The notes under the pieces: model-generated | The model's database searches: none | Told to the model about the DNA's origin: nothing | What the model saw: only the letters and a program-made list of their open reading frames with translations | NCBI GenBank assembly: GCA_041694815.1 | Contig: JBGFSC010000024.1 | Coordinates: forward strand, 1 to 34,970 | Length of the DNA stretch: 34,970 nt | Source of the DNA: Elusimicrobiota bacterium | Lineage (GTDB): Bacteria; Elusimicrobiota; Elusimicrobia; UBA1565; JACRDR01 | Direction: 5' to 3' | Made by a program: the position numbers and the translations under genes | In this document: positions 1 through 34,970 of the stretch, in pieces | Layout of the letters: each line of letters starts with the position of its first letter | Numbering within the stretch: the stretch's first letter is position 1

Positions 1-31
1 GGTGGCCGAACAACGTGTTATAATGGGACAT
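1..31 (-). CDS. N-terminus (MSHYNTLFGH...) of a probable IS4-family (DUF4372-type) transposase, partial
   Basis: ATG at 31 with GGAGGA just upstream. The peptide resembles the M-x-H-x-N-T-x-F-x-Q/H-L starts of DUF4372 IS4 transposases. Only 10 codons are visible. Confidence 0.6.
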   Translation of the reverse strand, partial: MSHYNTLFGH

Positions 32-119
32 AAGAATCCTCCGTCGGTAAGATGGTTCCTGAACAAAACCATTCTACCAATCAGACGGGGGATTCTCTAT
101 TTTTCTTGGGACACTACTG
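1..119 (-). mobile_element. Left end of a probable IS4-family insertion sequence, truncated by the window edge
   Basis: The minus strand from 119 reads CAGTAGTGTCCCAAGAAAAA, resembling IS4-type terminal inverted repeats. It is followed by TGGTAGAAT (extended -10), a long hairpin (33-96), a GGAGGA RBS and an ATG at 31. The right end is not visible. Confidence 0.65.
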
Positions 120-143
120 CCCTTGGCCCCGGGCCGTTTCCCA

Positions 144-172
144 TTGACAAAGCAAGGGGTCGGGGCTACACT
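144..172 (+). promoter_or_regulatory. Sigma70-type promoter, probably giving a leaderless transcript
   Basis: TTGACA (144-149), 17 bp, TACACT (167-172), 6 bp, in-frame ATG at 179 with no RBS. Confidence 0.8.
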
Positions 173-178
173 AAAAAT

Positions 179-1420
179 ATGGCCCCAGTCGCCGTCGTCG
201 GCGCGCCTTCGCGGGATCCTATTCGCAAATACTGGTGGCTTCTATTGCTTTTTTTGCTAGCCCTGGGCGGCGGCTCTTCCCTCTGGACTTCCCGCGGCCA
301 GTCCCCGCTTCCGGGATTTTCGCTTAGCGACAGTTCCGAGCAGAACCTGGAAACGCTCGATGGGCTCGCGATCGGAGGCGCCCCGGGAACCCCGCTGAAT
401 CTCTTGATGGAGGGAAGCTATAAGAGGAAATCGAAAGACGGGACGACGCAGGGTTCTTCGCTCTACCAATCGCCGGCTTCAGCCGCGCGCATAGCCGGCT
501 CCGCGGAGACGGATTCCTCCGAAGGCGGTGAGCTGGGCATAGCCGGCGCGCTCAAGGGCTTAGCCGATATCGGCAAGCGTCCGGAGATCGGAAGCTCCGA
601 GAAACAATCTCCGTCCGCCGCCGCGCGCCCCTCGGGTGGCGGCGCCAAGCCGAAGGCCAAGTTTTCTCTTAGCGGATTCGGCGCCGCGGCCTCGGGTTCT
701 AGCTCCGCCGGCTTTTCCTTGCCGTCTCTTTCCGCTTTTTTATCGGGCCGCAGCGATCCCGTGGAGTTGCCGGCCCAGGCCTCGGTGCAGGTGAGGAAAA
801 ACCGCTTGGCCGGCAACCGCAGCTTCGACTCCCTGCGGGAGGTGCAGGCCCTGACCGCCCGCGCCTCGAGCTACGGCGCCGAGCTGGCCGCCGACATGGG
901 ATCGCAAGGCTACGATGCCGGAGCCAGCCCGCAATCCGCCAACGCCAAGGGACCGGCCGTCGAGATCGATCTTCCGGCGGAGCGTTCAGCGCCCGCGCCG
1001 ACTGCTAAGAACCTGAAAAAAGACGATCCTGAACCTAAAAAGAAGGAAGCCAAGCAGCCGGAGCTTCCCAAACCCCAATTGAGCCGACAGGAGATGATGA
1101 ACCGGCAGATATCCATGATGCTGATCCAGACCGCGATGGCCGGAATCCTGGGGCCGGCGATGAGCGCCATGGGGATGCAGGTGGCCGGCATGCTGTTCGG
1201 CCGCTCCGCCGCCTATATGGGAGCCTACGGTGGCATGGCCGGGATGGGCATGATGAACCCCATGATGATGAGCATGATGGGCCTGGGCGCGGGAAGCGGG
1301 TTCGGCTTCGGCACGCCGTATTACACCGGGCTAGGGGGCGCCAGTTACGCCGGGATGGGCAGCCAATATTATAACCCCTATTTGAGCAATCATATCCAAA
1401 ACCAGGTGGCCTACCAATGA
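179..1420 (+). CDS. Gly/Ser/Ala-rich membrane-anchored hypothetical protein with Met/Gly/Tyr-rich tail (cluster member 1)
   Basis: Start moved from 2 to 179 because the upstream part is IS end and promoter. N-terminal hydrophobic helix (KYWWLLLLFLLALGGG), low-complexity body, Lys/Pro linker, hydrophobic C-terminal segment. Stop overlaps the next start (ATGA). Confidence 0.8.
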   Translation: MAPVAVVGAPSRDPIRKYWWLLLLFLLALGGGSSLWTSRGQSPLPGFSLSDSSEQNLETLDGLAIGGAPGTPLNLLMEGSYKRKSKDGTTQGSSLYQSPASAARIAGSAETDSSEGGELGIAGALKGLADIGKRPEIGSSEKQSPSAAARPSGGGAKPKAKFSLSGFGAAASGSSSAGFSLPSLSAFLSGRSDPVELPAQASVQVRKNRLAGNRSFDSLREVQALTARASSYGAELAADMGSQGYDAGASPQSANAKGPAVEIDLPAERSAPAPTAKNLKKDDPEPKKKEAKQPELPKPQLSRQEMMNRQISMMLIQTAMAGILGPAMSAMGMQVAGMLFGRSAAYMGAYGGMAGMGMMNPMMMSMMGLGAGSGFGFGTPYYTGLGGASYAGMGSQYYNPYLSNHIQNQVAYQ

Positions 1421-3078
1421 GCGAGGAAAATCAAGAACCCGAGATCGCTCCGGTCGTGCTCCGTCCCGACGCCGAGCGAGAAAAAAATCGAGGATGGCTG
1501 GCCTCCCTGCTGCTCAAATTCGGCATCCCGGCCGGTTCTTCCTATAAGGGAGGCGCCGGTCTGGCGGCGAGCGTGCTGGCCAGCAAGGCCGGCATCGTGG
1601 CCCTTATCCTGGCGGGCACCACGGTCGCCGCCGGCATCGGGGTGATCGGCCCCAGCCTTTGGTCTCCCCGCGGCGTCGAGGATCAGGCGCTCATGTCCTC
1701 CATTTTTACGGAGGCCCGGCTCAAGGCAGGGGCCTCCGGCGAGTCCGCCTCCGCCGCGGATAAATCCCAGCCCGCGTCCTCGTTGGATTACTGGAACAGG
1801 GACAATGCTTCGGCTGGCTCCGCCGAAAGCGGGGCTCAGGCTGCGGGGGATGAGGCTTCCGGCTCCGGGTCGGGTGGCTCCGAGGTGGAGTCCAAATCGG
1901 GCGCCAACGCTTCCCAGGTCGCATCCAACGTCACCGGTGCCAAGGCCCAATTGTCCAAAAGCCCTAGTTTCTCCAATCCCGCGACCTCCGGAGGGTCGAT
2001 GTTCGCGCAGGGGCAGGCTCAGCCCGCCGGCGGCGGATCGCCTTCGATGCGCGGAGCCCTGGGGGGAACCAGCGCCTTCCCCGTCAACCGCGCCCGCGAT
2101 TCGGGAGGGGGCGGTAAGCGCGCGCTGCTTCCTTCGGGAGCCTTGAACGCCTTGGGCCAGGCCGGCGCCGCGAAAACCGTGGGCCAGAACGCCGCCGGCT
2201 CCGCCCAGACCTCGATGCAGAACGCGGGGACTCCCTTCGACGCCGGCGCCGCCGCGGCGGGGGGCGCCTTGATCGGGGCGGGGAGGCTTTCCGGCGGGCC
2301 CGATTCCAAGCCGGGGCCCAATCCGGAGGCCAAGCTAAAGGATCTTCCCGCGCCGCCCAAACCCAAGCCGATCGAGGCGCCCCCTCCGTATCAGTGGGCG
2401 TTCAATGCGGCCCTGGCCGCGCTCGCCGCCGCGGTGGGATTCCTGCTGCTAGCTAAGATGATGTCGGGAAATCTTCTTTGGGCACGCGTCTTCGCGGGCA
2501 TGGCGACCGTGGCGGCCCTGACGGCCACGAGCATGGGCGCGCTCATCGCAACCAGCTATGGGCAGATGATGGAAGGTCTCGGGATCGCCGGCGCCGGTGG
2601 CGTGTTGGCTTTCATGGCCATGAATACGCTGAGTAATATCAACAAGGAGGCGAAGGCGGAGATGGCCAAGCGCGCGGCCGCCTTGAAACAGGAGGCGGCC
2701 AGGAAGCTGGCTGGCAAGCAATTCGTCGCGGAGATAGACGCCAAGGCGAAGCAATTGGCCTTGCCGGCCAATATTCCGAATCGGCCCCGTTTGGCTCCAC
2801 TGACAAAACCCGGACAAGTGCCAACGGCGCCCGCGACACCTGTGGCGCCGGCGGCTAGTTCCCCGCCATCAATCCCGTCCACAGTGTCGAAGCCGGTCTC
2901 AGCCGAGCAAAGCGTTGACATTCTAAAAAGGGCGTCCGCATCAAGGCCGCCTTCCGGCTCCGAAGGAACAGTGGATATTTTGAAGGAGGCTTCTAAATCC
3001 AGGCCACCCTCTGGACCGGATGGAACCGTTGATATTTTGAAGAAAGTCTCCGACGCCTCAAAATCTAATTTACCGTAA
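1417..3078 (+). CDS. Gly/Ala/Ser-rich membrane protein: N-terminal TM, about 3 C-terminal hydrophobic helices, 19-aa repeats (cluster member 2)
   Basis: 553 aa ORF translationally coupled to the previous gene. SKAGIVALILAG TM, Pro-rich linker, hydrophobic helices after PPPYQW. Confidence 0.85.
   Translation: MSEENQEPEIAPVVLRPDAEREKNRGWLASLLLKFGIPAGSSYKGGAGLAASVLASKAGIVALILAGTTVAAGIGVIGPSLWSPRGVEDQALMSSIFTEARLKAGASGESASAADKSQPASSLDYWNRDNASAGSAESGAQAAGDEASGSGSGGSEVESKSGANASQVASNVTGAKAQLSKSPSFSNPATSGGSMFAQGQAQPAGGGSPSMRGALGGTSAFPVNRARDSGGGGKRALLPSGALNALGQAGAAKTVGQNAAGSAQTSMQNAGTPFDAGAAAAGGALIGAGRLSGGPDSKPGPNPEAKLKDLPAPPKPKPIEAPPPYQWAFNAALAALAAAVGFLLLAKMMSGNLLWARVFAGMATVAALTATSMGALIATSYGQMMEGLGIAGAGGVLAFMAMNTLSNINKEAKAEMAKRAAALKQEAARKLAGKQFVAEIDAKAKQLALPANIPNRPRLAPLTKPGQVPTAPATPVAPAASSPPSIPSTVSKPVSAEQSVDILKRASASRPPSGSEGTVDILKEASKSRPPSGPDGTVDILKKVSDASKSNLP
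2914..3060 (+). repeat. Degenerate 57-bp (19-aa) coding tandem repeat, about 2.5 copies
   Basis: Units start at 2914, 2971 and 3028: VDILKRASASRPPSGSEGT / VDILKEASKSRPPSGPDGT / VDILKKVSDAS. Confidence 0.85.
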
Positions 3079-3087
3079 GGTAACCTT

Positions 3088-4608
3088 TTACCAACTCTCG
3101 ATCGCTTCGCCGAACTCCGTCATCTTCTTTTCGATCGCTTGATCGATGGGGCCTATCTCGGGAAAGAGCCCCTTGACGAACTCGGAATTCCCGACGGCGT
3201 TGGGGGCCAGGCTGGATAAGGCCGGGAGGGCGAACCCTATGGTCCCGTACTTGATAAGCTTCGCTAGCCCCGGAATTTTCGCCAAGGCCGACAGCTTACC
3301 TTTATCCGGGAACTTGAACTGAGCGAATAGGTTGGAGGCCAGGATGGCGCCTCCGGCCGCGATGAACAGCATCCCCTGCAATCCTTGCCTGTTGAGCAAC
3401 AGGGCGGCGCCGATGCCCATCAGCGCGGCGCCGACGAGATTGGCGGCGGTCTTGGCCATCGGGTTAAATCGCGCCAAGATGGATAGCAGCACCCCCAGCA
3501 CGGCCAATCCCTTGCCCACGTTGATCATGACTTTAAAAGGCGTGAGGTCGGGGCCCGTGGGCGTGATGGGAGGAGGCTGCTGCTGAATCGGCGTAGAATT
3601 TGCATACAAGGGTCCGCCTTCTCCCGCATCGGCGATCGGCTTGGGCATGCTGGAGGCCACCCCCGCGTTGGGGCCGATGCCTCCGAGCGGAGTCCCGCCG
3701 CCGGTGATGTCCGGGGCGTTGGGATTGCTGCTGTCATAATGCTTGCCCTGTATCGCCTGCGCCGCCGTGGCGTTGCCCGCCTTGTTGGCGGCAAAATCAG
3801 GGGCCATCTGCTTCAAATGCGAGCCGGCCGCCGTGTTGACGGACCTGCCGCGGATGGACCAGACCCCGCCGACCGCGCGCCCCCGCGCGGGAGCGTTCGC
3901 CTTCGACTGGGTCTTGACCGAGGCGTCGGTAAACTCGCGGAGCTGTCCCATGGACTCGCCCTGCGGCCTCATGGAGCCGCCGAAGCGCCCCTCGAGCTCC
4001 GATAGCCCGCGCCCGTCGAGCCGCTGCGCGCGGCCGAAGCCTGCCGGGCCGCCCGCGCCCTTGGCGCCGGCCCCTTCCGCGGCGGCCGTGCCCTGGGCTT
4101 GGGCGATCGCCTCCGCGACCGCCTGGGCGTCCTGGGCATCCATGCCGGAGCCTCCCGTGGTGTTTCCTGATGCCTGCGGCGAGGGAGATTTGTCGCTCCC
4201 CGGCGCGCCGGCTCCGGCGCCGCCGCCGTTTTGCTCAAGCCCGCTGCCCGCGACATAGGACAGGCCGTCGGCGCGTCCGCCCGAGGAGCGGATCAAGGCT
4301 CCCGCCTCCGCGGGGCCGGAGAAAAGGGCGCGCAGGGAATTATGGCTTCTTGCGAGCTTCTCCTGGCGTATCATCTGCCGGCGCAGCGTCAGGCCCACGG
4401 CGGCGGAGGAGATCATCGTGCCGGCGATGATCGCCGTAAAGCCTAACTTACTGTTAAAAATGCGCCCGGCGGCGAGAAGCAGCGGGTGTGCGTAGAAGGG
4501 GGCGCCCACATTGGCGACGGGAAGTAGCGGCGCCCCGCCGCGTTTTTCCTTCTCCTCTTCGGGCTTGAATTGTTCTTTGAAATCCTGGGGATTTAGGGAG
4601 GGGTTCAT
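3088..4608 (-). CDS. Gly/Ala-rich membrane protein, paralog of 1417-3078 (cluster member 3)
   Basis: Start at ATG 4608 (MNPSLNP) with GGAGAG RBS. SKLGFTAIIAG TM, Pro-rich linker, then hydrophobic helices that align by eye with member 2. Confidence 0.85.
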   Translation of the reverse strand: MNPSLNPQDFKEQFKPEEEKEKRGGAPLLPVANVGAPFYAHPLLLAAGRIFNSKLGFTAIIAGTMISSAAVGLTLRRQMIRQEKLARSHNSLRALFSGPAEAGALIRSSGGRADGLSYVAGSGLEQNGGGAGAGAPGSDKSPSPQASGNTTGGSGMDAQDAQAVAEAIAQAQGTAAAEGAGAKGAGGPAGFGRAQRLDGRGLSELEGRFGGSMRPQGESMGQLREFTDASVKTQSKANAPARGRAVGGVWSIRGRSVNTAAGSHLKQMAPDFAANKAGNATAAQAIQGKHYDSSNPNAPDITGGGTPLGGIGPNAGVASSMPKPIADAGEGGPLYANSTPIQQQPPPITPTGPDLTPFKVMINVGKGLAVLGVLLSILARFNPMAKTAANLVGAALMGIGAALLLNRQGLQGMLFIAAGGAILASNLFAQFKFPDKGKLSALAKIPGLAKLIKYGTIGFALPALSSLAPNAVGNSEFVKGLFPEIGPIDQAIEKKMTEFGEAIESW

Positions 4609-4639
4609 GGGGTTCTCTCCTGCGGCACCCGGTCTTCTT

Positions 4640-4668
4640 AGTGTAGGGGACGGAGCATGACTTGTCAA
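4640..4668 (-). promoter_or_regulatory. Sigma70-type promoter for 3088-4608
   Basis: Minus strand TTGACA (4668-4663), 17 bp, TACACT (4645-4640). Confidence 0.8.
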
Positions 4669-4690
4669 GGGTGCCAGGAATTATTCGCCA

Positions 4691-4719
4691 TTGACAAGTC
4701 AAATGAAACGGCTTACACT
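4691..4719 (+). promoter_or_regulatory. Sigma70-type promoter, divergent partner, probably leaderless
   Basis: TTGACA (4691-4696), 17 bp, TACACT (4714-4719), 6 bp, in-frame GTG at 4726. Confidence 0.8.
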
Positions 4720-4725
4720 CATCGG

Positions 4726-6108
4726 GTGAGCTCTTTTTTCGAGCGCAATAAGGAAAAAAGCGCGCTGGCCGCGCTTCTTTTGCTGTTTCGCCGCGGCAAG
4801 GCCGGCCTCCTGCTGCTTTTGATCATCCTCGCCCTTTCGGGCGTGGTGGTCGTGCCGGGGAATTGGCGACTGGGCGGCTCGATGAGAAGCGCTTCGGGAA
4901 TATCGGGTCTGTTCGGCGGCTCGCTCGGCCGCGAGAGCTCCGAAAATTTCAGCTGGAACGCGTTATTCACGCGTTCGGCGCGCATGGACCCTTCCCGCTC
5001 CGGGGTCGATTATGTCGACGGCAAGCTTCCGGACCGGGCGCGCTACCGCGTGGCGGACGCGCGTAGCATCGCGGGCGTCTTCACTCCGGAGGACGCGGCG
5101 AAAAAACCGGACGGACTGGCTTTGACAAAGGAGGAGCTGGTGGCTGGCCTAGTCCGCTCGGCGGAGGCTGGCATGATCGCGGGGGGAGCTCCCGCCCGAA
5201 CGGGCGGCCCGATCGGCGTGGGCGCGCTCGATGGCCGCCGTGCCCTTGGTGATGTGTCGACTCCTTTGCCGGGGGATACCAATGTCAGCGCGACATTGCG
5301 CACGGTGTCGGTGCCCTCCATGACCCGCAGCCTTCAAGTCGGCGGCCCGGGGCGGCCGGGACGGATGCAGGCCTTCGGGCGCAACCAGGCCAAGTACAAG
5401 CTCTTGGCGAATTCGGGCCGCGGTCAGAAATGCATGACCAAGGACGGCGGGTACATCAAAAGCGAGGAGTGCAATGCCCTCGAGCAGCTAGCACAGGCAT
5501 ACGGTTATTCGGACGCCGCCAAGCCGGCCAGCAATAAGGAGTTCGGCGCCAAGGCGGCCGGCGCGGTGTTCGACGGCGGCATGCCGTCCGGCTCCTTGAT
5601 CGGCGCGCCCGGCGACGACGGCGCCTCCGTCGCCGATGAAGGGCAGATCAATACCTCGCTCAACAAGGCGCGGGAATACAAGGACAAGCTCGATGAATGC
5701 CAGGCGGTGATGCAGCGGGTATCGCAGAAGAAATCGGCCGCTTTCAAGGAGCTCGAGAAGCTCTCCTGCGAATTGGGCAGGCGGGGTATGGACAATGACG
5801 GGCGCAGGGGCGGCAAGGGCTGCGAGGGAATCCCTTATTCGGGCTGCGGCGAGGAGGAGATTTCCGATATGTACTTGGCGGGCGGCTGCATGGCAAAAAG
5901 GGACATCTGCCGGGACCTGCATAGGCGGATGCGCGAGCAATGCCGGACGATACAGGATGCGGAGGAAGAGATACTGACCCAATGCAAATTGGGAGAAAAA
6001 CGATACGTCAAGGGATCGAGCGAGTTTTATGGAGAAATCAACGCGTTCACCGGCGATAAGCAGCCGTTCGATCCCTGTACGAAGCCAGGACTGGATAAGA
6101 ATAATTAG
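4726..6108 (+). CDS. Membrane-anchored hypothetical protein with Cys-rich helical C-terminus (cluster member 4)
   Basis: Start reassigned to GTG 4726 from promoter geometry. GKAGLLLLLIILALSG TM, 11 Cys in the C-terminal half, shared ALEQL...FDGG motif. Confidence 0.8.
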   Translation: MSSFFERNKEKSALAALLLLFRRGKAGLLLLLIILALSGVVVVPGNWRLGGSMRSASGISGLFGGSLGRESSENFSWNALFTRSARMDPSRSGVDYVDGKLPDRARYRVADARSIAGVFTPEDAAKKPDGLALTKEELVAGLVRSAEAGMIAGGAPARTGGPIGVGALDGRRALGDVSTPLPGDTNVSATLRTVSVPSMTRSLQVGGPGRPGRMQAFGRNQAKYKLLANSGRGQKCMTKDGGYIKSEECNALEQLAQAYGYSDAAKPASNKEFGAKAAGAVFDGGMPSGSLIGAPGDDGASVADEGQINTSLNKAREYKDKLDECQAVMQRVSQKKSAAFKELEKLSCELGRRGMDNDGRRGGKGCEGIPYSGCGEEEISDMYLAGGCMAKRDICRDLHRRMREQCRTIQDAEEEILTQCKLGEKRYVKGSSEFYGEINAFTGDKQPFDPCTKPGLDKNN

Positions 6109-6117
6109 GAGACCCCC

Positions 6118-8907
6118 ATGCCCGAAAACCCCTCGGAAATCCCCTCGTTCAAGCCGCCGTTGGAGCCCCGAAAAGAGGATAAGAAACCCGGATTCGCGCT
6201 TTTCGGCAAAGGCAATGTCCCGCTGCAGGTGCGCGGGCTCTCGGGGCCCAAGACGCTCATCGAGCGGCTCAAGAAATTCAAGAAGAAGGACCTGATCTTC
6301 ATCGGCTCGGGCCTGGGCGTGCTGTTCATGGCCCCCTTGGCGGAGCATTTCCTGATGAGTCCCTCGGAAGACAACGTGCTGCGCGGGGGCTTTGACCAGA
6401 AGGGCAAGGCCTTCACGGGGGACATGAGCCCCTACGAGCCCGGCGCCGGCGGCATGTCCCCGGGTGCGGTGGTAGGCGCCGGCGGCGACATCATCACCCC
6501 GCTCAACGTGCGCGATCCCTCGGCCCTTGTCCTGGGCTTGGGCGGGGCCCAGCAGCCGCCCAGCTCGGCGCCGCAACCCAAGGAAAAGGAAAAAGAGAAG
6601 ACAGAGTCGCGCGGCTGGAACGACGCGCTCTCGGAGGCGGCCAAGAAAGGCGCCGAGAAGGGGGTGGCCGCGGCCAAGCCCGGAGCCTTCCGCGTGGCGG
6701 GCTCCTTGTCGGGGGGGCTCAGGGGTTTCGCCGCCCTTTCGGGGGCGAGCTCCGGGGGGGGGCCCTCGTATTCCCTCCCCTCGCCCAACGCCAATAACGT
6801 GCCCAATCGTGGCGTCCAGCGCGGGGGCATCAGCCAGGTCCAGGCCGCGCCGGGTTACAAAGGGGTAGGCCCGCGCGGGCCCGATCAGGGATCGACGGGA
6901 GCCGAGGCGCTCAAGAGGGCCGCGGCCAACGCCGGCGACATGTTCAACCGCTCGGGGTCGGCGGCTAGGAATTTGGACGCGGCCGCCAATCAAGCCATTC
7001 CGGGCGGCGGCGCGGGCTCGGGGGGCGCGGGACCCGGCGCGGGGGGGCAGGACAAGGCCCCGGGGCAGAGCAATCAGAAGGATAATAAGTCCGTCGGGGA
7101 ATCCCTGGCGTTCCTTCGTGCCAAGATGGAGATGGAAAAGGAGATGGACCTCAAATGGGCCCGGAAGAAGTGGGAGGAGTTCGAGTTCCGTAAGATGATC
7201 ACGGAAGGGGCCGCCAACGCCTTCATCACCAATCTGCTCGGCACCGGCATCCTCACGCCGATGGGGCAGCTTTTGTCCGGCATCATCGGCTCGGCGGGCA
7301 CCGGCGGCTCGGCGGGGGTCATGTGCATCGACAACCCGGATAATCCGCCAAAAGTTTTCAAAAATATGCCCCCGAACAAATATTATAAGTGCGGGACAAC
7401 CGGAAAGTGCATGAAGGACTGCTACATCTCCGAGTGGGAAACGCCGACGAAGATGACGAGCGTCAACGCGAACTTTATCGGAAAATGCGCATTTTGCTAC
7501 CACATCGGCAATGACGAGATGCCCAAGGGGGACAAGGGAGAAGGGAAGGGAGGCGGCGGCAGTAGCGGCGACAGCAACCGCGTGCGCACGATCCCGGGGA
7601 CGGGAAGCAATGCCGCCCTTGTCGACGCCAGGGATCTTGACGCGCAGCGCGCCCAGCAGGCTCAGGCGTTGCGGCAGGCGCATAGCAAGAACTGCACTGG
7701 CGGTTCGGCAAATCAGAAGAAGCTTTGCGCCGCTTTCCAAAGGATGATGCCGATCTATGATTCAGATCTCGTGGGTGTCCGGCAATCCATCGAGGACGCG
7801 AAAGCCAATAACGAACGGGCCTGGCAGCATCTGAACTTGGCCCGAGAGAAAACCATCGCGTCCCAGTCGGTCTTGGCCAAAAAGTTGATGCCTAAATTCG
7901 GCTGTCCCGGCGGCAAGTATTGCCAGGACGACGCGGCCGGCTCGGTCTATGCGAAGGGCAAGGAGGCTGAAAAGTCTTTAGAGAGCGCCTCCCAGGCGAC
8001 GGATCTCGCCAAAGCCAAAGAGGACATCGAATCGGCGCGGCTTAAGCTCGTGGAGGCCAACGAAAAAATATTCACGCCAGCCGTCGGTGCCGCCGGGGAC
8101 GGGGTCATGATCGGGCGGGGAAGCGAGGGGGACACCCAAATCGATCCCGAGTCCGCCGACAAGCGCGCGGCCATACGCTTCAATTACGATGAAGCGCTCA
8201 AGATGCTCGACCAGGCCGCCTTCAAGGTTAACGAGGGCGGAAAATTGATCGCCAAATCCTACGCCGTCCTGGCCGAGATCAAGAAGGAAGGCGACGCGGC
8301 AATGGCGGGGCAATCTCCATTCGCGGCCAAGGAGCTCGGCGATCTCAGCGGGCCCTTGGGGCAGTTGGAGAAATTGGTGACGGATTACCAGCAGCTCCTC
8401 ATTAACCTCGGAGGAAACAAGGCGGCCCTCGGGCAGGGTTCGGGAAAGGCCGAGGACCTCAATACGGCCGGCATTATCGACAACTCCGTCCAGATGAGGC
8501 GAAAGCACATCGGCGAGCCGATGCAGGCGCTATGCGGCGCCTGCCAGAGCGCCCCCGAAGGCATATTCGGCAAGTCCCTGGGCCTCTCCATGGGACCCGT
8601 CAAGGAGGTGGCGCAGCGTTCCCTATTGCCGAGGGATCAATTGCCTCCCGACCTGGCCCAACTGCGCGAGTACGCGGCCGGGCAGTTGAACGGATCCTCT
8701 TCGGCACGGGGCCTGAGCGCGACGCTGCAATCCTTGAACGCGGAGGCCGAGCCGAACGGACTCTCGCTGTTGATGGTTCAAAAAAGCTTGGCGGAACTTG
8801 AGAAATTGCTTGGGCAATACTCCTGCGTCGACACGACGGATAGGGAGTGCAAGGACGTTACGCCGAAGGCGACGACGCAGGCGGCTATTCCGGCGCAGAC
8901 GCCTTAA
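6118..8907 (+). CDS. Large membrane-anchored Gly-rich/helical hypothetical protein with Cys-rich insert (cluster member 5)
   Basis: 929 aa, AGGAG RBS. TM at LIFIGSGLGVLFMAPL, Gly-rich region, amphipathic/hydrophobic segment, 14 Cys, long helical C-terminus. Confidence 0.85.
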   Translation: MPENPSEIPSFKPPLEPRKEDKKPGFALFGKGNVPLQVRGLSGPKTLIERLKKFKKKDLIFIGSGLGVLFMAPLAEHFLMSPSEDNVLRGGFDQKGKAFTGDMSPYEPGAGGMSPGAVVGAGGDIITPLNVRDPSALVLGLGGAQQPPSSAPQPKEKEKEKTESRGWNDALSEAAKKGAEKGVAAAKPGAFRVAGSLSGGLRGFAALSGASSGGGPSYSLPSPNANNVPNRGVQRGGISQVQAAPGYKGVGPRGPDQGSTGAEALKRAAANAGDMFNRSGSAARNLDAAANQAIPGGGAGSGGAGPGAGGQDKAPGQSNQKDNKSVGESLAFLRAKMEMEKEMDLKWARKKWEEFEFRKMITEGAANAFITNLLGTGILTPMGQLLSGIIGSAGTGGSAGVMCIDNPDNPPKVFKNMPPNKYYKCGTTGKCMKDCYISEWETPTKMTSVNANFIGKCAFCYHIGNDEMPKGDKGEGKGGGGSSGDSNRVRTIPGTGSNAALVDARDLDAQRAQQAQALRQAHSKNCTGGSANQKKLCAAFQRMMPIYDSDLVGVRQSIEDAKANNERAWQHLNLAREKTIASQSVLAKKLMPKFGCPGGKYCQDDAAGSVYAKGKEAEKSLESASQATDLAKAKEDIESARLKLVEANEKIFTPAVGAAGDGVMIGRGSEGDTQIDPESADKRAAIRFNYDEALKMLDQAAFKVNEGGKLIAKSYAVLAEIKKEGDAAMAGQSPFAAKELGDLSGPLGQLEKLVTDYQQLLINLGGNKAALGQGSGKAEDLNTAGIIDNSVQMRRKHIGEPMQALCGACQSAPEGIFGKSLGLSMGPVKEVAQRSLLPRDQLPPDLAQLREYAAGQLNGSSSARGLSATLQSLNAEAEPNGLSLLMVQKSLAELEKLLGQYSCVDTTDRECKDVTPKATTQAAIPAQTP

Positions 8908-8991
8908 TGGGGATTAGGCCCATTGGGGCGGACTATGCTAGGCCTTTAGACCCTCCCCGGGCCAAGGAGCTTCTTCTACCCTAATAAGGAC

Positions 8992-11802
8992 ATGAGGCGG
9001 CTCATTTACATCGGCCTTTGGCTGGCCGTTTCACCTCTCCAAGCGCGTTGCGAAGGCGCTTCGCCGGACCCCGTGCTGCCGATCGCCACTGCGCTTGTCG
9101 AGAACACGACGGATCAAGCCCCCATCGACCGGTTGCGCAACTATATGCGCGATCCCGCCAAGCAGGGAGTGGCCGCCGACAGGATATTCCAGTTCTTATG
9201 GCAGCCTGCGGAGGGCGTTTCCTTCATCACCGATGCCGCCAAAGCGATGCACAATATCGAAGTACGCCTGCATAACGAGATCGCGGCCTGGGTAGGCAGT
9301 CACCCAGGCGAAGCTGCCGATATCGTTTTCTTGCTTGGCGCGCCGGCCCCTGAGTGGGCGAGCAGCGAGGAGGACCGAGCGCTTTTCGCCGGTTTTAAGC
9401 CAGAAGGCGAGAATCTAACCCGCGGCCTGATCATGGTGCTCAAGCGTTGGAGCACCGATTCCGGCGCCTACGCGGCGGGCGAGACGCCCATCGGGGCTTT
9501 CTCGGGGTACAGGCCGGATAAGTGGGCGCCTGCGGTGCTGGGCAGCGCCGCTGAGGCGGCCGATCAAATGATGTTCCGCAAGAAGACCCCGGAGCAGGCC
9601 GCCAGGGACATACTTGCCCGATGGGACCCGCCGGCAGTGCCGGAGGCCAGTGTCGGGGCGGGAGGCACGCCGACAAGCGCGAAACTGCCGGATCGTTTCG
9701 ATTTCAAGGATCTTTACGGCGAATGGGGGGATCTCGACGTCGTGTTGGCCGGGACGAAGGAGGAGTTGGCGGCCAATAAGGGAAGGCTCATTTCGATCCG
9801 ACTGGTCACCGAACTCGAACAATACAAGGATAGCGATGATGACGCGGAGAAACTCAAGTCCAAATATGTCGACTTCATTAGCCTGACCGATATCACCGAG
9901 CCGGCGCGGCCCTATGGAGTCAATATCCCGCTGTCAGCGGCTAAGCAGGATATCGTCCTCAAGTCGGGCGGGCGTAAGTACACGATTAAGATCACCCCTA
10001 GGCCGCGGGGGCACCCGGCCTGCCTGGACCTGGCCCCCGAAAAAGAGATCGACGCCCCCAAGGGTTTCAGCTGCAACCAGATCGAGCTGCTCGTCGGCGA
10101 TCAGAACGCCGTCGCCGTCAACCCAGCTGACCCCTATAAGCCCTTCGGCCCGCCTTCGGTCGAGAAGCTCTACCAGATGAGGGCCCGGCGCGCGATCGAA
10201 AAGAACGCGATCGTGAAGCTTGCGGGCGAGGAATACTACACCCTGCCCCAAGGGACCGGGAAGGGGGCGATCTTGTTTTTTCCCCGGTCGGTCGCCCAGG
10301 CGCTGCAACGCGGCGGCAATGTCTATGAATTCGACCCGGCCTTCATCGCGTACGTCAACAAGATGGAGGGTGGACGCGAGAATATCAGCAGGGAATACGA
10401 CTTGAGCGGGTATCCGGCGGTCAGCCTCAAGCGCGCCGACGGCAGCCGGGCGAGCCCGAACGGCAAATGGCTCAGCCTCGTTTATCGCCACGGCGTTTGG
10501 ATTCCGGTGGAAACGGACGCCGACCCTCAGCCTCAACTGCCCGGCGTCAACTCTTCCACCGATACCGCGCATGGCGAGGACGGTGACTCGGAGGAGGGTA
10601 AAAAGGGAAAAAAGGGCAAGGGCGACAAAACGGGCAAGAAGCCAGACGATCACGAGGATCATGAGGATCCAGCGGCCGAGGAATGGCCCGAGATAGACGG
10701 TTATTCCCCGGACGAGGAGCACGTCGTCGAGCAAAATAAGAAGCTCGAGGAGAAAGGCATCGAGGCGCGGCTCTATTTCGCCACCGAGCCGGTCGAGCCG
10801 TATAAGCAATATTTAGTCGTCTTCAAGGACGGCAAGAAACGGGAATTGCCGTTTTACAGCCCCTCGGATCCTAAGAACCCGAAAAGGCGAAAGGGTTGGA
10901 AGGCGATTCATAGGGTCGAGCTGTCCGAAGACGCCCATCTGCTGATCACCGAGAATGAGCTGGGATTTAGATTCTCCGACCTTTCGAAGGGAGAGACCTT
11001 GCCCGAGGTGGGGATCTACGACGGCGAGAGCCTGCGCGTCAGCGATCCCGCCGCCATCGAATACATCCTGTCCGACAAGGTCGCCGCCATCGATGACAAG
11101 GTGAAGGACCTTATCCGGCCGAACTACCAACGGGTCTTCAACGACGGGCTCCGCGCAGGAAAATCCCTGCCTGGCGGCGGCAAGGTGCCTAAGGAAATAG
11201 CGCCCAAGTCTCCCTTCGTCATCGAAGGCATCTTGAAGATGGGCAAGAAGTCGAAGAATTGGGTTACGATGAAGGTCGACGGGGTCGAATTCCAGATATA
11301 CCCCGGGCCCCTGGGCCTCAAGGCCCGGGCCGTGAGCGTCGTGCTGGAGCGCAATTTCGGCGGGGTCAAGAAATTCAAGGGCTTTCCTGAAAAGCTCACG
11401 GCCGTGACCGAAGAGGAGGTCGAGCGGGTTAAAATGGCCGGTGATGAGAGCGCCGCCCTATATCGATCATCCGAGACGGGTAAACTTTTTGTCGCCTTCA
11501 AGGTGGAAGTTTCAACCGATTTGGTGCTTACCACCGATCCGATGCCGGTTCCTGGAAAGCAAATATCCAAGGACTCCGAGCTCGATTCGATTCATTTCAA
11601 GGGCTTTGAGACCAGGGCCCAACTTAAAGGCCATCGCCTCTACGCCGAGCAGGTCTACGACGAGGGCGAGAAAAAGGGAGCCATTGGCGTTTACGGGGCA
11701 CCGACGGGCAAGTACAACCACTGCCTCGGCGTCGTGCTCTGGTGGGGCGTTTCCCATGCCGAGGCCGAGCAGGCCTGCCGCGAAAAGAAACGGGCGCCCT
11801 AG
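8992..11802 (+). CDS. Large secreted hypothetical protein
   Basis: 936 aa with a Sec-like signal peptide (MRRLIYIGLWLAVSPLQA) and a central acidic/Lys-Gly linker. No family recognised. Confidence 0.8.
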   Translation: MRRLIYIGLWLAVSPLQARCEGASPDPVLPIATALVENTTDQAPIDRLRNYMRDPAKQGVAADRIFQFLWQPAEGVSFITDAAKAMHNIEVRLHNEIAAWVGSHPGEAADIVFLLGAPAPEWASSEEDRALFAGFKPEGENLTRGLIMVLKRWSTDSGAYAAGETPIGAFSGYRPDKWAPAVLGSAAEAADQMMFRKKTPEQAARDILARWDPPAVPEASVGAGGTPTSAKLPDRFDFKDLYGEWGDLDVVLAGTKEELAANKGRLISIRLVTELEQYKDSDDDAEKLKSKYVDFISLTDITEPARPYGVNIPLSAAKQDIVLKSGGRKYTIKITPRPRGHPACLDLAPEKEIDAPKGFSCNQIELLVGDQNAVAVNPADPYKPFGPPSVEKLYQMRARRAIEKNAIVKLAGEEYYTLPQGTGKGAILFFPRSVAQALQRGGNVYEFDPAFIAYVNKMEGGRENISREYDLSGYPAVSLKRADGSRASPNGKWLSLVYRHGVWIPVETDADPQPQLPGVNSSTDTAHGEDGDSEEGKKGKKGKGDKTGKKPDDHEDHEDPAAEEWPEIDGYSPDEEHVVEQNKKLEEKGIEARLYFATEPVEPYKQYLVVFKDGKKRELPFYSPSDPKNPKRRKGWKAIHRVELSEDAHLLITENELGFRFSDLSKGETLPEVGIYDGESLRVSDPAAIEYILSDKVAAIDDKVKDLIRPNYQRVFNDGLRAGKSLPGGGKVPKEIAPKSPFVIEGILKMGKKSKNWVTMKVDGVEFQIYPGPLGLKARAVSVVLERNFGGVKKFKGFPEKLTAVTEEEVERVKMAGDESAALYRSSETGKLFVAFKVEVSTDLVLTTDPMPVPGKQISKDSELDSIHFKGFETRAQLKGHRLYAEQVYDEGEKKGAIGVYGAPTGKYNHCLGVVLWWGVSHAEAEQACREKKRAP

Positions 11803-11814
11803 CGCCTGGGTCTT

Positions 11815-11841
11815 AAGACCTATTTCGAAATAGTCTTTTTT
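11815..11841 (+). terminator. Possible intrinsic terminator
   Basis: AAGAC-CTATTTCGAAATAG-TCTT hairpin followed by a T-run just after the 11802 stop. The stem is AT-rich. Confidence 0.4.
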
Positions 11842-11879
11842 CCCTGTCCGATCCTTGGGCGCCGTTCTACGCTACTTTT

Positions 11880-14210
11880 ATGGCGCCGGCGGTGTTCATC
11901 GCAGCGCTGTTCTTAAAGGCCTCTCTGGCCCAGGAGAGCCCCGAATTGGCCTTGCTCCAGCGGCGCATGAACGCGGACCGGCCCCTCGCGGCCCCTTGGG
12001 TCCCGGAAACCGGCCGCTGGAACGCCGAGATGCTCCAATTCGGCAGAGCCCGGCTCCGAAGCCAGTTGGAGCCGTTGGAGGAGGCCCATCACGTCGCGCG
12101 CTGCCGGATGATGGCCGATTTGCTGGGACGCCGTTTCCAGGAAGATCAATGGAGCAGCGAGCCCGGCTTGGAGCAGCATCTGTCCGCGGAGGCCGGGCGT
12201 CGCGCGGCTTCCGGCAAGGACGGCGAATGCGGAAATACCCACACGGTGCTCCAGCTCGTCGACTGCAAGACCCGGCGGCGCGCCCAGGCCTTGCGAGAGG
12301 CCCAAACGGCTGTGGCGGCTTTCTCTAGGGAAAGCCTGCGGATCGAGGAGGAAAACCGGCTCTGCTTGGAGGACCTGCGCCTCTTGGACCGGCTGGAATC
12401 GGCGGCGCTTCGCCGCCTGGCGTCCCTCTATATCGAGATACAGCGCGACAAGCTCCGCCTCCAAGGGGAAGCCATCGACGCGCGCTCGGCCGCCTCCAAG
12501 GATTTCATCGACGAGCTAGGCCGCTGGGAGCTGGAATCGGAGACCAGGGCGCGATACCTGATCCAAGGCTCGAAGCTGCGCGCCAGGATCAAGCGCTTGG
12601 AGCGCGGTTTGGGCAGCATAAAGGAAGGGGATTCGTTGAGCCCGTGGCTGAATGATATCCGCTCCTTGGATTCGGAATACGAGCTCTACACGCAATTGCC
12701 CCGCCTGGCCGCCAAGGCCCGGGAGCAGCGCGGGCTGAGTTTCCGAGGGTGGAGAGGAGGATCGAAAGCGATATCCAGGGTTTCCAGGCTTTTTGGCGCC
12801 GATTTAAGGCAAGGCTATCTGCGAGACTCCGGCCGCGTGGAACGATACCAGGAGCTTTTCCCGCGAGTCGCCGAAAGGCTCGCCGCCGGGGATTTCAGCG
12901 GCGCTCGAAGCTTGCTTATCAGCTCGGACCCTTCGGCGTTCTTCACCCATTGGAGGCGTTTTCTCTCGGCGCGAGGGCCCGTCAACGACGACGATCGGCT
13001 ACATGCGGCCTGTTCCAAAATGGCGGCCTCCATCGCCCGCTCCCTCGCCGAGCAATTCTGGGCGAGCCACGGGGCGCGATTGGCTTTTTGGTCCGCCGCC
13101 TTGGCGCTGTCCGGCCCGGCAGCCGCGTTGGGCGCGCAAAGGCTTTCTGGCGCCGCCGAGGGGCTCTCAACCCTCTGGCGGGTCCGCCGGTTCGGCCGTC
13201 CCGCGGGTTTTCTCATGGGTGCGCTCGCCAAGGCCTCGGCTTTAAGCGCGGCGCGACTGGCGAATGTCGGCGGGAAGTGGAGTCCCGTCGCTGCCTACGC
13301 CGGGGCCGCCGGGGGCTTTTCGGGCGCCTTCGGCGCCGCACGGCATGTTTGGGAAGAAGGCCGGCGGGCCCATCCTATCCACGCGAAGGTCTCCGAGGCG
13401 GCTTCCAGAGCGGCCAAGGAGGGGCTTCGCTGCTCCTTGAGCTCCTGGCGCCCCATGATTCTCGTGGCCGCCATCCCGCTACAGATCGTTCAGGGAACGC
13501 CCTTCGAGAGGATTTTTCGCCTCGCGGGCGCCGGCGGGCGCTTGGAATTGGCGGCCAAGCACGAGGCGCTGCGGCTTGCCGCGGGCCGCCTCGCGCGCGA
13601 GACGAGCCTGCGCCTGGACTCACGGGACGGGGGCGATTTGGAGCGGCGGCTGCGCCGAGCCGCTCAAGCGGAGCATGGCGCCAAGGAGCTGTATTTGAAG
13701 TGGCTGATTCCTAATAAGGGACCGAAGAGTTTGGTAAGATTGCCGCGTGAGACTGGCAACCGTGCGGGACCCCTCTTCGAGCCTGCACGGCAGGCTGGCC
13801 GTGCTGGCCCCGGATGGGCGCCGGGCGACGCTCGCCCCCTCCTGGCCCGGGGGACCTCCCACGCCCACTCTACTCTCCGCGCTGGAAAATTGGCGCTCGG
13901 CACTGCCGGCCTTGCGAAAGGCGGAATCGGATATCAAGGCCGGCCGCGCGTCCGCCTTCGCCCTAGGCCTCGGGAGTCTCATGGCCCCGCTGCCGCGCAG
14001 CTACGCCTTTCTCGACGGGAGCGCCTACCTCGAGCACGTGCGCAGGGCCAGGAAGGCGCGCGCAGCCGAGCCTCCGCCGGAGCTGGAAACCGTCCCCCTC
14101 ATGTATCAGGGCGCGAGCGCCCCGCTTTCAGGCCCGCGCGAGCCGATGCGCCTGCCCGAGGGAGGGCTCGGCCTCGACTTCGAGGCCGAAATCGTCGTCT
14201 TCCTGGATGA
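11880..14210 (+). CDS. Secreted/membrane hypothetical protein; genuine coding probably ends near 13710 and the rest is read-through
   Basis: Signal-peptide-like start with TACGCT-N6-ATG. Helical N-half, then Gly/Ala-rich hydrophobic segments. The last ~155 codons overlap the FAH gene out of frame and are Arg/Pro-rich like shadow ORFs. Confidence 0.5.
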   Translation: MAPAVFIAALFLKASLAQESPELALLQRRMNADRPLAAPWVPETGRWNAEMLQFGRARLRSQLEPLEEAHHVARCRMMADLLGRRFQEDQWSSEPGLEQHLSAEAGRRAASGKDGECGNTHTVLQLVDCKTRRRAQALREAQTAVAAFSRESLRIEEENRLCLEDLRLLDRLESAALRRLASLYIEIQRDKLRLQGEAIDARSAASKDFIDELGRWELESETRARYLIQGSKLRARIKRLERGLGSIKEGDSLSPWLNDIRSLDSEYELYTQLPRLAAKAREQRGLSFRGWRGGSKAISRVSRLFGADLRQGYLRDSGRVERYQELFPRVAERLAAGDFSGARSLLISSDPSAFFTHWRRFLSARGPVNDDDRLHAACSKMAASIARSLAEQFWASHGARLAFWSAALALSGPAAALGAQRLSGAAEGLSTLWRVRRFGRPAGFLMGALAKASALSAARLANVGGKWSPVAAYAGAAGGFSGAFGAARHVWEEGRRAHPIHAKVSEAASRAAKEGLRCSLSSWRPMILVAAIPLQIVQGTPFERIFRLAGAGGRLELAAKHEALRLAAGRLARETSLRLDSRDGGDLERRLRRAAQAEHGAKELYLKWLIPNKGPKSLVRLPRETGNRAGPLFEPARQAGRAGPGWAPGDARPLLARGTSHAHSTLRAGKLALGTAGLAKGGIGYQGRPRVRLRPRPRESHGPAAAQLRLSRRERLPRARAQGQEGARSRASAGAGNRPPHVSGRERPAFRPARADAPARGRARPRLRGRNRRLPG

Positions 14211-14733
14211 AGTCCCGCTCGGCACGCGAGCCAGGGACGCCGCGAGGCATATCAAGCTAATCGGACTGATGAACGATGTCACGCTGAGGGAGTTGTTGCC
14301 CCGCGAGGCGGCCACAGGATTTGGCTTCGTGCAAAGCAAGCCTCCCTCGGCCTTCGCCCCCTTCGTCGTGACACCGCAAGAGCTGGGCCCAGCCTGGCGC
14401 GACGGGCGGCCGGATCTCAAGCTGCTCCTTCGCCTCAACGGCCGCCCGTTCGGAGACCTGAGCGCCTTCCCGATGCATTTCTCCTTCCCCGAGCTGATCG
14501 CGCACGCGGCGCGCACGCGCGCGCTTGCCGCCGGCACCATACTCGGCGGCGGCACCGTATCGAATCCGGGGGTCAGGAACGGTTTTGCCTGCATCGCCGA
14601 ACGGCGCATGGTCGAGCGGATCGCGGCCGGCGCGGCCAGCACGCCCTTTCTTAAACGGGGCGACCGGGTGGAAATCGAGGCGGTGTTGGGCGGGCGAAGT
14701 GTTTTTGGGAAGATAGAACAGAGAGTAGTATAA
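13747..14733 (+). CDS. Fumarylacetoacetate hydrolase family protein
   Basis: Motifs LDGSAYLEHV, PLMYQG, LDFEAEI, LMNDVTLR, GFGFVQSKP, GTILGGGTVSN, FLKRGDRVEIE. GTG start preceded by TGG-TAAGAT-N6. Confidence 0.92.
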   Translation: MRLATVRDPSSSLHGRLAVLAPDGRRATLAPSWPGGPPTPTLLSALENWRSALPALRKAESDIKAGRASAFALGLGSLMAPLPRSYAFLDGSAYLEHVRRARKARAAEPPPELETVPLMYQGASAPLSGPREPMRLPEGGLGLDFEAEIVVFLDEVPLGTRARDAARHIKLIGLMNDVTLRELLPREAATGFGFVQSKPPSAFAPFVVTPQELGPAWRDGRPDLKLLLRLNGRPFGDLSAFPMHFSFPELIAHAARTRALAAGTILGGGTVSNPGVRNGFACIAERRMVERIAAGAASTPFLKRGDRVEIEAVLGGRSVFGKIEQRVV

Positions 14734-14813
14734 ACGGCGGTTTTTACGCGCCTCGGGCGCGTGACTCGACGCGCTAACGCGCGTCGAGTTCGAGGTTTAG
14801 CGCGAGTATTCCG
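14732..14813. repeat. REP/MITE-like multi-hairpin element between convergent genes (copy A)
   Basis: Hairpins ACGCGC..GCGCGT and ACTCGACGCGC-TAAC-GCGCGTCGAGT (14764-14789). The first 31 nt match the reverse complement of 26165-26195 with 1 mismatch. CGCGAGTATTCCG is shared with 26126-26138. Confidence 0.8.
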
Positions 14814-14819
14814 GGTGCT

Positions 14820-16901
14820 CTACGCCTTCGCGATCTCCGCCGGCGCCTTGACCGGTATCGAGAAGATGAACTTGGCCCCTTGTCCCGGGGGGGACTCCGC
14901 CCAGATTTTTCCCTTGTGCAGCTCCACGAAACGACGGCAGATGGTCAGGCCCAGGCCAAAGCCCTTTTCCTTGCGCCCTAGGTCGAGCTGCTTGAACTTC
15001 TCGAATACGAATTGCAGCTTGTCGGCCGGTATGCCGGGGCCCGTATCGGACACGGAGACCACGGCCTCGGAAGTAGATTGTTCCACGTGGACGGTGATGC
15101 GTCCTCCCTTCGGGGTGAACTTGATCGCGTTGCCGATGAGATTGGAGATGACGCGCTGTATCTTGCGGGGCTCGGCCGGGATGGGGAAGAAGGTGCCGTG
15201 GTGGGTCAGCTCCAAGGCGATGTTCTTGCTTTGGGCCGGCAGGCCCTGCAGCACGAGCGCGTTCTGGGCCGTGGTCACGATGTTCGTGGGCTCCGGGGCC
15301 AGCTCGTATTTGCCGGCCTCCAACTTCGAGAGGTCCAGCACGTCCTCGAGCAGGTTCGTCAGCTCGCATTCCGCGCTCTGGCCCATGCGGTAGTACTGCT
15401 CCTCCTTGGGGGTCAGGGTGCGCCCCGACTTGGAGAGCTCCAAGACCATCTTGATCGTCCCGACGGGATTGCGCAAGTCGTGGATCACCGAGTTGAAGAA
15501 GTCCTCCTTCATCTGGTTGAGCTGCTTTTCGAGGCTGACGTCGTGAAATAGCAGCAGGATGCCGGATTGCTTCTTCCCCGCGGAGACCAGGGTGCCTAGG
15601 ATCTTCAGGTAGCGCGTCTCGGCCTGTCCCGCGCCGGCGACGGTGGTCTCGGCTTGGGCCCATCGCTTATCCCGGCGCAGCAGGGTCTGCGCGCAGCCGA
15701 CGACGTTGGGATCCCGGATGATGTCGGCGATGGCGGTGTTGGGCGCGATCACCGGGGTCCGACCGTGGCCCAGCAGCGCGAACACGGAGGGATTGGCGAA
15801 GAGGATGCGCCCCTGGAGATCGGCCATCAAGATGCCCTCGGGGATGGTCTGCACCAGGGCGTCGACCTTGGCTTTCTCTTCGATCACCTTCTCGACCTGC
15901 AGGTCCTGATAAGTCTTGAGCTGCTGCATCATGTGATTGAAGCGGCGAGCCAGCTCCCGCAGCTCGGGCCAGCCGCTCTCGCGCACCGGGACGTTGAAGA
16001 CGTTCGCGGCCGCCCGGCTGGACCCTTCGATGAGGTCCGACAAGGGGGTCACGATCTGCGCCGAGATCCTGCTCGCGGAGATAGCGGAGGCGGCGGCCAG
16101 CAGGCAAAAGAGCAGGGCGGCGCTCCAAAGAACGCCCTCGGCCTCCAGATAGGCCTCCTGGCGAGGCTGGACGCTGGCCAGGGTCCAGCGGAGCGGCTTG
16201 GACCGGGCGTAGGCGCCGATCCACTTCGCGCCGTCCTCCGATTTGAACTCGAGCCATCCCTCGCTCCCCTCCTCGGGGAGCGGCAATCGGGCCGGCACGG
16301 AATCCGCCATGAGCGGGAATGGCCGCCCCTGCGCGTTTACGAGCACGATGCGGCCGGATTTGCCGACCTTCTGGGCGTTCATCGTTTTCCAGAGCTTTTC
16401 CAAATTGATCCCGGCGTAGAGGAGACGGCCTTCCTTCAAGGGGTAGGCCACGGGAAGTATCGGCAGGCCGACGATCTCCGTCACCGGCCCCATGGCCGGC
16501 TCGCCTTCCTGGCGCACCGACGCGGCGATGGGACTCCAGACGGCTTGCGGGGTCTGGGCCGGGAATATCCTGGAATCGGCGATGCGCACGCCTTCTACGC
16601 CCTCGGGGCCGACGACGGACAACAGGCTGAACTCGGGCTTGGCGGCGGCCGTGACCTGGAGCAGGCGCAGCAGCAGCGGGGAATTGGGCTCGAGGCGCTG
16701 GGCATCGGGCACGAAGGAGAATAGCCCGTTGAGCTCCCGGGCGAAATCGTCGAGCGTCGCGACGTTGTTTTTGACGATCTGCTGGTGGTAATGCTGTACG
16801 TTCTTGCGGGAGACGCGCGCCACGCGCAGGATCAAGAAGCTCATGCTCGCCATGGCCACGGCGGTCCACCAGATCAAGGTGATGAAGAAGCGCCTAAACA
16901 T
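14820..16901 (-). CDS. Sensor histidine kinase (TM-Cache-like-TM-HAMP-PAS-HisKA-HATPase_c)
   Basis: H-box IHDLRNP, N-box NLIGNAIKF, G1 DTGPGI, G2 GFGLGL, PAS start LVQTIPEGIL, two TMs. Confidence 0.93.
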   Translation of the reverse strand: MFRRFFITLIWWTAVAMASMSFLILRVARVSRKNVQHYHQQIVKNNVATLDDFARELNGLFSFVPDAQRLEPNSPLLLRLLQVTAAAKPEFSLLSVVGPEGVEGVRIADSRIFPAQTPQAVWSPIAASVRQEGEPAMGPVTEIVGLPILPVAYPLKEGRLLYAGINLEKLWKTMNAQKVGKSGRIVLVNAQGRPFPLMADSVPARLPLPEEGSEGWLEFKSEDGAKWIGAYARSKPLRWTLASVQPRQEAYLEAEGVLWSAALLFCLLAAASAISASRISAQIVTPLSDLIEGSSRAAANVFNVPVRESGWPELRELARRFNHMMQQLKTYQDLQVEKVIEEKAKVDALVQTIPEGILMADLQGRILFANPSVFALLGHGRTPVIAPNTAIADIIRDPNVVGCAQTLLRRDKRWAQAETTVAGAGQAETRYLKILGTLVSAGKKQSGILLLFHDVSLEKQLNQMKEDFFNSVIHDLRNPVGTIKMVLELSKSGRTLTPKEEQYYRMGQSAECELTNLLEDVLDLSKLEAGKYELAPEPTNIVTTAQNALVLQGLPAQSKNIALELTHHGTFFPIPAEPRKIQRVISNLIGNAIKFTPKGGRITVHVEQSTSEAVVSVSDTGPGIPADKLQFVFEKFKQLDLGRKEKGFGLGLTICRRFVELHKGKIWAESPPGQGAKFIFSIPVKAPAEIAKA

Positions 16902-19233
16902 GAGGCAGGATCAGCTCCGCGCGGCCTCCGTTTTCGTTGCCCAGCACGAGGCGCCCCCCGAACCCCTCCGCGATTTTCCTGGCCGCCGCCAGCCCAATCC
17001 CGGGGCGCGAGGCCGTGATTTCGCGCAGGGGACGCGACTCCTCCAGCAGCAGCGCCGGCGGAAAGCCGCGCCCGCTGTCATGGATGCGCAAGCGGATGGC
17101 CGCCTCTGTCTCCACCCGCGCGAGGCTGACGCGCAAGCTGCCCCCGGCCGGCATCGCCTCGTAGGCGTTTTTGAGCAGTTGATACACCGCCAGCCGCAGG
17201 CGTCCCGCCTGGACGCGGATCATTGGCAGGGAGGGGGAGAATTGCCGAGTGAGGGCGATGCGCCGTTGTTTGAACGCAGCCTCCCAAGGAACTAGCGCCG
17301 ACTCGACGAGCGACGCAGCGGAGGCGGGCTCGGCCGGGTCCGCGGGGCTAAAGAGCTCGGATAAGGTCCTCAAGCGATCATGCACGCCCGAGAGCCTCGA
17401 CAACGCTGGCGCGGCGGCGCTCCGGGAAGCGGTCGGAAGGACGCCGGCGACCCTCTTTAGGTCGGAGAGGCTTCGCTGCACTCGCGCGAGCAAGGGCTTA
17501 AGCAACGCCGCGACGTCGGCCTCCGTCGCGTTCTCCTCGAGGCGGCGCAGGCATTCCTCGTGCGCCTCATGCTCTTTCGCCAGGCACTCGCGTAGCCGGT
17601 CGATTTCGCCCTGGGATTCCTGGAGGCGCCGTAGCCCGGCGGCCAGTTGCCGCCGAGCGGCCTCAGCCTCCAGGCGGACGCCGCCAAGACCCCCCAATTG
17701 CTTCTCCAGCGACGCGGCGTTCGTTTCCAGCGCGAGAATACGTTCCTGTGCTAAGGCCAGTTCCGCCTCGAGGCGCTGCCGGCGGGCCGAGTTGACCTCC
17801 AGCCTCTCCTCGAGCTCGCGCAGCCTTTCTTGCTGCGACTTCCTCTGCTCCAACGAGAGGCGGAGCTCCTCCTTGAGCCCCTCCTGGGCCCGCAACGCCC
17901 CGGCCAGCGCTTCCTCGAGGGAGGGGAGCCGGGCTTCGAGGTCTTGCAATTTCCTCGCGGTTTGACGCAGTTCCAGCTCGAGTCTTTCCTTTTCCTCGGA
18001 GAGCTGCCCGAGCTGCCGCGCCTGGAATTGGGCGGCTTGACCCAGTTCCGATCGGTGGAGTTCGAGGGTTTGAGCCAGCTCCTTTTCCTTAAGCTCGAGG
18101 GCGGAGGAAATTTTCTGGAACTGCAAGGCCGCGGCGTCAAGCCGGACACGTAAGGACTGCGACTCTTCCTCGAGGGCCTTTCGGCCTTCCTGGGCTTCTC
18201 CCAGGGCCTTTTGGAGCGCGGCCTGTTCTCGGAGTTGGCGCTGGGCCTCCTGCCGGAGCTTCTCTTCACGGGCGCGCTGGGACTTACGCTCCCGCTCCAA
18301 CTCTTCCGAATGCTCGATGGCCGCGCTTGCCAGGGTCGCCTGAAGTTTCTCAAGCTCGGCGCGTGAGATCTCCAACGCCGCGCGAAGGCCGCTGATCTCG
18401 GAGGATAGCCGGCCCCGCGCCTGCTGGGCCCTTTCCAGCTCGGATTTGAGCCCTTCGTTCTCCTGCAGGCGGGCGGCCGCGGCCGATCGCGCGGCCCGGA
18501 GCTGGTCCTCGAGGCTTTCCCGCGTCCGGTCCCACCGGCGCAGCTCTTCCTGCATGCGGCTGGCGCGGAGCTCATCGTCTTGGGACTTAAGCTGCGCCTG
18601 ATCCCAATCGGCGCTCAGTTCGCGTTTTCGGGATTCATTTAAATCGCGCCCCAGGCGCTCTTTTTCCGCGCGCAATGCCGCCGCTTCGGCCTGCGCCGCG
18701 GAGATGGAATCTTGGAGCGAGCGATTTTCCGCCTCCAGCCTCTGGCAGCGTTCCTGGAGAGGTGAAAATTCGACGGACATCCGCTTTTTTTCCTCGAGAA
18801 GCCGGATCGATTCCGATTGGAGCCTCAGGATTTCCTGCGCCAGAAGCGCCTGTTCCTGTTCGGCGCCCTCGTTTTTTTCCCTAGGCCGGAGCAGTATCCT
18901 CTTTAATTCCTCCAAGAGGCTTTGGAACTCGAAGACGTTCTTGAGCCCCGAGGCCGAGGCGCGGGCCTCGAGCTTCGGCAGGGCTTCCTCCGTGAAGAGC
19001 AGCCAACGCCCCTCCATACGGCGGCGGGCTTCCTCCAGCTCGAGCTCCCGTATTTGAAGCCGCTTCGCCAGGGCCTTGAGCCGGGAGATCTCGGCGCGGA
19101 TGGACGCGTCGTCCGCCGGACCGGAGGGCATCCCCAATAGGGCTTCCTGGAGGGCCATGAGGAAGGCGCTCAAGGCGGGAAGATCCGATTCCCCGGTGTT
19201 TTCGACCCTGGGAAGGGGAAGTTTCTCTTCCAT
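16894..19233 (-). CDS. Long coiled-coil protein with C-terminal HATPase_c domain and degenerate (His-less) DHp region
   Basis: About 550 aa of E/Q/R/L heptads, then QLLKNAYEAM, IHDSGRGF, GIGLAAARKI. No H-box visible. Confidence 0.85.
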   Translation of the reverse strand: MEEKLPLPRVENTGESDLPALSAFLMALQEALLGMPSGPADDASIRAEISRLKALAKRLQIRELELEEARRRMEGRWLLFTEEALPKLEARASASGLKNVFEFQSLLEELKRILLRPREKNEGAEQEQALLAQEILRLQSESIRLLEEKKRMSVEFSPLQERCQRLEAENRSLQDSISAAQAEAAALRAEKERLGRDLNESRKRELSADWDQAQLKSQDDELRASRMQEELRRWDRTRESLEDQLRAARSAAAARLQENEGLKSELERAQQARGRLSSEISGLRAALEISRAELEKLQATLASAAIEHSEELERERKSQRAREEKLRQEAQRQLREQAALQKALGEAQEGRKALEEESQSLRVRLDAAALQFQKISSALELKEKELAQTLELHRSELGQAAQFQARQLGQLSEEKERLELELRQTARKLQDLEARLPSLEEALAGALRAQEGLKEELRLSLEQRKSQQERLRELEERLEVNSARRQRLEAELALAQERILALETNAASLEKQLGGLGGVRLEAEAARRQLAAGLRRLQESQGEIDRLRECLAKEHEAHEECLRRLEENATEADVAALLKPLLARVQRSLSDLKRVAGVLPTASRSAAAPALSRLSGVHDRLRTLSELFSPADPAEPASAASLVESALVPWEAAFKQRRIALTRQFSPSLPMIRVQAGRLRLAVYQLLKNAYEAMPAGGSLRVSLARVETEAAIRLRIHDSGRGFPPALLLEESRPLREITASRPGIGLAAARKIAEGFGGRLVLGNENGGRAELILPHV

Positions 19234-19243
19234 AATGGCGCGC

Positions 19244-20785
19244 TTAAATGACTTCGGTCGTCCTGGCCGCCTTGATATTCAATTGGCCTTGATCGGCCAA
19301 CGCCAAGGCCTGCGAAAGTATCTTGGAGCGGGCCTCGAGAACCTTCTCCTTGGGCTGGGCAAGCTCGAAGGATTCTTGAAAAGTCGATCTCATGCCGGCC
19401 GGAAATAGCGAAGTTACGCGCTCCGCGAACTCCTGATCGGCGCCCCTCAGCGCGGTGGCCCATACCTGTATCGGCAGCAGGAAGGCGAGTTTCCGGAGGT
19501 CCTCTACCTTCATCGCCGCCAGGTCCTCGAAGGTCACCAGAGAGTTCTGCACCTCCTGGCTGGCCTGCGCGTCCACGCGCGAGAGGTCGCCGAGAATGAT
19601 TTCGCGCTCCTGAGGCCCGAGCCGGCTGAGGATGAGACCCAGCTTGTCGGTCCCCTTGAGGCGGGTCTCCACTTGGGTGCGCAGGTGGCCTTCTAGTATG
19701 TCGATGCGTTCCGGGTCGGCCTGGCGAAGCCGGACCATCGCCTTGGACACCTCCAATTGGACCTGCGGTGACATGTTCGAGAAAAGAAGGGTGCCCAGCT
19801 CGGTCTGCCGGTCCGCCAGCCAGCTGAAAAGCAGCGCTAAATCCTCCGGCGGCTCCCCCTCGAGTATTTGCGCCACCTCCTGGGCGGGGTGCCCCGCGAG
19901 GAAGCCGAAGCGCTCCTGGGCTTCCAGGGCGAGGGTCGGCGTGGCAGCCGCCTCGGTCGTGTCCAAGGTCGGGGGGCCCTCGGCGCCGAGCATTTCCGGC
20001 TCGGCGGCCGGAGGCATCTCGGGAGCTTGCTGGGGCATTTGCTGGCGGTGCAGCAGGGCTTGCGCGAGGGTGCGCATGCCCCAGACGAACAGGACGCCGA
20101 GGACGAGCCCCGTCGCCAGTAGGCCGACGACGATCATGGAATGGCTGAGCGCGGTCTTGAAGATGTCCGGAGAGAGCAGGAGCCTCTTCCACATGGGGGT
20201 CAGCGAGGCGCGTACCAACACGATGCTGTCTCCGCGCAGCACGTTGAGCCGCAGCATGTCGGCGAGTACCTTGCGCACCGCTTCGGCCTGGGTCTGCGGT
20301 ATGGCCGTGTCGACGAGCAGGGAGACATTGATCTTGTTGACCTGGAAGTTGGAGCGCCGGGATTCCTGCTGGTCGCGCTGGAAAATCGTATTGTTTTTTT
20401 CCTGAACGTAACGGTAGGACTTATCCATCAATTCGGATGGCACGTAATAGGGTGCGTAGCCGGGCATGGCATCCCTTTCCATACGCGTAGTGCTTTGTTG
20501 GGCAAATCCTGGCGCCCCGACGACTCCCTCCTGCTCTGATGTCGCGTTTTGGCCGGGCTTGTCTATGGGTGTTTGTATATCGGTGCTGGTTTTCGTTTCG
20601 CTGCGCTCTCCTTCCACCGTGATCAGGACCTTGGCACGACCCGGTCCCAGCAGCTGCTCGAGCAGGGCGGAGGAATCTTCCACGAGTCTTGCGGCCAATT
20701 CCGTTTCCTCGACCGAGACGGCGGCGGCGGAATAGGGGAGAAATAAAAAAGAGAACAGAAATATGGATAAAACACGCCTTCCCAT
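19244..20785 (-). CDS. Fusion of a FliF C-terminal (RBM3/beta-collar-like) ring domain, a TM and FliG middle/C-terminal domains
   Basis: ATG 20785 with GGAGGA RBS and signal peptide. FliF_C-like LLEQLLGPGRAKVLITVE...INVSLLVD...RGDSIVL. TM at MIVVGLLATGLVLGVLFVWG. FliG-like EGEPPEDLALL (cf. EHPQ), LVTFEDL (cf. MFxFEDL), WATALRGAD. Confidence 0.8.
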   Translation of the reverse strand: MGRRVLSIFLFSFLFLPYSAAAVSVEETELAARLVEDSSALLEQLLGPGRAKVLITVEGERSETKTSTDIQTPIDKPGQNATSEQEGVVGAPGFAQQSTTRMERDAMPGYAPYYVPSELMDKSYRYVQEKNNTIFQRDQQESRRSNFQVNKINVSLLVDTAIPQTQAEAVRKVLADMLRLNVLRGDSIVLVRASLTPMWKRLLLSPDIFKTALSHSMIVVGLLATGLVLGVLFVWGMRTLAQALLHRQQMPQQAPEMPPAAEPEMLGAEGPPTLDTTEAAATPTLALEAQERFGFLAGHPAQEVAQILEGEPPEDLALLFSWLADRQTELGTLLFSNMSPQVQLEVSKAMVRLRQADPERIDILEGHLRTQVETRLKGTDKLGLILSRLGPQEREIILGDLSRVDAQASQEVQNSLVTFEDLAAMKVEDLRKLAFLLPIQVWATALRGADQEFAERVTSLFPAGMRSTFQESFELAQPKEKVLEARSKILSQALALADQGQLNIKAARTTEVI

Positions 20786-20807
20786 GATGTCCTCCAAGTG
20801 CGCCAAT

Positions 20808-20836
20808 ACTATAAAGGGATTTCCCAGGGCGCGCAA
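20808..20836 (-). promoter_or_regulatory. Sigma70-type promoter for the FliF-FliG fusion transcription unit
   Basis: TTGCGC (20836-20831), 17 bp, TATAGT (20813-20808). Confidence 0.6.
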
Positions 20837-20844
20837 TATCTAAA

Positions 20845-22167
20845 TTATTTCAAGGGAAGGAGGAAGAAAAACCGGCTTCCCTTGCCGGCATCGGATTCGA
20901 CGCCGATGCGACCCTCATGCAATTCGATGATCGATTTGGAGATCGCCAGGCCCAGGCCGCTGCCGGAGGCCTTGAGCTGGTTTGGCACGCGCTGGAAGGG
21001 GGCGAAAATGCGGCTTAAGGCGTCCTGAGGGATGCCGACGCCGGAATCCCTAACGCTGCATTCGATGAATTTCCTTCCCTCGGTATCCTTGCGGTGTGCC
21101 TCCACGGTGATCGACCCGCCGCGGGGAGTGAATTTAATCGCGTTCGAAACGAGATTGGCGATGACCTGGGTGATCAGGTCCGGATCCAACTTCATCGCGG
21201 GCGGCAAATCCCCGTTGGACAGCAGCTGGAGGCTTATGCCCGCCTCCTTCGCCTTCGGCTCGAAGAACAAGACGGCATCCTCGATGAGCGCCTTGACATT
21301 CGTCGCCTGGGCGTGCATGTCGAGCTTTCCCCGCTCGATCTTGGCCATCTCGAGTACGTTGGTGACGAAATGCCCGAGGCGCGTGGCGTTGGACTGGATG
21401 CGCCGGAGCATGTCGAGCTCGGTCTGGCTGCGGCCCTCGTTCTCCGAAAGGATGAGGCGCACGCAGCTCTCGATGGAGGCCAGCGGGGACCTGAGCTCAT
21501 GCGTGACGGAGGCGATGAAAGTCTTCTTCATGGCCTCTAGCTCCTGTAACTTTTGGGACATCACGTTGATGTTGGAGGCCAGGCGGCCGATTTCGTCCTG
21601 GCCCTTGACGCTGGTGGTCACCCCGAACTTCCCTTCGCCGATGGCCTCTAGGGTCTTGCCGAGCGAGCCGATGCGCCTTGACAAGCTTAGGCTCAGGACC
21701 AGGGCCAAAAGCAGCGCGAACGGCAATACGGTATAAAGGCTCTTTTGCATGTTGCGCAAAGCCATTTCGCCGGCGGTTCGGCGTTTGGCCTGCAGATAGG
21801 AGTTGGAAAAGGCGATGGTGATGGAGCCCTTATCGGTGGATACGCTCTTGATGAACACGTCGGCGGCGGCCCGTTTCGGTCTGGGTTCGACTCGCGTCGT
21901 CGCCCCGTTGCGCGTTAGCTCGAAATAGGCCAGTTCCGGGCGGTTGGCCAGCAGCGCCTTGAGCCCGTCGATGAGCATGAGCGGATCCCTGGAGAACTCG
22001 GCCTCTTCCTCCAATCGCCGCGCGTCTTGGGCGATTCGTTCGATGCTTTCGTTTTCGGCCTCGCTGAGGGAATCTTCATGTAGCTTAAGATAATTGACCG
22101 CGACCAGGGCGGCCGCGGCCAGGGCGGTCGACAGGAAGCCGAAAGCCAGCTTGGCTCGTATACTCAT
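20845..22167 (-). CDS. Sensor histidine kinase (TM-periplasmic-TM-HAMP-HisKA-HATPase_c)
   Basis: Start at MSIRAKLAFG (22167). HAMP DEIGRLA, H-box THELRSPL, NLVSNAIKF, DSGVGI, GSGLGL. Confidence 0.93.
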   Translation of the reverse strand: MSIRAKLAFGFLSTALAAAALVAVNYLKLHEDSLSEAENESIERIAQDARRLEEEAEFSRDPLMLIDGLKALLANRPELAYFELTRNGATTRVEPRPKRAAADVFIKSVSTDKGSITIAFSNSYLQAKRRTAGEMALRNMQKSLYTVLPFALLLALVLSLSLSRRIGSLGKTLEAIGEGKFGVTTSVKGQDEIGRLASNINVMSQKLQELEAMKKTFIASVTHELRSPLASIESCVRLILSENEGRSQTELDMLRRIQSNATRLGHFVTNVLEMAKIERGKLDMHAQATNVKALIEDAVLFFEPKAKEAGISLQLLSNGDLPPAMKLDPDLITQVIANLVSNAIKFTPRGGSITVEAHRKDTEGRKFIECSVRDSGVGIPQDALSRIFAPFQRVPNQLKASGSGLGLAISKSIIELHEGRIGVESDAGKGSRFFFLLPLK

Positions 22168-22171
22168 GCCA

Positions 22172-24139
22172 TCATTGGCCTCGCCGCACGCGCTGCAGGG
22201 CTTTCTGGGCCTGGGCGTTGCCTGGATCGAGGGCCAGGATGCGTTGGAAAGCCGCCGTGGCGAGCACGTTCTCGCCGCGCGCGTAATGCTCCATGCCTTG
22301 CTGGTAGAGCTTCTCGATGAGTCGCGGATCGGCGGGGCCCTGGGGTATGGAGGGCTCGACCGCGATAGCTCCCGGTGCCTCGACTCGTCGGACGGGCCGT
22401 TCGGGGAGCGGCGGCTGCTGGGCCGGCTGCTGCGGCGCCGCACCAAGCGCCTTCTGAGCCTCGGCGATATAGCGCTCGAGCGCCGCCCGCTCGACCGGGG
22501 CCGTTTCCATTTTCAGCGCCTGCGTCCAGATCGCGATGGCCTCGGGATAGTAGCGCATCATGTAGAAGGCGCTGCCCACCTGCTTGTAGGAGCGCACGTC
22601 GCCAGGCTCGATCTCCATGGCATCGCGCGCGTCGTCTAAAGCGTTCTGATAATTACGGCTGTCGAAGGCGGACTGCGAGGAGGCGTGCTTCTCCTCGAGC
22701 AGGTTGCGGCTGCCCGAGGGCCTCTCGGCTTGTATCTGCGTGGCATGCTCGAGGTTGTCCAAATACTTGGGGAGCTTGAGCTCCTTATGGTTGAGGCTGG
22801 CGGCGTAGGAGACAAGCAGCATGGCGCGGCGGTCCTTGCCGTAGGCGAAGGCGCGGCTGCCGTTGGCGATGGCCACCTGCCAGCGCTCCTGCGGGTCGCG
22901 AATCTCCGGGAAGCTCGCGGAGATGAGGTCCAGGCGCTTGGCCAGGGCCGCCAGGGCCGGATCCTCGGGAAGGCCGCTCATGATCCTCGTCAGTATCTGG
23001 TAGGCCATCAAGAACTCCCCGGCCTCGATCCTGTCCTTGACTCCCTGCAGCTCGGGCCGGTCCAGGTTGGCCGGGTTCGACAATTCGTTGGATTCGTATC
23101 CGAAGGGGGTCTTTCGCAGGTTCTGCATCTTGCTGACGAGCTCCTTGGAGAGCTGCTCCTCGCTCGTCATCGCGCCGAAGTGGAACGAGAGCCCCATCCG
23201 ATGAGTGCCCGCGGTGCCGCTAACGCCGGAGATCGGCATGAGGAAGGCGTAATCGGCCTGTATCTTGTTGATGATGTAGGAAAGGCCGATGCTGATCTGC
23301 CTAAATTCCCGGCTTCCGATGGCCAGGCCCGCCCGCACGCCGAGTGTCCCCAGATCGAAGGAGGGGAAAAAGCGCTCGCCGGCTAAGACCGCGTCCTGGT
23401 CCAGAGTCCCCTTCGGCGATTTCTGCATGCCGAGCTCGGCGGCCAGATTCATCCAGAGGCTCTTGAAGCCGAAACCAAGTTTGGTGCGCATCGGCAGCTT
23501 GTCGGTGCCGGCGAATCCCACGTCCGGCTGATTGAGATGGCTGACCGAGAGGGCGAAGGAATAGCGCCGCGGGGTCCGATAGAGCAGTCCGACATCGGTA
23601 TCGTAGGCCGTCTTGCTTTGGGAGCCGCTGAGCACGGGGTCCGGGATTCCCGATCGGACCTGATTGTTCAAGAAGGCGTTGCCGGCCTCATCGCCCGGCG
23701 CGAAGGATCGGTTGAGATGCTTGAAGTTCAAGCCGGCGAAAATATTACCCCATCCCTCCCGTTTGTAAAGGAGGCGGCCATAGGAGAGGGCTATCGTGCG
23801 TTCGTTGTAGATCGAATTGAGCTTGAAATCCTTCCATGCGAGGCCGAGAGTTCCCCAGCGACCCCGCTTGAGCGGATGGGCATAGGCGATGTCGGACTGG
23901 CCCAGGTTCGAGCTGTCGGCCAAGCCCATGTAAAATTGGGCGTAGGTCAAGCCCAGCTGCGGGCGCTCGAGAGTCGCCAATCCGGCCGGATTGTAATGAA
24001 TCGCGTAGACGTCGTCGGCGATCGCGGAGAAGGCGTTGCCCATTCCAGGCGCGCGCGCGCCGGCGCCCATATCCTCGAAGGCGGCCTCGGCCGCGCCGAC
24101 GGAACCGAGCAGGATGGCGGTCCAGAGCAGGCGCTTCAT
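22172..24139 (-). CDS. Outer-membrane beta-barrel (PorV/PorP-SprF/FadL-like) fused to C-terminal TPR repeats
   Basis: Signal peptide and N-terminal plug motif GAGARAPGMGNAFSAIADDVYAIHYNPAGL. Alternating beta strands end at THRMGLSFHFG, followed by TPR-like helices (e.g. AFQRILALDPGNAQAQKAL). Confidence 0.82.
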   Translation of the reverse strand: MKRLLWTAILLGSVGAAEAAFEDMGAGARAPGMGNAFSAIADDVYAIHYNPAGLATLERPQLGLTYAQFYMGLADSSNLGQSDIAYAHPLKRGRWGTLGLAWKDFKLNSIYNERTIALSYGRLLYKREGWGNIFAGLNFKHLNRSFAPGDEAGNAFLNNQVRSGIPDPVLSGSQSKTAYDTDVGLLYRTPRRYSFALSVSHLNQPDVGFAGTDKLPMRTKLGFGFKSLWMNLAAELGMQKSPKGTLDQDAVLAGERFFPSFDLGTLGVRAGLAIGSREFRQISIGLSYIINKIQADYAFLMPISGVSGTAGTHRMGLSFHFGAMTSEEQLSKELVSKMQNLRKTPFGYESNELSNPANLDRPELQGVKDRIEAGEFLMAYQILTRIMSGLPEDPALAALAKRLDLISASFPEIRDPQERWQVAIANGSRAFAYGKDRRAMLLVSYAASLNHKELKLPKYLDNLEHATQIQAERPSGSRNLLEEKHASSQSAFDSRNYQNALDDARDAMEIEPGDVRSYKQVGSAFYMMRYYPEAIAIWTQALKMETAPVERAALERYIAEAQKALGAAPQQPAQQPPLPERPVRRVEAPGAIAVEPSIPQGPADPRLIEKLYQQGMEHYARGENVLATAAFQRILALDPGNAQAQKALQRVRRGQ

Positions 24140-26217
24140 TTGATCACCACCACGGTGCCGTTATACACCTTGCCATCGCCCTCGAGCTGATAGATATAGA
24201 CCCCACCCGGGACGGCGTTGCCGTTCGCCTTCCCGTCCCAAATCATATGGAACTGGTCGGTTTGCGACAGGGTGGTCACGAGCCTGCCCTGCACGTCGAA
24301 GATCTTGCCCGAGATCGCGGAATCCTTGGGGTTATCAAAGGTGAACTGGATATTATCGTTGAGGCCGTCGCCGTTGGGGGTGAGGAACTTGTGCGAGAGC
24401 CCCGAAAGATCGAATTCGGTCGCCGATTGGCGGGTCACCGTCCGGAGCTGGTACTCTCCAACTACCTGGGTCGGGACGGTGACGAATTGGTTGAGCTTAT
24501 CCGCGTTTCCGTAGACCTTTACGTACTTGGCGCCATTGTTCCAGTACATGCCCGTTTGATCCGGGGTCGCCGCCGCCTGAGCCTTCACCGTGCCGTCCGG
24601 ATTCGTCTGATAGCTCAAACGGACGTAAACGATGTTGGAGAATTGGAAGGATTTGGGCCCCTCGGCCGCGTTTTGGGTGAGCAATTGGAAGTTGGCGTTG
24701 TTGAGGATGTTCGAGCCCGAGGCGGCGATCTGGCTGCTGGACCTAAGCCAGTAAGCGACGCTGGGGTCGTTGTCGAGCGATCCGAGGGCGCTCAAGGGGA
24801 TCAGCATATGGGAGCGTTGATCGGGCGCCAAAACCCATCCCGAACGGCTGTTTAAGTCGCGGATGATCGAGGAGTATGAGTTATCCGAGAGATTGGCCGC
24901 GGTGACGCGGTAATACGTGCCGGCGACGGGAGCCGGGTCGGTGTATTGCAAAGTGGAGCTCGAGACGGTAGCCAGAAGGGTCCAGTTCGGATTAGAAATA
25001 CCGGTCGATCGCCAGATGTGGAACCACTTGAGCTCGTCTTCGCTGGGATTGGAAGGGCTGGCGAAGGCCTGTCCGAAATCATACGCGACGGGGGCGGTCC
25101 AGGCCAGGGTGGCGCTTGAGGAGAACACGGAGAGGGAGAGGCGCAAAGGCGGCGTCGGGGGCGCGCCGCGGACGAGTAGGGAGGCCAATGCGGCCGCGGT
25201 GATCTCCTGATTGCCCGAATTGAGGCCGAAGAGCTGGTAATAATAAGTCGTCGCCACCGTGAGGGGCGAGTCGATGACGGAGGTCGAGCTCGTCGAAGTC
25301 AGGACGGTGAAGCCGCTTCCCGAATTCGTCGACCGGTAGAGGCGGTAGGCGACCGGGGTGCAGTTTCCAGGCACTCCGGCGGCCGCGTTCCAACTGAGAA
25401 GCCCTGATTTAAACCGGGGGACCGCGGTAAAGCCGCTTAATATCGAGCCGACTCCAGGGTATGAGGTGGTTGCGGAAAGCAGGGCCGCCGGAGAGAGATC
25501 CGCCTCCAAGGCCAGTATCGCGAAGTAGTAGGTGACGCCGTTTTGAAGTCCGGTCAGGGTCAGGGTCTGCGTGGTGCCTTGGACCGCGGGGGTGGGGGCG
25601 GCCGGAGTCACGCTTTGGGCCGAATAGAACAAGGTCTCGGAGGCGGCGGGGGAGAGGGCGGGGTCGGAGCTGAGCTTGATGAGATAGGATCTTGCCGCCG
25701 TCTGCGCCGCGTAGCCGTCGTTGCCGGGGGCGATCCAGCTTAGCGTGATCTGCGAGGCGACGCAGCCACTGACGCTGAAATTGCTGACCTGGCCGGGATA
25801 AAAGTAGATCGGGATCAGCCCGGAGCGCGCCAGAAAATTAGCGCTGGTTTGCGTGCTGGATCCGATTTCCCCGATGGTCGAGATGGATTGGAAGCTGTTG
25901 GAGTTTTGAGTGCCGCCCCCGGCGTCGATCGCCGAGCGTCCGTTCTTATACCCGCTGCTCGTCGAAACGAAGGCTTGGGCGGGGAGGGCGAGGGATAACA
26001 ACAGCAGGGCTAGGCTTGGGAGTGAGCTTTTACGCGCTTTGGGCGCGTGACTCGTCGCGTTTTGTTTTCGCGGTGCCAGGGATTGACTTTCGCCTAGGCG
26101 AAAGTCAATCCCTGGCACCAGTTTCGCGAGTATTCCGAACTTGGCACGCGTAGCGTGCCAAGCAACGCGCCCGAGGCGCGTAAAAGCCGCCGTTTCAGAC
26201 GGAGGGCCAAAAATCAC
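24136..26217 (-). CDS. Secreted Ser/Thr-rich FN3-repeat protein with gliding-motility-associated (T9SS type-B/CHU_C-like) C-terminal domain
   Basis: FN3 motifs ITLSWIAPG, LTGLQNGVTYYFAI, YRLYRST. CTD motifs FLTPNGDGLND, KIFDVQGRLV, WDGK, GVYIYQL. GTG start preceded by TATGTT-N6. Signal h-region SLALLLLSLALPAQA is displaced by an inserted element. Confidence 0.85.
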   Translation of the reverse strand: MIFGPPSETAAFTRLGRVAWHATRAKFGILAKLVPGIDFRLGESQSLAPRKQNATSHAPKARKSSLPSLALLLLSLALPAQAFVSTSSGYKNGRSAIDAGGGTQNSNSFQSISTIGEIGSSTQTSANFLARSGLIPIYFYPGQVSNFSVSGCVASQITLSWIAPGNDGYAAQTAARSYLIKLSSDPALSPAASETLFYSAQSVTPAAPTPAVQGTTQTLTLTGLQNGVTYYFAILALEADLSPAALLSATTSYPGVGSILSGFTAVPRFKSGLLSWNAAAGVPGNCTPVAYRLYRSTNSGSGFTVLTSTSSTSVIDSPLTVATTYYYQLFGLNSGNQEITAAALASLLVRGAPPTPPLRLSLSVFSSSATLAWTAPVAYDFGQAFASPSNPSEDELKWFHIWRSTGISNPNWTLLATVSSSTLQYTDPAPVAGTYYRVTAANLSDNSYSSIIRDLNSRSGWVLAPDQRSHMLIPLSALGSLDNDPSVAYWLRSSSQIAASGSNILNNANFQLLTQNAAEGPKSFQFSNIVYVRLSYQTNPDGTVKAQAAATPDQTGMYWNNGAKYVKVYGNADKLNQFVTVPTQVVGEYQLRTVTRQSATEFDLSGLSHKFLTPNGDGLNDNIQFTFDNPKDSAISGKIFDVQGRLVTTLSQTDQFHMIWDGKANGNAVPGGVYIYQLEGDGKVYNGTVVVIK
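26026..26195. repeat. MITE/REP-like composite element (copy B) with a central 48-bp perfect palindrome, inside the 5' end of a CDS
   Basis: 23-bp inverted ends (26026-26048 and 26165-26187, 2 mismatches). Palindrome GGTGCCAGGGATTGACTTTCGCCT|AGGCGAAAGTCAATCCCTGGCACC at 26072-26119. Confidence 0.88.
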
Positions 26218-26326
26218 CTTAAAAACATAACCGACTTAAGCGAAATTCTTGTTACGGGAGAACGAATTCTGCGCAACTTTGAGGCCTCAAAAAAGGCCTA
26301 AAAATAGAGGCTTTTTACGTGGTTTT

Positions 26327-27904
26327 TCAGGGTAGAGTTGGAACCGTTCCGGAATGGCCCAATTGAATGGCCACGCGGGCGCCCCCTGAAGGGCCGTTTG
26401 AGAGGCGAATCGACCCTCCGAAGCCGAGCACCAGTTGTTTGACGAGGGCCAGGCCCAATCCCGCGCGACCGGCGCTGGCGGGCCGGAAGGGCACGAAGGG
26501 CTGCGCCAAAACTTCCTTTGGGAAGCCGGGGCCGTTATCGATGAAGCGAAGCTCGATGGCCCCGGGAACCGGAGCGGCCTCTAGGGTCAGCGTGCCTCCA
26601 CGCGGCATCGCTTCATAAGCGTTGCGGAGCAGGTGATGCACCGCCATGCGCAGGCGCTCCGGATGCAGCAGGCAGGGCACCAGGCCCGTGGAGTAGCGCT
26701 TGATCATGGTGATGTTGCGCCGCCTTAATGCCCCGCTCCAGGGCCGAACGGCAGAATCGATAATCGGCAGGGGATTCGACAGGGCGGGTTTGGGCGCGGG
26801 GGAGAAAAATGCGGCACCAGATTTGAGCATTTCCTGGACCTGGGCCAAGGCCGCTGCCGCCGCAAGCGCGTCTTTGGGCGGAAGGGGCCTTGAGGAGGCC
26901 TGCCGCAGCCTGGTGAGGGCGTCGCCCAGGGGAGGCAGCGCGGCTTCGAACAGCTTGAGCACATCGGGCTGCAGCAGGGAGTCCAAGGGGACCGGGGGAG
27001 GTGCGGAGGACGCCCGGCGCAGGCGCTCGTTTTCTTCCCGGGAATGCTGCAGCCGTTCCTGCGCCAATCCCAGCTCGAGCCTCGTTTTTGCGGCGGCTTC
27101 TTGGGAGGCGTTTAATTCGGCCTCGAGCTTTTGGACTCGGCGTTGGGCCTGGCCCAATAGGATTTCCAGGCCTTGGGCGCGCTCGCGGCTCTGCTCGATT
27201 TCCCGCTGGATCTGCTCGGCCTGCGCCATGGCGGCGGCGTTTTCCCGGGAAAGCCGATTATTTTCCCAGCTGCGCAGGGCCAGCAGGTTGACCGCTTCGC
27301 GCAGGGCGTCACGGGCCTCCTGCATGGCCTGGGAGAGCCGGGAGGGCGGGACGTTAAAATGGGGCGGGGGAGGGGCCTTTCGTTGGCGGATGCGTTCGAT
27401 GCGGCGCTCGAAACGTCGGCCCTTTTCCAATAGCCGGATCACTTCATGCTGCAAGCGGCTTAACTCCTGCGTCAGCAATGCGCGCGCGAATTCCCGGTCA
27501 GCGGCGGAGCGCGGAGGGCCGAGCAACGCGTCGCGGACGTCGATGAGCAGGGCGTGAAAACGGAATACATCGTCCAAGCCGTTCTTAGCGAGGGTTTCTT
27601 GAAGCTGCGGCAAGGCGCCGGCGGAGAATTCCTCCCAGCGGCGGGTCAGCTCGGAGCGATGTCGGGCTAATTCCGACTGCGTCGCCTCCAGCCGGATGGA
27701 AAGCCCGGATACTCTTTCCAGCAAAGCCCGTATTTCCTCGCGTTCGGATTGGGGGCCCAAAAAAGACAGGCGCAGCAAGACTTCTTTAACGGCGGCAGAC
27801 AGGGCCGCGAGATCGAGCACGGCATTTTCGGGGGCCGCCGGCTCCGGCTTCGAGGGCGTGCGGGCTTTTTCGGAGTCCTGATCTCTAGGGACTGGATCGT
27901 CCAT
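26327..27904 (-). CDS. Coiled-coil + HATPase_c protein without H-box; paralog of 16894-19233
   Basis: HLLRNAYEAM, FIDNGPGF, GLGLALVKQL. The N-terminal RWEEFSAGALPQL...GLDDVFRF aligns with RWLLFTEEALPKL...GLKNVFEF. Confidence 0.85.
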   Translation of the reverse strand: MDDPVPRDQDSEKARTPSKPEPAAPENAVLDLAALSAAVKEVLLRLSFLGPQSEREEIRALLERVSGLSIRLEATQSELARHRSELTRRWEEFSAGALPQLQETLAKNGLDDVFRFHALLIDVRDALLGPPRSAADREFARALLTQELSRLQHEVIRLLEKGRRFERRIERIRQRKAPPPPHFNVPPSRLSQAMQEARDALREAVNLLALRSWENNRLSRENAAAMAQAEQIQREIEQSRERAQGLEILLGQAQRRVQKLEAELNASQEAAAKTRLELGLAQERLQHSREENERLRRASSAPPPVPLDSLLQPDVLKLFEAALPPLGDALTRLRQASSRPLPPKDALAAAAALAQVQEMLKSGAAFFSPAPKPALSNPLPIIDSAVRPWSGALRRRNITMIKRYSTGLVPCLLHPERLRMAVHHLLRNAYEAMPRGGTLTLEAAPVPGAIELRFIDNGPGFPKEVLAQPFVPFRPASAGRAGLGLALVKQLVLGFGGSIRLSNGPSGGARVAIQLGHSGTVPTLP

Positions 27905-29036
27905 TGCCGCTGAGTGTAGGGGCCTGCTGTTTCATTGTCAATGCCTTAAGCGCCTCCGCGTTAGCGCGGGCATCGGGGCCCAACACGAAGCGATGCAGGG
28001 ATGAGCGGCGCAGCAGGGAAACGGCGCTTGCAAGGCGTTTAAATCCTATCTGACCGAGCTTGGAGATGGTGGAAGGAGAAAATCCCAGCGTGTATTCGCT
28101 CATCTGCGCGATACCGACGCCGACGACCATATGCTCGAAAAGGGCCGCCAGGGCCTCCAGGGGCGAGGCCGTCTCGATGCGCGGCTCGGCGCCGCGTCGG
28201 CCGATGAGCAGCCAGCGAAGAGGGATATCCTCTCGAACCTTATGGGAGAAGAAGTCCAGATCGACCAATTTTTTCGGCCCGTAATGTTTTCGAACGAAAG
28301 GCCGAATCCAATCCTCCGGGACGTCGGAGAGATCCATGGATGGCTCCAGTCCCAGGCGCAGGGGAAAAGCCAGGACGCGGTCGCCGCGAAGGAGCGGCGT
28401 ATCCTCCGAGAGTATCCCGAACTCCCAGCGGCGGAGTAGCTCCAACGCGAGCGTGCTCTTGCCTCCACCCGAGGGCAGTAGCAATAGGCCTGCCTCCCCG
28501 CCGGCCTCAAATCCCAGGGCGTGGATTCGATGCATGCCGGCAAGGTCCAAGGCTTCGCCGGAGCGCGACAAGATCGCTAGATAAGCGAGCTCATGCAGTC
28601 GCGTCAAATTCTCGCAGTAAATGCTGCCTTTTTTTGCCTCATAATCGTAGTCGGCCGAGGCGTCGCCGTAATCGATCATGCGGACTTTGTTTTTCTGATA
28701 AACGCGGTAACGGCTGGTCTGAAATAATGGGCGCCCCGCGGCGGCCGCCGGCGCTTGGGTCCGATGTAATTCTAGAATGATGGCCGGGATGGCCCTCTGT
28801 TTTGACGGTGCCAGGGATTGACTTTCGCCTTGTTCTGATGGTGCCAGGGATTGACTTTCGCCTTGTTTTGATGGTGCCAGGGATTGACTTTCGCCTAGGC
28901 GAAAGTCAATCCCTGGCACCTTTGTAACGTTGATAACGAAATATTTAAAGTCCAGCGCCAGCGGTTGCAGTATCGCCGGGTCGGAGGCCAACACTTGAAC
29001 GCTCACTCCGTGGATGTCTAGATCCAATCGATTCAT
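27885..29036 (-). CDS. HPr-kinase-like P-loop protein carrying an in-frame palindrome/repeat insertion
   Basis: Start MNRLDLDIHG overlaps the GT2 stop (ATGA). HRIHA...GLLLLPSGGGKSTLA...LSED pattern typical of HprK-related kinases. Confidence 0.75.
   Translation of the reverse strand: MNRLDLDIHGVSVQVLASDPAILQPLALDFKYFVINVTKVPGIDFRLGESQSLAPSKQGESQSLAPSEQGESQSLAPSKQRAIPAIILELHRTQAPAAAAGRPLFQTSRYRVYQKNKVRMIDYGDASADYDYEAKKGSIYCENLTRLHELAYLAILSRSGEALDLAGMHRIHALGFEAGGEAGLLLLPSGGGKSTLALELLRRWEFGILSEDTPLLRGDRVLAFPLRLGLEPSMDLSDVPEDWIRPFVRKHYGPKKLVDLDFFSHKVREDIPLRWLLIGRRGAEPRIETASPLEALAALFEHMVVGVGIAQMSEYTLGFSPSTISKLGQIGFKRLASAVSLLRRSSLHRFVLGPDARANAEALKALTMKQQAPTLSGNGRSSP
28798..28920. repeat. Three 33-bp direct repeats ending in the same 48-bp palindrome (copy C), in frame
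   Basis: 24-bp core at 28807, 28840 and 28873, each preceded by TGTTYTGAY. Palindrome 28873-28920 is identical to 26072-26119. Confidence 0.92.
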
Positions 29037-30004
29037 CGGCGTAGGAGGGCGGACAGCAGCCCCACGGCGTAGGAAAGATGCGCCAGCGGAAACACCACGG
29101 CGGTCCAGGCGGCGGCGAGGGGGTCTTTTTCTTGGAAGGCGAGGCGCGAGGATTCCAGCGCCAGAATGGCGCCGTAAAACGCCAAGGGAAGAAATCTGTA
29201 GGGAGTTTGGAACAACGGTAGAAGAGACAGGTACGCCAGAAATAATACGGCGCTTAAGACGATCGGCTGCAGCGAGGAGGGCGCGGTCTTGGTGATCTGC
29301 ATCCGCCCGCGCCCGTAATGGAATAATTGGAGGGAGAATGGCATCACGCGATCGCGTCGTTGATGGTAGACGTAGAGATCCGGCGAATAGACGGGTTTCC
29401 CCAATTTTTTCTCGACATGGTGCAGGAATAAATTTTCCTCGGCGCAAACGCAGTTCGTGGGGAAAAGGATGGAGTGCTCCCGAAAGACGGATGCCCGGGC
29501 ACCCAAGTTGCTCAGGGTGAAGCACCAACCCGGCATGGGCCTGGTTTTCCCGTCGCGTATATAGCGGATGCGCATCGGGCCGGCCCCCAAGGGCGAACGG
29601 AAGAAGGCGTCGACCGAGCGTTGGAAGGCGTCGGAATGGGGCGGGCGGATATTGGGGCCTCCGATGCAGGGCGCCTCGGGGTATTGGTCGAAAGTGGCGA
29701 GGACCCTCCGAAGGAAGCCCTGGGGCACCGTCGTGTCATCGTCGAGAAAATAAAGCAGTTCGCCGGCGGCTTTTCCCACCAAACGATTCCGGGCCCCGCC
29801 CTTGGAATCCCGTTCCAGCGTCAGGGCGCGCGCCCAAGGATAGGAGCGCGTCAAGGTTTCGGCCAGGCGCGACTCCTCTTCGCCCGGGCCGTTGAACCCG
29901 ATCCAGGCCTCGATGCCCGGCTCGATCTCGGCCTTAAGGCTTTCGAGGCAGCGCGACAGCAAGGAGAAGCGCCCATGGGTGATGAGGATAAGGCTCAGTT
30001 TCAT
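29033..30004 (-). CDS. Family 2 glycosyltransferase with C-terminal membrane helices
   Basis: MKLSLILIT start, GGARN, LYFLDDD (DxD), EE motif, VYHQRR, hydrophobic tail. Confidence 0.9.
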   Translation of the reverse strand: MKLSLILITHGRFSLLSRCLESLKAEIEPGIEAWIGFNGPGEEESRLAETLTRSYPWARALTLERDSKGGARNRLVGKAAGELLYFLDDDTTVPQGFLRRVLATFDQYPEAPCIGGPNIRPPHSDAFQRSVDAFFRSPLGAGPMRIRYIRDGKTRPMPGWCFTLSNLGARASVFREHSILFPTNCVCAEENLFLHHVEKKLGKPVYSPDLYVYHQRRDRVMPFSLQLFHYGRGRMQITKTAPSSLQPIVLSAVLFLAYLSLLPLFQTPYRFLPLAFYGAILALESSRLAFQEKDPLAAAWTAVVFPLAHLSYAVGLLSALLRR

Positions 30005-32475
30005 TCGCCGGGAGGGGGCTTTAAGGCGCGCTCAAGCCAGTTTTTCGCTTCTCGGTACTCCGGATCGGCTTGGATCGCCAGGCGCCAGAAACGGATTGCC
30101 TCCTGGGGCCTGCCGCGGCGGTAATGGCAGACGCCCAGGTTCGAATATGTCGGGGCAAGGTTCGAACTCGGCTCATCGTAGCTCGGGGCGTATTCCAGGA
30201 CCTTTTGGTATTGAACGATCGCTTCCTCGATCTTGCCTTCTTTTAGATACACATTGCCGAGATTGTTGTGCAAAGACGGCCTGCGGGGGTCCAGCCTCAG
30301 GGCGTCCTGCAGCAGGCTTCGGGCTTCTTGAAGGCGCCCCTGCATCTCGTAGAGGCCGCCGAGATTATTGAGCGCTTCGAGCTTATGGGGATCGAGCCTC
30401 AACGTTTGGCGGTAGGCACCCAAGGCCTCCGGAATGCGTCCTGATTTATGCAGGCTCACGGCCAGATTGTATTGCGCATCGGCATAATCGGGCTTTAGAA
30501 GCAGGGCCTTCCGGAAGCTTCGGATCGCTTCCTCGTTCTTGCCTAGATCGCCCATGAGAACGCCGAGGTTATAATGCGCGGCGGGCGAGGCGGGGCTCAG
30601 TTTGCGCGCGCGCTCGAGCCATTGCCGTGCCAGGGAGAGGTTTCCCTGATGGTGGTAGACCACTCCCAGGTTCATCGTCGAATCGGCATGGCTCGAATCA
30701 AGCGCCAGGGCCCGGCGCAGATGCCAGGCCGCGTCCACGTACTTGCCGAGCTGGTCGCAGAGCATGCCGGCGTTATAGAAGGCATCCAGTTGGGCGGGGT
30801 CGAGTCGGGCGGCTTCGCTGTATTCCCCGATGGCCTCGGTCGTCCTGCCGCTCTTGGCCAACGCCGCGGCTAGATGCATCCGGGCGGCAGTAAATTTGTG
30901 ATCGATCGCCAGGGCCTGCCGGAACGACTCGATCGCCTCTTGCAATCGGCCTTGTTTTTCCAGGCTGCTTCCCAGAGCGTCGTACGGCACGGGGCTTTTG
31001 GGCATGAGCGAGACCGCCTCCCTATGCCAACGCATGGACTGGCCCTCGTTGCCCATTATTCCGTAAAGCGAGCCGAGATTGGTCATGGCCTCCGCGTAAC
31101 GCGGGTGCAGCGACAAAGCCCTGCGATAATTGAGTAGCGCTTCTTGGAAAGCGCCTTCCTGCTGCCGCAGGAAGCCTAGATTATAATAGACCCTCGCGTT
31201 TTCGGCCTTCCGCGAGGCCTCGGCCGCGAACAGGGTCTCGTCGCTTCTCCAGTCGAGGTTCCGGAAAACGGTGAGTCCGGCATAGGGCAACAGCAGGAGC
31301 CATGACCAGCGGAGTTTTTCCATTAGGTTTGCCAGCAGCCAGCACGCTCCCGGAGTGACGAGATAGAGATACCGCTCGGCGACCGGGTTGTAGAGGGGGG
31401 CAATGTTGGAGACTGGCAGCAGGGTGATGGCATACCAGGCGGCGGCCAGCGCCAACAGGGGCTCGCGGGTTCGCAGGGCGAACGCCCCGCAGAAGAACGC
31501 GATCAGGACCGCCCAAGAAAGCCAAAGCCGCGGATCCAGGAACGAGGCGATCCATGGCGGCGAGCGATCGGCCTTGAGGGGATAAGGCAGAATCAGCAAG
31601 CGGAGGTAATTGGCGAACGCCACCGACATGCTGCGGAGATTGGCCGCGGGATCGCGGTAAAGCCCCGACCAGGCCGGAGGCGAGGGCGTGAAGGCTGTTT
31701 TCGCCGGCTTTGCGTTTGGCGCGTCCCGTAGGTTCTCAGCGATGGCGGCGTATCCCCCGTAATGCGCCCTGAAGCCGGCGTAGCCGGCGGCGAGCGCGGC
31801 GAAAAAACAGAAGGCCGCCGCGCGCCAGGCCCAAGAAGGCCGAGGCCGACCGCGCCGGATCAGAACCCAATCGAGAAGGAGGGCCAGCGCGGGAAATGTG
31901 ATCGCCATTTCCTTCGACAGCAGGCCGAGGAAATAAAAGAGGCCGGAAACGGCGATAAGGATGAAGTTTTGCGCGCCCCCCTCCCACTCGCGGGAAGGAG
32001 GCCGGGTGAGGGCATACGCGAGCAGGGCCGACAAAACGAAAAAAGTCGACATCAGGTCCGCGCGGAAGCTGATCTGATTGACGGCCTCGGAATTGACGGG
32101 ATGGACGGCGAAGAGCAGGCCGGCCGCCAAGGCGGCCCGCGCGGAGAGAAAGCGCAGGCCCAATAGGAACACCAGCAGGCTGCAGGCGGCGTGCAGCATG
32201 AGATTGCTCAGGTGGTAGCCGGCCGGCTGTTCGAGCCATAGGGCGCGGTCTAGCAGAAAACTTAACAATACCATCGGCCTGGCGCCATCCTGGATTTCCT
32301 GCGCGCTTAAAAAGTAATCGGGACGGAGTATCCGACCCAGGTTGGAAGAATCCTTAAGGAAGGCGTTGGCTTCGATGACCGCGTGATCGTCCCAGACGAA
32401 GCCGTTGCGCAGGGTATTGGCGTATACTAGGCAGGCCGCGGCGAAGACGAGCAGGCCCCGCATCCATGGGCTCAT
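30001..32475 (-). CDS. TMTC-like GT-C membrane glycosyltransferase with long C-terminal TPR array
   Basis: NGFVWDD, RPM, GYHLSNLMLH, LFAVHPVNSEAV, LLSKE, AERYLY, RNLDWRS motifs, followed by about 11-12 TPRs. The start may instead be 32463. Confidence 0.88.
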   Translation of the reverse strand: MSPWMRGLLVFAAACLVYANTLRNGFVWDDHAVIEANAFLKDSSNLGRILRPDYFLSAQEIQDGARPMVLLSFLLDRALWLEQPAGYHLSNLMLHAACSLLVFLLGLRFLSARAALAAGLLFAVHPVNSEAVNQISFRADLMSTFFVLSALLAYALTRPPSREWEGGAQNFILIAVSGLFYFLGLLSKEMAITFPALALLLDWVLIRRGRPRPSWAWRAAAFCFFAALAAGYAGFRAHYGGYAAIAENLRDAPNAKPAKTAFTPSPPAWSGLYRDPAANLRSMSVAFANYLRLLILPYPLKADRSPPWIASFLDPRLWLSWAVLIAFFCGAFALRTREPLLALAAAWYAITLLPVSNIAPLYNPVAERYLYLVTPGACWLLANLMEKLRWSWLLLLPYAGLTVFRNLDWRSDETLFAAEASRKAENARVYYNLGFLRQQEGAFQEALLNYRRALSLHPRYAEAMTNLGSLYGIMGNEGQSMRWHREAVSLMPKSPVPYDALGSSLEKQGRLQEAIESFRQALAIDHKFTAARMHLAAALAKSGRTTEAIGEYSEAARLDPAQLDAFYNAGMLCDQLGKYVDAAWHLRRALALDSSHADSTMNLGVVYHHQGNLSLARQWLERARKLSPASPAAHYNLGVLMGDLGKNEEAIRSFRKALLLKPDYADAQYNLAVSLHKSGRIPEALGAYRQTLRLDPHKLEALNNLGGLYEMQGRLQEARSLLQDALRLDPRRPSLHNNLGNVYLKEGKIEEAIVQYQKVLEYAPSYDEPSSNLAPTYSNLGVCHYRRGRPQEAIRFWRLAIQADPEYREAKNWLERALKPPPGE

Positions 32476-32499
32476 GGAGGCTAGTGCGTCCGGACGCAG

Positions 32500-32973
32500 T
32501 TAGGCACGAACTCCTTTAAGAGGGCCCGCCATTTGAACAGACTCATGGATAATGCCCTTGAGTTTCAGGGTGGGCATATCGGGGGATTCAGGCCTTGGCG
32601 TAAGCGTTCTTTTGTAGGGATCGGGGATCAGATCCAGGGTCTCCATTACGATCTGCCCGATCAAAGGCTCGCAGCCCGCGGGCCCCACAAGACAGTCCGT
32701 GTGCATCACCCGGTCCCCTATGGCGAGAAAAATGCTGCCCGCTTGGCTTAGCCTTATCCGTTCATCATTGGCCAGGCACACCTGGACCGTCCGGATATGC
32801 TTAAGGCCCAAGCCCTCGACGAGATCCAGCGGCAAAAGCGTCATCACCGCGCCCGTATCTACGATCGCCTCGATTTCCCGCGCGCGAACCTTGTCTTGAG
32901 GGAGATGCCCGGCCTTAAATAGCACCCAATCATCGTGATTTTCGAGCCGTACCTTCGCCCGTATTTCGCCCAT
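32500..32973 (-). CDS. Clan AA (retropepsin-like, AF_0612-type) aspartic protease, copy 3
   Basis: AIVDTGAV catalytic motif and PLIGQIVMETLDL. Start placed at MGEIR; the ORF is open to 33009. Confidence 0.88.
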   Translation of the reverse strand: MGEIRAKVRLENHDDWVLFKAGHLPQDKVRAREIEAIVDTGAVMTLLPLDLVEGLGLKHIRTVQVCLANDERIRLSQAGSIFLAIGDRVMHTDCLVGPAGCEPLIGQIVMETLDLIPDPYKRTLTPRPESPDMPTLKLKGIIHESVQMAGPLKGVRA

Positions 32974-32980
32974 GCCTTCT

Positions 32981-33007
32981 ATACGATTGAGCGGGGGTAA
33001 AAGTTCC
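32981..33007 (-). promoter_or_regulatory. ECF-sigma-like promoter
   Basis: GGAAC (33007-33003), 17 bp, CGTAT (32985-32981), 7 bp, ATG. Confidence 0.65.
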
Positions 33008-33021
33008 ATGCGTTTAGTATA

Positions 33022-33459
33022 TCATGCGCCCTGACACGCCGTTTTCATCTTTAGATTGGGCATATCGGGCGACTCCGGTCTGGTTCGGAGCGTCCTACGG
33101 GCGGGATCTACGATCAAGTCCAATTCTTCCAGCACTGTCTGCCCGATCAAGGCCTCGCAGCCAGGCGGCCCGGCGAGGCAGTCCATTTTCATGTTTCGGC
33201 CCAGGATCGTCAGCGAGAGCGTGCCGACCTTTGTCATCTCCACGCGACGCTCATCGGCCAGCGTGACGATAGTCCGTTCGATGGGCTCCAGGCCCAGGAA
33301 TTCCACCAGGTCCTGCGGTAAAAGCGTCAGTACCGCGCCGGTATCGACGATCGCGTCTATTTCCTGCGAGCGAACGGCCTCGCGCCCGATATTGCCGGCC
33401 TTAAAAAGGGTCCGATCGCCCTCGTTTTCTAACTTTACCCTGGTCCTGACCTCGCCCAT
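33022..33459 (-). CDS. Clan AA aspartic protease, copy 2
   Basis: AIVDTGAV and ALIGQTVLEELDL. Start MGEVR; the ORF is open to 33495. Confidence 0.88.
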   Translation of the reverse strand: MGEVRTRVKLENEGDRTLFKAGNIGREAVRSQEIDAIVDTGAVLTLLPQDLVEFLGLEPIERTIVTLADERRVEMTKVGTLSLTILGRNMKMDCLAGPPGCEALIGQTVLEELDLIVDPARRTLRTRPESPDMPNLKMKTACQGA

Positions 33460-33466
33460 GCCTTTC

Positions 33467-33493
33467 ATACGAACGAACCCTCCAAAAAGTTCC
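33467..33493 (-). promoter_or_regulatory. ECF-sigma-like promoter
   Basis: GGAAC (33493-33489), 17 bp, CGTAT (33471-33467), 7 bp, ATG. Confidence 0.65.
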
Positions 33494-33498
33494 ATCGT

Positions 33499-33945
33499 TT
33501 AGGCAGTGACAGCTGCCTCGACCATTCCCTTCATTTTCAAATTAGGCCTAAAGGGAGATTCCGGCCGCGGGGTTAGGGTGCGTCTGGCCGGATCCGGGAT
33601 AAGATCCAGAGCCTCCATTACTAATTGTCCGACAAGAGCCTCACAGCCCGGCGGCCCAACCAGACAGTCCGTATTCATGACTCGATCGCCGATGCTCAAC
33701 TGGATGGGTCCAGCCCGTTCCATCGTGACTTTCTGCTCATTGGCCAAGGTCACGACTTCCTTGGCGATTACGGAGAGGCCCAGCTTTTCGACGACCTCTT
33801 GGGGCAGCAGCATCATGACCGCGCCCGTGTCTACGATCGCCTCCATCTCCGCTTCTCGCAACTTCCGCCGGCCAAGCCGGCCTTCAGCTTTAAGAAGCGC
33901 GTCGCCCGCATTTTCCAGTCGCACCTTCGCCTTTATTTCGCCCAT
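33499..33945 (-). CDS. Clan AA aspartic protease, copy 1
   Basis: AIVDTGAV and ALVGQLVMEALDL. Start MGEIK; the ORF is open to 33981. Confidence 0.88.
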   Translation of the reverse strand: MGEIKAKVRLENAGDALLKAEGRLGRRKLREAEMEAIVDTGAVMMLLPQEVVEKLGLSVIAKEVVTLANEQKVTMERAGPIQLSIGDRVMNTDCLVGPPGCEALVGQLVMEALDLIPDPARRTLTPRPESPFRPNLKMKGMVEAAVTA

Positions 33946-33952
33946 GCCATGT

Positions 33953-33979
33953 ATACGATTGGGCCTGGGTAAAAGTTCC
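33953..33979 (-). promoter_or_regulatory. ECF-sigma-like promoter
   Basis: GGAAC (33979-33975), 17 bp, CGTAT (33957-33953), 7 bp, ATG. Confidence 0.65.
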
Positions 33980-34044
33980 ATGAATTTTACGCTCCGAACT
34001 CCGAAAACTCCTTCAACGCCAGTATAGCATGTCCGTCGTCGAAG

Positions 34045-34970
34045 TCACCGGAACCGGCTTTCGAGGGCGTCCAGGCGGCGCTTGAGTTCGGCGTTTTCAT
34101 CCCGTAGCTGCTCGATTTGATTGCGGTAAATATTGGTATTCCGTTCGCCGATATCGACAAAGCAAAGAACCTTTCCGTCATCGCCCTTGCCGCCGCTAAA
34201 AGCCTCTAACGCGATACCTACCGTCTGCCCCGGCTCGGTCGCCTTCATGGCGTAACCTGGCTTGGAGGAGGAGGTCAGGTAATCTCCGATCTTGATCGGT
34301 CCGTTCTCAAGCGTCACCTTGACCGGCACGCGGCCGGCCAGGACCAAGGGCTTGCCCGGGTGCTTCTTGCTCACATCCCGCATGTGCGACGCTATTTCAA
34401 AAGCGCTGGTTCCATCAGCGATGACCCCCAGTATGTTGGCCTCGTATCGGCCGCGGGTCTTGCGCACCTGGAACTGCTCGCCGCCTGGGACAGGACCCGA
34501 GGTTTCCAGAGAAGCGGCGCTCACGACATCGGCCGCCTCCACGTCCCTCTCGGCCATGACATATTCGGCGATGTCGGGAGTTCCGCTGCCCGTGAAGGCC
34601 CCGCGGGCGATCACCTGCCCGCTGGCTGGATTTAAGCTCATGATCGCGTTCGAAGCCGAATTGCTGGTACCGGTGGCGATGAAGATGCGATTGCCACTGC
34701 TGGCGGTGGTCAGGCCCGAGGCGCGGATATAGACGTCTTGGTTGGTGCCGTTGGAGAGCACCAGGGTGCCGCCGTCAATGGTGCCGAGCGTGGCGGCGCC
34801 TGCATTGGTAACCTTGTAGGAGCCTCCGGTGCCGAAAAAGGTCGTTCCTGTGACGGTTAGGGCCTGGCTGTTGGCTCCGACGGCGCCGTAGATGCCGCCG
34901 ACCGTCGCGGAACTCCGATTCACCGTGACGCCGTTGACGTCGAGCAAGGCTCCGGGATTCGTAATGCCGA
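34045..34970 (-). CDS. C-terminal part of a fibre/adhesin-like protein with probable intramolecular-chaperone domain and terminal coiled coil (partial)
   Basis: Frame is open to the window edge (GITNPGALLDVNG repeat motif). DIAEY...DVV...GVI...LAGRVPVKV...GDYLTSS...GYAMKA...GIALE, ending IEQLRDENAELKRRLDALE. Confidence 0.72.
   Translation of the reverse strand, partial: GITNPGALLDVNGVTVNRSSATVGGIYGAVGANSQALTVTGTTFFGTGGSYKVTNAGAATLGTIDGGTLVLSNGTNQDVYIRASGLTTASSGNRIFIATGTSNSASNAIMSLNPASGQVIARGAFTGSGTPDIAEYVMAERDVEAADVVSAASLETSGPVPGGEQFQVRKTRGRYEANILGVIADGTSAFEIASHMRDVSKKHPGKPLVLAGRVPVKVTLENGPIKIGDYLTSSSKPGYAMKATEPGQTVGIALEAFSGGKGDDGKVLCFVDIGERNTNIYRNQIEQLRDENAELKRRLDALESRFR

Follow-up and report, generated by a model that had tools for sequence, protein, structure and literature searches.

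The Seven-Gene Run

What does a fused flagellar rotor protein do in a bacterium without a flagellum, encoded beside an outer-membrane barrel and a surface protein? The question is raised by an Elusimicrobiota bacterium (GCA_041694815.1). The window, meaning the whole stretch of DNA analyzed, comprises 34,970 nucleotides (JBGFSC010000024.1, positions 1-34,970). The explanation that we favor and consider moderately probable is that the locus encodes a rotor-stator ring, non-flagellar and driven by protons, that is coupled to the barrel and the surface protein and under two-component control.

The co-oriented run of seven genes proposed in a sequence-only reading was present in full, position for position, on the minus strand (14820-27904). 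Pfam, NCBIfam and fold searches were concordant on the identities (Table 1). The gene order is coiled-coil HATPase, FN3/CTD cargo, barrel-TPR, HAMP kinase, FliF/FliG fusion, coiled-coil HATPase and Cache kinase.

Table 1. Features of the run and the repeat within it.
Feature	Coordinates	Strand	Evidence
Coiled-coil protein, 525 aa, with C-terminal histidine-kinase-type ATP-binding domain	26327..27904	-	Pfam HATPase_c 9.5e-17
Dispersed repeat, 48-nt perfect palindrome, separating the 525-aa HATPase gene from the cargo gene	26020..26200	.	
Cargo: secreted FN3-repeat protein with T9SS type-B CTD at the C-terminus	24136..26217	-	Pfam, NCBIfam
Outer-membrane FadL/PorV/PorP-type beta-barrel with TPR arm	22172..24139	-	Pfam, NCBIfam, AF2, Foldseek
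Membrane sensor histidine kinase, HAMP-HisKA-HATPase, 440 aa	20845..22167	-	Pfam
Rotor-like FliF/FliG fusion	19244..20836	-	Pfam, AF2, Foldseek, profile vs PDB
Long coiled-coil protein, 779 aa, with C-terminal kinase-type ATP-binding domain	16894..19233	-	Pfam HATPase_c 1.5e-11 only
Cache-HAMP-PAS sensor histidine kinase, 693 aa, last of the run	14820..16901	-	Pfam dCache/HAMP/PAS/HisKA/HATPase_c

Several junctions overlapped or were of 10 nt or less, as had been claimed, but the HAMP kinase start had to be moved from 22446 to 22167, its most likely position, giving a gap of 4 nt to the barrel gene. Cargo and barrel genes overlap by 4 nt, and the 779-aa HATPase and Cache kinase genes by 8 nt. 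The fusion lies 10 nt from the 779-aa HATPase gene and 8 nt from the HAMP kinase gene, or 59 nt if it starts at the ATG at 20785, which is likelier than the ORF start. Between the 525-aa HATPase gene (26327) and the cargo ORF (26217) are 109 nt with the dispersed palindromic repeat. Further copies occur at 28798-28920 and at 14732-14792, just beyond the 3' end of the run, and a blastn search with 26020-26240 found 140 matching segments in the genome, spread over many contigs and both strands. The fn3 and type-B CTD assignments of the cargo held, but the first ~60 codons of its ORF are translated repeat element. The start at 26217 is probably spurious; a signal-peptide-like stretch begins near 26050.

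No MotA, MotB or response regulator was detected in the window by tblastn (best E 0.13). The missing regulator had been noted before; its absence and that of the stators count against the favored explanation. The arrangement is more than chance, because it recurs in relatives and because FliG_C loci cluster with MotA_ExbB loci in the host genome.

The Cargo and the Barrel

The cargo matched Pfam fn3 (1.9e-8) and CHU_C (1.6e-7) and reached 38.9 bits against NCBIfam TIGR04131, above the cut-off of 35. The adjacent protein has its barrel at about residues 61-320 and a periplasmic TPR arm of ~330 residues. It matched Pfam PorP_SprF (3.2e-8, 33.9 bits, cut-off 22.3) as well as TPR. Its AF2 model (pLDDT 79.7) matched FadL (2.7e-9) and PorV of the SprA translocon (6h3i_F, TMt 0.62, rmsd 5.1) in Foldseek, so the barrel fold read from the sequence was recovered. 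Three results speak against the favored explanation: 58.8 bits against NCBIfam PorV_fam (cut-off 90), 30.7 bits against T9SS_PorP_fam (cut-off 90.55), and a whole-genome PorP_SprF search that failed to re-find the barrel.

The term T9SS-like fits this cargo/barrel pair only. A type-B CTD above cut-off beside a PorP/PorV-type barrel does suggest another role for the ring, in which ring and MotAB would power type-B-CTD export through an SprA-like giant barrel, with the PorP/PorV-like barrel as carrier or anchor. An SprA-like protein of 1824 aa is encoded in the host genome (TIGR04189, E 9.2e-42, 142.5 bits), and the GldL and GldM models found no match there. The control genomes gave no GldL or GldM match either, so these negatives are without a positive control. 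The SprA-like gene is unlinked to the cluster. Across 201 Elusimicrobiota genomes SprA-like proteins were found in 175, including families without FliG_C and type-B CTD (57/59 genomes in family f4), and none reached the SprA cut-off. The SprA-like protein is therefore independent of the rotor system, and we regard such an energizer as quite unlikely.

The FliF/FliG Fusion

The fusion matched Pfam YscJ_FliF_C (5.7e-9), FliG_M (9.7e-6) and FliG_C (9.4e-16). It consists of a signal peptide, FliF RBM3 and beta-collar, one TM helix, a ~40-residue linker and FliG M and C domains; FliF RBM1/2 and FliG_N are absent from it. The domain arrangement in its AF2 model is unreliable owing to a pTM of 0.34 (pLDDT 73.4). 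Foldseek identified FliG MC (1lkv, 8.1e-9) and the FliF S-ring (8z5v 3.1e-6, 6sd3 4.0e-6, with a TM of only ~0.5 for the RBM3 match), in line with the folds first proposed. A profile search against the PDB matched Thermotoga maritima FliG MC with an E of 3.4e-30. In a 13-sequence alignment 12 of the FliG_C helices carried an acidic residue at the column of the Asp in the T. maritima FliG KDE triplet.

The missing FliG_N, the low pTM and the TM of the RBM3 match count against the favored explanation, as do other features of the fusion. It scored 52.6 bits against TIGR00207 (fliG), for which the cut-off is 226.7. The FliM-binding EHPQR motif is lost, and E-x-P alone remains. Of the charge pairs at the flagellar interface, the second is altered on both sides (MotA Gln/Ser/Val, FliG-like helix Gly/Glu). 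The periplasmic part is short, and a bridge would therefore be needed to reach the outer membrane. All named homologues found in the search were annotated as hypothetical, and no account of such a system was found in the literature searched.

Absence of a Flagellum and Distribution in the Phylum

The host Elusimicrobia genome is 97.8% complete. It gave no match to FHIPEP (FlhA), FliP, Flagellin_N, Flg_bb_rod (rod), FliMN_C (FliM/N) or YscJ_FliF (FliF N-domain), while the positive controls matched in four flagellated genomes. The host thus has no flagellum that could own the fliF/fliG gene. FliG_C was found in 71 of the 201 genomes and FHIPEP in five. ORFs of canonical FliG length were confined to four of these five and one other genome.

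Flagella therefore exist or existed in the phylum, and the fusion could be the decaying remnant of a lost one. We consider this extremely unlikely. Intact FliG-like reading frames are kept at 1-6 copies per genome in 66 FlhA-negative genomes, the fused architecture, motifs and stator Asp are all conserved, and the flagellated genome G104 has long fused forms besides a 335-aa FliG.

Both FliG_C and the type-B CTD were detected in 56 genomes, FliG_C only in 15, the CTD only in seven and neither in 123. Two big gut-associated families without both largely drive this co-distribution, which is therefore not independent evidence. The 15 genomes with FliG_C in which no type-B CTD was detected speak against the favored explanation.

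Stators and Paralogous Loci

Four FliF/G fusions (C41, C34/C7, C15, C38) and four flagellar-type MotA stators or MotAB pairs (C7, C29, C15, C38) are encoded in the host genome. Three of the four FliG_C loci lie <3 kb from one of the eight MotA_ExbB loci. The host MotAB and response regulators sit at loci unlinked or paralogous to the run. The order RR-OmpR-MotA-MotB at C29 is the same as in the cluster-linked operon of a relative. That the C29 stator may serve the run follows from gene order in relatives only, and this weighs against the favored explanation.

A profile of seven cluster-linked MotA proteins gave 10 PDB matches, and all 10 were flagellar MotA/PomA (best E 1.5e-71); neither ExbB nor TolQ was matched at E<=0.001. 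Lys or Arg was present in 6/7 at the column of the Arg in the RREG motif of a solved MotA. The MotB partners had MotB_plug and OmpA domains, and the Asp with which their TM helix begins was conserved.

Synteny in Relatives

Window-type synteny was assessed at 12 loci from the order, taken from the 14 best non-self matches. Barrel-TPR, kinase and fusion were adjacent in 11/12, with the kinase between barrel and fusion. CTD cargo was present in 10/12 and MotA with MotB in 9/12. A further set of 11 loci comprised nine from further families within the phylum and two long paralogues from the order; here the barrel lay by the FliG-like gene in 9/11 and MotAB in 8/11, often with all of these genes on a single strand. 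Flagellar-type MotAB and response regulators, which are co-operonic in one relative, belong to the conserved neighborhood. The C38-type system is homologous to the window type over RBM3, TM and FliG_MC (hhalign probability 99.9, E 2e-36). At 12 chosen C38-type loci the barrel was directly upstream in 10, and MotAB and CTD cargo were each present in eight; C38-type MotA is kept at 55-78% identity. The association of cargo, barrel, fusion and MotAB, which the C38 type retains across the phylum, has therefore survived in two gene lineages that are only ~20% identical.

The linkage was not universal, which counts against the favored explanation. The barrel was not adjacent in L039, L052, L055, L073 and L074, and several of the locus stretches examined showed no MotAB. 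The cargo/barrel/kinase triad and the FliG-like/MotAB genes could be independent modules that share a neighborhood or regulator and form no physical complex. The triad stands alone at C50 and C2, where the cargo paralogues occur, and FliG-like genes with MotAB lack an adjacent barrel at L052, L073 and the C15 locus. The joint arrangement has, however, persisted in two paralogous systems that diverged deeply, and it recurs across many families of the phylum; the joined genes often overlap or nearly abut on one strand. Independence is improbable, a shade more so than the export energizer.

Kinases and Coiled-Coil Proteins

The 525-aa and 779-aa proteins are paralogues, 35-38% identical at both ends. 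Pfam found no HisKA in the 525-aa protein, and the 779-aa protein had SMC-like coiled-coil matches. In an alignment of 16 members of the coiled-coil HATPase family the N, G1 and G2 boxes were kept and no conserved phospho-acceptor His was found upstream of them. A member of the 779-aa family directly followed the fusion gene in 8/12 order-level loci and was present somewhere in 11/12. Full-length orthologues of the Cache kinase (32-38% identity) adjoined the cluster in 9/12, with a tenth cut by the contig end, and a paralogue at C7 was 37% identical.

The four kinase-type proteins of the run also fit a sensing device, in which ring and MotAB would be a mechano- or proton-motive-force sensor or a static scaffold and not a working motor. 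Load on barrel or surface protein would set its state, which the adjacent kinases would read and signal to OmpR- and CheY-type regulators, for example controlling type IV pili or surface proteins. The conserved position of the kinase between barrel and fusion, the response regulators that share an operon with MotAB both at C29 and in a relative, the receiver-PilB ATPase and PilB/PilC genes that follow at paralogous host loci, and the absence of the canonical switch partners FliM/N all suit it. A full stator (plug, Asp, peptidoglycan anchor) and a complete FliG_C are nevertheless kept, seemingly beyond the needs of a sensor, as is C38-type MotA at its level of identity. Sensing and work are not mutually exclusive. 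A pure sensing device is unlikely, if less so than the other alternatives.

Proposed Mechanism

Neither broken synteny, nor a flagellum to own the genes, nor failed fold matches, the three results set beforehand as contrary, was found, and the repurposing of rotor parts in a non-flagellar complex is supported. Under the favored rotor-stator explanation the run would represent one of the copies of an envelope system conserved in Elusimicrobiota. The fusion would assemble via RBM3/collar into a large inner-membrane ring, each subunit carrying its own FliG M and C domains into the cytoplasm. MotA5B2-like stators, encoded beside the cluster in relatives and here at C29 and C7, would push on the FliG_C domains using the proton gradient, and their OmpA domains would bind peptidoglycan. 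The ring may turn and contact the TPR arm. Export gate, rod, hook and filament are lacking and the sole conserved periplasmic or outer-membrane partners are barrel and cargo; we therefore infer that the output goes to this pair, the surface protein being moved, tensioned, released or helped in export. The two sensor kinases, the coiled-coil ATPases and the CheY-like and OmpR-like regulators that lie beside MotAB in relatives would regulate the motor or report its state. The parts may be in physical contact, and the complex could act in secretion, adhesion, movement or sensing. A fused rotor ring that a bacterium without a flagellum keeps beside a barrel, a surface protein, sensor kinases and, in relatives, flagellar-type motor units points to an undescribed motor-driven envelope machine.

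Comparison With Known Systems

The fusion shares with the flagellar rotor the FliF RBM3 and beta-collar fold and the FliG M and C domains. Each FliF subunit comes with a single FliG. The same holds for engineered FliF-FliG fusions, which are reported to still form rings (PMC11481574; bioRxiv 2023.02.06.527414). The stators resemble flagellar MotAB/PomAB in PDB matches, plug, Asp and OmpA domain. In contrast to the flagellar system, the host genome lacks RBM1/2, FliG_N, FliM/N, export gate, rod, hook and filament, the fusion has an N-terminal signal peptide and a single TM helix, EHPQR is lost and one interface charge pair is changed, and the fusion is encoded with a barrel, CTD cargo and kinases.

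The Chlamydiaceae FliF-FliG fusion joins, in nature, a FliF-like ring domain in the periplasm through a TM helix to a FliG-like domain in the cytosol, and its bearer is likewise not considered flagellated. That protein of ~330 aa has an RBM2-like domain, a FliG_M-like region only and no SpoIIIAG-like RBM3, and is discussed there in relation to the injectisome (Bergeron 2016, PMC4768692). The fusion here differs in having RBM3/collar, FliG_M and FliG_C with MotAB and a barrel as partners, and FlhA was not found in its host. The SpoIIIAG sporulation ring also has an RBM3-like ring-building domain with beta-collar, but the match (Foldseek E 0.019) is much weaker than to FliF, and SpoIIIAG has neither FliG domains nor stators.

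In Bacteroidota the GldLM rotary motor drives gliding and the T9SS. GldLM is a MotAB-related ion-driven motor reported to act on outer-membrane or surface proteins (PMC8986121; bioRxiv 2024.09.23.614571). As with SprB (type-B CTD) and SprF (PorP family), a CTD cargo gene lies next to a PorP/PorV-type barrel. The system here differs in phylum, in the long TPR arm of the barrel and in having flagellar-type MotAB and a FliG ring instead of GldLM, as far as a GldL/GldM search lacking a positive control can tell. Myxococcus Agl-Glt gliding uses TolQR-like AglRQS and TonB-like linkers, and is not known to use FliF/FliG or a flagellar-type stator. By analogy its logic may be the same, in that it combines a motor of the MotAB/TolQR family with periplasmic proteins rich in TPRs, barrels in the outer membrane and an adhesin at the surface.

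The gene run in the window

The run at 27904-14820 consists of seven genes, all on the minus strand. Five of its six junctions overlap or have a gap of 10 nt or less, the cargo stop overlapping the barrel gene by 4 nt, and the remaining junction is a gap of 109 nt. The sequence-only reading had described a co-oriented seven-gene run with tight junctions and no response regulator in the window. Coordinates and domains agreed with this, only the gene starts being slightly corrected, and no response regulator, MotA or MotB was found in a search of the window.

Genes of the run, in order of transcription
Feature	Position	Strand	Evidence
Coiled-coil protein, 525 aa, C-terminal kinase-type ATP-binding domain	27904-26327	minus	
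Cargo: FN3 protein, C-terminal CHU_C / T9SS type-B domain (CTD)	26217-24136	minus	TIGR04131 38.9 bits, cut-off 35; CHU_C 31.8, cut-off 27
Barrel: 655-aa protein	24139-22172	minus	PorP_SprF match and TPR repeats
Sensor kinase HAMP-HisKA-HATPase	22167-20845	minus	Pfam
Fusion	20836 (or 20785)-19244	minus	YscJ_FliF_C, FliG_M, FliG_C
Coiled-coil protein, 779 aa, paralogue of the 525-aa protein	19233-16894	minus	
Kinase Cache-HAMP-PAS	16901-14820	minus	HisKA and HATPase_c

The two membrane sensor kinases of the run are ordinary, each with HisKA and HATPase_c domains (Pfam). The coiled-coil HATPase family is highly variable in length (about 250-960 aa) and has a common C-terminal region of ~200 residues that contains boxes N, G1 and G2 of the kinase ATP-binding domain. 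No HisKA match was found in the coiled-coil proteins, and in a 16-sequence alignment no His was conserved over the 100 columns preceding the N box. The two in the run are classed from this alignment as kinase-like ATP-binding proteins that are not demonstrably autokinases.

Within the 109-nt gap lies a repeat that is dispersed in the genome and includes a perfect palindrome of 48 nt. Copies at 26020-26200, 28798-28920 and 14732-14792 flank the run on both sides. A blastn search of the host genome gave 140 matching segments across many contigs, mainly in intergenic regions. The FN3 ORF opens with ~60 codons that are the repeat read in frame, and the start given for the cargo gene is therefore provisional. 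The repeat also lengthens the middle part of a 547-aa ORF at 27885-29528, where an 11-residue unit occurs three times in tandem.

Three tandem retropepsin-like aspartyl protease genes of 169, 157 and 160 aa (Asp_protease_2 / gag-asp_proteas) lie at 32500-33981 on the minus strand. Upstream of the trio are genes for a family-2 glycosyltransferase and for an 824-aa protein that combines several TM segments with a large TPR domain. Seven large ORFs of 472-936 aa occupy positions 1-14210, six on the plus strand and one on the minus strand (3088-4668). None matched a Pfam family at gathering level and none had a homologue near the cluster in relatives, so they were rejected as members of the system. 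The contig begins in an assembly-breaking repeat, as its first ~50 codons match the ends of six other contigs.

Structure of the fusion and the barrel

The fusion has an RBM3 domain with the beta-collar (S-ring) fold of FliF (Pfam YscJ_FliF_C 37 bits, cut-off 23.8) and the middle and C-terminal domains of FliG, both above Pfam cut-offs (FliG_M 26.2 bits, FliG_C 58.5 bits). The RBM1/RBM2 region of FliF (YscJ_FliF, PF01514) is absent from the protein, and FliG_N gave no Pfam match in it. Against the FliG equivalog TIGR00207 the score was 52.6 bits, below the cut-off of 226.7. The profile of the fusion alignment spans the whole of T. maritima FliG MC (E 3.4e-30). Of EHPQR, the motif by which FliG binds FliM, E-x-P is left, and the FliG_C motifs F-E-D and A-L-[KR]-G-A are retained.

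An AlphaFold2 (AF2) model of the fusion was built on an alignment of 13 orthologues (mean pLDDT 73.4; pTM 0.34, inter-domain geometry unreliable). It has a signal-like N-terminus followed by a helix/long beta-hairpin/helix/strand domain that is interrupted by a disordered insertion, one TM helix, a disordered linker of ~40 residues and an all-helical C-terminal half. The top Foldseek matches in the PDB were FliG middle plus C-terminal structures (1lkv, E 8.1e-9; 3hjl, 2.3e-8), followed by the FliF RBM3/collar of the S-ring (8z5v, 3.1e-6; 6sd3, 4.0e-6; 8z4g, 6.6e-6; TMt about 0.5). FliF S-ring/RBM3 structures overall ranged from 3e-6 to 2e-5, and SpoIIIAG was a far weaker match (0.019).

The AF2 model of the barrel (pLDDT 79.7) has a beta-barrel at residues 61-320 and then about 330 residues of TPR helices. 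Foldseek matched it to FadL (2.7e-9) and to PorV in the SprA translocon (6h3i_F, TMt 0.62, rmsd 5.1; 8gl6_F, TMt 0.59). It scored 33.9 against Pfam PorP_SprF (cut-off 22.3), 30.7 against NCBIfam T9SS_PorP_fam (below 90.55) and 58.8 against PorV_fam (below 90). The FliF and barrel folds proposed from the sequence are thus supported by the Foldseek and profile matches to FliF, FliG, FadL and PorV, with the barrel below the NCBIfam PorV/PorP cut-offs. The barrel paralogue on host contig C38 scored 98.4 bits against PorV_fam, above the cut-off of 90. The TPR arm terminates in LysM in some barrel paralogues.

Flagellar inventory and paralogous loci of the host genome

The window is an entire contig of a 2.77-Mb genome in 54 contigs that is 97.8% complete. 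Six-frame searches of the whole genome gave no matches to YscJ_FliF, FHIPEP, FliP, Flagellin_N, Flg_bb_rod or FliMN_C. Of 14 control genomes, four flagellated ones were positive. The possibility that the fliF/fliG gene serves a real flagellum, which the sequence-only reading had named among its refutations, was rejected, since the searches for export gate, rod, flagellin and FliM/N were empty in a nearly complete genome.

Four FliG_C matches were found in the host (C38, C7, C41 and C15), three of them within 3 kb of a MotA_ExbB match. In total the host has four fusions and four MotA-type stators, the latter on C7, C29, C15 and C38. A second fusion of the window type lies across a contig break, its two parts ending C34 and opening C7. 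It is followed by a coiled-coil HATPase, MotA and MotB, and these by a Cache kinase in convergent orientation that shares 37% identity with that of the window, a receiver-PilB ATPase and two response regulators. On C50 and on C2 the genes for CTD cargo, barrel-TPR and HAMP kinase recur as a triad.

The locus on C38 (G000:C38:100534-106617; L020:6535-12617) encodes a 2074-aa protein whose end is CTD-like and a PorV-family barrel-TPR. Next are a 650-aa FliG_M/FliG_C-TPR protein (a FliF/FliG fusion whose C-terminal TPR is cytoplasmic), two proteins of unknown function, MotA and MotB. This C38-type system, with orthologous loci in neighbourhoods L063-L072, includes a conserved protein of 457 aa that belongs to no known family. 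C15 encodes a 514-aa FliF_C/FliG-like protein, MotA, MotB and a TPR protein.

C29 (G000:C29:14851-17904; L075:6852-9905) encodes a receiver protein, an OmpR-type regulator, and MotA and MotB of the flagellar type, FliG-like genes being absent from the vicinity. This order is that of the regulator-regulator-MotA-MotB run adjoining the cluster in a relative (L037), and the C29 MotAB is for that reason likely the unlinked stator of the window fusion.

A pilus ATPase with an N-terminal receiver domain adjoins the paralogous cluster on C7 (L015:6341-8125). The C50 cluster is adjoined by a type IV pilus ATPase with MshEN and then a PilC-like gene (L017:17390-19998). A link to pilus control is possible. 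A gene for a CsgG/FlgO/LpoB-like lipoprotein (L018:5651-6472) adjoins the C2 triad on the opposite strand.

Conservation of the neighbourhood

The fusion was matched in 37 of 41 relatives. Twelve of the 14 best non-self neighbourhoods were compared as order-level loci; those of G033 and G021 were left out as short contig stretches. The co-location proposed from the window alone held in relatives, barrel-TPR, kinase and fusion being adjacent in 11 of the 12 order-level loci. Other partners were the upstream CTD cargo (10/12, the cargo-barrel adjacency being kept in as many), the coiled-coil HATPase (11/12), the Cache kinase (10/12) and MotA plus MotB (9/12). In Bacteroidota a type-B CTD cargo gene typically lies beside its cognate PorP/SprF-family gene. 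Missing partners are partly due to contig ends (L033 and L035), and L039 is genuinely without the barrel side.

Of eleven further loci, nine were from other families of the phylum and two were long paralogues. The barrel lay by the FliG-like gene in nine of these and MotAB was present in eight. The whole set was on one strand in L051, L053 and L056. Twelve C38-type loci were chosen from high-scoring FliG_C ORFs of 600-700 aa. The barrel was directly upstream in 10 of the 12, MotAB downstream in eight, the CTD protein upstream in eight and the 457-aa protein present in nine. MotA identity was 55-78% in seven of the eight MotAB-bearing loci and 40% in the eighth. The C38-type system is more widely conserved than the window type.

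Window-type and C38-type fusions are homologous over RBM3, the TM helix and FliG_MC (hhalign probability 99.9, E 2e-36, 441 columns, 20% identity). As judged from gene order, the same cargo-barrel-ring-stator neighbourhood in two such distant gene lineages provides the strongest evidence of joint function. Unlinked modules that share a neighbourhood are, given this recurrence, a very unlikely explanation.

Stators

The full length of the MotA proteins aligns to NCBIfam PomA/MotA/MotP with scores far above those for TolQ/ExbB, although none reaches its equivalog cut-off. Searched against the PDB, a profile built from seven MotA sequences gave ten matches at E<=0.001. All ten were flagellar MotA/PomA (best 1.5e-71). 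The MotB partners have MotB_plug and OmpA domains, and their TM helix opens with an Asp, which we take to be the ion-binding residue. By these comparisons the stators of the relatives and of C7, C29, C15 and C38 are classed as flagellar-type, the type with a four-TM MotA that has a large cytoplasmic torque interface. A single MotA followed by two tandem MotB genes was seen in five loci from other families of the phylum (L051, L052, L053, L056 and L068). In the two scanned, L053 and L056, each MotB has plug and OmpA domains, a possible sign of heteromeric or alternative B subunits.

Six of seven sequences have Lys or Arg where solved MotA has the Arg of its RREG motif; the following Leu-Glu column has Gln, Ser or Val. 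In the torque helix of the fusion, 12 of 13 sequences have an acidic residue at the column of the Asp in the T. maritima KDE triplet, and the column of the Arg in the SKRAA stretch is Gly (8) or Glu (5). In E. coli the charge pairs are R90 with D288/D289 and E98 with R281, according to PMC12505986. We presume that these E. coli residues fall on the MotA and fusion columns above. Read that way, one stator-rotor charge pair would be kept and the other changed on both sides.

T9SS-like features

The TPR arm (326-655) and the periplasmic domain of the fusion (21-205), predicted as a complex from alignments built for the purpose, scored 0.11 against a mark of 0.32, a result that is neutral on binding. 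The T9SS-type cargo and barrel would suit a dedicated secretion energiser, a role that we regard as quite unlikely. The GldM and GldL TIGR models had no matches in the genome, control genomes likewise giving none.

A SprA/Sov-like protein of 1824 aa is encoded on C19 (G000:C19:8844-14318; L061:845-6319; TIGR04189 E 9.2e-42, 142.5 bits, cut-off 200), with no T9SS genes near it on that contig. SprA-like ORFs of ~1800 aa were found in 175 of 201 genomes of the phylum, small gut-associated ones included, none above the cut-off. The SprA-like protein was rejected as a tracer of the system because it is also present in the two large families that lack FliG_C and CTD, f4 and f12.

Distribution

Across 201 genomes of the phylum Elusimicrobiota, FliG_C was found in 71, all above the Pfam cut-off, and FHIPEP (FlhA) in five (G104, G102, G139, G202 and G158). 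A type-B CTD was found in 63 genomes, 32 above cut-off. FliG_C occurred without FlhA in 66 genomes, with one to six long FliG_C genes each, the FliF part being confirmed in the two families examined. FliG ORFs of canonical size (335-356 aa) were present in four of the five FHIPEP genomes (G102, G104, G139 and G202) and in G160; in G158 the FliG_C match lay in a 121-aa open frame. The remaining FliG_C ORFs were roughly 470-960 aa, bar a few truncated open frames. G104 has a 335-aa FliG plus FliG_C ORFs of 675 and 497 aa, so fused forms coexist with a true flagellar set.

FliG_C and CTD were both present in 56 genomes, FliG_C only in 15, CTD only in seven and neither in 123. This co-occurrence is statistically weak because two large small-genome families without both dominate the sample: f4 had neither domain in any of 59 genomes and f12 had FliG_C in one and CTD in two of 63.

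The 24 closest named database homologues of the fusion (E<=1e-10) were all hypothetical proteins of Elusimicrobia. A profile search with a 5-sequence fusion alignment gave five loci, all in Elusimicrobia, and the single fusion protein as query gave no match in the related-loci contig search. A search of sequencing runs for 19244-24139 listed none, RNA runs included. Protein atlas look-alike clusters with FliF_C, FliG_M and FliG_C were from Pseudomonadota, Cloacimonadota, Bdellovibrionota, Bacteroidota and Thermodesulfobacteriota.

Discussion

A fusion of RBM3/collar, TM helix and FliG M+C is conserved adjoining flagellar-type stators, with secretion and axial parts undetected. The reading of the system as a rotor-stator envelope machine is one we consider slightly more probable than improbable. 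In the solved structures matched by Foldseek, the FliF RBM3/collar is the part that builds the 33-35-mer S-ring. The fusion would likewise assemble into a ring, which peptidoglycan-anchored MotAB would turn or load. Output would pass to the sole conserved envelope partners, the TPR-arm barrel and its CTD protein, and the kinases and regulators would control or read out the machine.

A more specific form of the rotor-stator reading is tentative and somewhat doubtful. It would be a new class of rotary envelope machine in which flagellar-type MotAB turns a gate-less, rod-less fusion ring and collar torque passes to the periplasmic TPR arm of the PorV/PorP-type barrel so that a type-B-CTD adhesin at the surface of the cell is driven or tensioned. 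A Leu-Pro-Gly motif in the otherwise variable tip loop of the collar hairpin is common to the window and C38 types, and this loop may be the contact point between ring and TPR arm.

Several findings count against the rotor-stator reading. The window is without its own stator, several loci miss one partner or another, and the FliG and barrel scores are under curated equivalog/subfamily cut-offs. Also missing are FliG_N, the motif for FliM binding and one of the charge pairs at the interface. A decaying remnant of a lost flagellum is an extremely unlikely explanation. A sensor or scaffold that does no work would suit the sensor kinases of the run and is unlikely beside flagellar-type stators; it would mean that a rotor-stator pair is newly used in signalling. 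The rotor-stator reading is drawn from genes and predicted folds, with GldL/GldM negatives that have no positive control, and we place it just above even.

FliG and flagellar-type MotAB count as flagellar hallmarks. Where examined, the long FliG_C genes have as neighbours an outer-membrane barrel, a surface protein of T9SS type and stators of the flagellar type. If the rotary-machine reading is true, neither FliG nor stators of this type are confined to flagella. A system working as proposed would be a new route carrying inner-membrane energy to the cell surface, and would give a view of the flagellar rotor core functioning, now or formerly, without secretion and filament. In a 2025 phylogenetic study the flagellar stators form one flagellar clade (PMC12505986).

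A literature search, preprint supplements being outside its scope, gave no account of a FliF(RBM3)-FliG(MC) fusion with MotAB and a T9SS-type barrel/cargo in Elusimicrobia or elsewhere. Motility, pili, FliG, MotA and secretion are nowhere mentioned in the groundwater Elusimicrobia genome paper, supplements aside. The FliF-FliG fusions that the search found are engineered ones and a short chlamydial one, the latter reported in PMC4768692. The chlamydial protein is a FliF-FliG_M fusion, whereas that of the window is FliF(RBM3)-FliG(MC). The known kind of machine is an ion-driven stator with a ring rotor, and the architecture of this system would be a new kind if its output is confirmed.

Follow-up and report, generated by a model that had tools for sequence, protein, structure and literature searches.

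The locus raises the question of what a protein built from parts of the flagellar rotor could be doing in a genome that gives no match to a flagellar export gate or to flagellin. P0001, encoded in the 34,970-nucleotide stretch of Elusimicrobiota DNA analysed here (the window), is a single membrane protein in which the end of FliF that forms the ring is fused to the part of FliG that receives torque. Its ORF is 513 aa long counted from an ATG. Starting instead from a TTG at 20836 would lengthen it by 17 residues, and the ATG, which an earlier note on this DNA had taken as the start, is favoured because a GGAGG (SD) lies 5 nt ahead of it. The reading argued for below, which is given a probability of roughly 60%, is that P0001 serves as rotor subunit in a ring which MotAB drives outside any flagellum, and which is linked both to a carrier/adhesin module of the outer membrane and to signalling by histidine kinases.

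The order of elements in P0001 is signal peptide or TM1, RBM3/beta-collar, TM, Pro/Ala/Glu linker, FliG-M and FliG-C (Table 1), and Pfam, PDB profile searches, hhalign, AlphaFold2 and Foldseek agree on it. The earlier note had described such a single-chain FliF(RBM3)-TM-FliG(M/C) protein, proposed Pfam searches as a check and said that a lack of profile or structural match to FliF_C or FliG would speak against it. Both were matched, and all three Pfam models exceeded their gathering cut-offs, YscJ_FliF_C at residues 42-191 (E 5.3e-9, 37.1 bits, cut-off 23.8), FliG_M at 302-374 (E 1e-5, 26.1 bits, cut-off 25) and FliG_C at 401-504 (E 8.4e-16, 58.6 bits, cut-off 23.3). Against the PDB, a profile of 55 family sequences matched T. 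maritima FliG-MC (1lkv, E 4.6e-50) and residues 238-530 of Salmonella FliF (6scn, E 1.4e-13). The AlphaFold2 model has a mean pLDDT of 83.1, and comprises a helix at 25-46, long strands at 51-73 and 135-159, a helix at 164-177, a strand at 187-193, the TM helix at 206-249, a disordered stretch at 252-288 and a helical part at 294-509. In Foldseek, chains of FliG-MC and of the FliF RBM3/S-ring both matched this model with probability 1.00.

Table 1. Coordinates of P0001, its parts and the neighbouring genes in the window.
Feature	Residues of P0001	Position in window	Strand	Basis
FliF(RBM3)-TM-FliG(M/C) fusion gene P0001, 513 aa		19244..20785	-	ORF + translation, SD, Pfam
Hydrophobic N-terminal segment ending AAA, signal peptide or TM1	1-22	20720..20785	-	sequence, hydropathy, relatives
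FliF RBM3 + beta-collar domain, periplasmic	25-195	20201..20713	-	Pfam, PDB, hhalign, AF2, Foldseek
Variable low-confidence loop, collar-hairpin tip	74-134	20384..20566	-	AF2 pLDDT, alignment
Transmembrane helix, FliF TM2 equivalent	211-241	20063..20155	-	hydropathy, AF2 helix 206-249, hhalign
Disordered Ala/Pro/Glu linker replacing FliF C-tail + FliG-N	250-290	19916..20038	-	composition, pLDDT
FliG middle domain, EPPED (311-315) for EHPQ	302-374	19664..19882	-	Pfam FliG_M, alignment
FliG C-terminal domain, VTFEDL (417-422)	401-504	19274..19585	-	Pfam FliG_C, alignments
Torque-helix equivalent	462-476	19358-19402	-	alignments
Sensor histidine kinase (HAMP-HisKA-HATPase_c), directly upstream of P0001		20845..22167	-	Pfam
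Outer-membrane PorV/PorP(SprF)-like barrel, C-terminal TPR arm of ~330 residues		22172..24139	-	Pfam, AF2, Foldseek
Fibronectin-III surface protein with T9SS type-B C-terminal sorting domain		24136..26217	-	Pfam fn3, CHU_C
Cytoplasmic coiled-coil protein, GHKL ATPase domain, no HisKA, no TM		16894..19233	-	Pfam
Sensor histidine kinase (dCache-HAMP-PAS-HisKA-HATPase_c)		14820..16901	-	Pfam

The translation begins with the segment MGRRVLSIFLFSFLFLPYSAAA/V, just as the earlier note had described it, and the consensus of this segment in 20 close relatives carries AxxAxA. In the kinase-fused relatives discussed below, the segment matching residues 1-22 serves as an internal, true TM, and in P0001 it is a candidate for either a signal peptide or TM1. 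Only about 25 residues stand N-terminal to RBM3. In flagellar FliF, which builds a ring of about 33-34 subunits, RBM1/2 seat the type III export gate. The Pfam model for RBM1/RBM2 (YscJ_FliF) found no match in P0001, where the earlier note had thought these domains absent, nor anywhere in the genome. The RBM3/collar assignment is carried further by hhalign, which aligned residues 26-235 with E. coli FliF 234-473 (probability 96%, E 4e-9). A long insert had been noted within this domain; the stretch is there, with pLDDT below 50 at residues 83-106 and 124-131, but it is not an insert, being the variable tip between two collar strands that FliF has too, and E. coli FliF is longer there in the hhalign alignment. 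After the ring domain, hydropathy gives the single TM that had been expected, and the Pro/Glu linker that follows it holds nine Ala, eight Pro and six Glu among its 41 residues, with pLDDT below 50 for 252-288.

Because of this homology to the FliF S-ring, we infer that P0001 forms a ring. A predicted four-copy complex of residues 22-205 scored 0.39 against a mark of 0.42, a value that counts neither way for a ring. The inserted beta hairpin and RBM3-type ring-building fold are also found in SpoIIIAG (5wc3, Foldseek E 0.015). A SpoIIIAG-like sporulation ring was considered and rejected, the fold match being much weaker than that to FliF and the context wrong. SpoIIIAG has no FliG part, no sporulation genes occur in the context of P0001, and Elusimicrobiota are a diderm, non-sporulating phylum.

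In the FliG-like half, TIGR00207 (fliG) aligned with residues 286-509 over model positions 105-333 of 338. Its score of 52.6 bits, compared with an equivalog cut-off of 226.7, marks P0001 as related to flagellar FliG but not orthologous with it, as far as sequence goes; in a quick tree, seven canonical FliG split off from 62 fusion rows with an SH-aLRT of 94. Since the alignment begins at model position 105, P0001 lacks FliG-N, in keeping with the earlier note, and the sole FliG_N match overlaps the M domain and scored 15.4 bits, below the cut-off of 25. The N-terminal domain of FliG binds the FliF C-tail in flagella, and the EHPQR motif of FliG binds FliM. The substitutions read earlier as EPPE for EHPQ and LVTFEDL for MFxFEDL are both present, the first as EPPED aligned with E. 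coli EHPQI 125-129 and the second at residues 416-422. Across 138 family rows (quick MAFFT alignment of divergent sequences), E125 is kept in 111 and P127 in 86, H126 becomes P, S, K, D and others, Q128 is mostly E, and R160 is mostly A or S. As judged from these rows the EHPQR motif of the fusion family is degenerate, unlike that of flagellar FliG. The switch role that the earlier note had attached to the cytoplasmic part finds no support, as the motif is degenerate and the genome gave no match to FliM or FliM/N-C.

On the E. coli FliG torque helix, K264, R281, D288, D289 and R297 are charged and face MotA. The equivalents in P0001 are R, G, E, S and P. In the same quick alignment of 138 divergent rows, R or K occupies the K264 position in 89. 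At the R281 position 88 rows have G and five have R, at D288 there are 76 with E or D and 57 with Q, 41 have E at D289, and 69 have P at R297; 52 carry an Arg two residues past the R281 position. The conserved stator-contacting charges that the earlier note proposed to look for are retained in part as far as this alignment shows, with the R281 position mostly Gly here in contrast to flagellar FliG.

The genome holding P0001 is 97.8% complete. It gave no match to FHIPEP/FlhA, a search whose control was positive in four flagellated model genomes, nor to YscJ_FliF (FliF-N), FliMN_C, Flagellin_N or FliM. This bears out, at the level of the genome, the suggestion of a ring with no T3SS export gate, and it sets P0001 apart from flagellar systems, which have these parts. 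The genome does hold four FliG_C-bearing fusion ORFs, including P0001, with a common layout of signal/TM1, periplasmic domain, TM, P/E linker and FliG-MC. Three of the four genes are followed by MotA and MotB (MotB_plug and OmpA), and a fourth flagellar-type MotAB pair lies unlinked on contig C29, giving four rotors and four stators in this genome. These stators resemble MotAB/PomAB in the MotB plug, the OmpA domain and the retained residues, with P173 and P222 in all four MotA and D32 in five of five MotB. The MotA E98 position reads S/Q/Q/V across the four stators (quick alignments, divergent sequences), which leaves the set of canonical charge pairs between stator and rotor incomplete.

No MotAB genes adjoin P0001 or lie within its 35 kb window. 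Its closest paralogue, on C34/C7 with 39% identity over the FliG part, directly precedes a GHKL protein, MotA and MotB, and in the quick tree the two copies sit in separate sub-clades within a starred clade of 28 rows. Both observations would fit P0001 being a stator-less paralogue left by a cluster duplication in this lineage, with the barrel, CTD and kinase genes retained and MotAB lost, and now regulating or co-assembling into the C34/C7 ring or forming an inactive one. With the unlinked C29 MotAB, the closest paralogue of the C7 pair at 47% and 52% identity, there would be one stator for each rotor, and P0001, the reference row of the alignments, keeps the nearly invariant positions of the family, making this duplication scenario improbable. 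By the count of rotors and stators, P0001 may be paired with the C29 stator.

The neighbours of P0001 are also unlike those of a flagellar gene, as they encode kinases, a CTD cargo protein and a barrel of the outer membrane. The listed ORF of the upstream HAMP kinase extends to 22446, although translation probably begins at the ATG at 22167. The barrel beyond it matched Pfam PorP_SprF (33.9 bits, cut-off 22.3) and TPR, and scored below the cut-off with two NCBIfam models (PorV_fam, 58.8 bits, cut-off 90; T9SS_PorP_fam, 30.7 bits, cut-off 90.55); its AF2 model (pLDDT 79.6) matched FadL and the PorV chains 6h3i_F and 8gl6_F in Foldseek. The fibronectin-III protein next to it has a type-B CTD by TIGR04131 (38.9 bits, cut-off 35), and the 5' end of its listed ORF reads through a repeat element. 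On the other side, the coiled-coil GHKL gene starts 10 nt past the P0001 gene and is overlapped by the dCache kinase gene by 8 nt, so that two sensor kinases and the GHKL protein share one tightly packed row with P0001. The N-terminal domain of the GHKL protein recurs in 26327-27904 and in the protein whose gene follows the paralogous fusion gene on contig C7. Neither an Rfam nor a tRNA scan of the window gave a match, and 19 terminator-like sites in 14000-28500, compared with 14.5 +/- 3.8 in shuffles, were uninformative.

The arrangement is conserved. In 19 unique related loci, the CTD protein, the barrel and the HAMP kinase stand upstream of the fusion gene in 18 and the dCache kinase downstream in 17; the barrel and HAMP kinase are missing from one locus, L046. 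MotAB lies within the fetched stretch in 15 of the 19 and two others are cut by contig ends, with no MotAB in the stretch examined at L037 and L053. The order barrel-fusion-MotA is also colinear at locus C38 of the same genome, in genome G064, and for a distant fusion paralogue type (~22% identity) in seven genomes of another family. Two further loci, both outside the phylum, were rejected as fusions, judged by size: L022 (Rubricoccaceae) has ORFs of 569 aa and 339 aa in succession, as would suit a separate FliF and FliG, and L023 (Latescibacterota) has just a 155-aa ORF. One peptide pattern from a 20-row alignment of close relatives led to seven loci, and a profile search of the word-indexed database gave nothing beyond the single-sequence search.

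Among 301 sampled Elusimicrobiota genomes of 98 genera, the fusion family occurs in 103 genomes and 64 genera, its members sharing one architecture and 20-50% identity. It strictly co-occurs with MotAB, as the fusion-linked MotA type is found in 111 of the 301 genomes, including all 103 with the fusion, and five genomes of the same order without the fusion also lack that MotA. The barrel is less closely bound to it; four of these five still have it, and in family f5 it is found in 11 of 22 genomes (E<=1e-30) compared with 19 of 22 for the fusion. FlhA occurs in just six of the 301 genomes, so flagella are rare in the phylum and have been lost, and the family might be a functionless remnant decaying after such a loss. 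The intact P0001 reading frame, the several paralogues per genome, the spread of one architecture over 64 genera at such low identity and the conserved synteny all argue against decay, and in three flagellated genomes the fusions stand beside a normal FliG of 335-356 aa, so that a remnant is very improbable. According to the available text of Uzun et al., orphan fliG/motAB in flagellum-less Elusimicrobiota are enigmatic, and the fusion family is a concrete candidate for these genes. The literature consulted gives them just a passing mention.

In some relatives, HisKA and HATPase_c are fused ahead of the first hydrophobic segment, a position that fixes the topology and ties kinases to the ring. 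Together with the kinases and GHKL protein in the P0001 gene row, these fusions would equally fit a signalling platform. In such a static ring or scaffold, which the fusion would build or just be part of, the FliG domains would dock the operon kinases and the GHKL protein, and MotAB would be a peptidoglycan-anchored, ion-gated sensor or energiser, Tol/Ton-like, without sustained rotation. The loss of the R281 and MotA E98 equivalents is in line with this, as is the finding of no FliM/FliN match and no axial structure to turn. Yet the stators are of flagellar type in plug, OmpA domain, Asp32 and MotA prolines, the rotor parts retained are exactly the ring-forming and stator-facing ones, and 5:2 stators of the MotAB family are known as rotary units in the text available from PMC12505986. 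A static ring is thus considered unlikely, less so than a stator-less paralogue.

For the rotor reading, what we infer about ring formation, rotation and output of the P0001 system runs as follows. The N-terminal segment would carry the RBM3/collar domain across the inner membrane, where these domains would assemble side by side into a FliF-S-ring-like ring. The single TM and linker would suspend one FliG-MC unit below each subunit, the covalent link substituting for the docking of the FliF tail to FliG-N. Peptidoglycan-anchored stators of MotA5B2 type, from contig C29 or C7, could then exert force on the FliG C-domain, powered by ion flow, and so make the ring rotate. The output is probably not a filament, because export gate, rod, FliM and FliN are missing. 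The likeliest partner would be the co-operonic PorV/PorP-like barrel with its TPR arm reaching into the periplasm, and this barrel should carry the type-B-CTD surface protein. By analogy with GldLM-driven SprF/SprB in Bacteroidota, the motor would move, load or tension a surface adhesin or carrier, and the two sensor kinases and coiled-coil GHKL protein may control or read out the ring.

If true, the FliF ring part, the FliG torque part and MotAB would be able to work as a module of their own that needs no FliM/FliN, no type III export and no rod, hook or filament, which bears on how the flagellar motor is built and evolved. As in flagellar FliF and FliG (Salmonella 6scn, 8umd; T. maritima 1lkv), RBM3/collar precedes the second TM, FliG-M and C are kept and FliF and FliG parts stand one-to-one; unlike them, P0001 is one polypeptide without RBM1/2, FliG-N and the FliF C-tail. 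Because neither export gate nor rod is needed, the minimal ring could serve as a present-day model for a rotary engine that preceded the flagellum or arose in parallel with it. At 513 aa, a single-chain rotor would also be an attractive minimal object for structural or single-molecule study of stator-rotor coupling.

Natural and engineered fusions of FliF and FliG have been described before. In the text available from Bergeron 2016 (PMC4768692), Chlamydiaceae, which are non-flagellated, have a natural fusion of ~330 aa with RBM2, one unassigned RBM-like stretch, no SpoIIIAG-like RBM3 and a FliG-M-like region only, co-occurring with FlhA and an injectisome. P0001 is likewise a natural single chain of shortened FliF and a FliG-like cytoplasmic part without a flagellum, but differs from the chlamydial protein as described there in having RBM3 and collar, FliG M and C, no RBM2, and MotAB with no FlhA. 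Engineered Salmonella and Vibrio fusions are described as forming MS-rings (PMC11481574; 10.1101/2023.02.06.527414). They share the covalent FliF-FliG link with P0001, and unlike it consist, as reported in these sources, of full-length FliF and full-length FliG in complete flagellar systems.

A further, tentative proposal is that free-living Elusimicrobiota have a third machine type on the flagellar motor core, in which a MotAB-turned FliF-FliG ring would, across the periplasm, work PorV/PorP-like outer-membrane carriers with type-B-CTD adhesins for gliding, as a surface conveyor or in T9SS-like loading, in place of GldLM. An engine of flagellar type would thereby be linked to surface carriers of T9SS type in a phylum other than Bacteroidota. 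Bacteroidota gliding and T9SS, as outlined in the text available from Liu et al. 2025 (PMC12635249) and PMC9143113, use a GldLM motor, a GldK/N track, SprF/PorP carriers and type-B-CTD adhesins. The Elusimicrobiota cluster resembles these in that a PorV/PorP-like barrel adjoins a type-B-CTD protein and an ion-driven motor of 5:2 type belongs to the same cluster. It differs in that the motor is MotAB plus the FliF-FliG ring and not GldLM, the barrel has a long TPR arm, and the phylum lies outside Bacteroidota. GldL and GldM models gave no match in the genome, and the same models were silent in control genomes too. A further likeness to the Bacteroidota system lies elsewhere in the genome, in an SprA-like ORF of 1829 aa on contig C19, which scored 142.5 bits, below the cut-off of 200, and in ORFs with the FGE-sulfatase fold.

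The earlier note described P0001, the window's 513-residue protein, as a single chain joining FliF RBM3 to the M and C domains of FliG, and Pfam, the family profile, hhalign, AlphaFold2 and Foldseek agree on this architecture. Pfam places YscJ_FliF_C at residues 42-191 (37.1 bits), FliG_M at 302-374 (26.1 bits) and FliG_C at 401-504 (58.6 bits), each above its gathering score. The profile of 55 family members matches T. maritima FliG-MC with an E of 4.6e-50 and residues 238-530 of Salmonella FliF with an E of 1.4e-13, and hhalign sets P0001 residues 26-235 onto E. coli FliF 234-473. The AlphaFold2 model (pLDDT 83.1) has the RBM order alpha-beta-beta-alpha-beta, with two strands of 23-25 residues that, in the model, are the FliF collar hairpin. 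Searching with this model, Foldseek gave a probability of 1.00 to chains of FliG-MC and of the FliF RBM3/S-ring, and found SpoIIIAG only at E 0.015. The "long insert" that had been seen in the ring motif is instead the normal variable collar tip, where E. coli FliF is longer. Using the NCBIfam fliG model, residues 286-509 were aligned with model positions 105-333 of 338, scoring 52.6 bits where the equivalog cut-off is 226.7. P0001 is thus a FliG relative that lacks FliG-N, as had been proposed, and not an orthologue. The coordinates first assigned to the gene are also right, because GGAGG lies 5 nt ahead of the ATG and 20 close relatives have a consensus that begins at this start; initiation at the in-frame TTG at 20836 would lengthen the protein by 17 residues.

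Features in the window, in P0001 and on other contigs (C) of the same genome
Feature	Location	Strand	Remarks
FliF-FliG fusion gene (P0001)	19244..20785	minus	513 open codons from ATG; fusion copy of 513 aa
Low-confidence tip	P0001 residues 74-134		AlphaFold2 model
Long TM helix	P0001		AlphaFold2 model
Disordered Ala/Pro/Glu linker	P0001 residues 250-290		
Helical FliG part	P0001, C-terminal to linker		AlphaFold2 model
Fusion copy	C38		650 aa, TPR tail
Fusion copy	C15		514 aa
Fusion copy	C34 end + C7 start		split
MotA/MotB pair	C29:14851-16268		no fusion gene beside it
Barrel with TPR arm	22172..24139	minus	
fn3/CTD (cargo) ORF	24136-26217		listed 5' end reads through the palindrome element
Kinase ORF as listed	20845-22446		likely start ATG 22167, ahead of a TM segment
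Coiled-coil GHKL ATPase proteins (three)	16894-19233; 26327-27904; C7:830-2692		cytoplasmic; no HisKA, no TM
FGE-sulfatase-fold ORFs (three; kinase-like ORF between first two) and SprA/Sov-like ORF	C19:1563-4973, C19:8829-14318		flank LptF/LptG
Repeated intergenic element	26025-26195; 28798-28920; 14732-14792		48-nt perfect palindrome at 26072-26119
Seven consecutive large ORFs	2-14210	six plus, one minus	472-936 aa
Three tandem retropepsin-like ORFs	32500-33981		157-169 aa

The genome (54 contigs, 97.8% complete) has no match to FHIPEP, YscJ_FliF, FliMN_C, Flagellin_N or FliM, and each flagellar-model control was matched in four flagellated model genomes. The silence of FHIPEP and of YscJ_FliF bears out the suggested absence of an export gate and of FliF RBM1/2, respectively. 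Four FliG_C-bearing ORFs with a common layout are encoded. MotA and MotB, the latter with MotB_plug and OmpA domains, lie downstream of the C38, C15 and C7 copies. A fourth MotA/MotB pair, on C29, lies after a response regulator of the OmpR type and another protein with a receiver domain; among the paralogues it is closest to the C7 pair (47% and 52% identity). The tally is four rotors and four stators, in which the unlinked ones are the window's rotor and the C29 stator, and the C29 pair is a candidate stator for the window's rotor. The equivalents of Pro173 and Pro222 are kept in all four MotA proteins, and that of Asp32 in 5 of 5 MotB proteins.

The most economical reading of the P0001 system is a minimal rotor. 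RBM3 would build the ring, the covalent FliF-FliG link would stand in for docking of the FliF tail to FliG-N, and MotAB would turn the ring; without a gate or rod, the motor output would go to something else in the envelope. Engineered FliF-FliG fusions still form MS-rings, according to an excerpt of PMC11481574. The chlamydial FliF-FliG fusion (Bergeron, PMC4768692) has a different domain set from P0001, and no description of the FliF(RBM3)-FliG(M/C) architecture or its cluster was found in the literature searched, whose coverage stops short of subscription journals. One preprint (10.1101/2022.07.08.499144) remarks that free-living Elusimicrobiota without flagella carry numerous homologues of motAB and fliG, and calls their role unclear.

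Stator-rotor contacts were explored in a quick MAFFT alignment of E. coli FliG to 138 rows of the family, made up of hits of 400 aa or longer and the paralogues. K264 is replaced by Arg or retained as Lys in 89 rows; R281 is Gly in 88 and Arg in 5, with Arg two residues further on in 52; D288 is Glu or Asp in 76 and Gln in 57; D289 is Glu in 41 and R297 is Pro in 69. P0001 itself has R, G, E, S and P at these five positions. Across the four MotA proteins, the residues aligned with R90 are F/K/K/R and those aligned with E98 are S/Q/Q/V. The classical charge pairs named in an excerpt of PMC12505986 are MotA R90-FliG D288/289, which may survive, and E98-R281, which seems lost on both sides; both are leads from uncertain alignments.

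The N-terminal segment of P0001 ends in AAA, and AxxAxA is common to close relatives. In P0070 and P0092 (842-847 aa), relatives from other genomes, HisKA and HATPase_c are fused ahead of TM1-RBM3-TM2-FliG-MC, so the segment must span the membrane as TM1 in these relatives, and the topology therefore puts RBM3 outside and FliG inside. The rotor subunit of both thus incorporates a histidine kinase. Several sampled genomes also have open frames of 821-956 aa that share this C-terminal part.

The fusion gene is part of a tightly packed minus-strand row. The fn3/CTD and barrel genes overlap by 4 nt, the barrel gene and the likely kinase start overlap by a few nt, a gap of 59 nt precedes the fusion gene, and 10 nt separate the latter from a coiled-coil GHKL gene, which shares 8 nt with a second kinase gene. 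Residues 1-93 of the kinase ORF as listed resemble a read-through of the barrel-gene end. Among 19 unique related loci (L037-L054 and L018; L019 and L020 duplicate L044 and L052), the CTD protein, barrel-TPR protein and HAMP kinase stand ahead of the fusion gene in 18 (exception L046), a dCache kinase follows it in 17 (not in L053; L018 is cut by a contig end), and MotAB falls within the stretch in 15 (none in L037 and L053; L038 and L018 are cut). The order barrel-fusion-MotA also occurs with a distant paralogue type (~22% identity) in seven genomes (G035, G032, G020, G038, G041, G010 and G026), in G064, and at C38.

Phospho-signalling that replaces the FliM/FliN switch is suggested by the row's kinases, by the kinase-fused relatives and by the GHKL protein found directly after the fusion gene in both close paralogous clusters of the genome (two of the three such proteins). 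All of these would also fit a non-rotating signalling platform, which stays a rival reading. The three GHKL proteins share an N-terminal domain of ~130 residues and may be ring partners.

For the minimal rotor, the best candidates for the output target are the barrel's TPR arm and the CTD cargo. The barrel model has a signal peptide, a ~14-strand barrel (60-320) and helical repeats (326-654), and its fold matches are FadL and, from the T9SS, the PorV chains 6h3i_F and 8gl6_F; the cargo gene passes a type-B sorting-domain model. Such an arrangement would resemble that of Bacteroidota, where a track driven by a motor moves carriers of the SprF type (PMC12635249, in excerpt). The barrel is tied less tightly to the motor than MotAB: it was found in 4 of the 5 same-order genomes without fusion and without MotA, and in family f5 no more than 11 of 22 genomes have it at E<=1e-30. 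The GldL and GldM models gave no match in the genome, and control genomes were equally silent. T9SS-like parts are present on C19, in a phylum without a described T9SS; the SprA/Sov-like ORF there (1829 aa) scores 142.5 bits against a cut-off of 200.

An exhaustive search returned 923 representatives at E<=0.001; the number falls to 153 at E<=1e-10 and to 45 at E<=1e-30. YscJ_FliF_C, FliG_M and FliG_C were present in all eight distant hits scanned, and the five organism names attached to hits are all Elusimicrobia. The fusion family occurs in 103 of 301 sampled phylum genomes (64 of 98 genera) and is nearly missing from two large families (1/88 and 0/89). C7-type MotA is found in 111 of the 301, including all 103 with the fusion, and the same five genomes of the window's order are without both; the sampled genomes are kin, and these co-occurrence counts overstate independence. 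Two of the eight genomes with C7-type MotA and without the fusion are flagellated, and FlhA was found in 6/301. G064 and G240 carry a FliG ORF of 335-346 aa alongside longer fusion-length ORFs, and G121 a second FliG_C match within a 121-aa frame. In a quick FliG-part tree, which drew on no more than 50 of the longer hits and for which no root was inferred, the 7 canonical FliG and the 62 fusion rows are separated (SH-aLRT 94, not starred). Several deep groups are seen among the fusions, and the copies in the window and on C7 belong to separate sub-clades within a single starred clade.

Look-alike clusters in the ESM Atlas include proteins of 478-681 aa with FliG_C/FliG_M, some also with YscJ_FliF_C, whose commonest phylum per cluster is Pseudomonadota, Cloacimonadota, Bdellovibrionota or Bacteroidota. 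In another cluster (362 aa, FliG_M and YscJ_FliF_C), the commonest phylum is Thermodesulfobacteriota. These sequences are leads to possible fusions in phyla other than Elusimicrobiota.

Blastn with a 341-nt query around the palindrome element returned 141 hits spread over the contigs of the genome, and the element has no Rfam or tRNA match. The seven large ORFs at the start of the window have no Pfam or NCBIfam match, and two of them have no match in the 19 related loci. Each of the three tandem ORFs near the window's other end has a retropepsin-like aspartyl protease domain, and their neighbours are a TPR protein of 824 aa and a family-2 glycosyltransferase.
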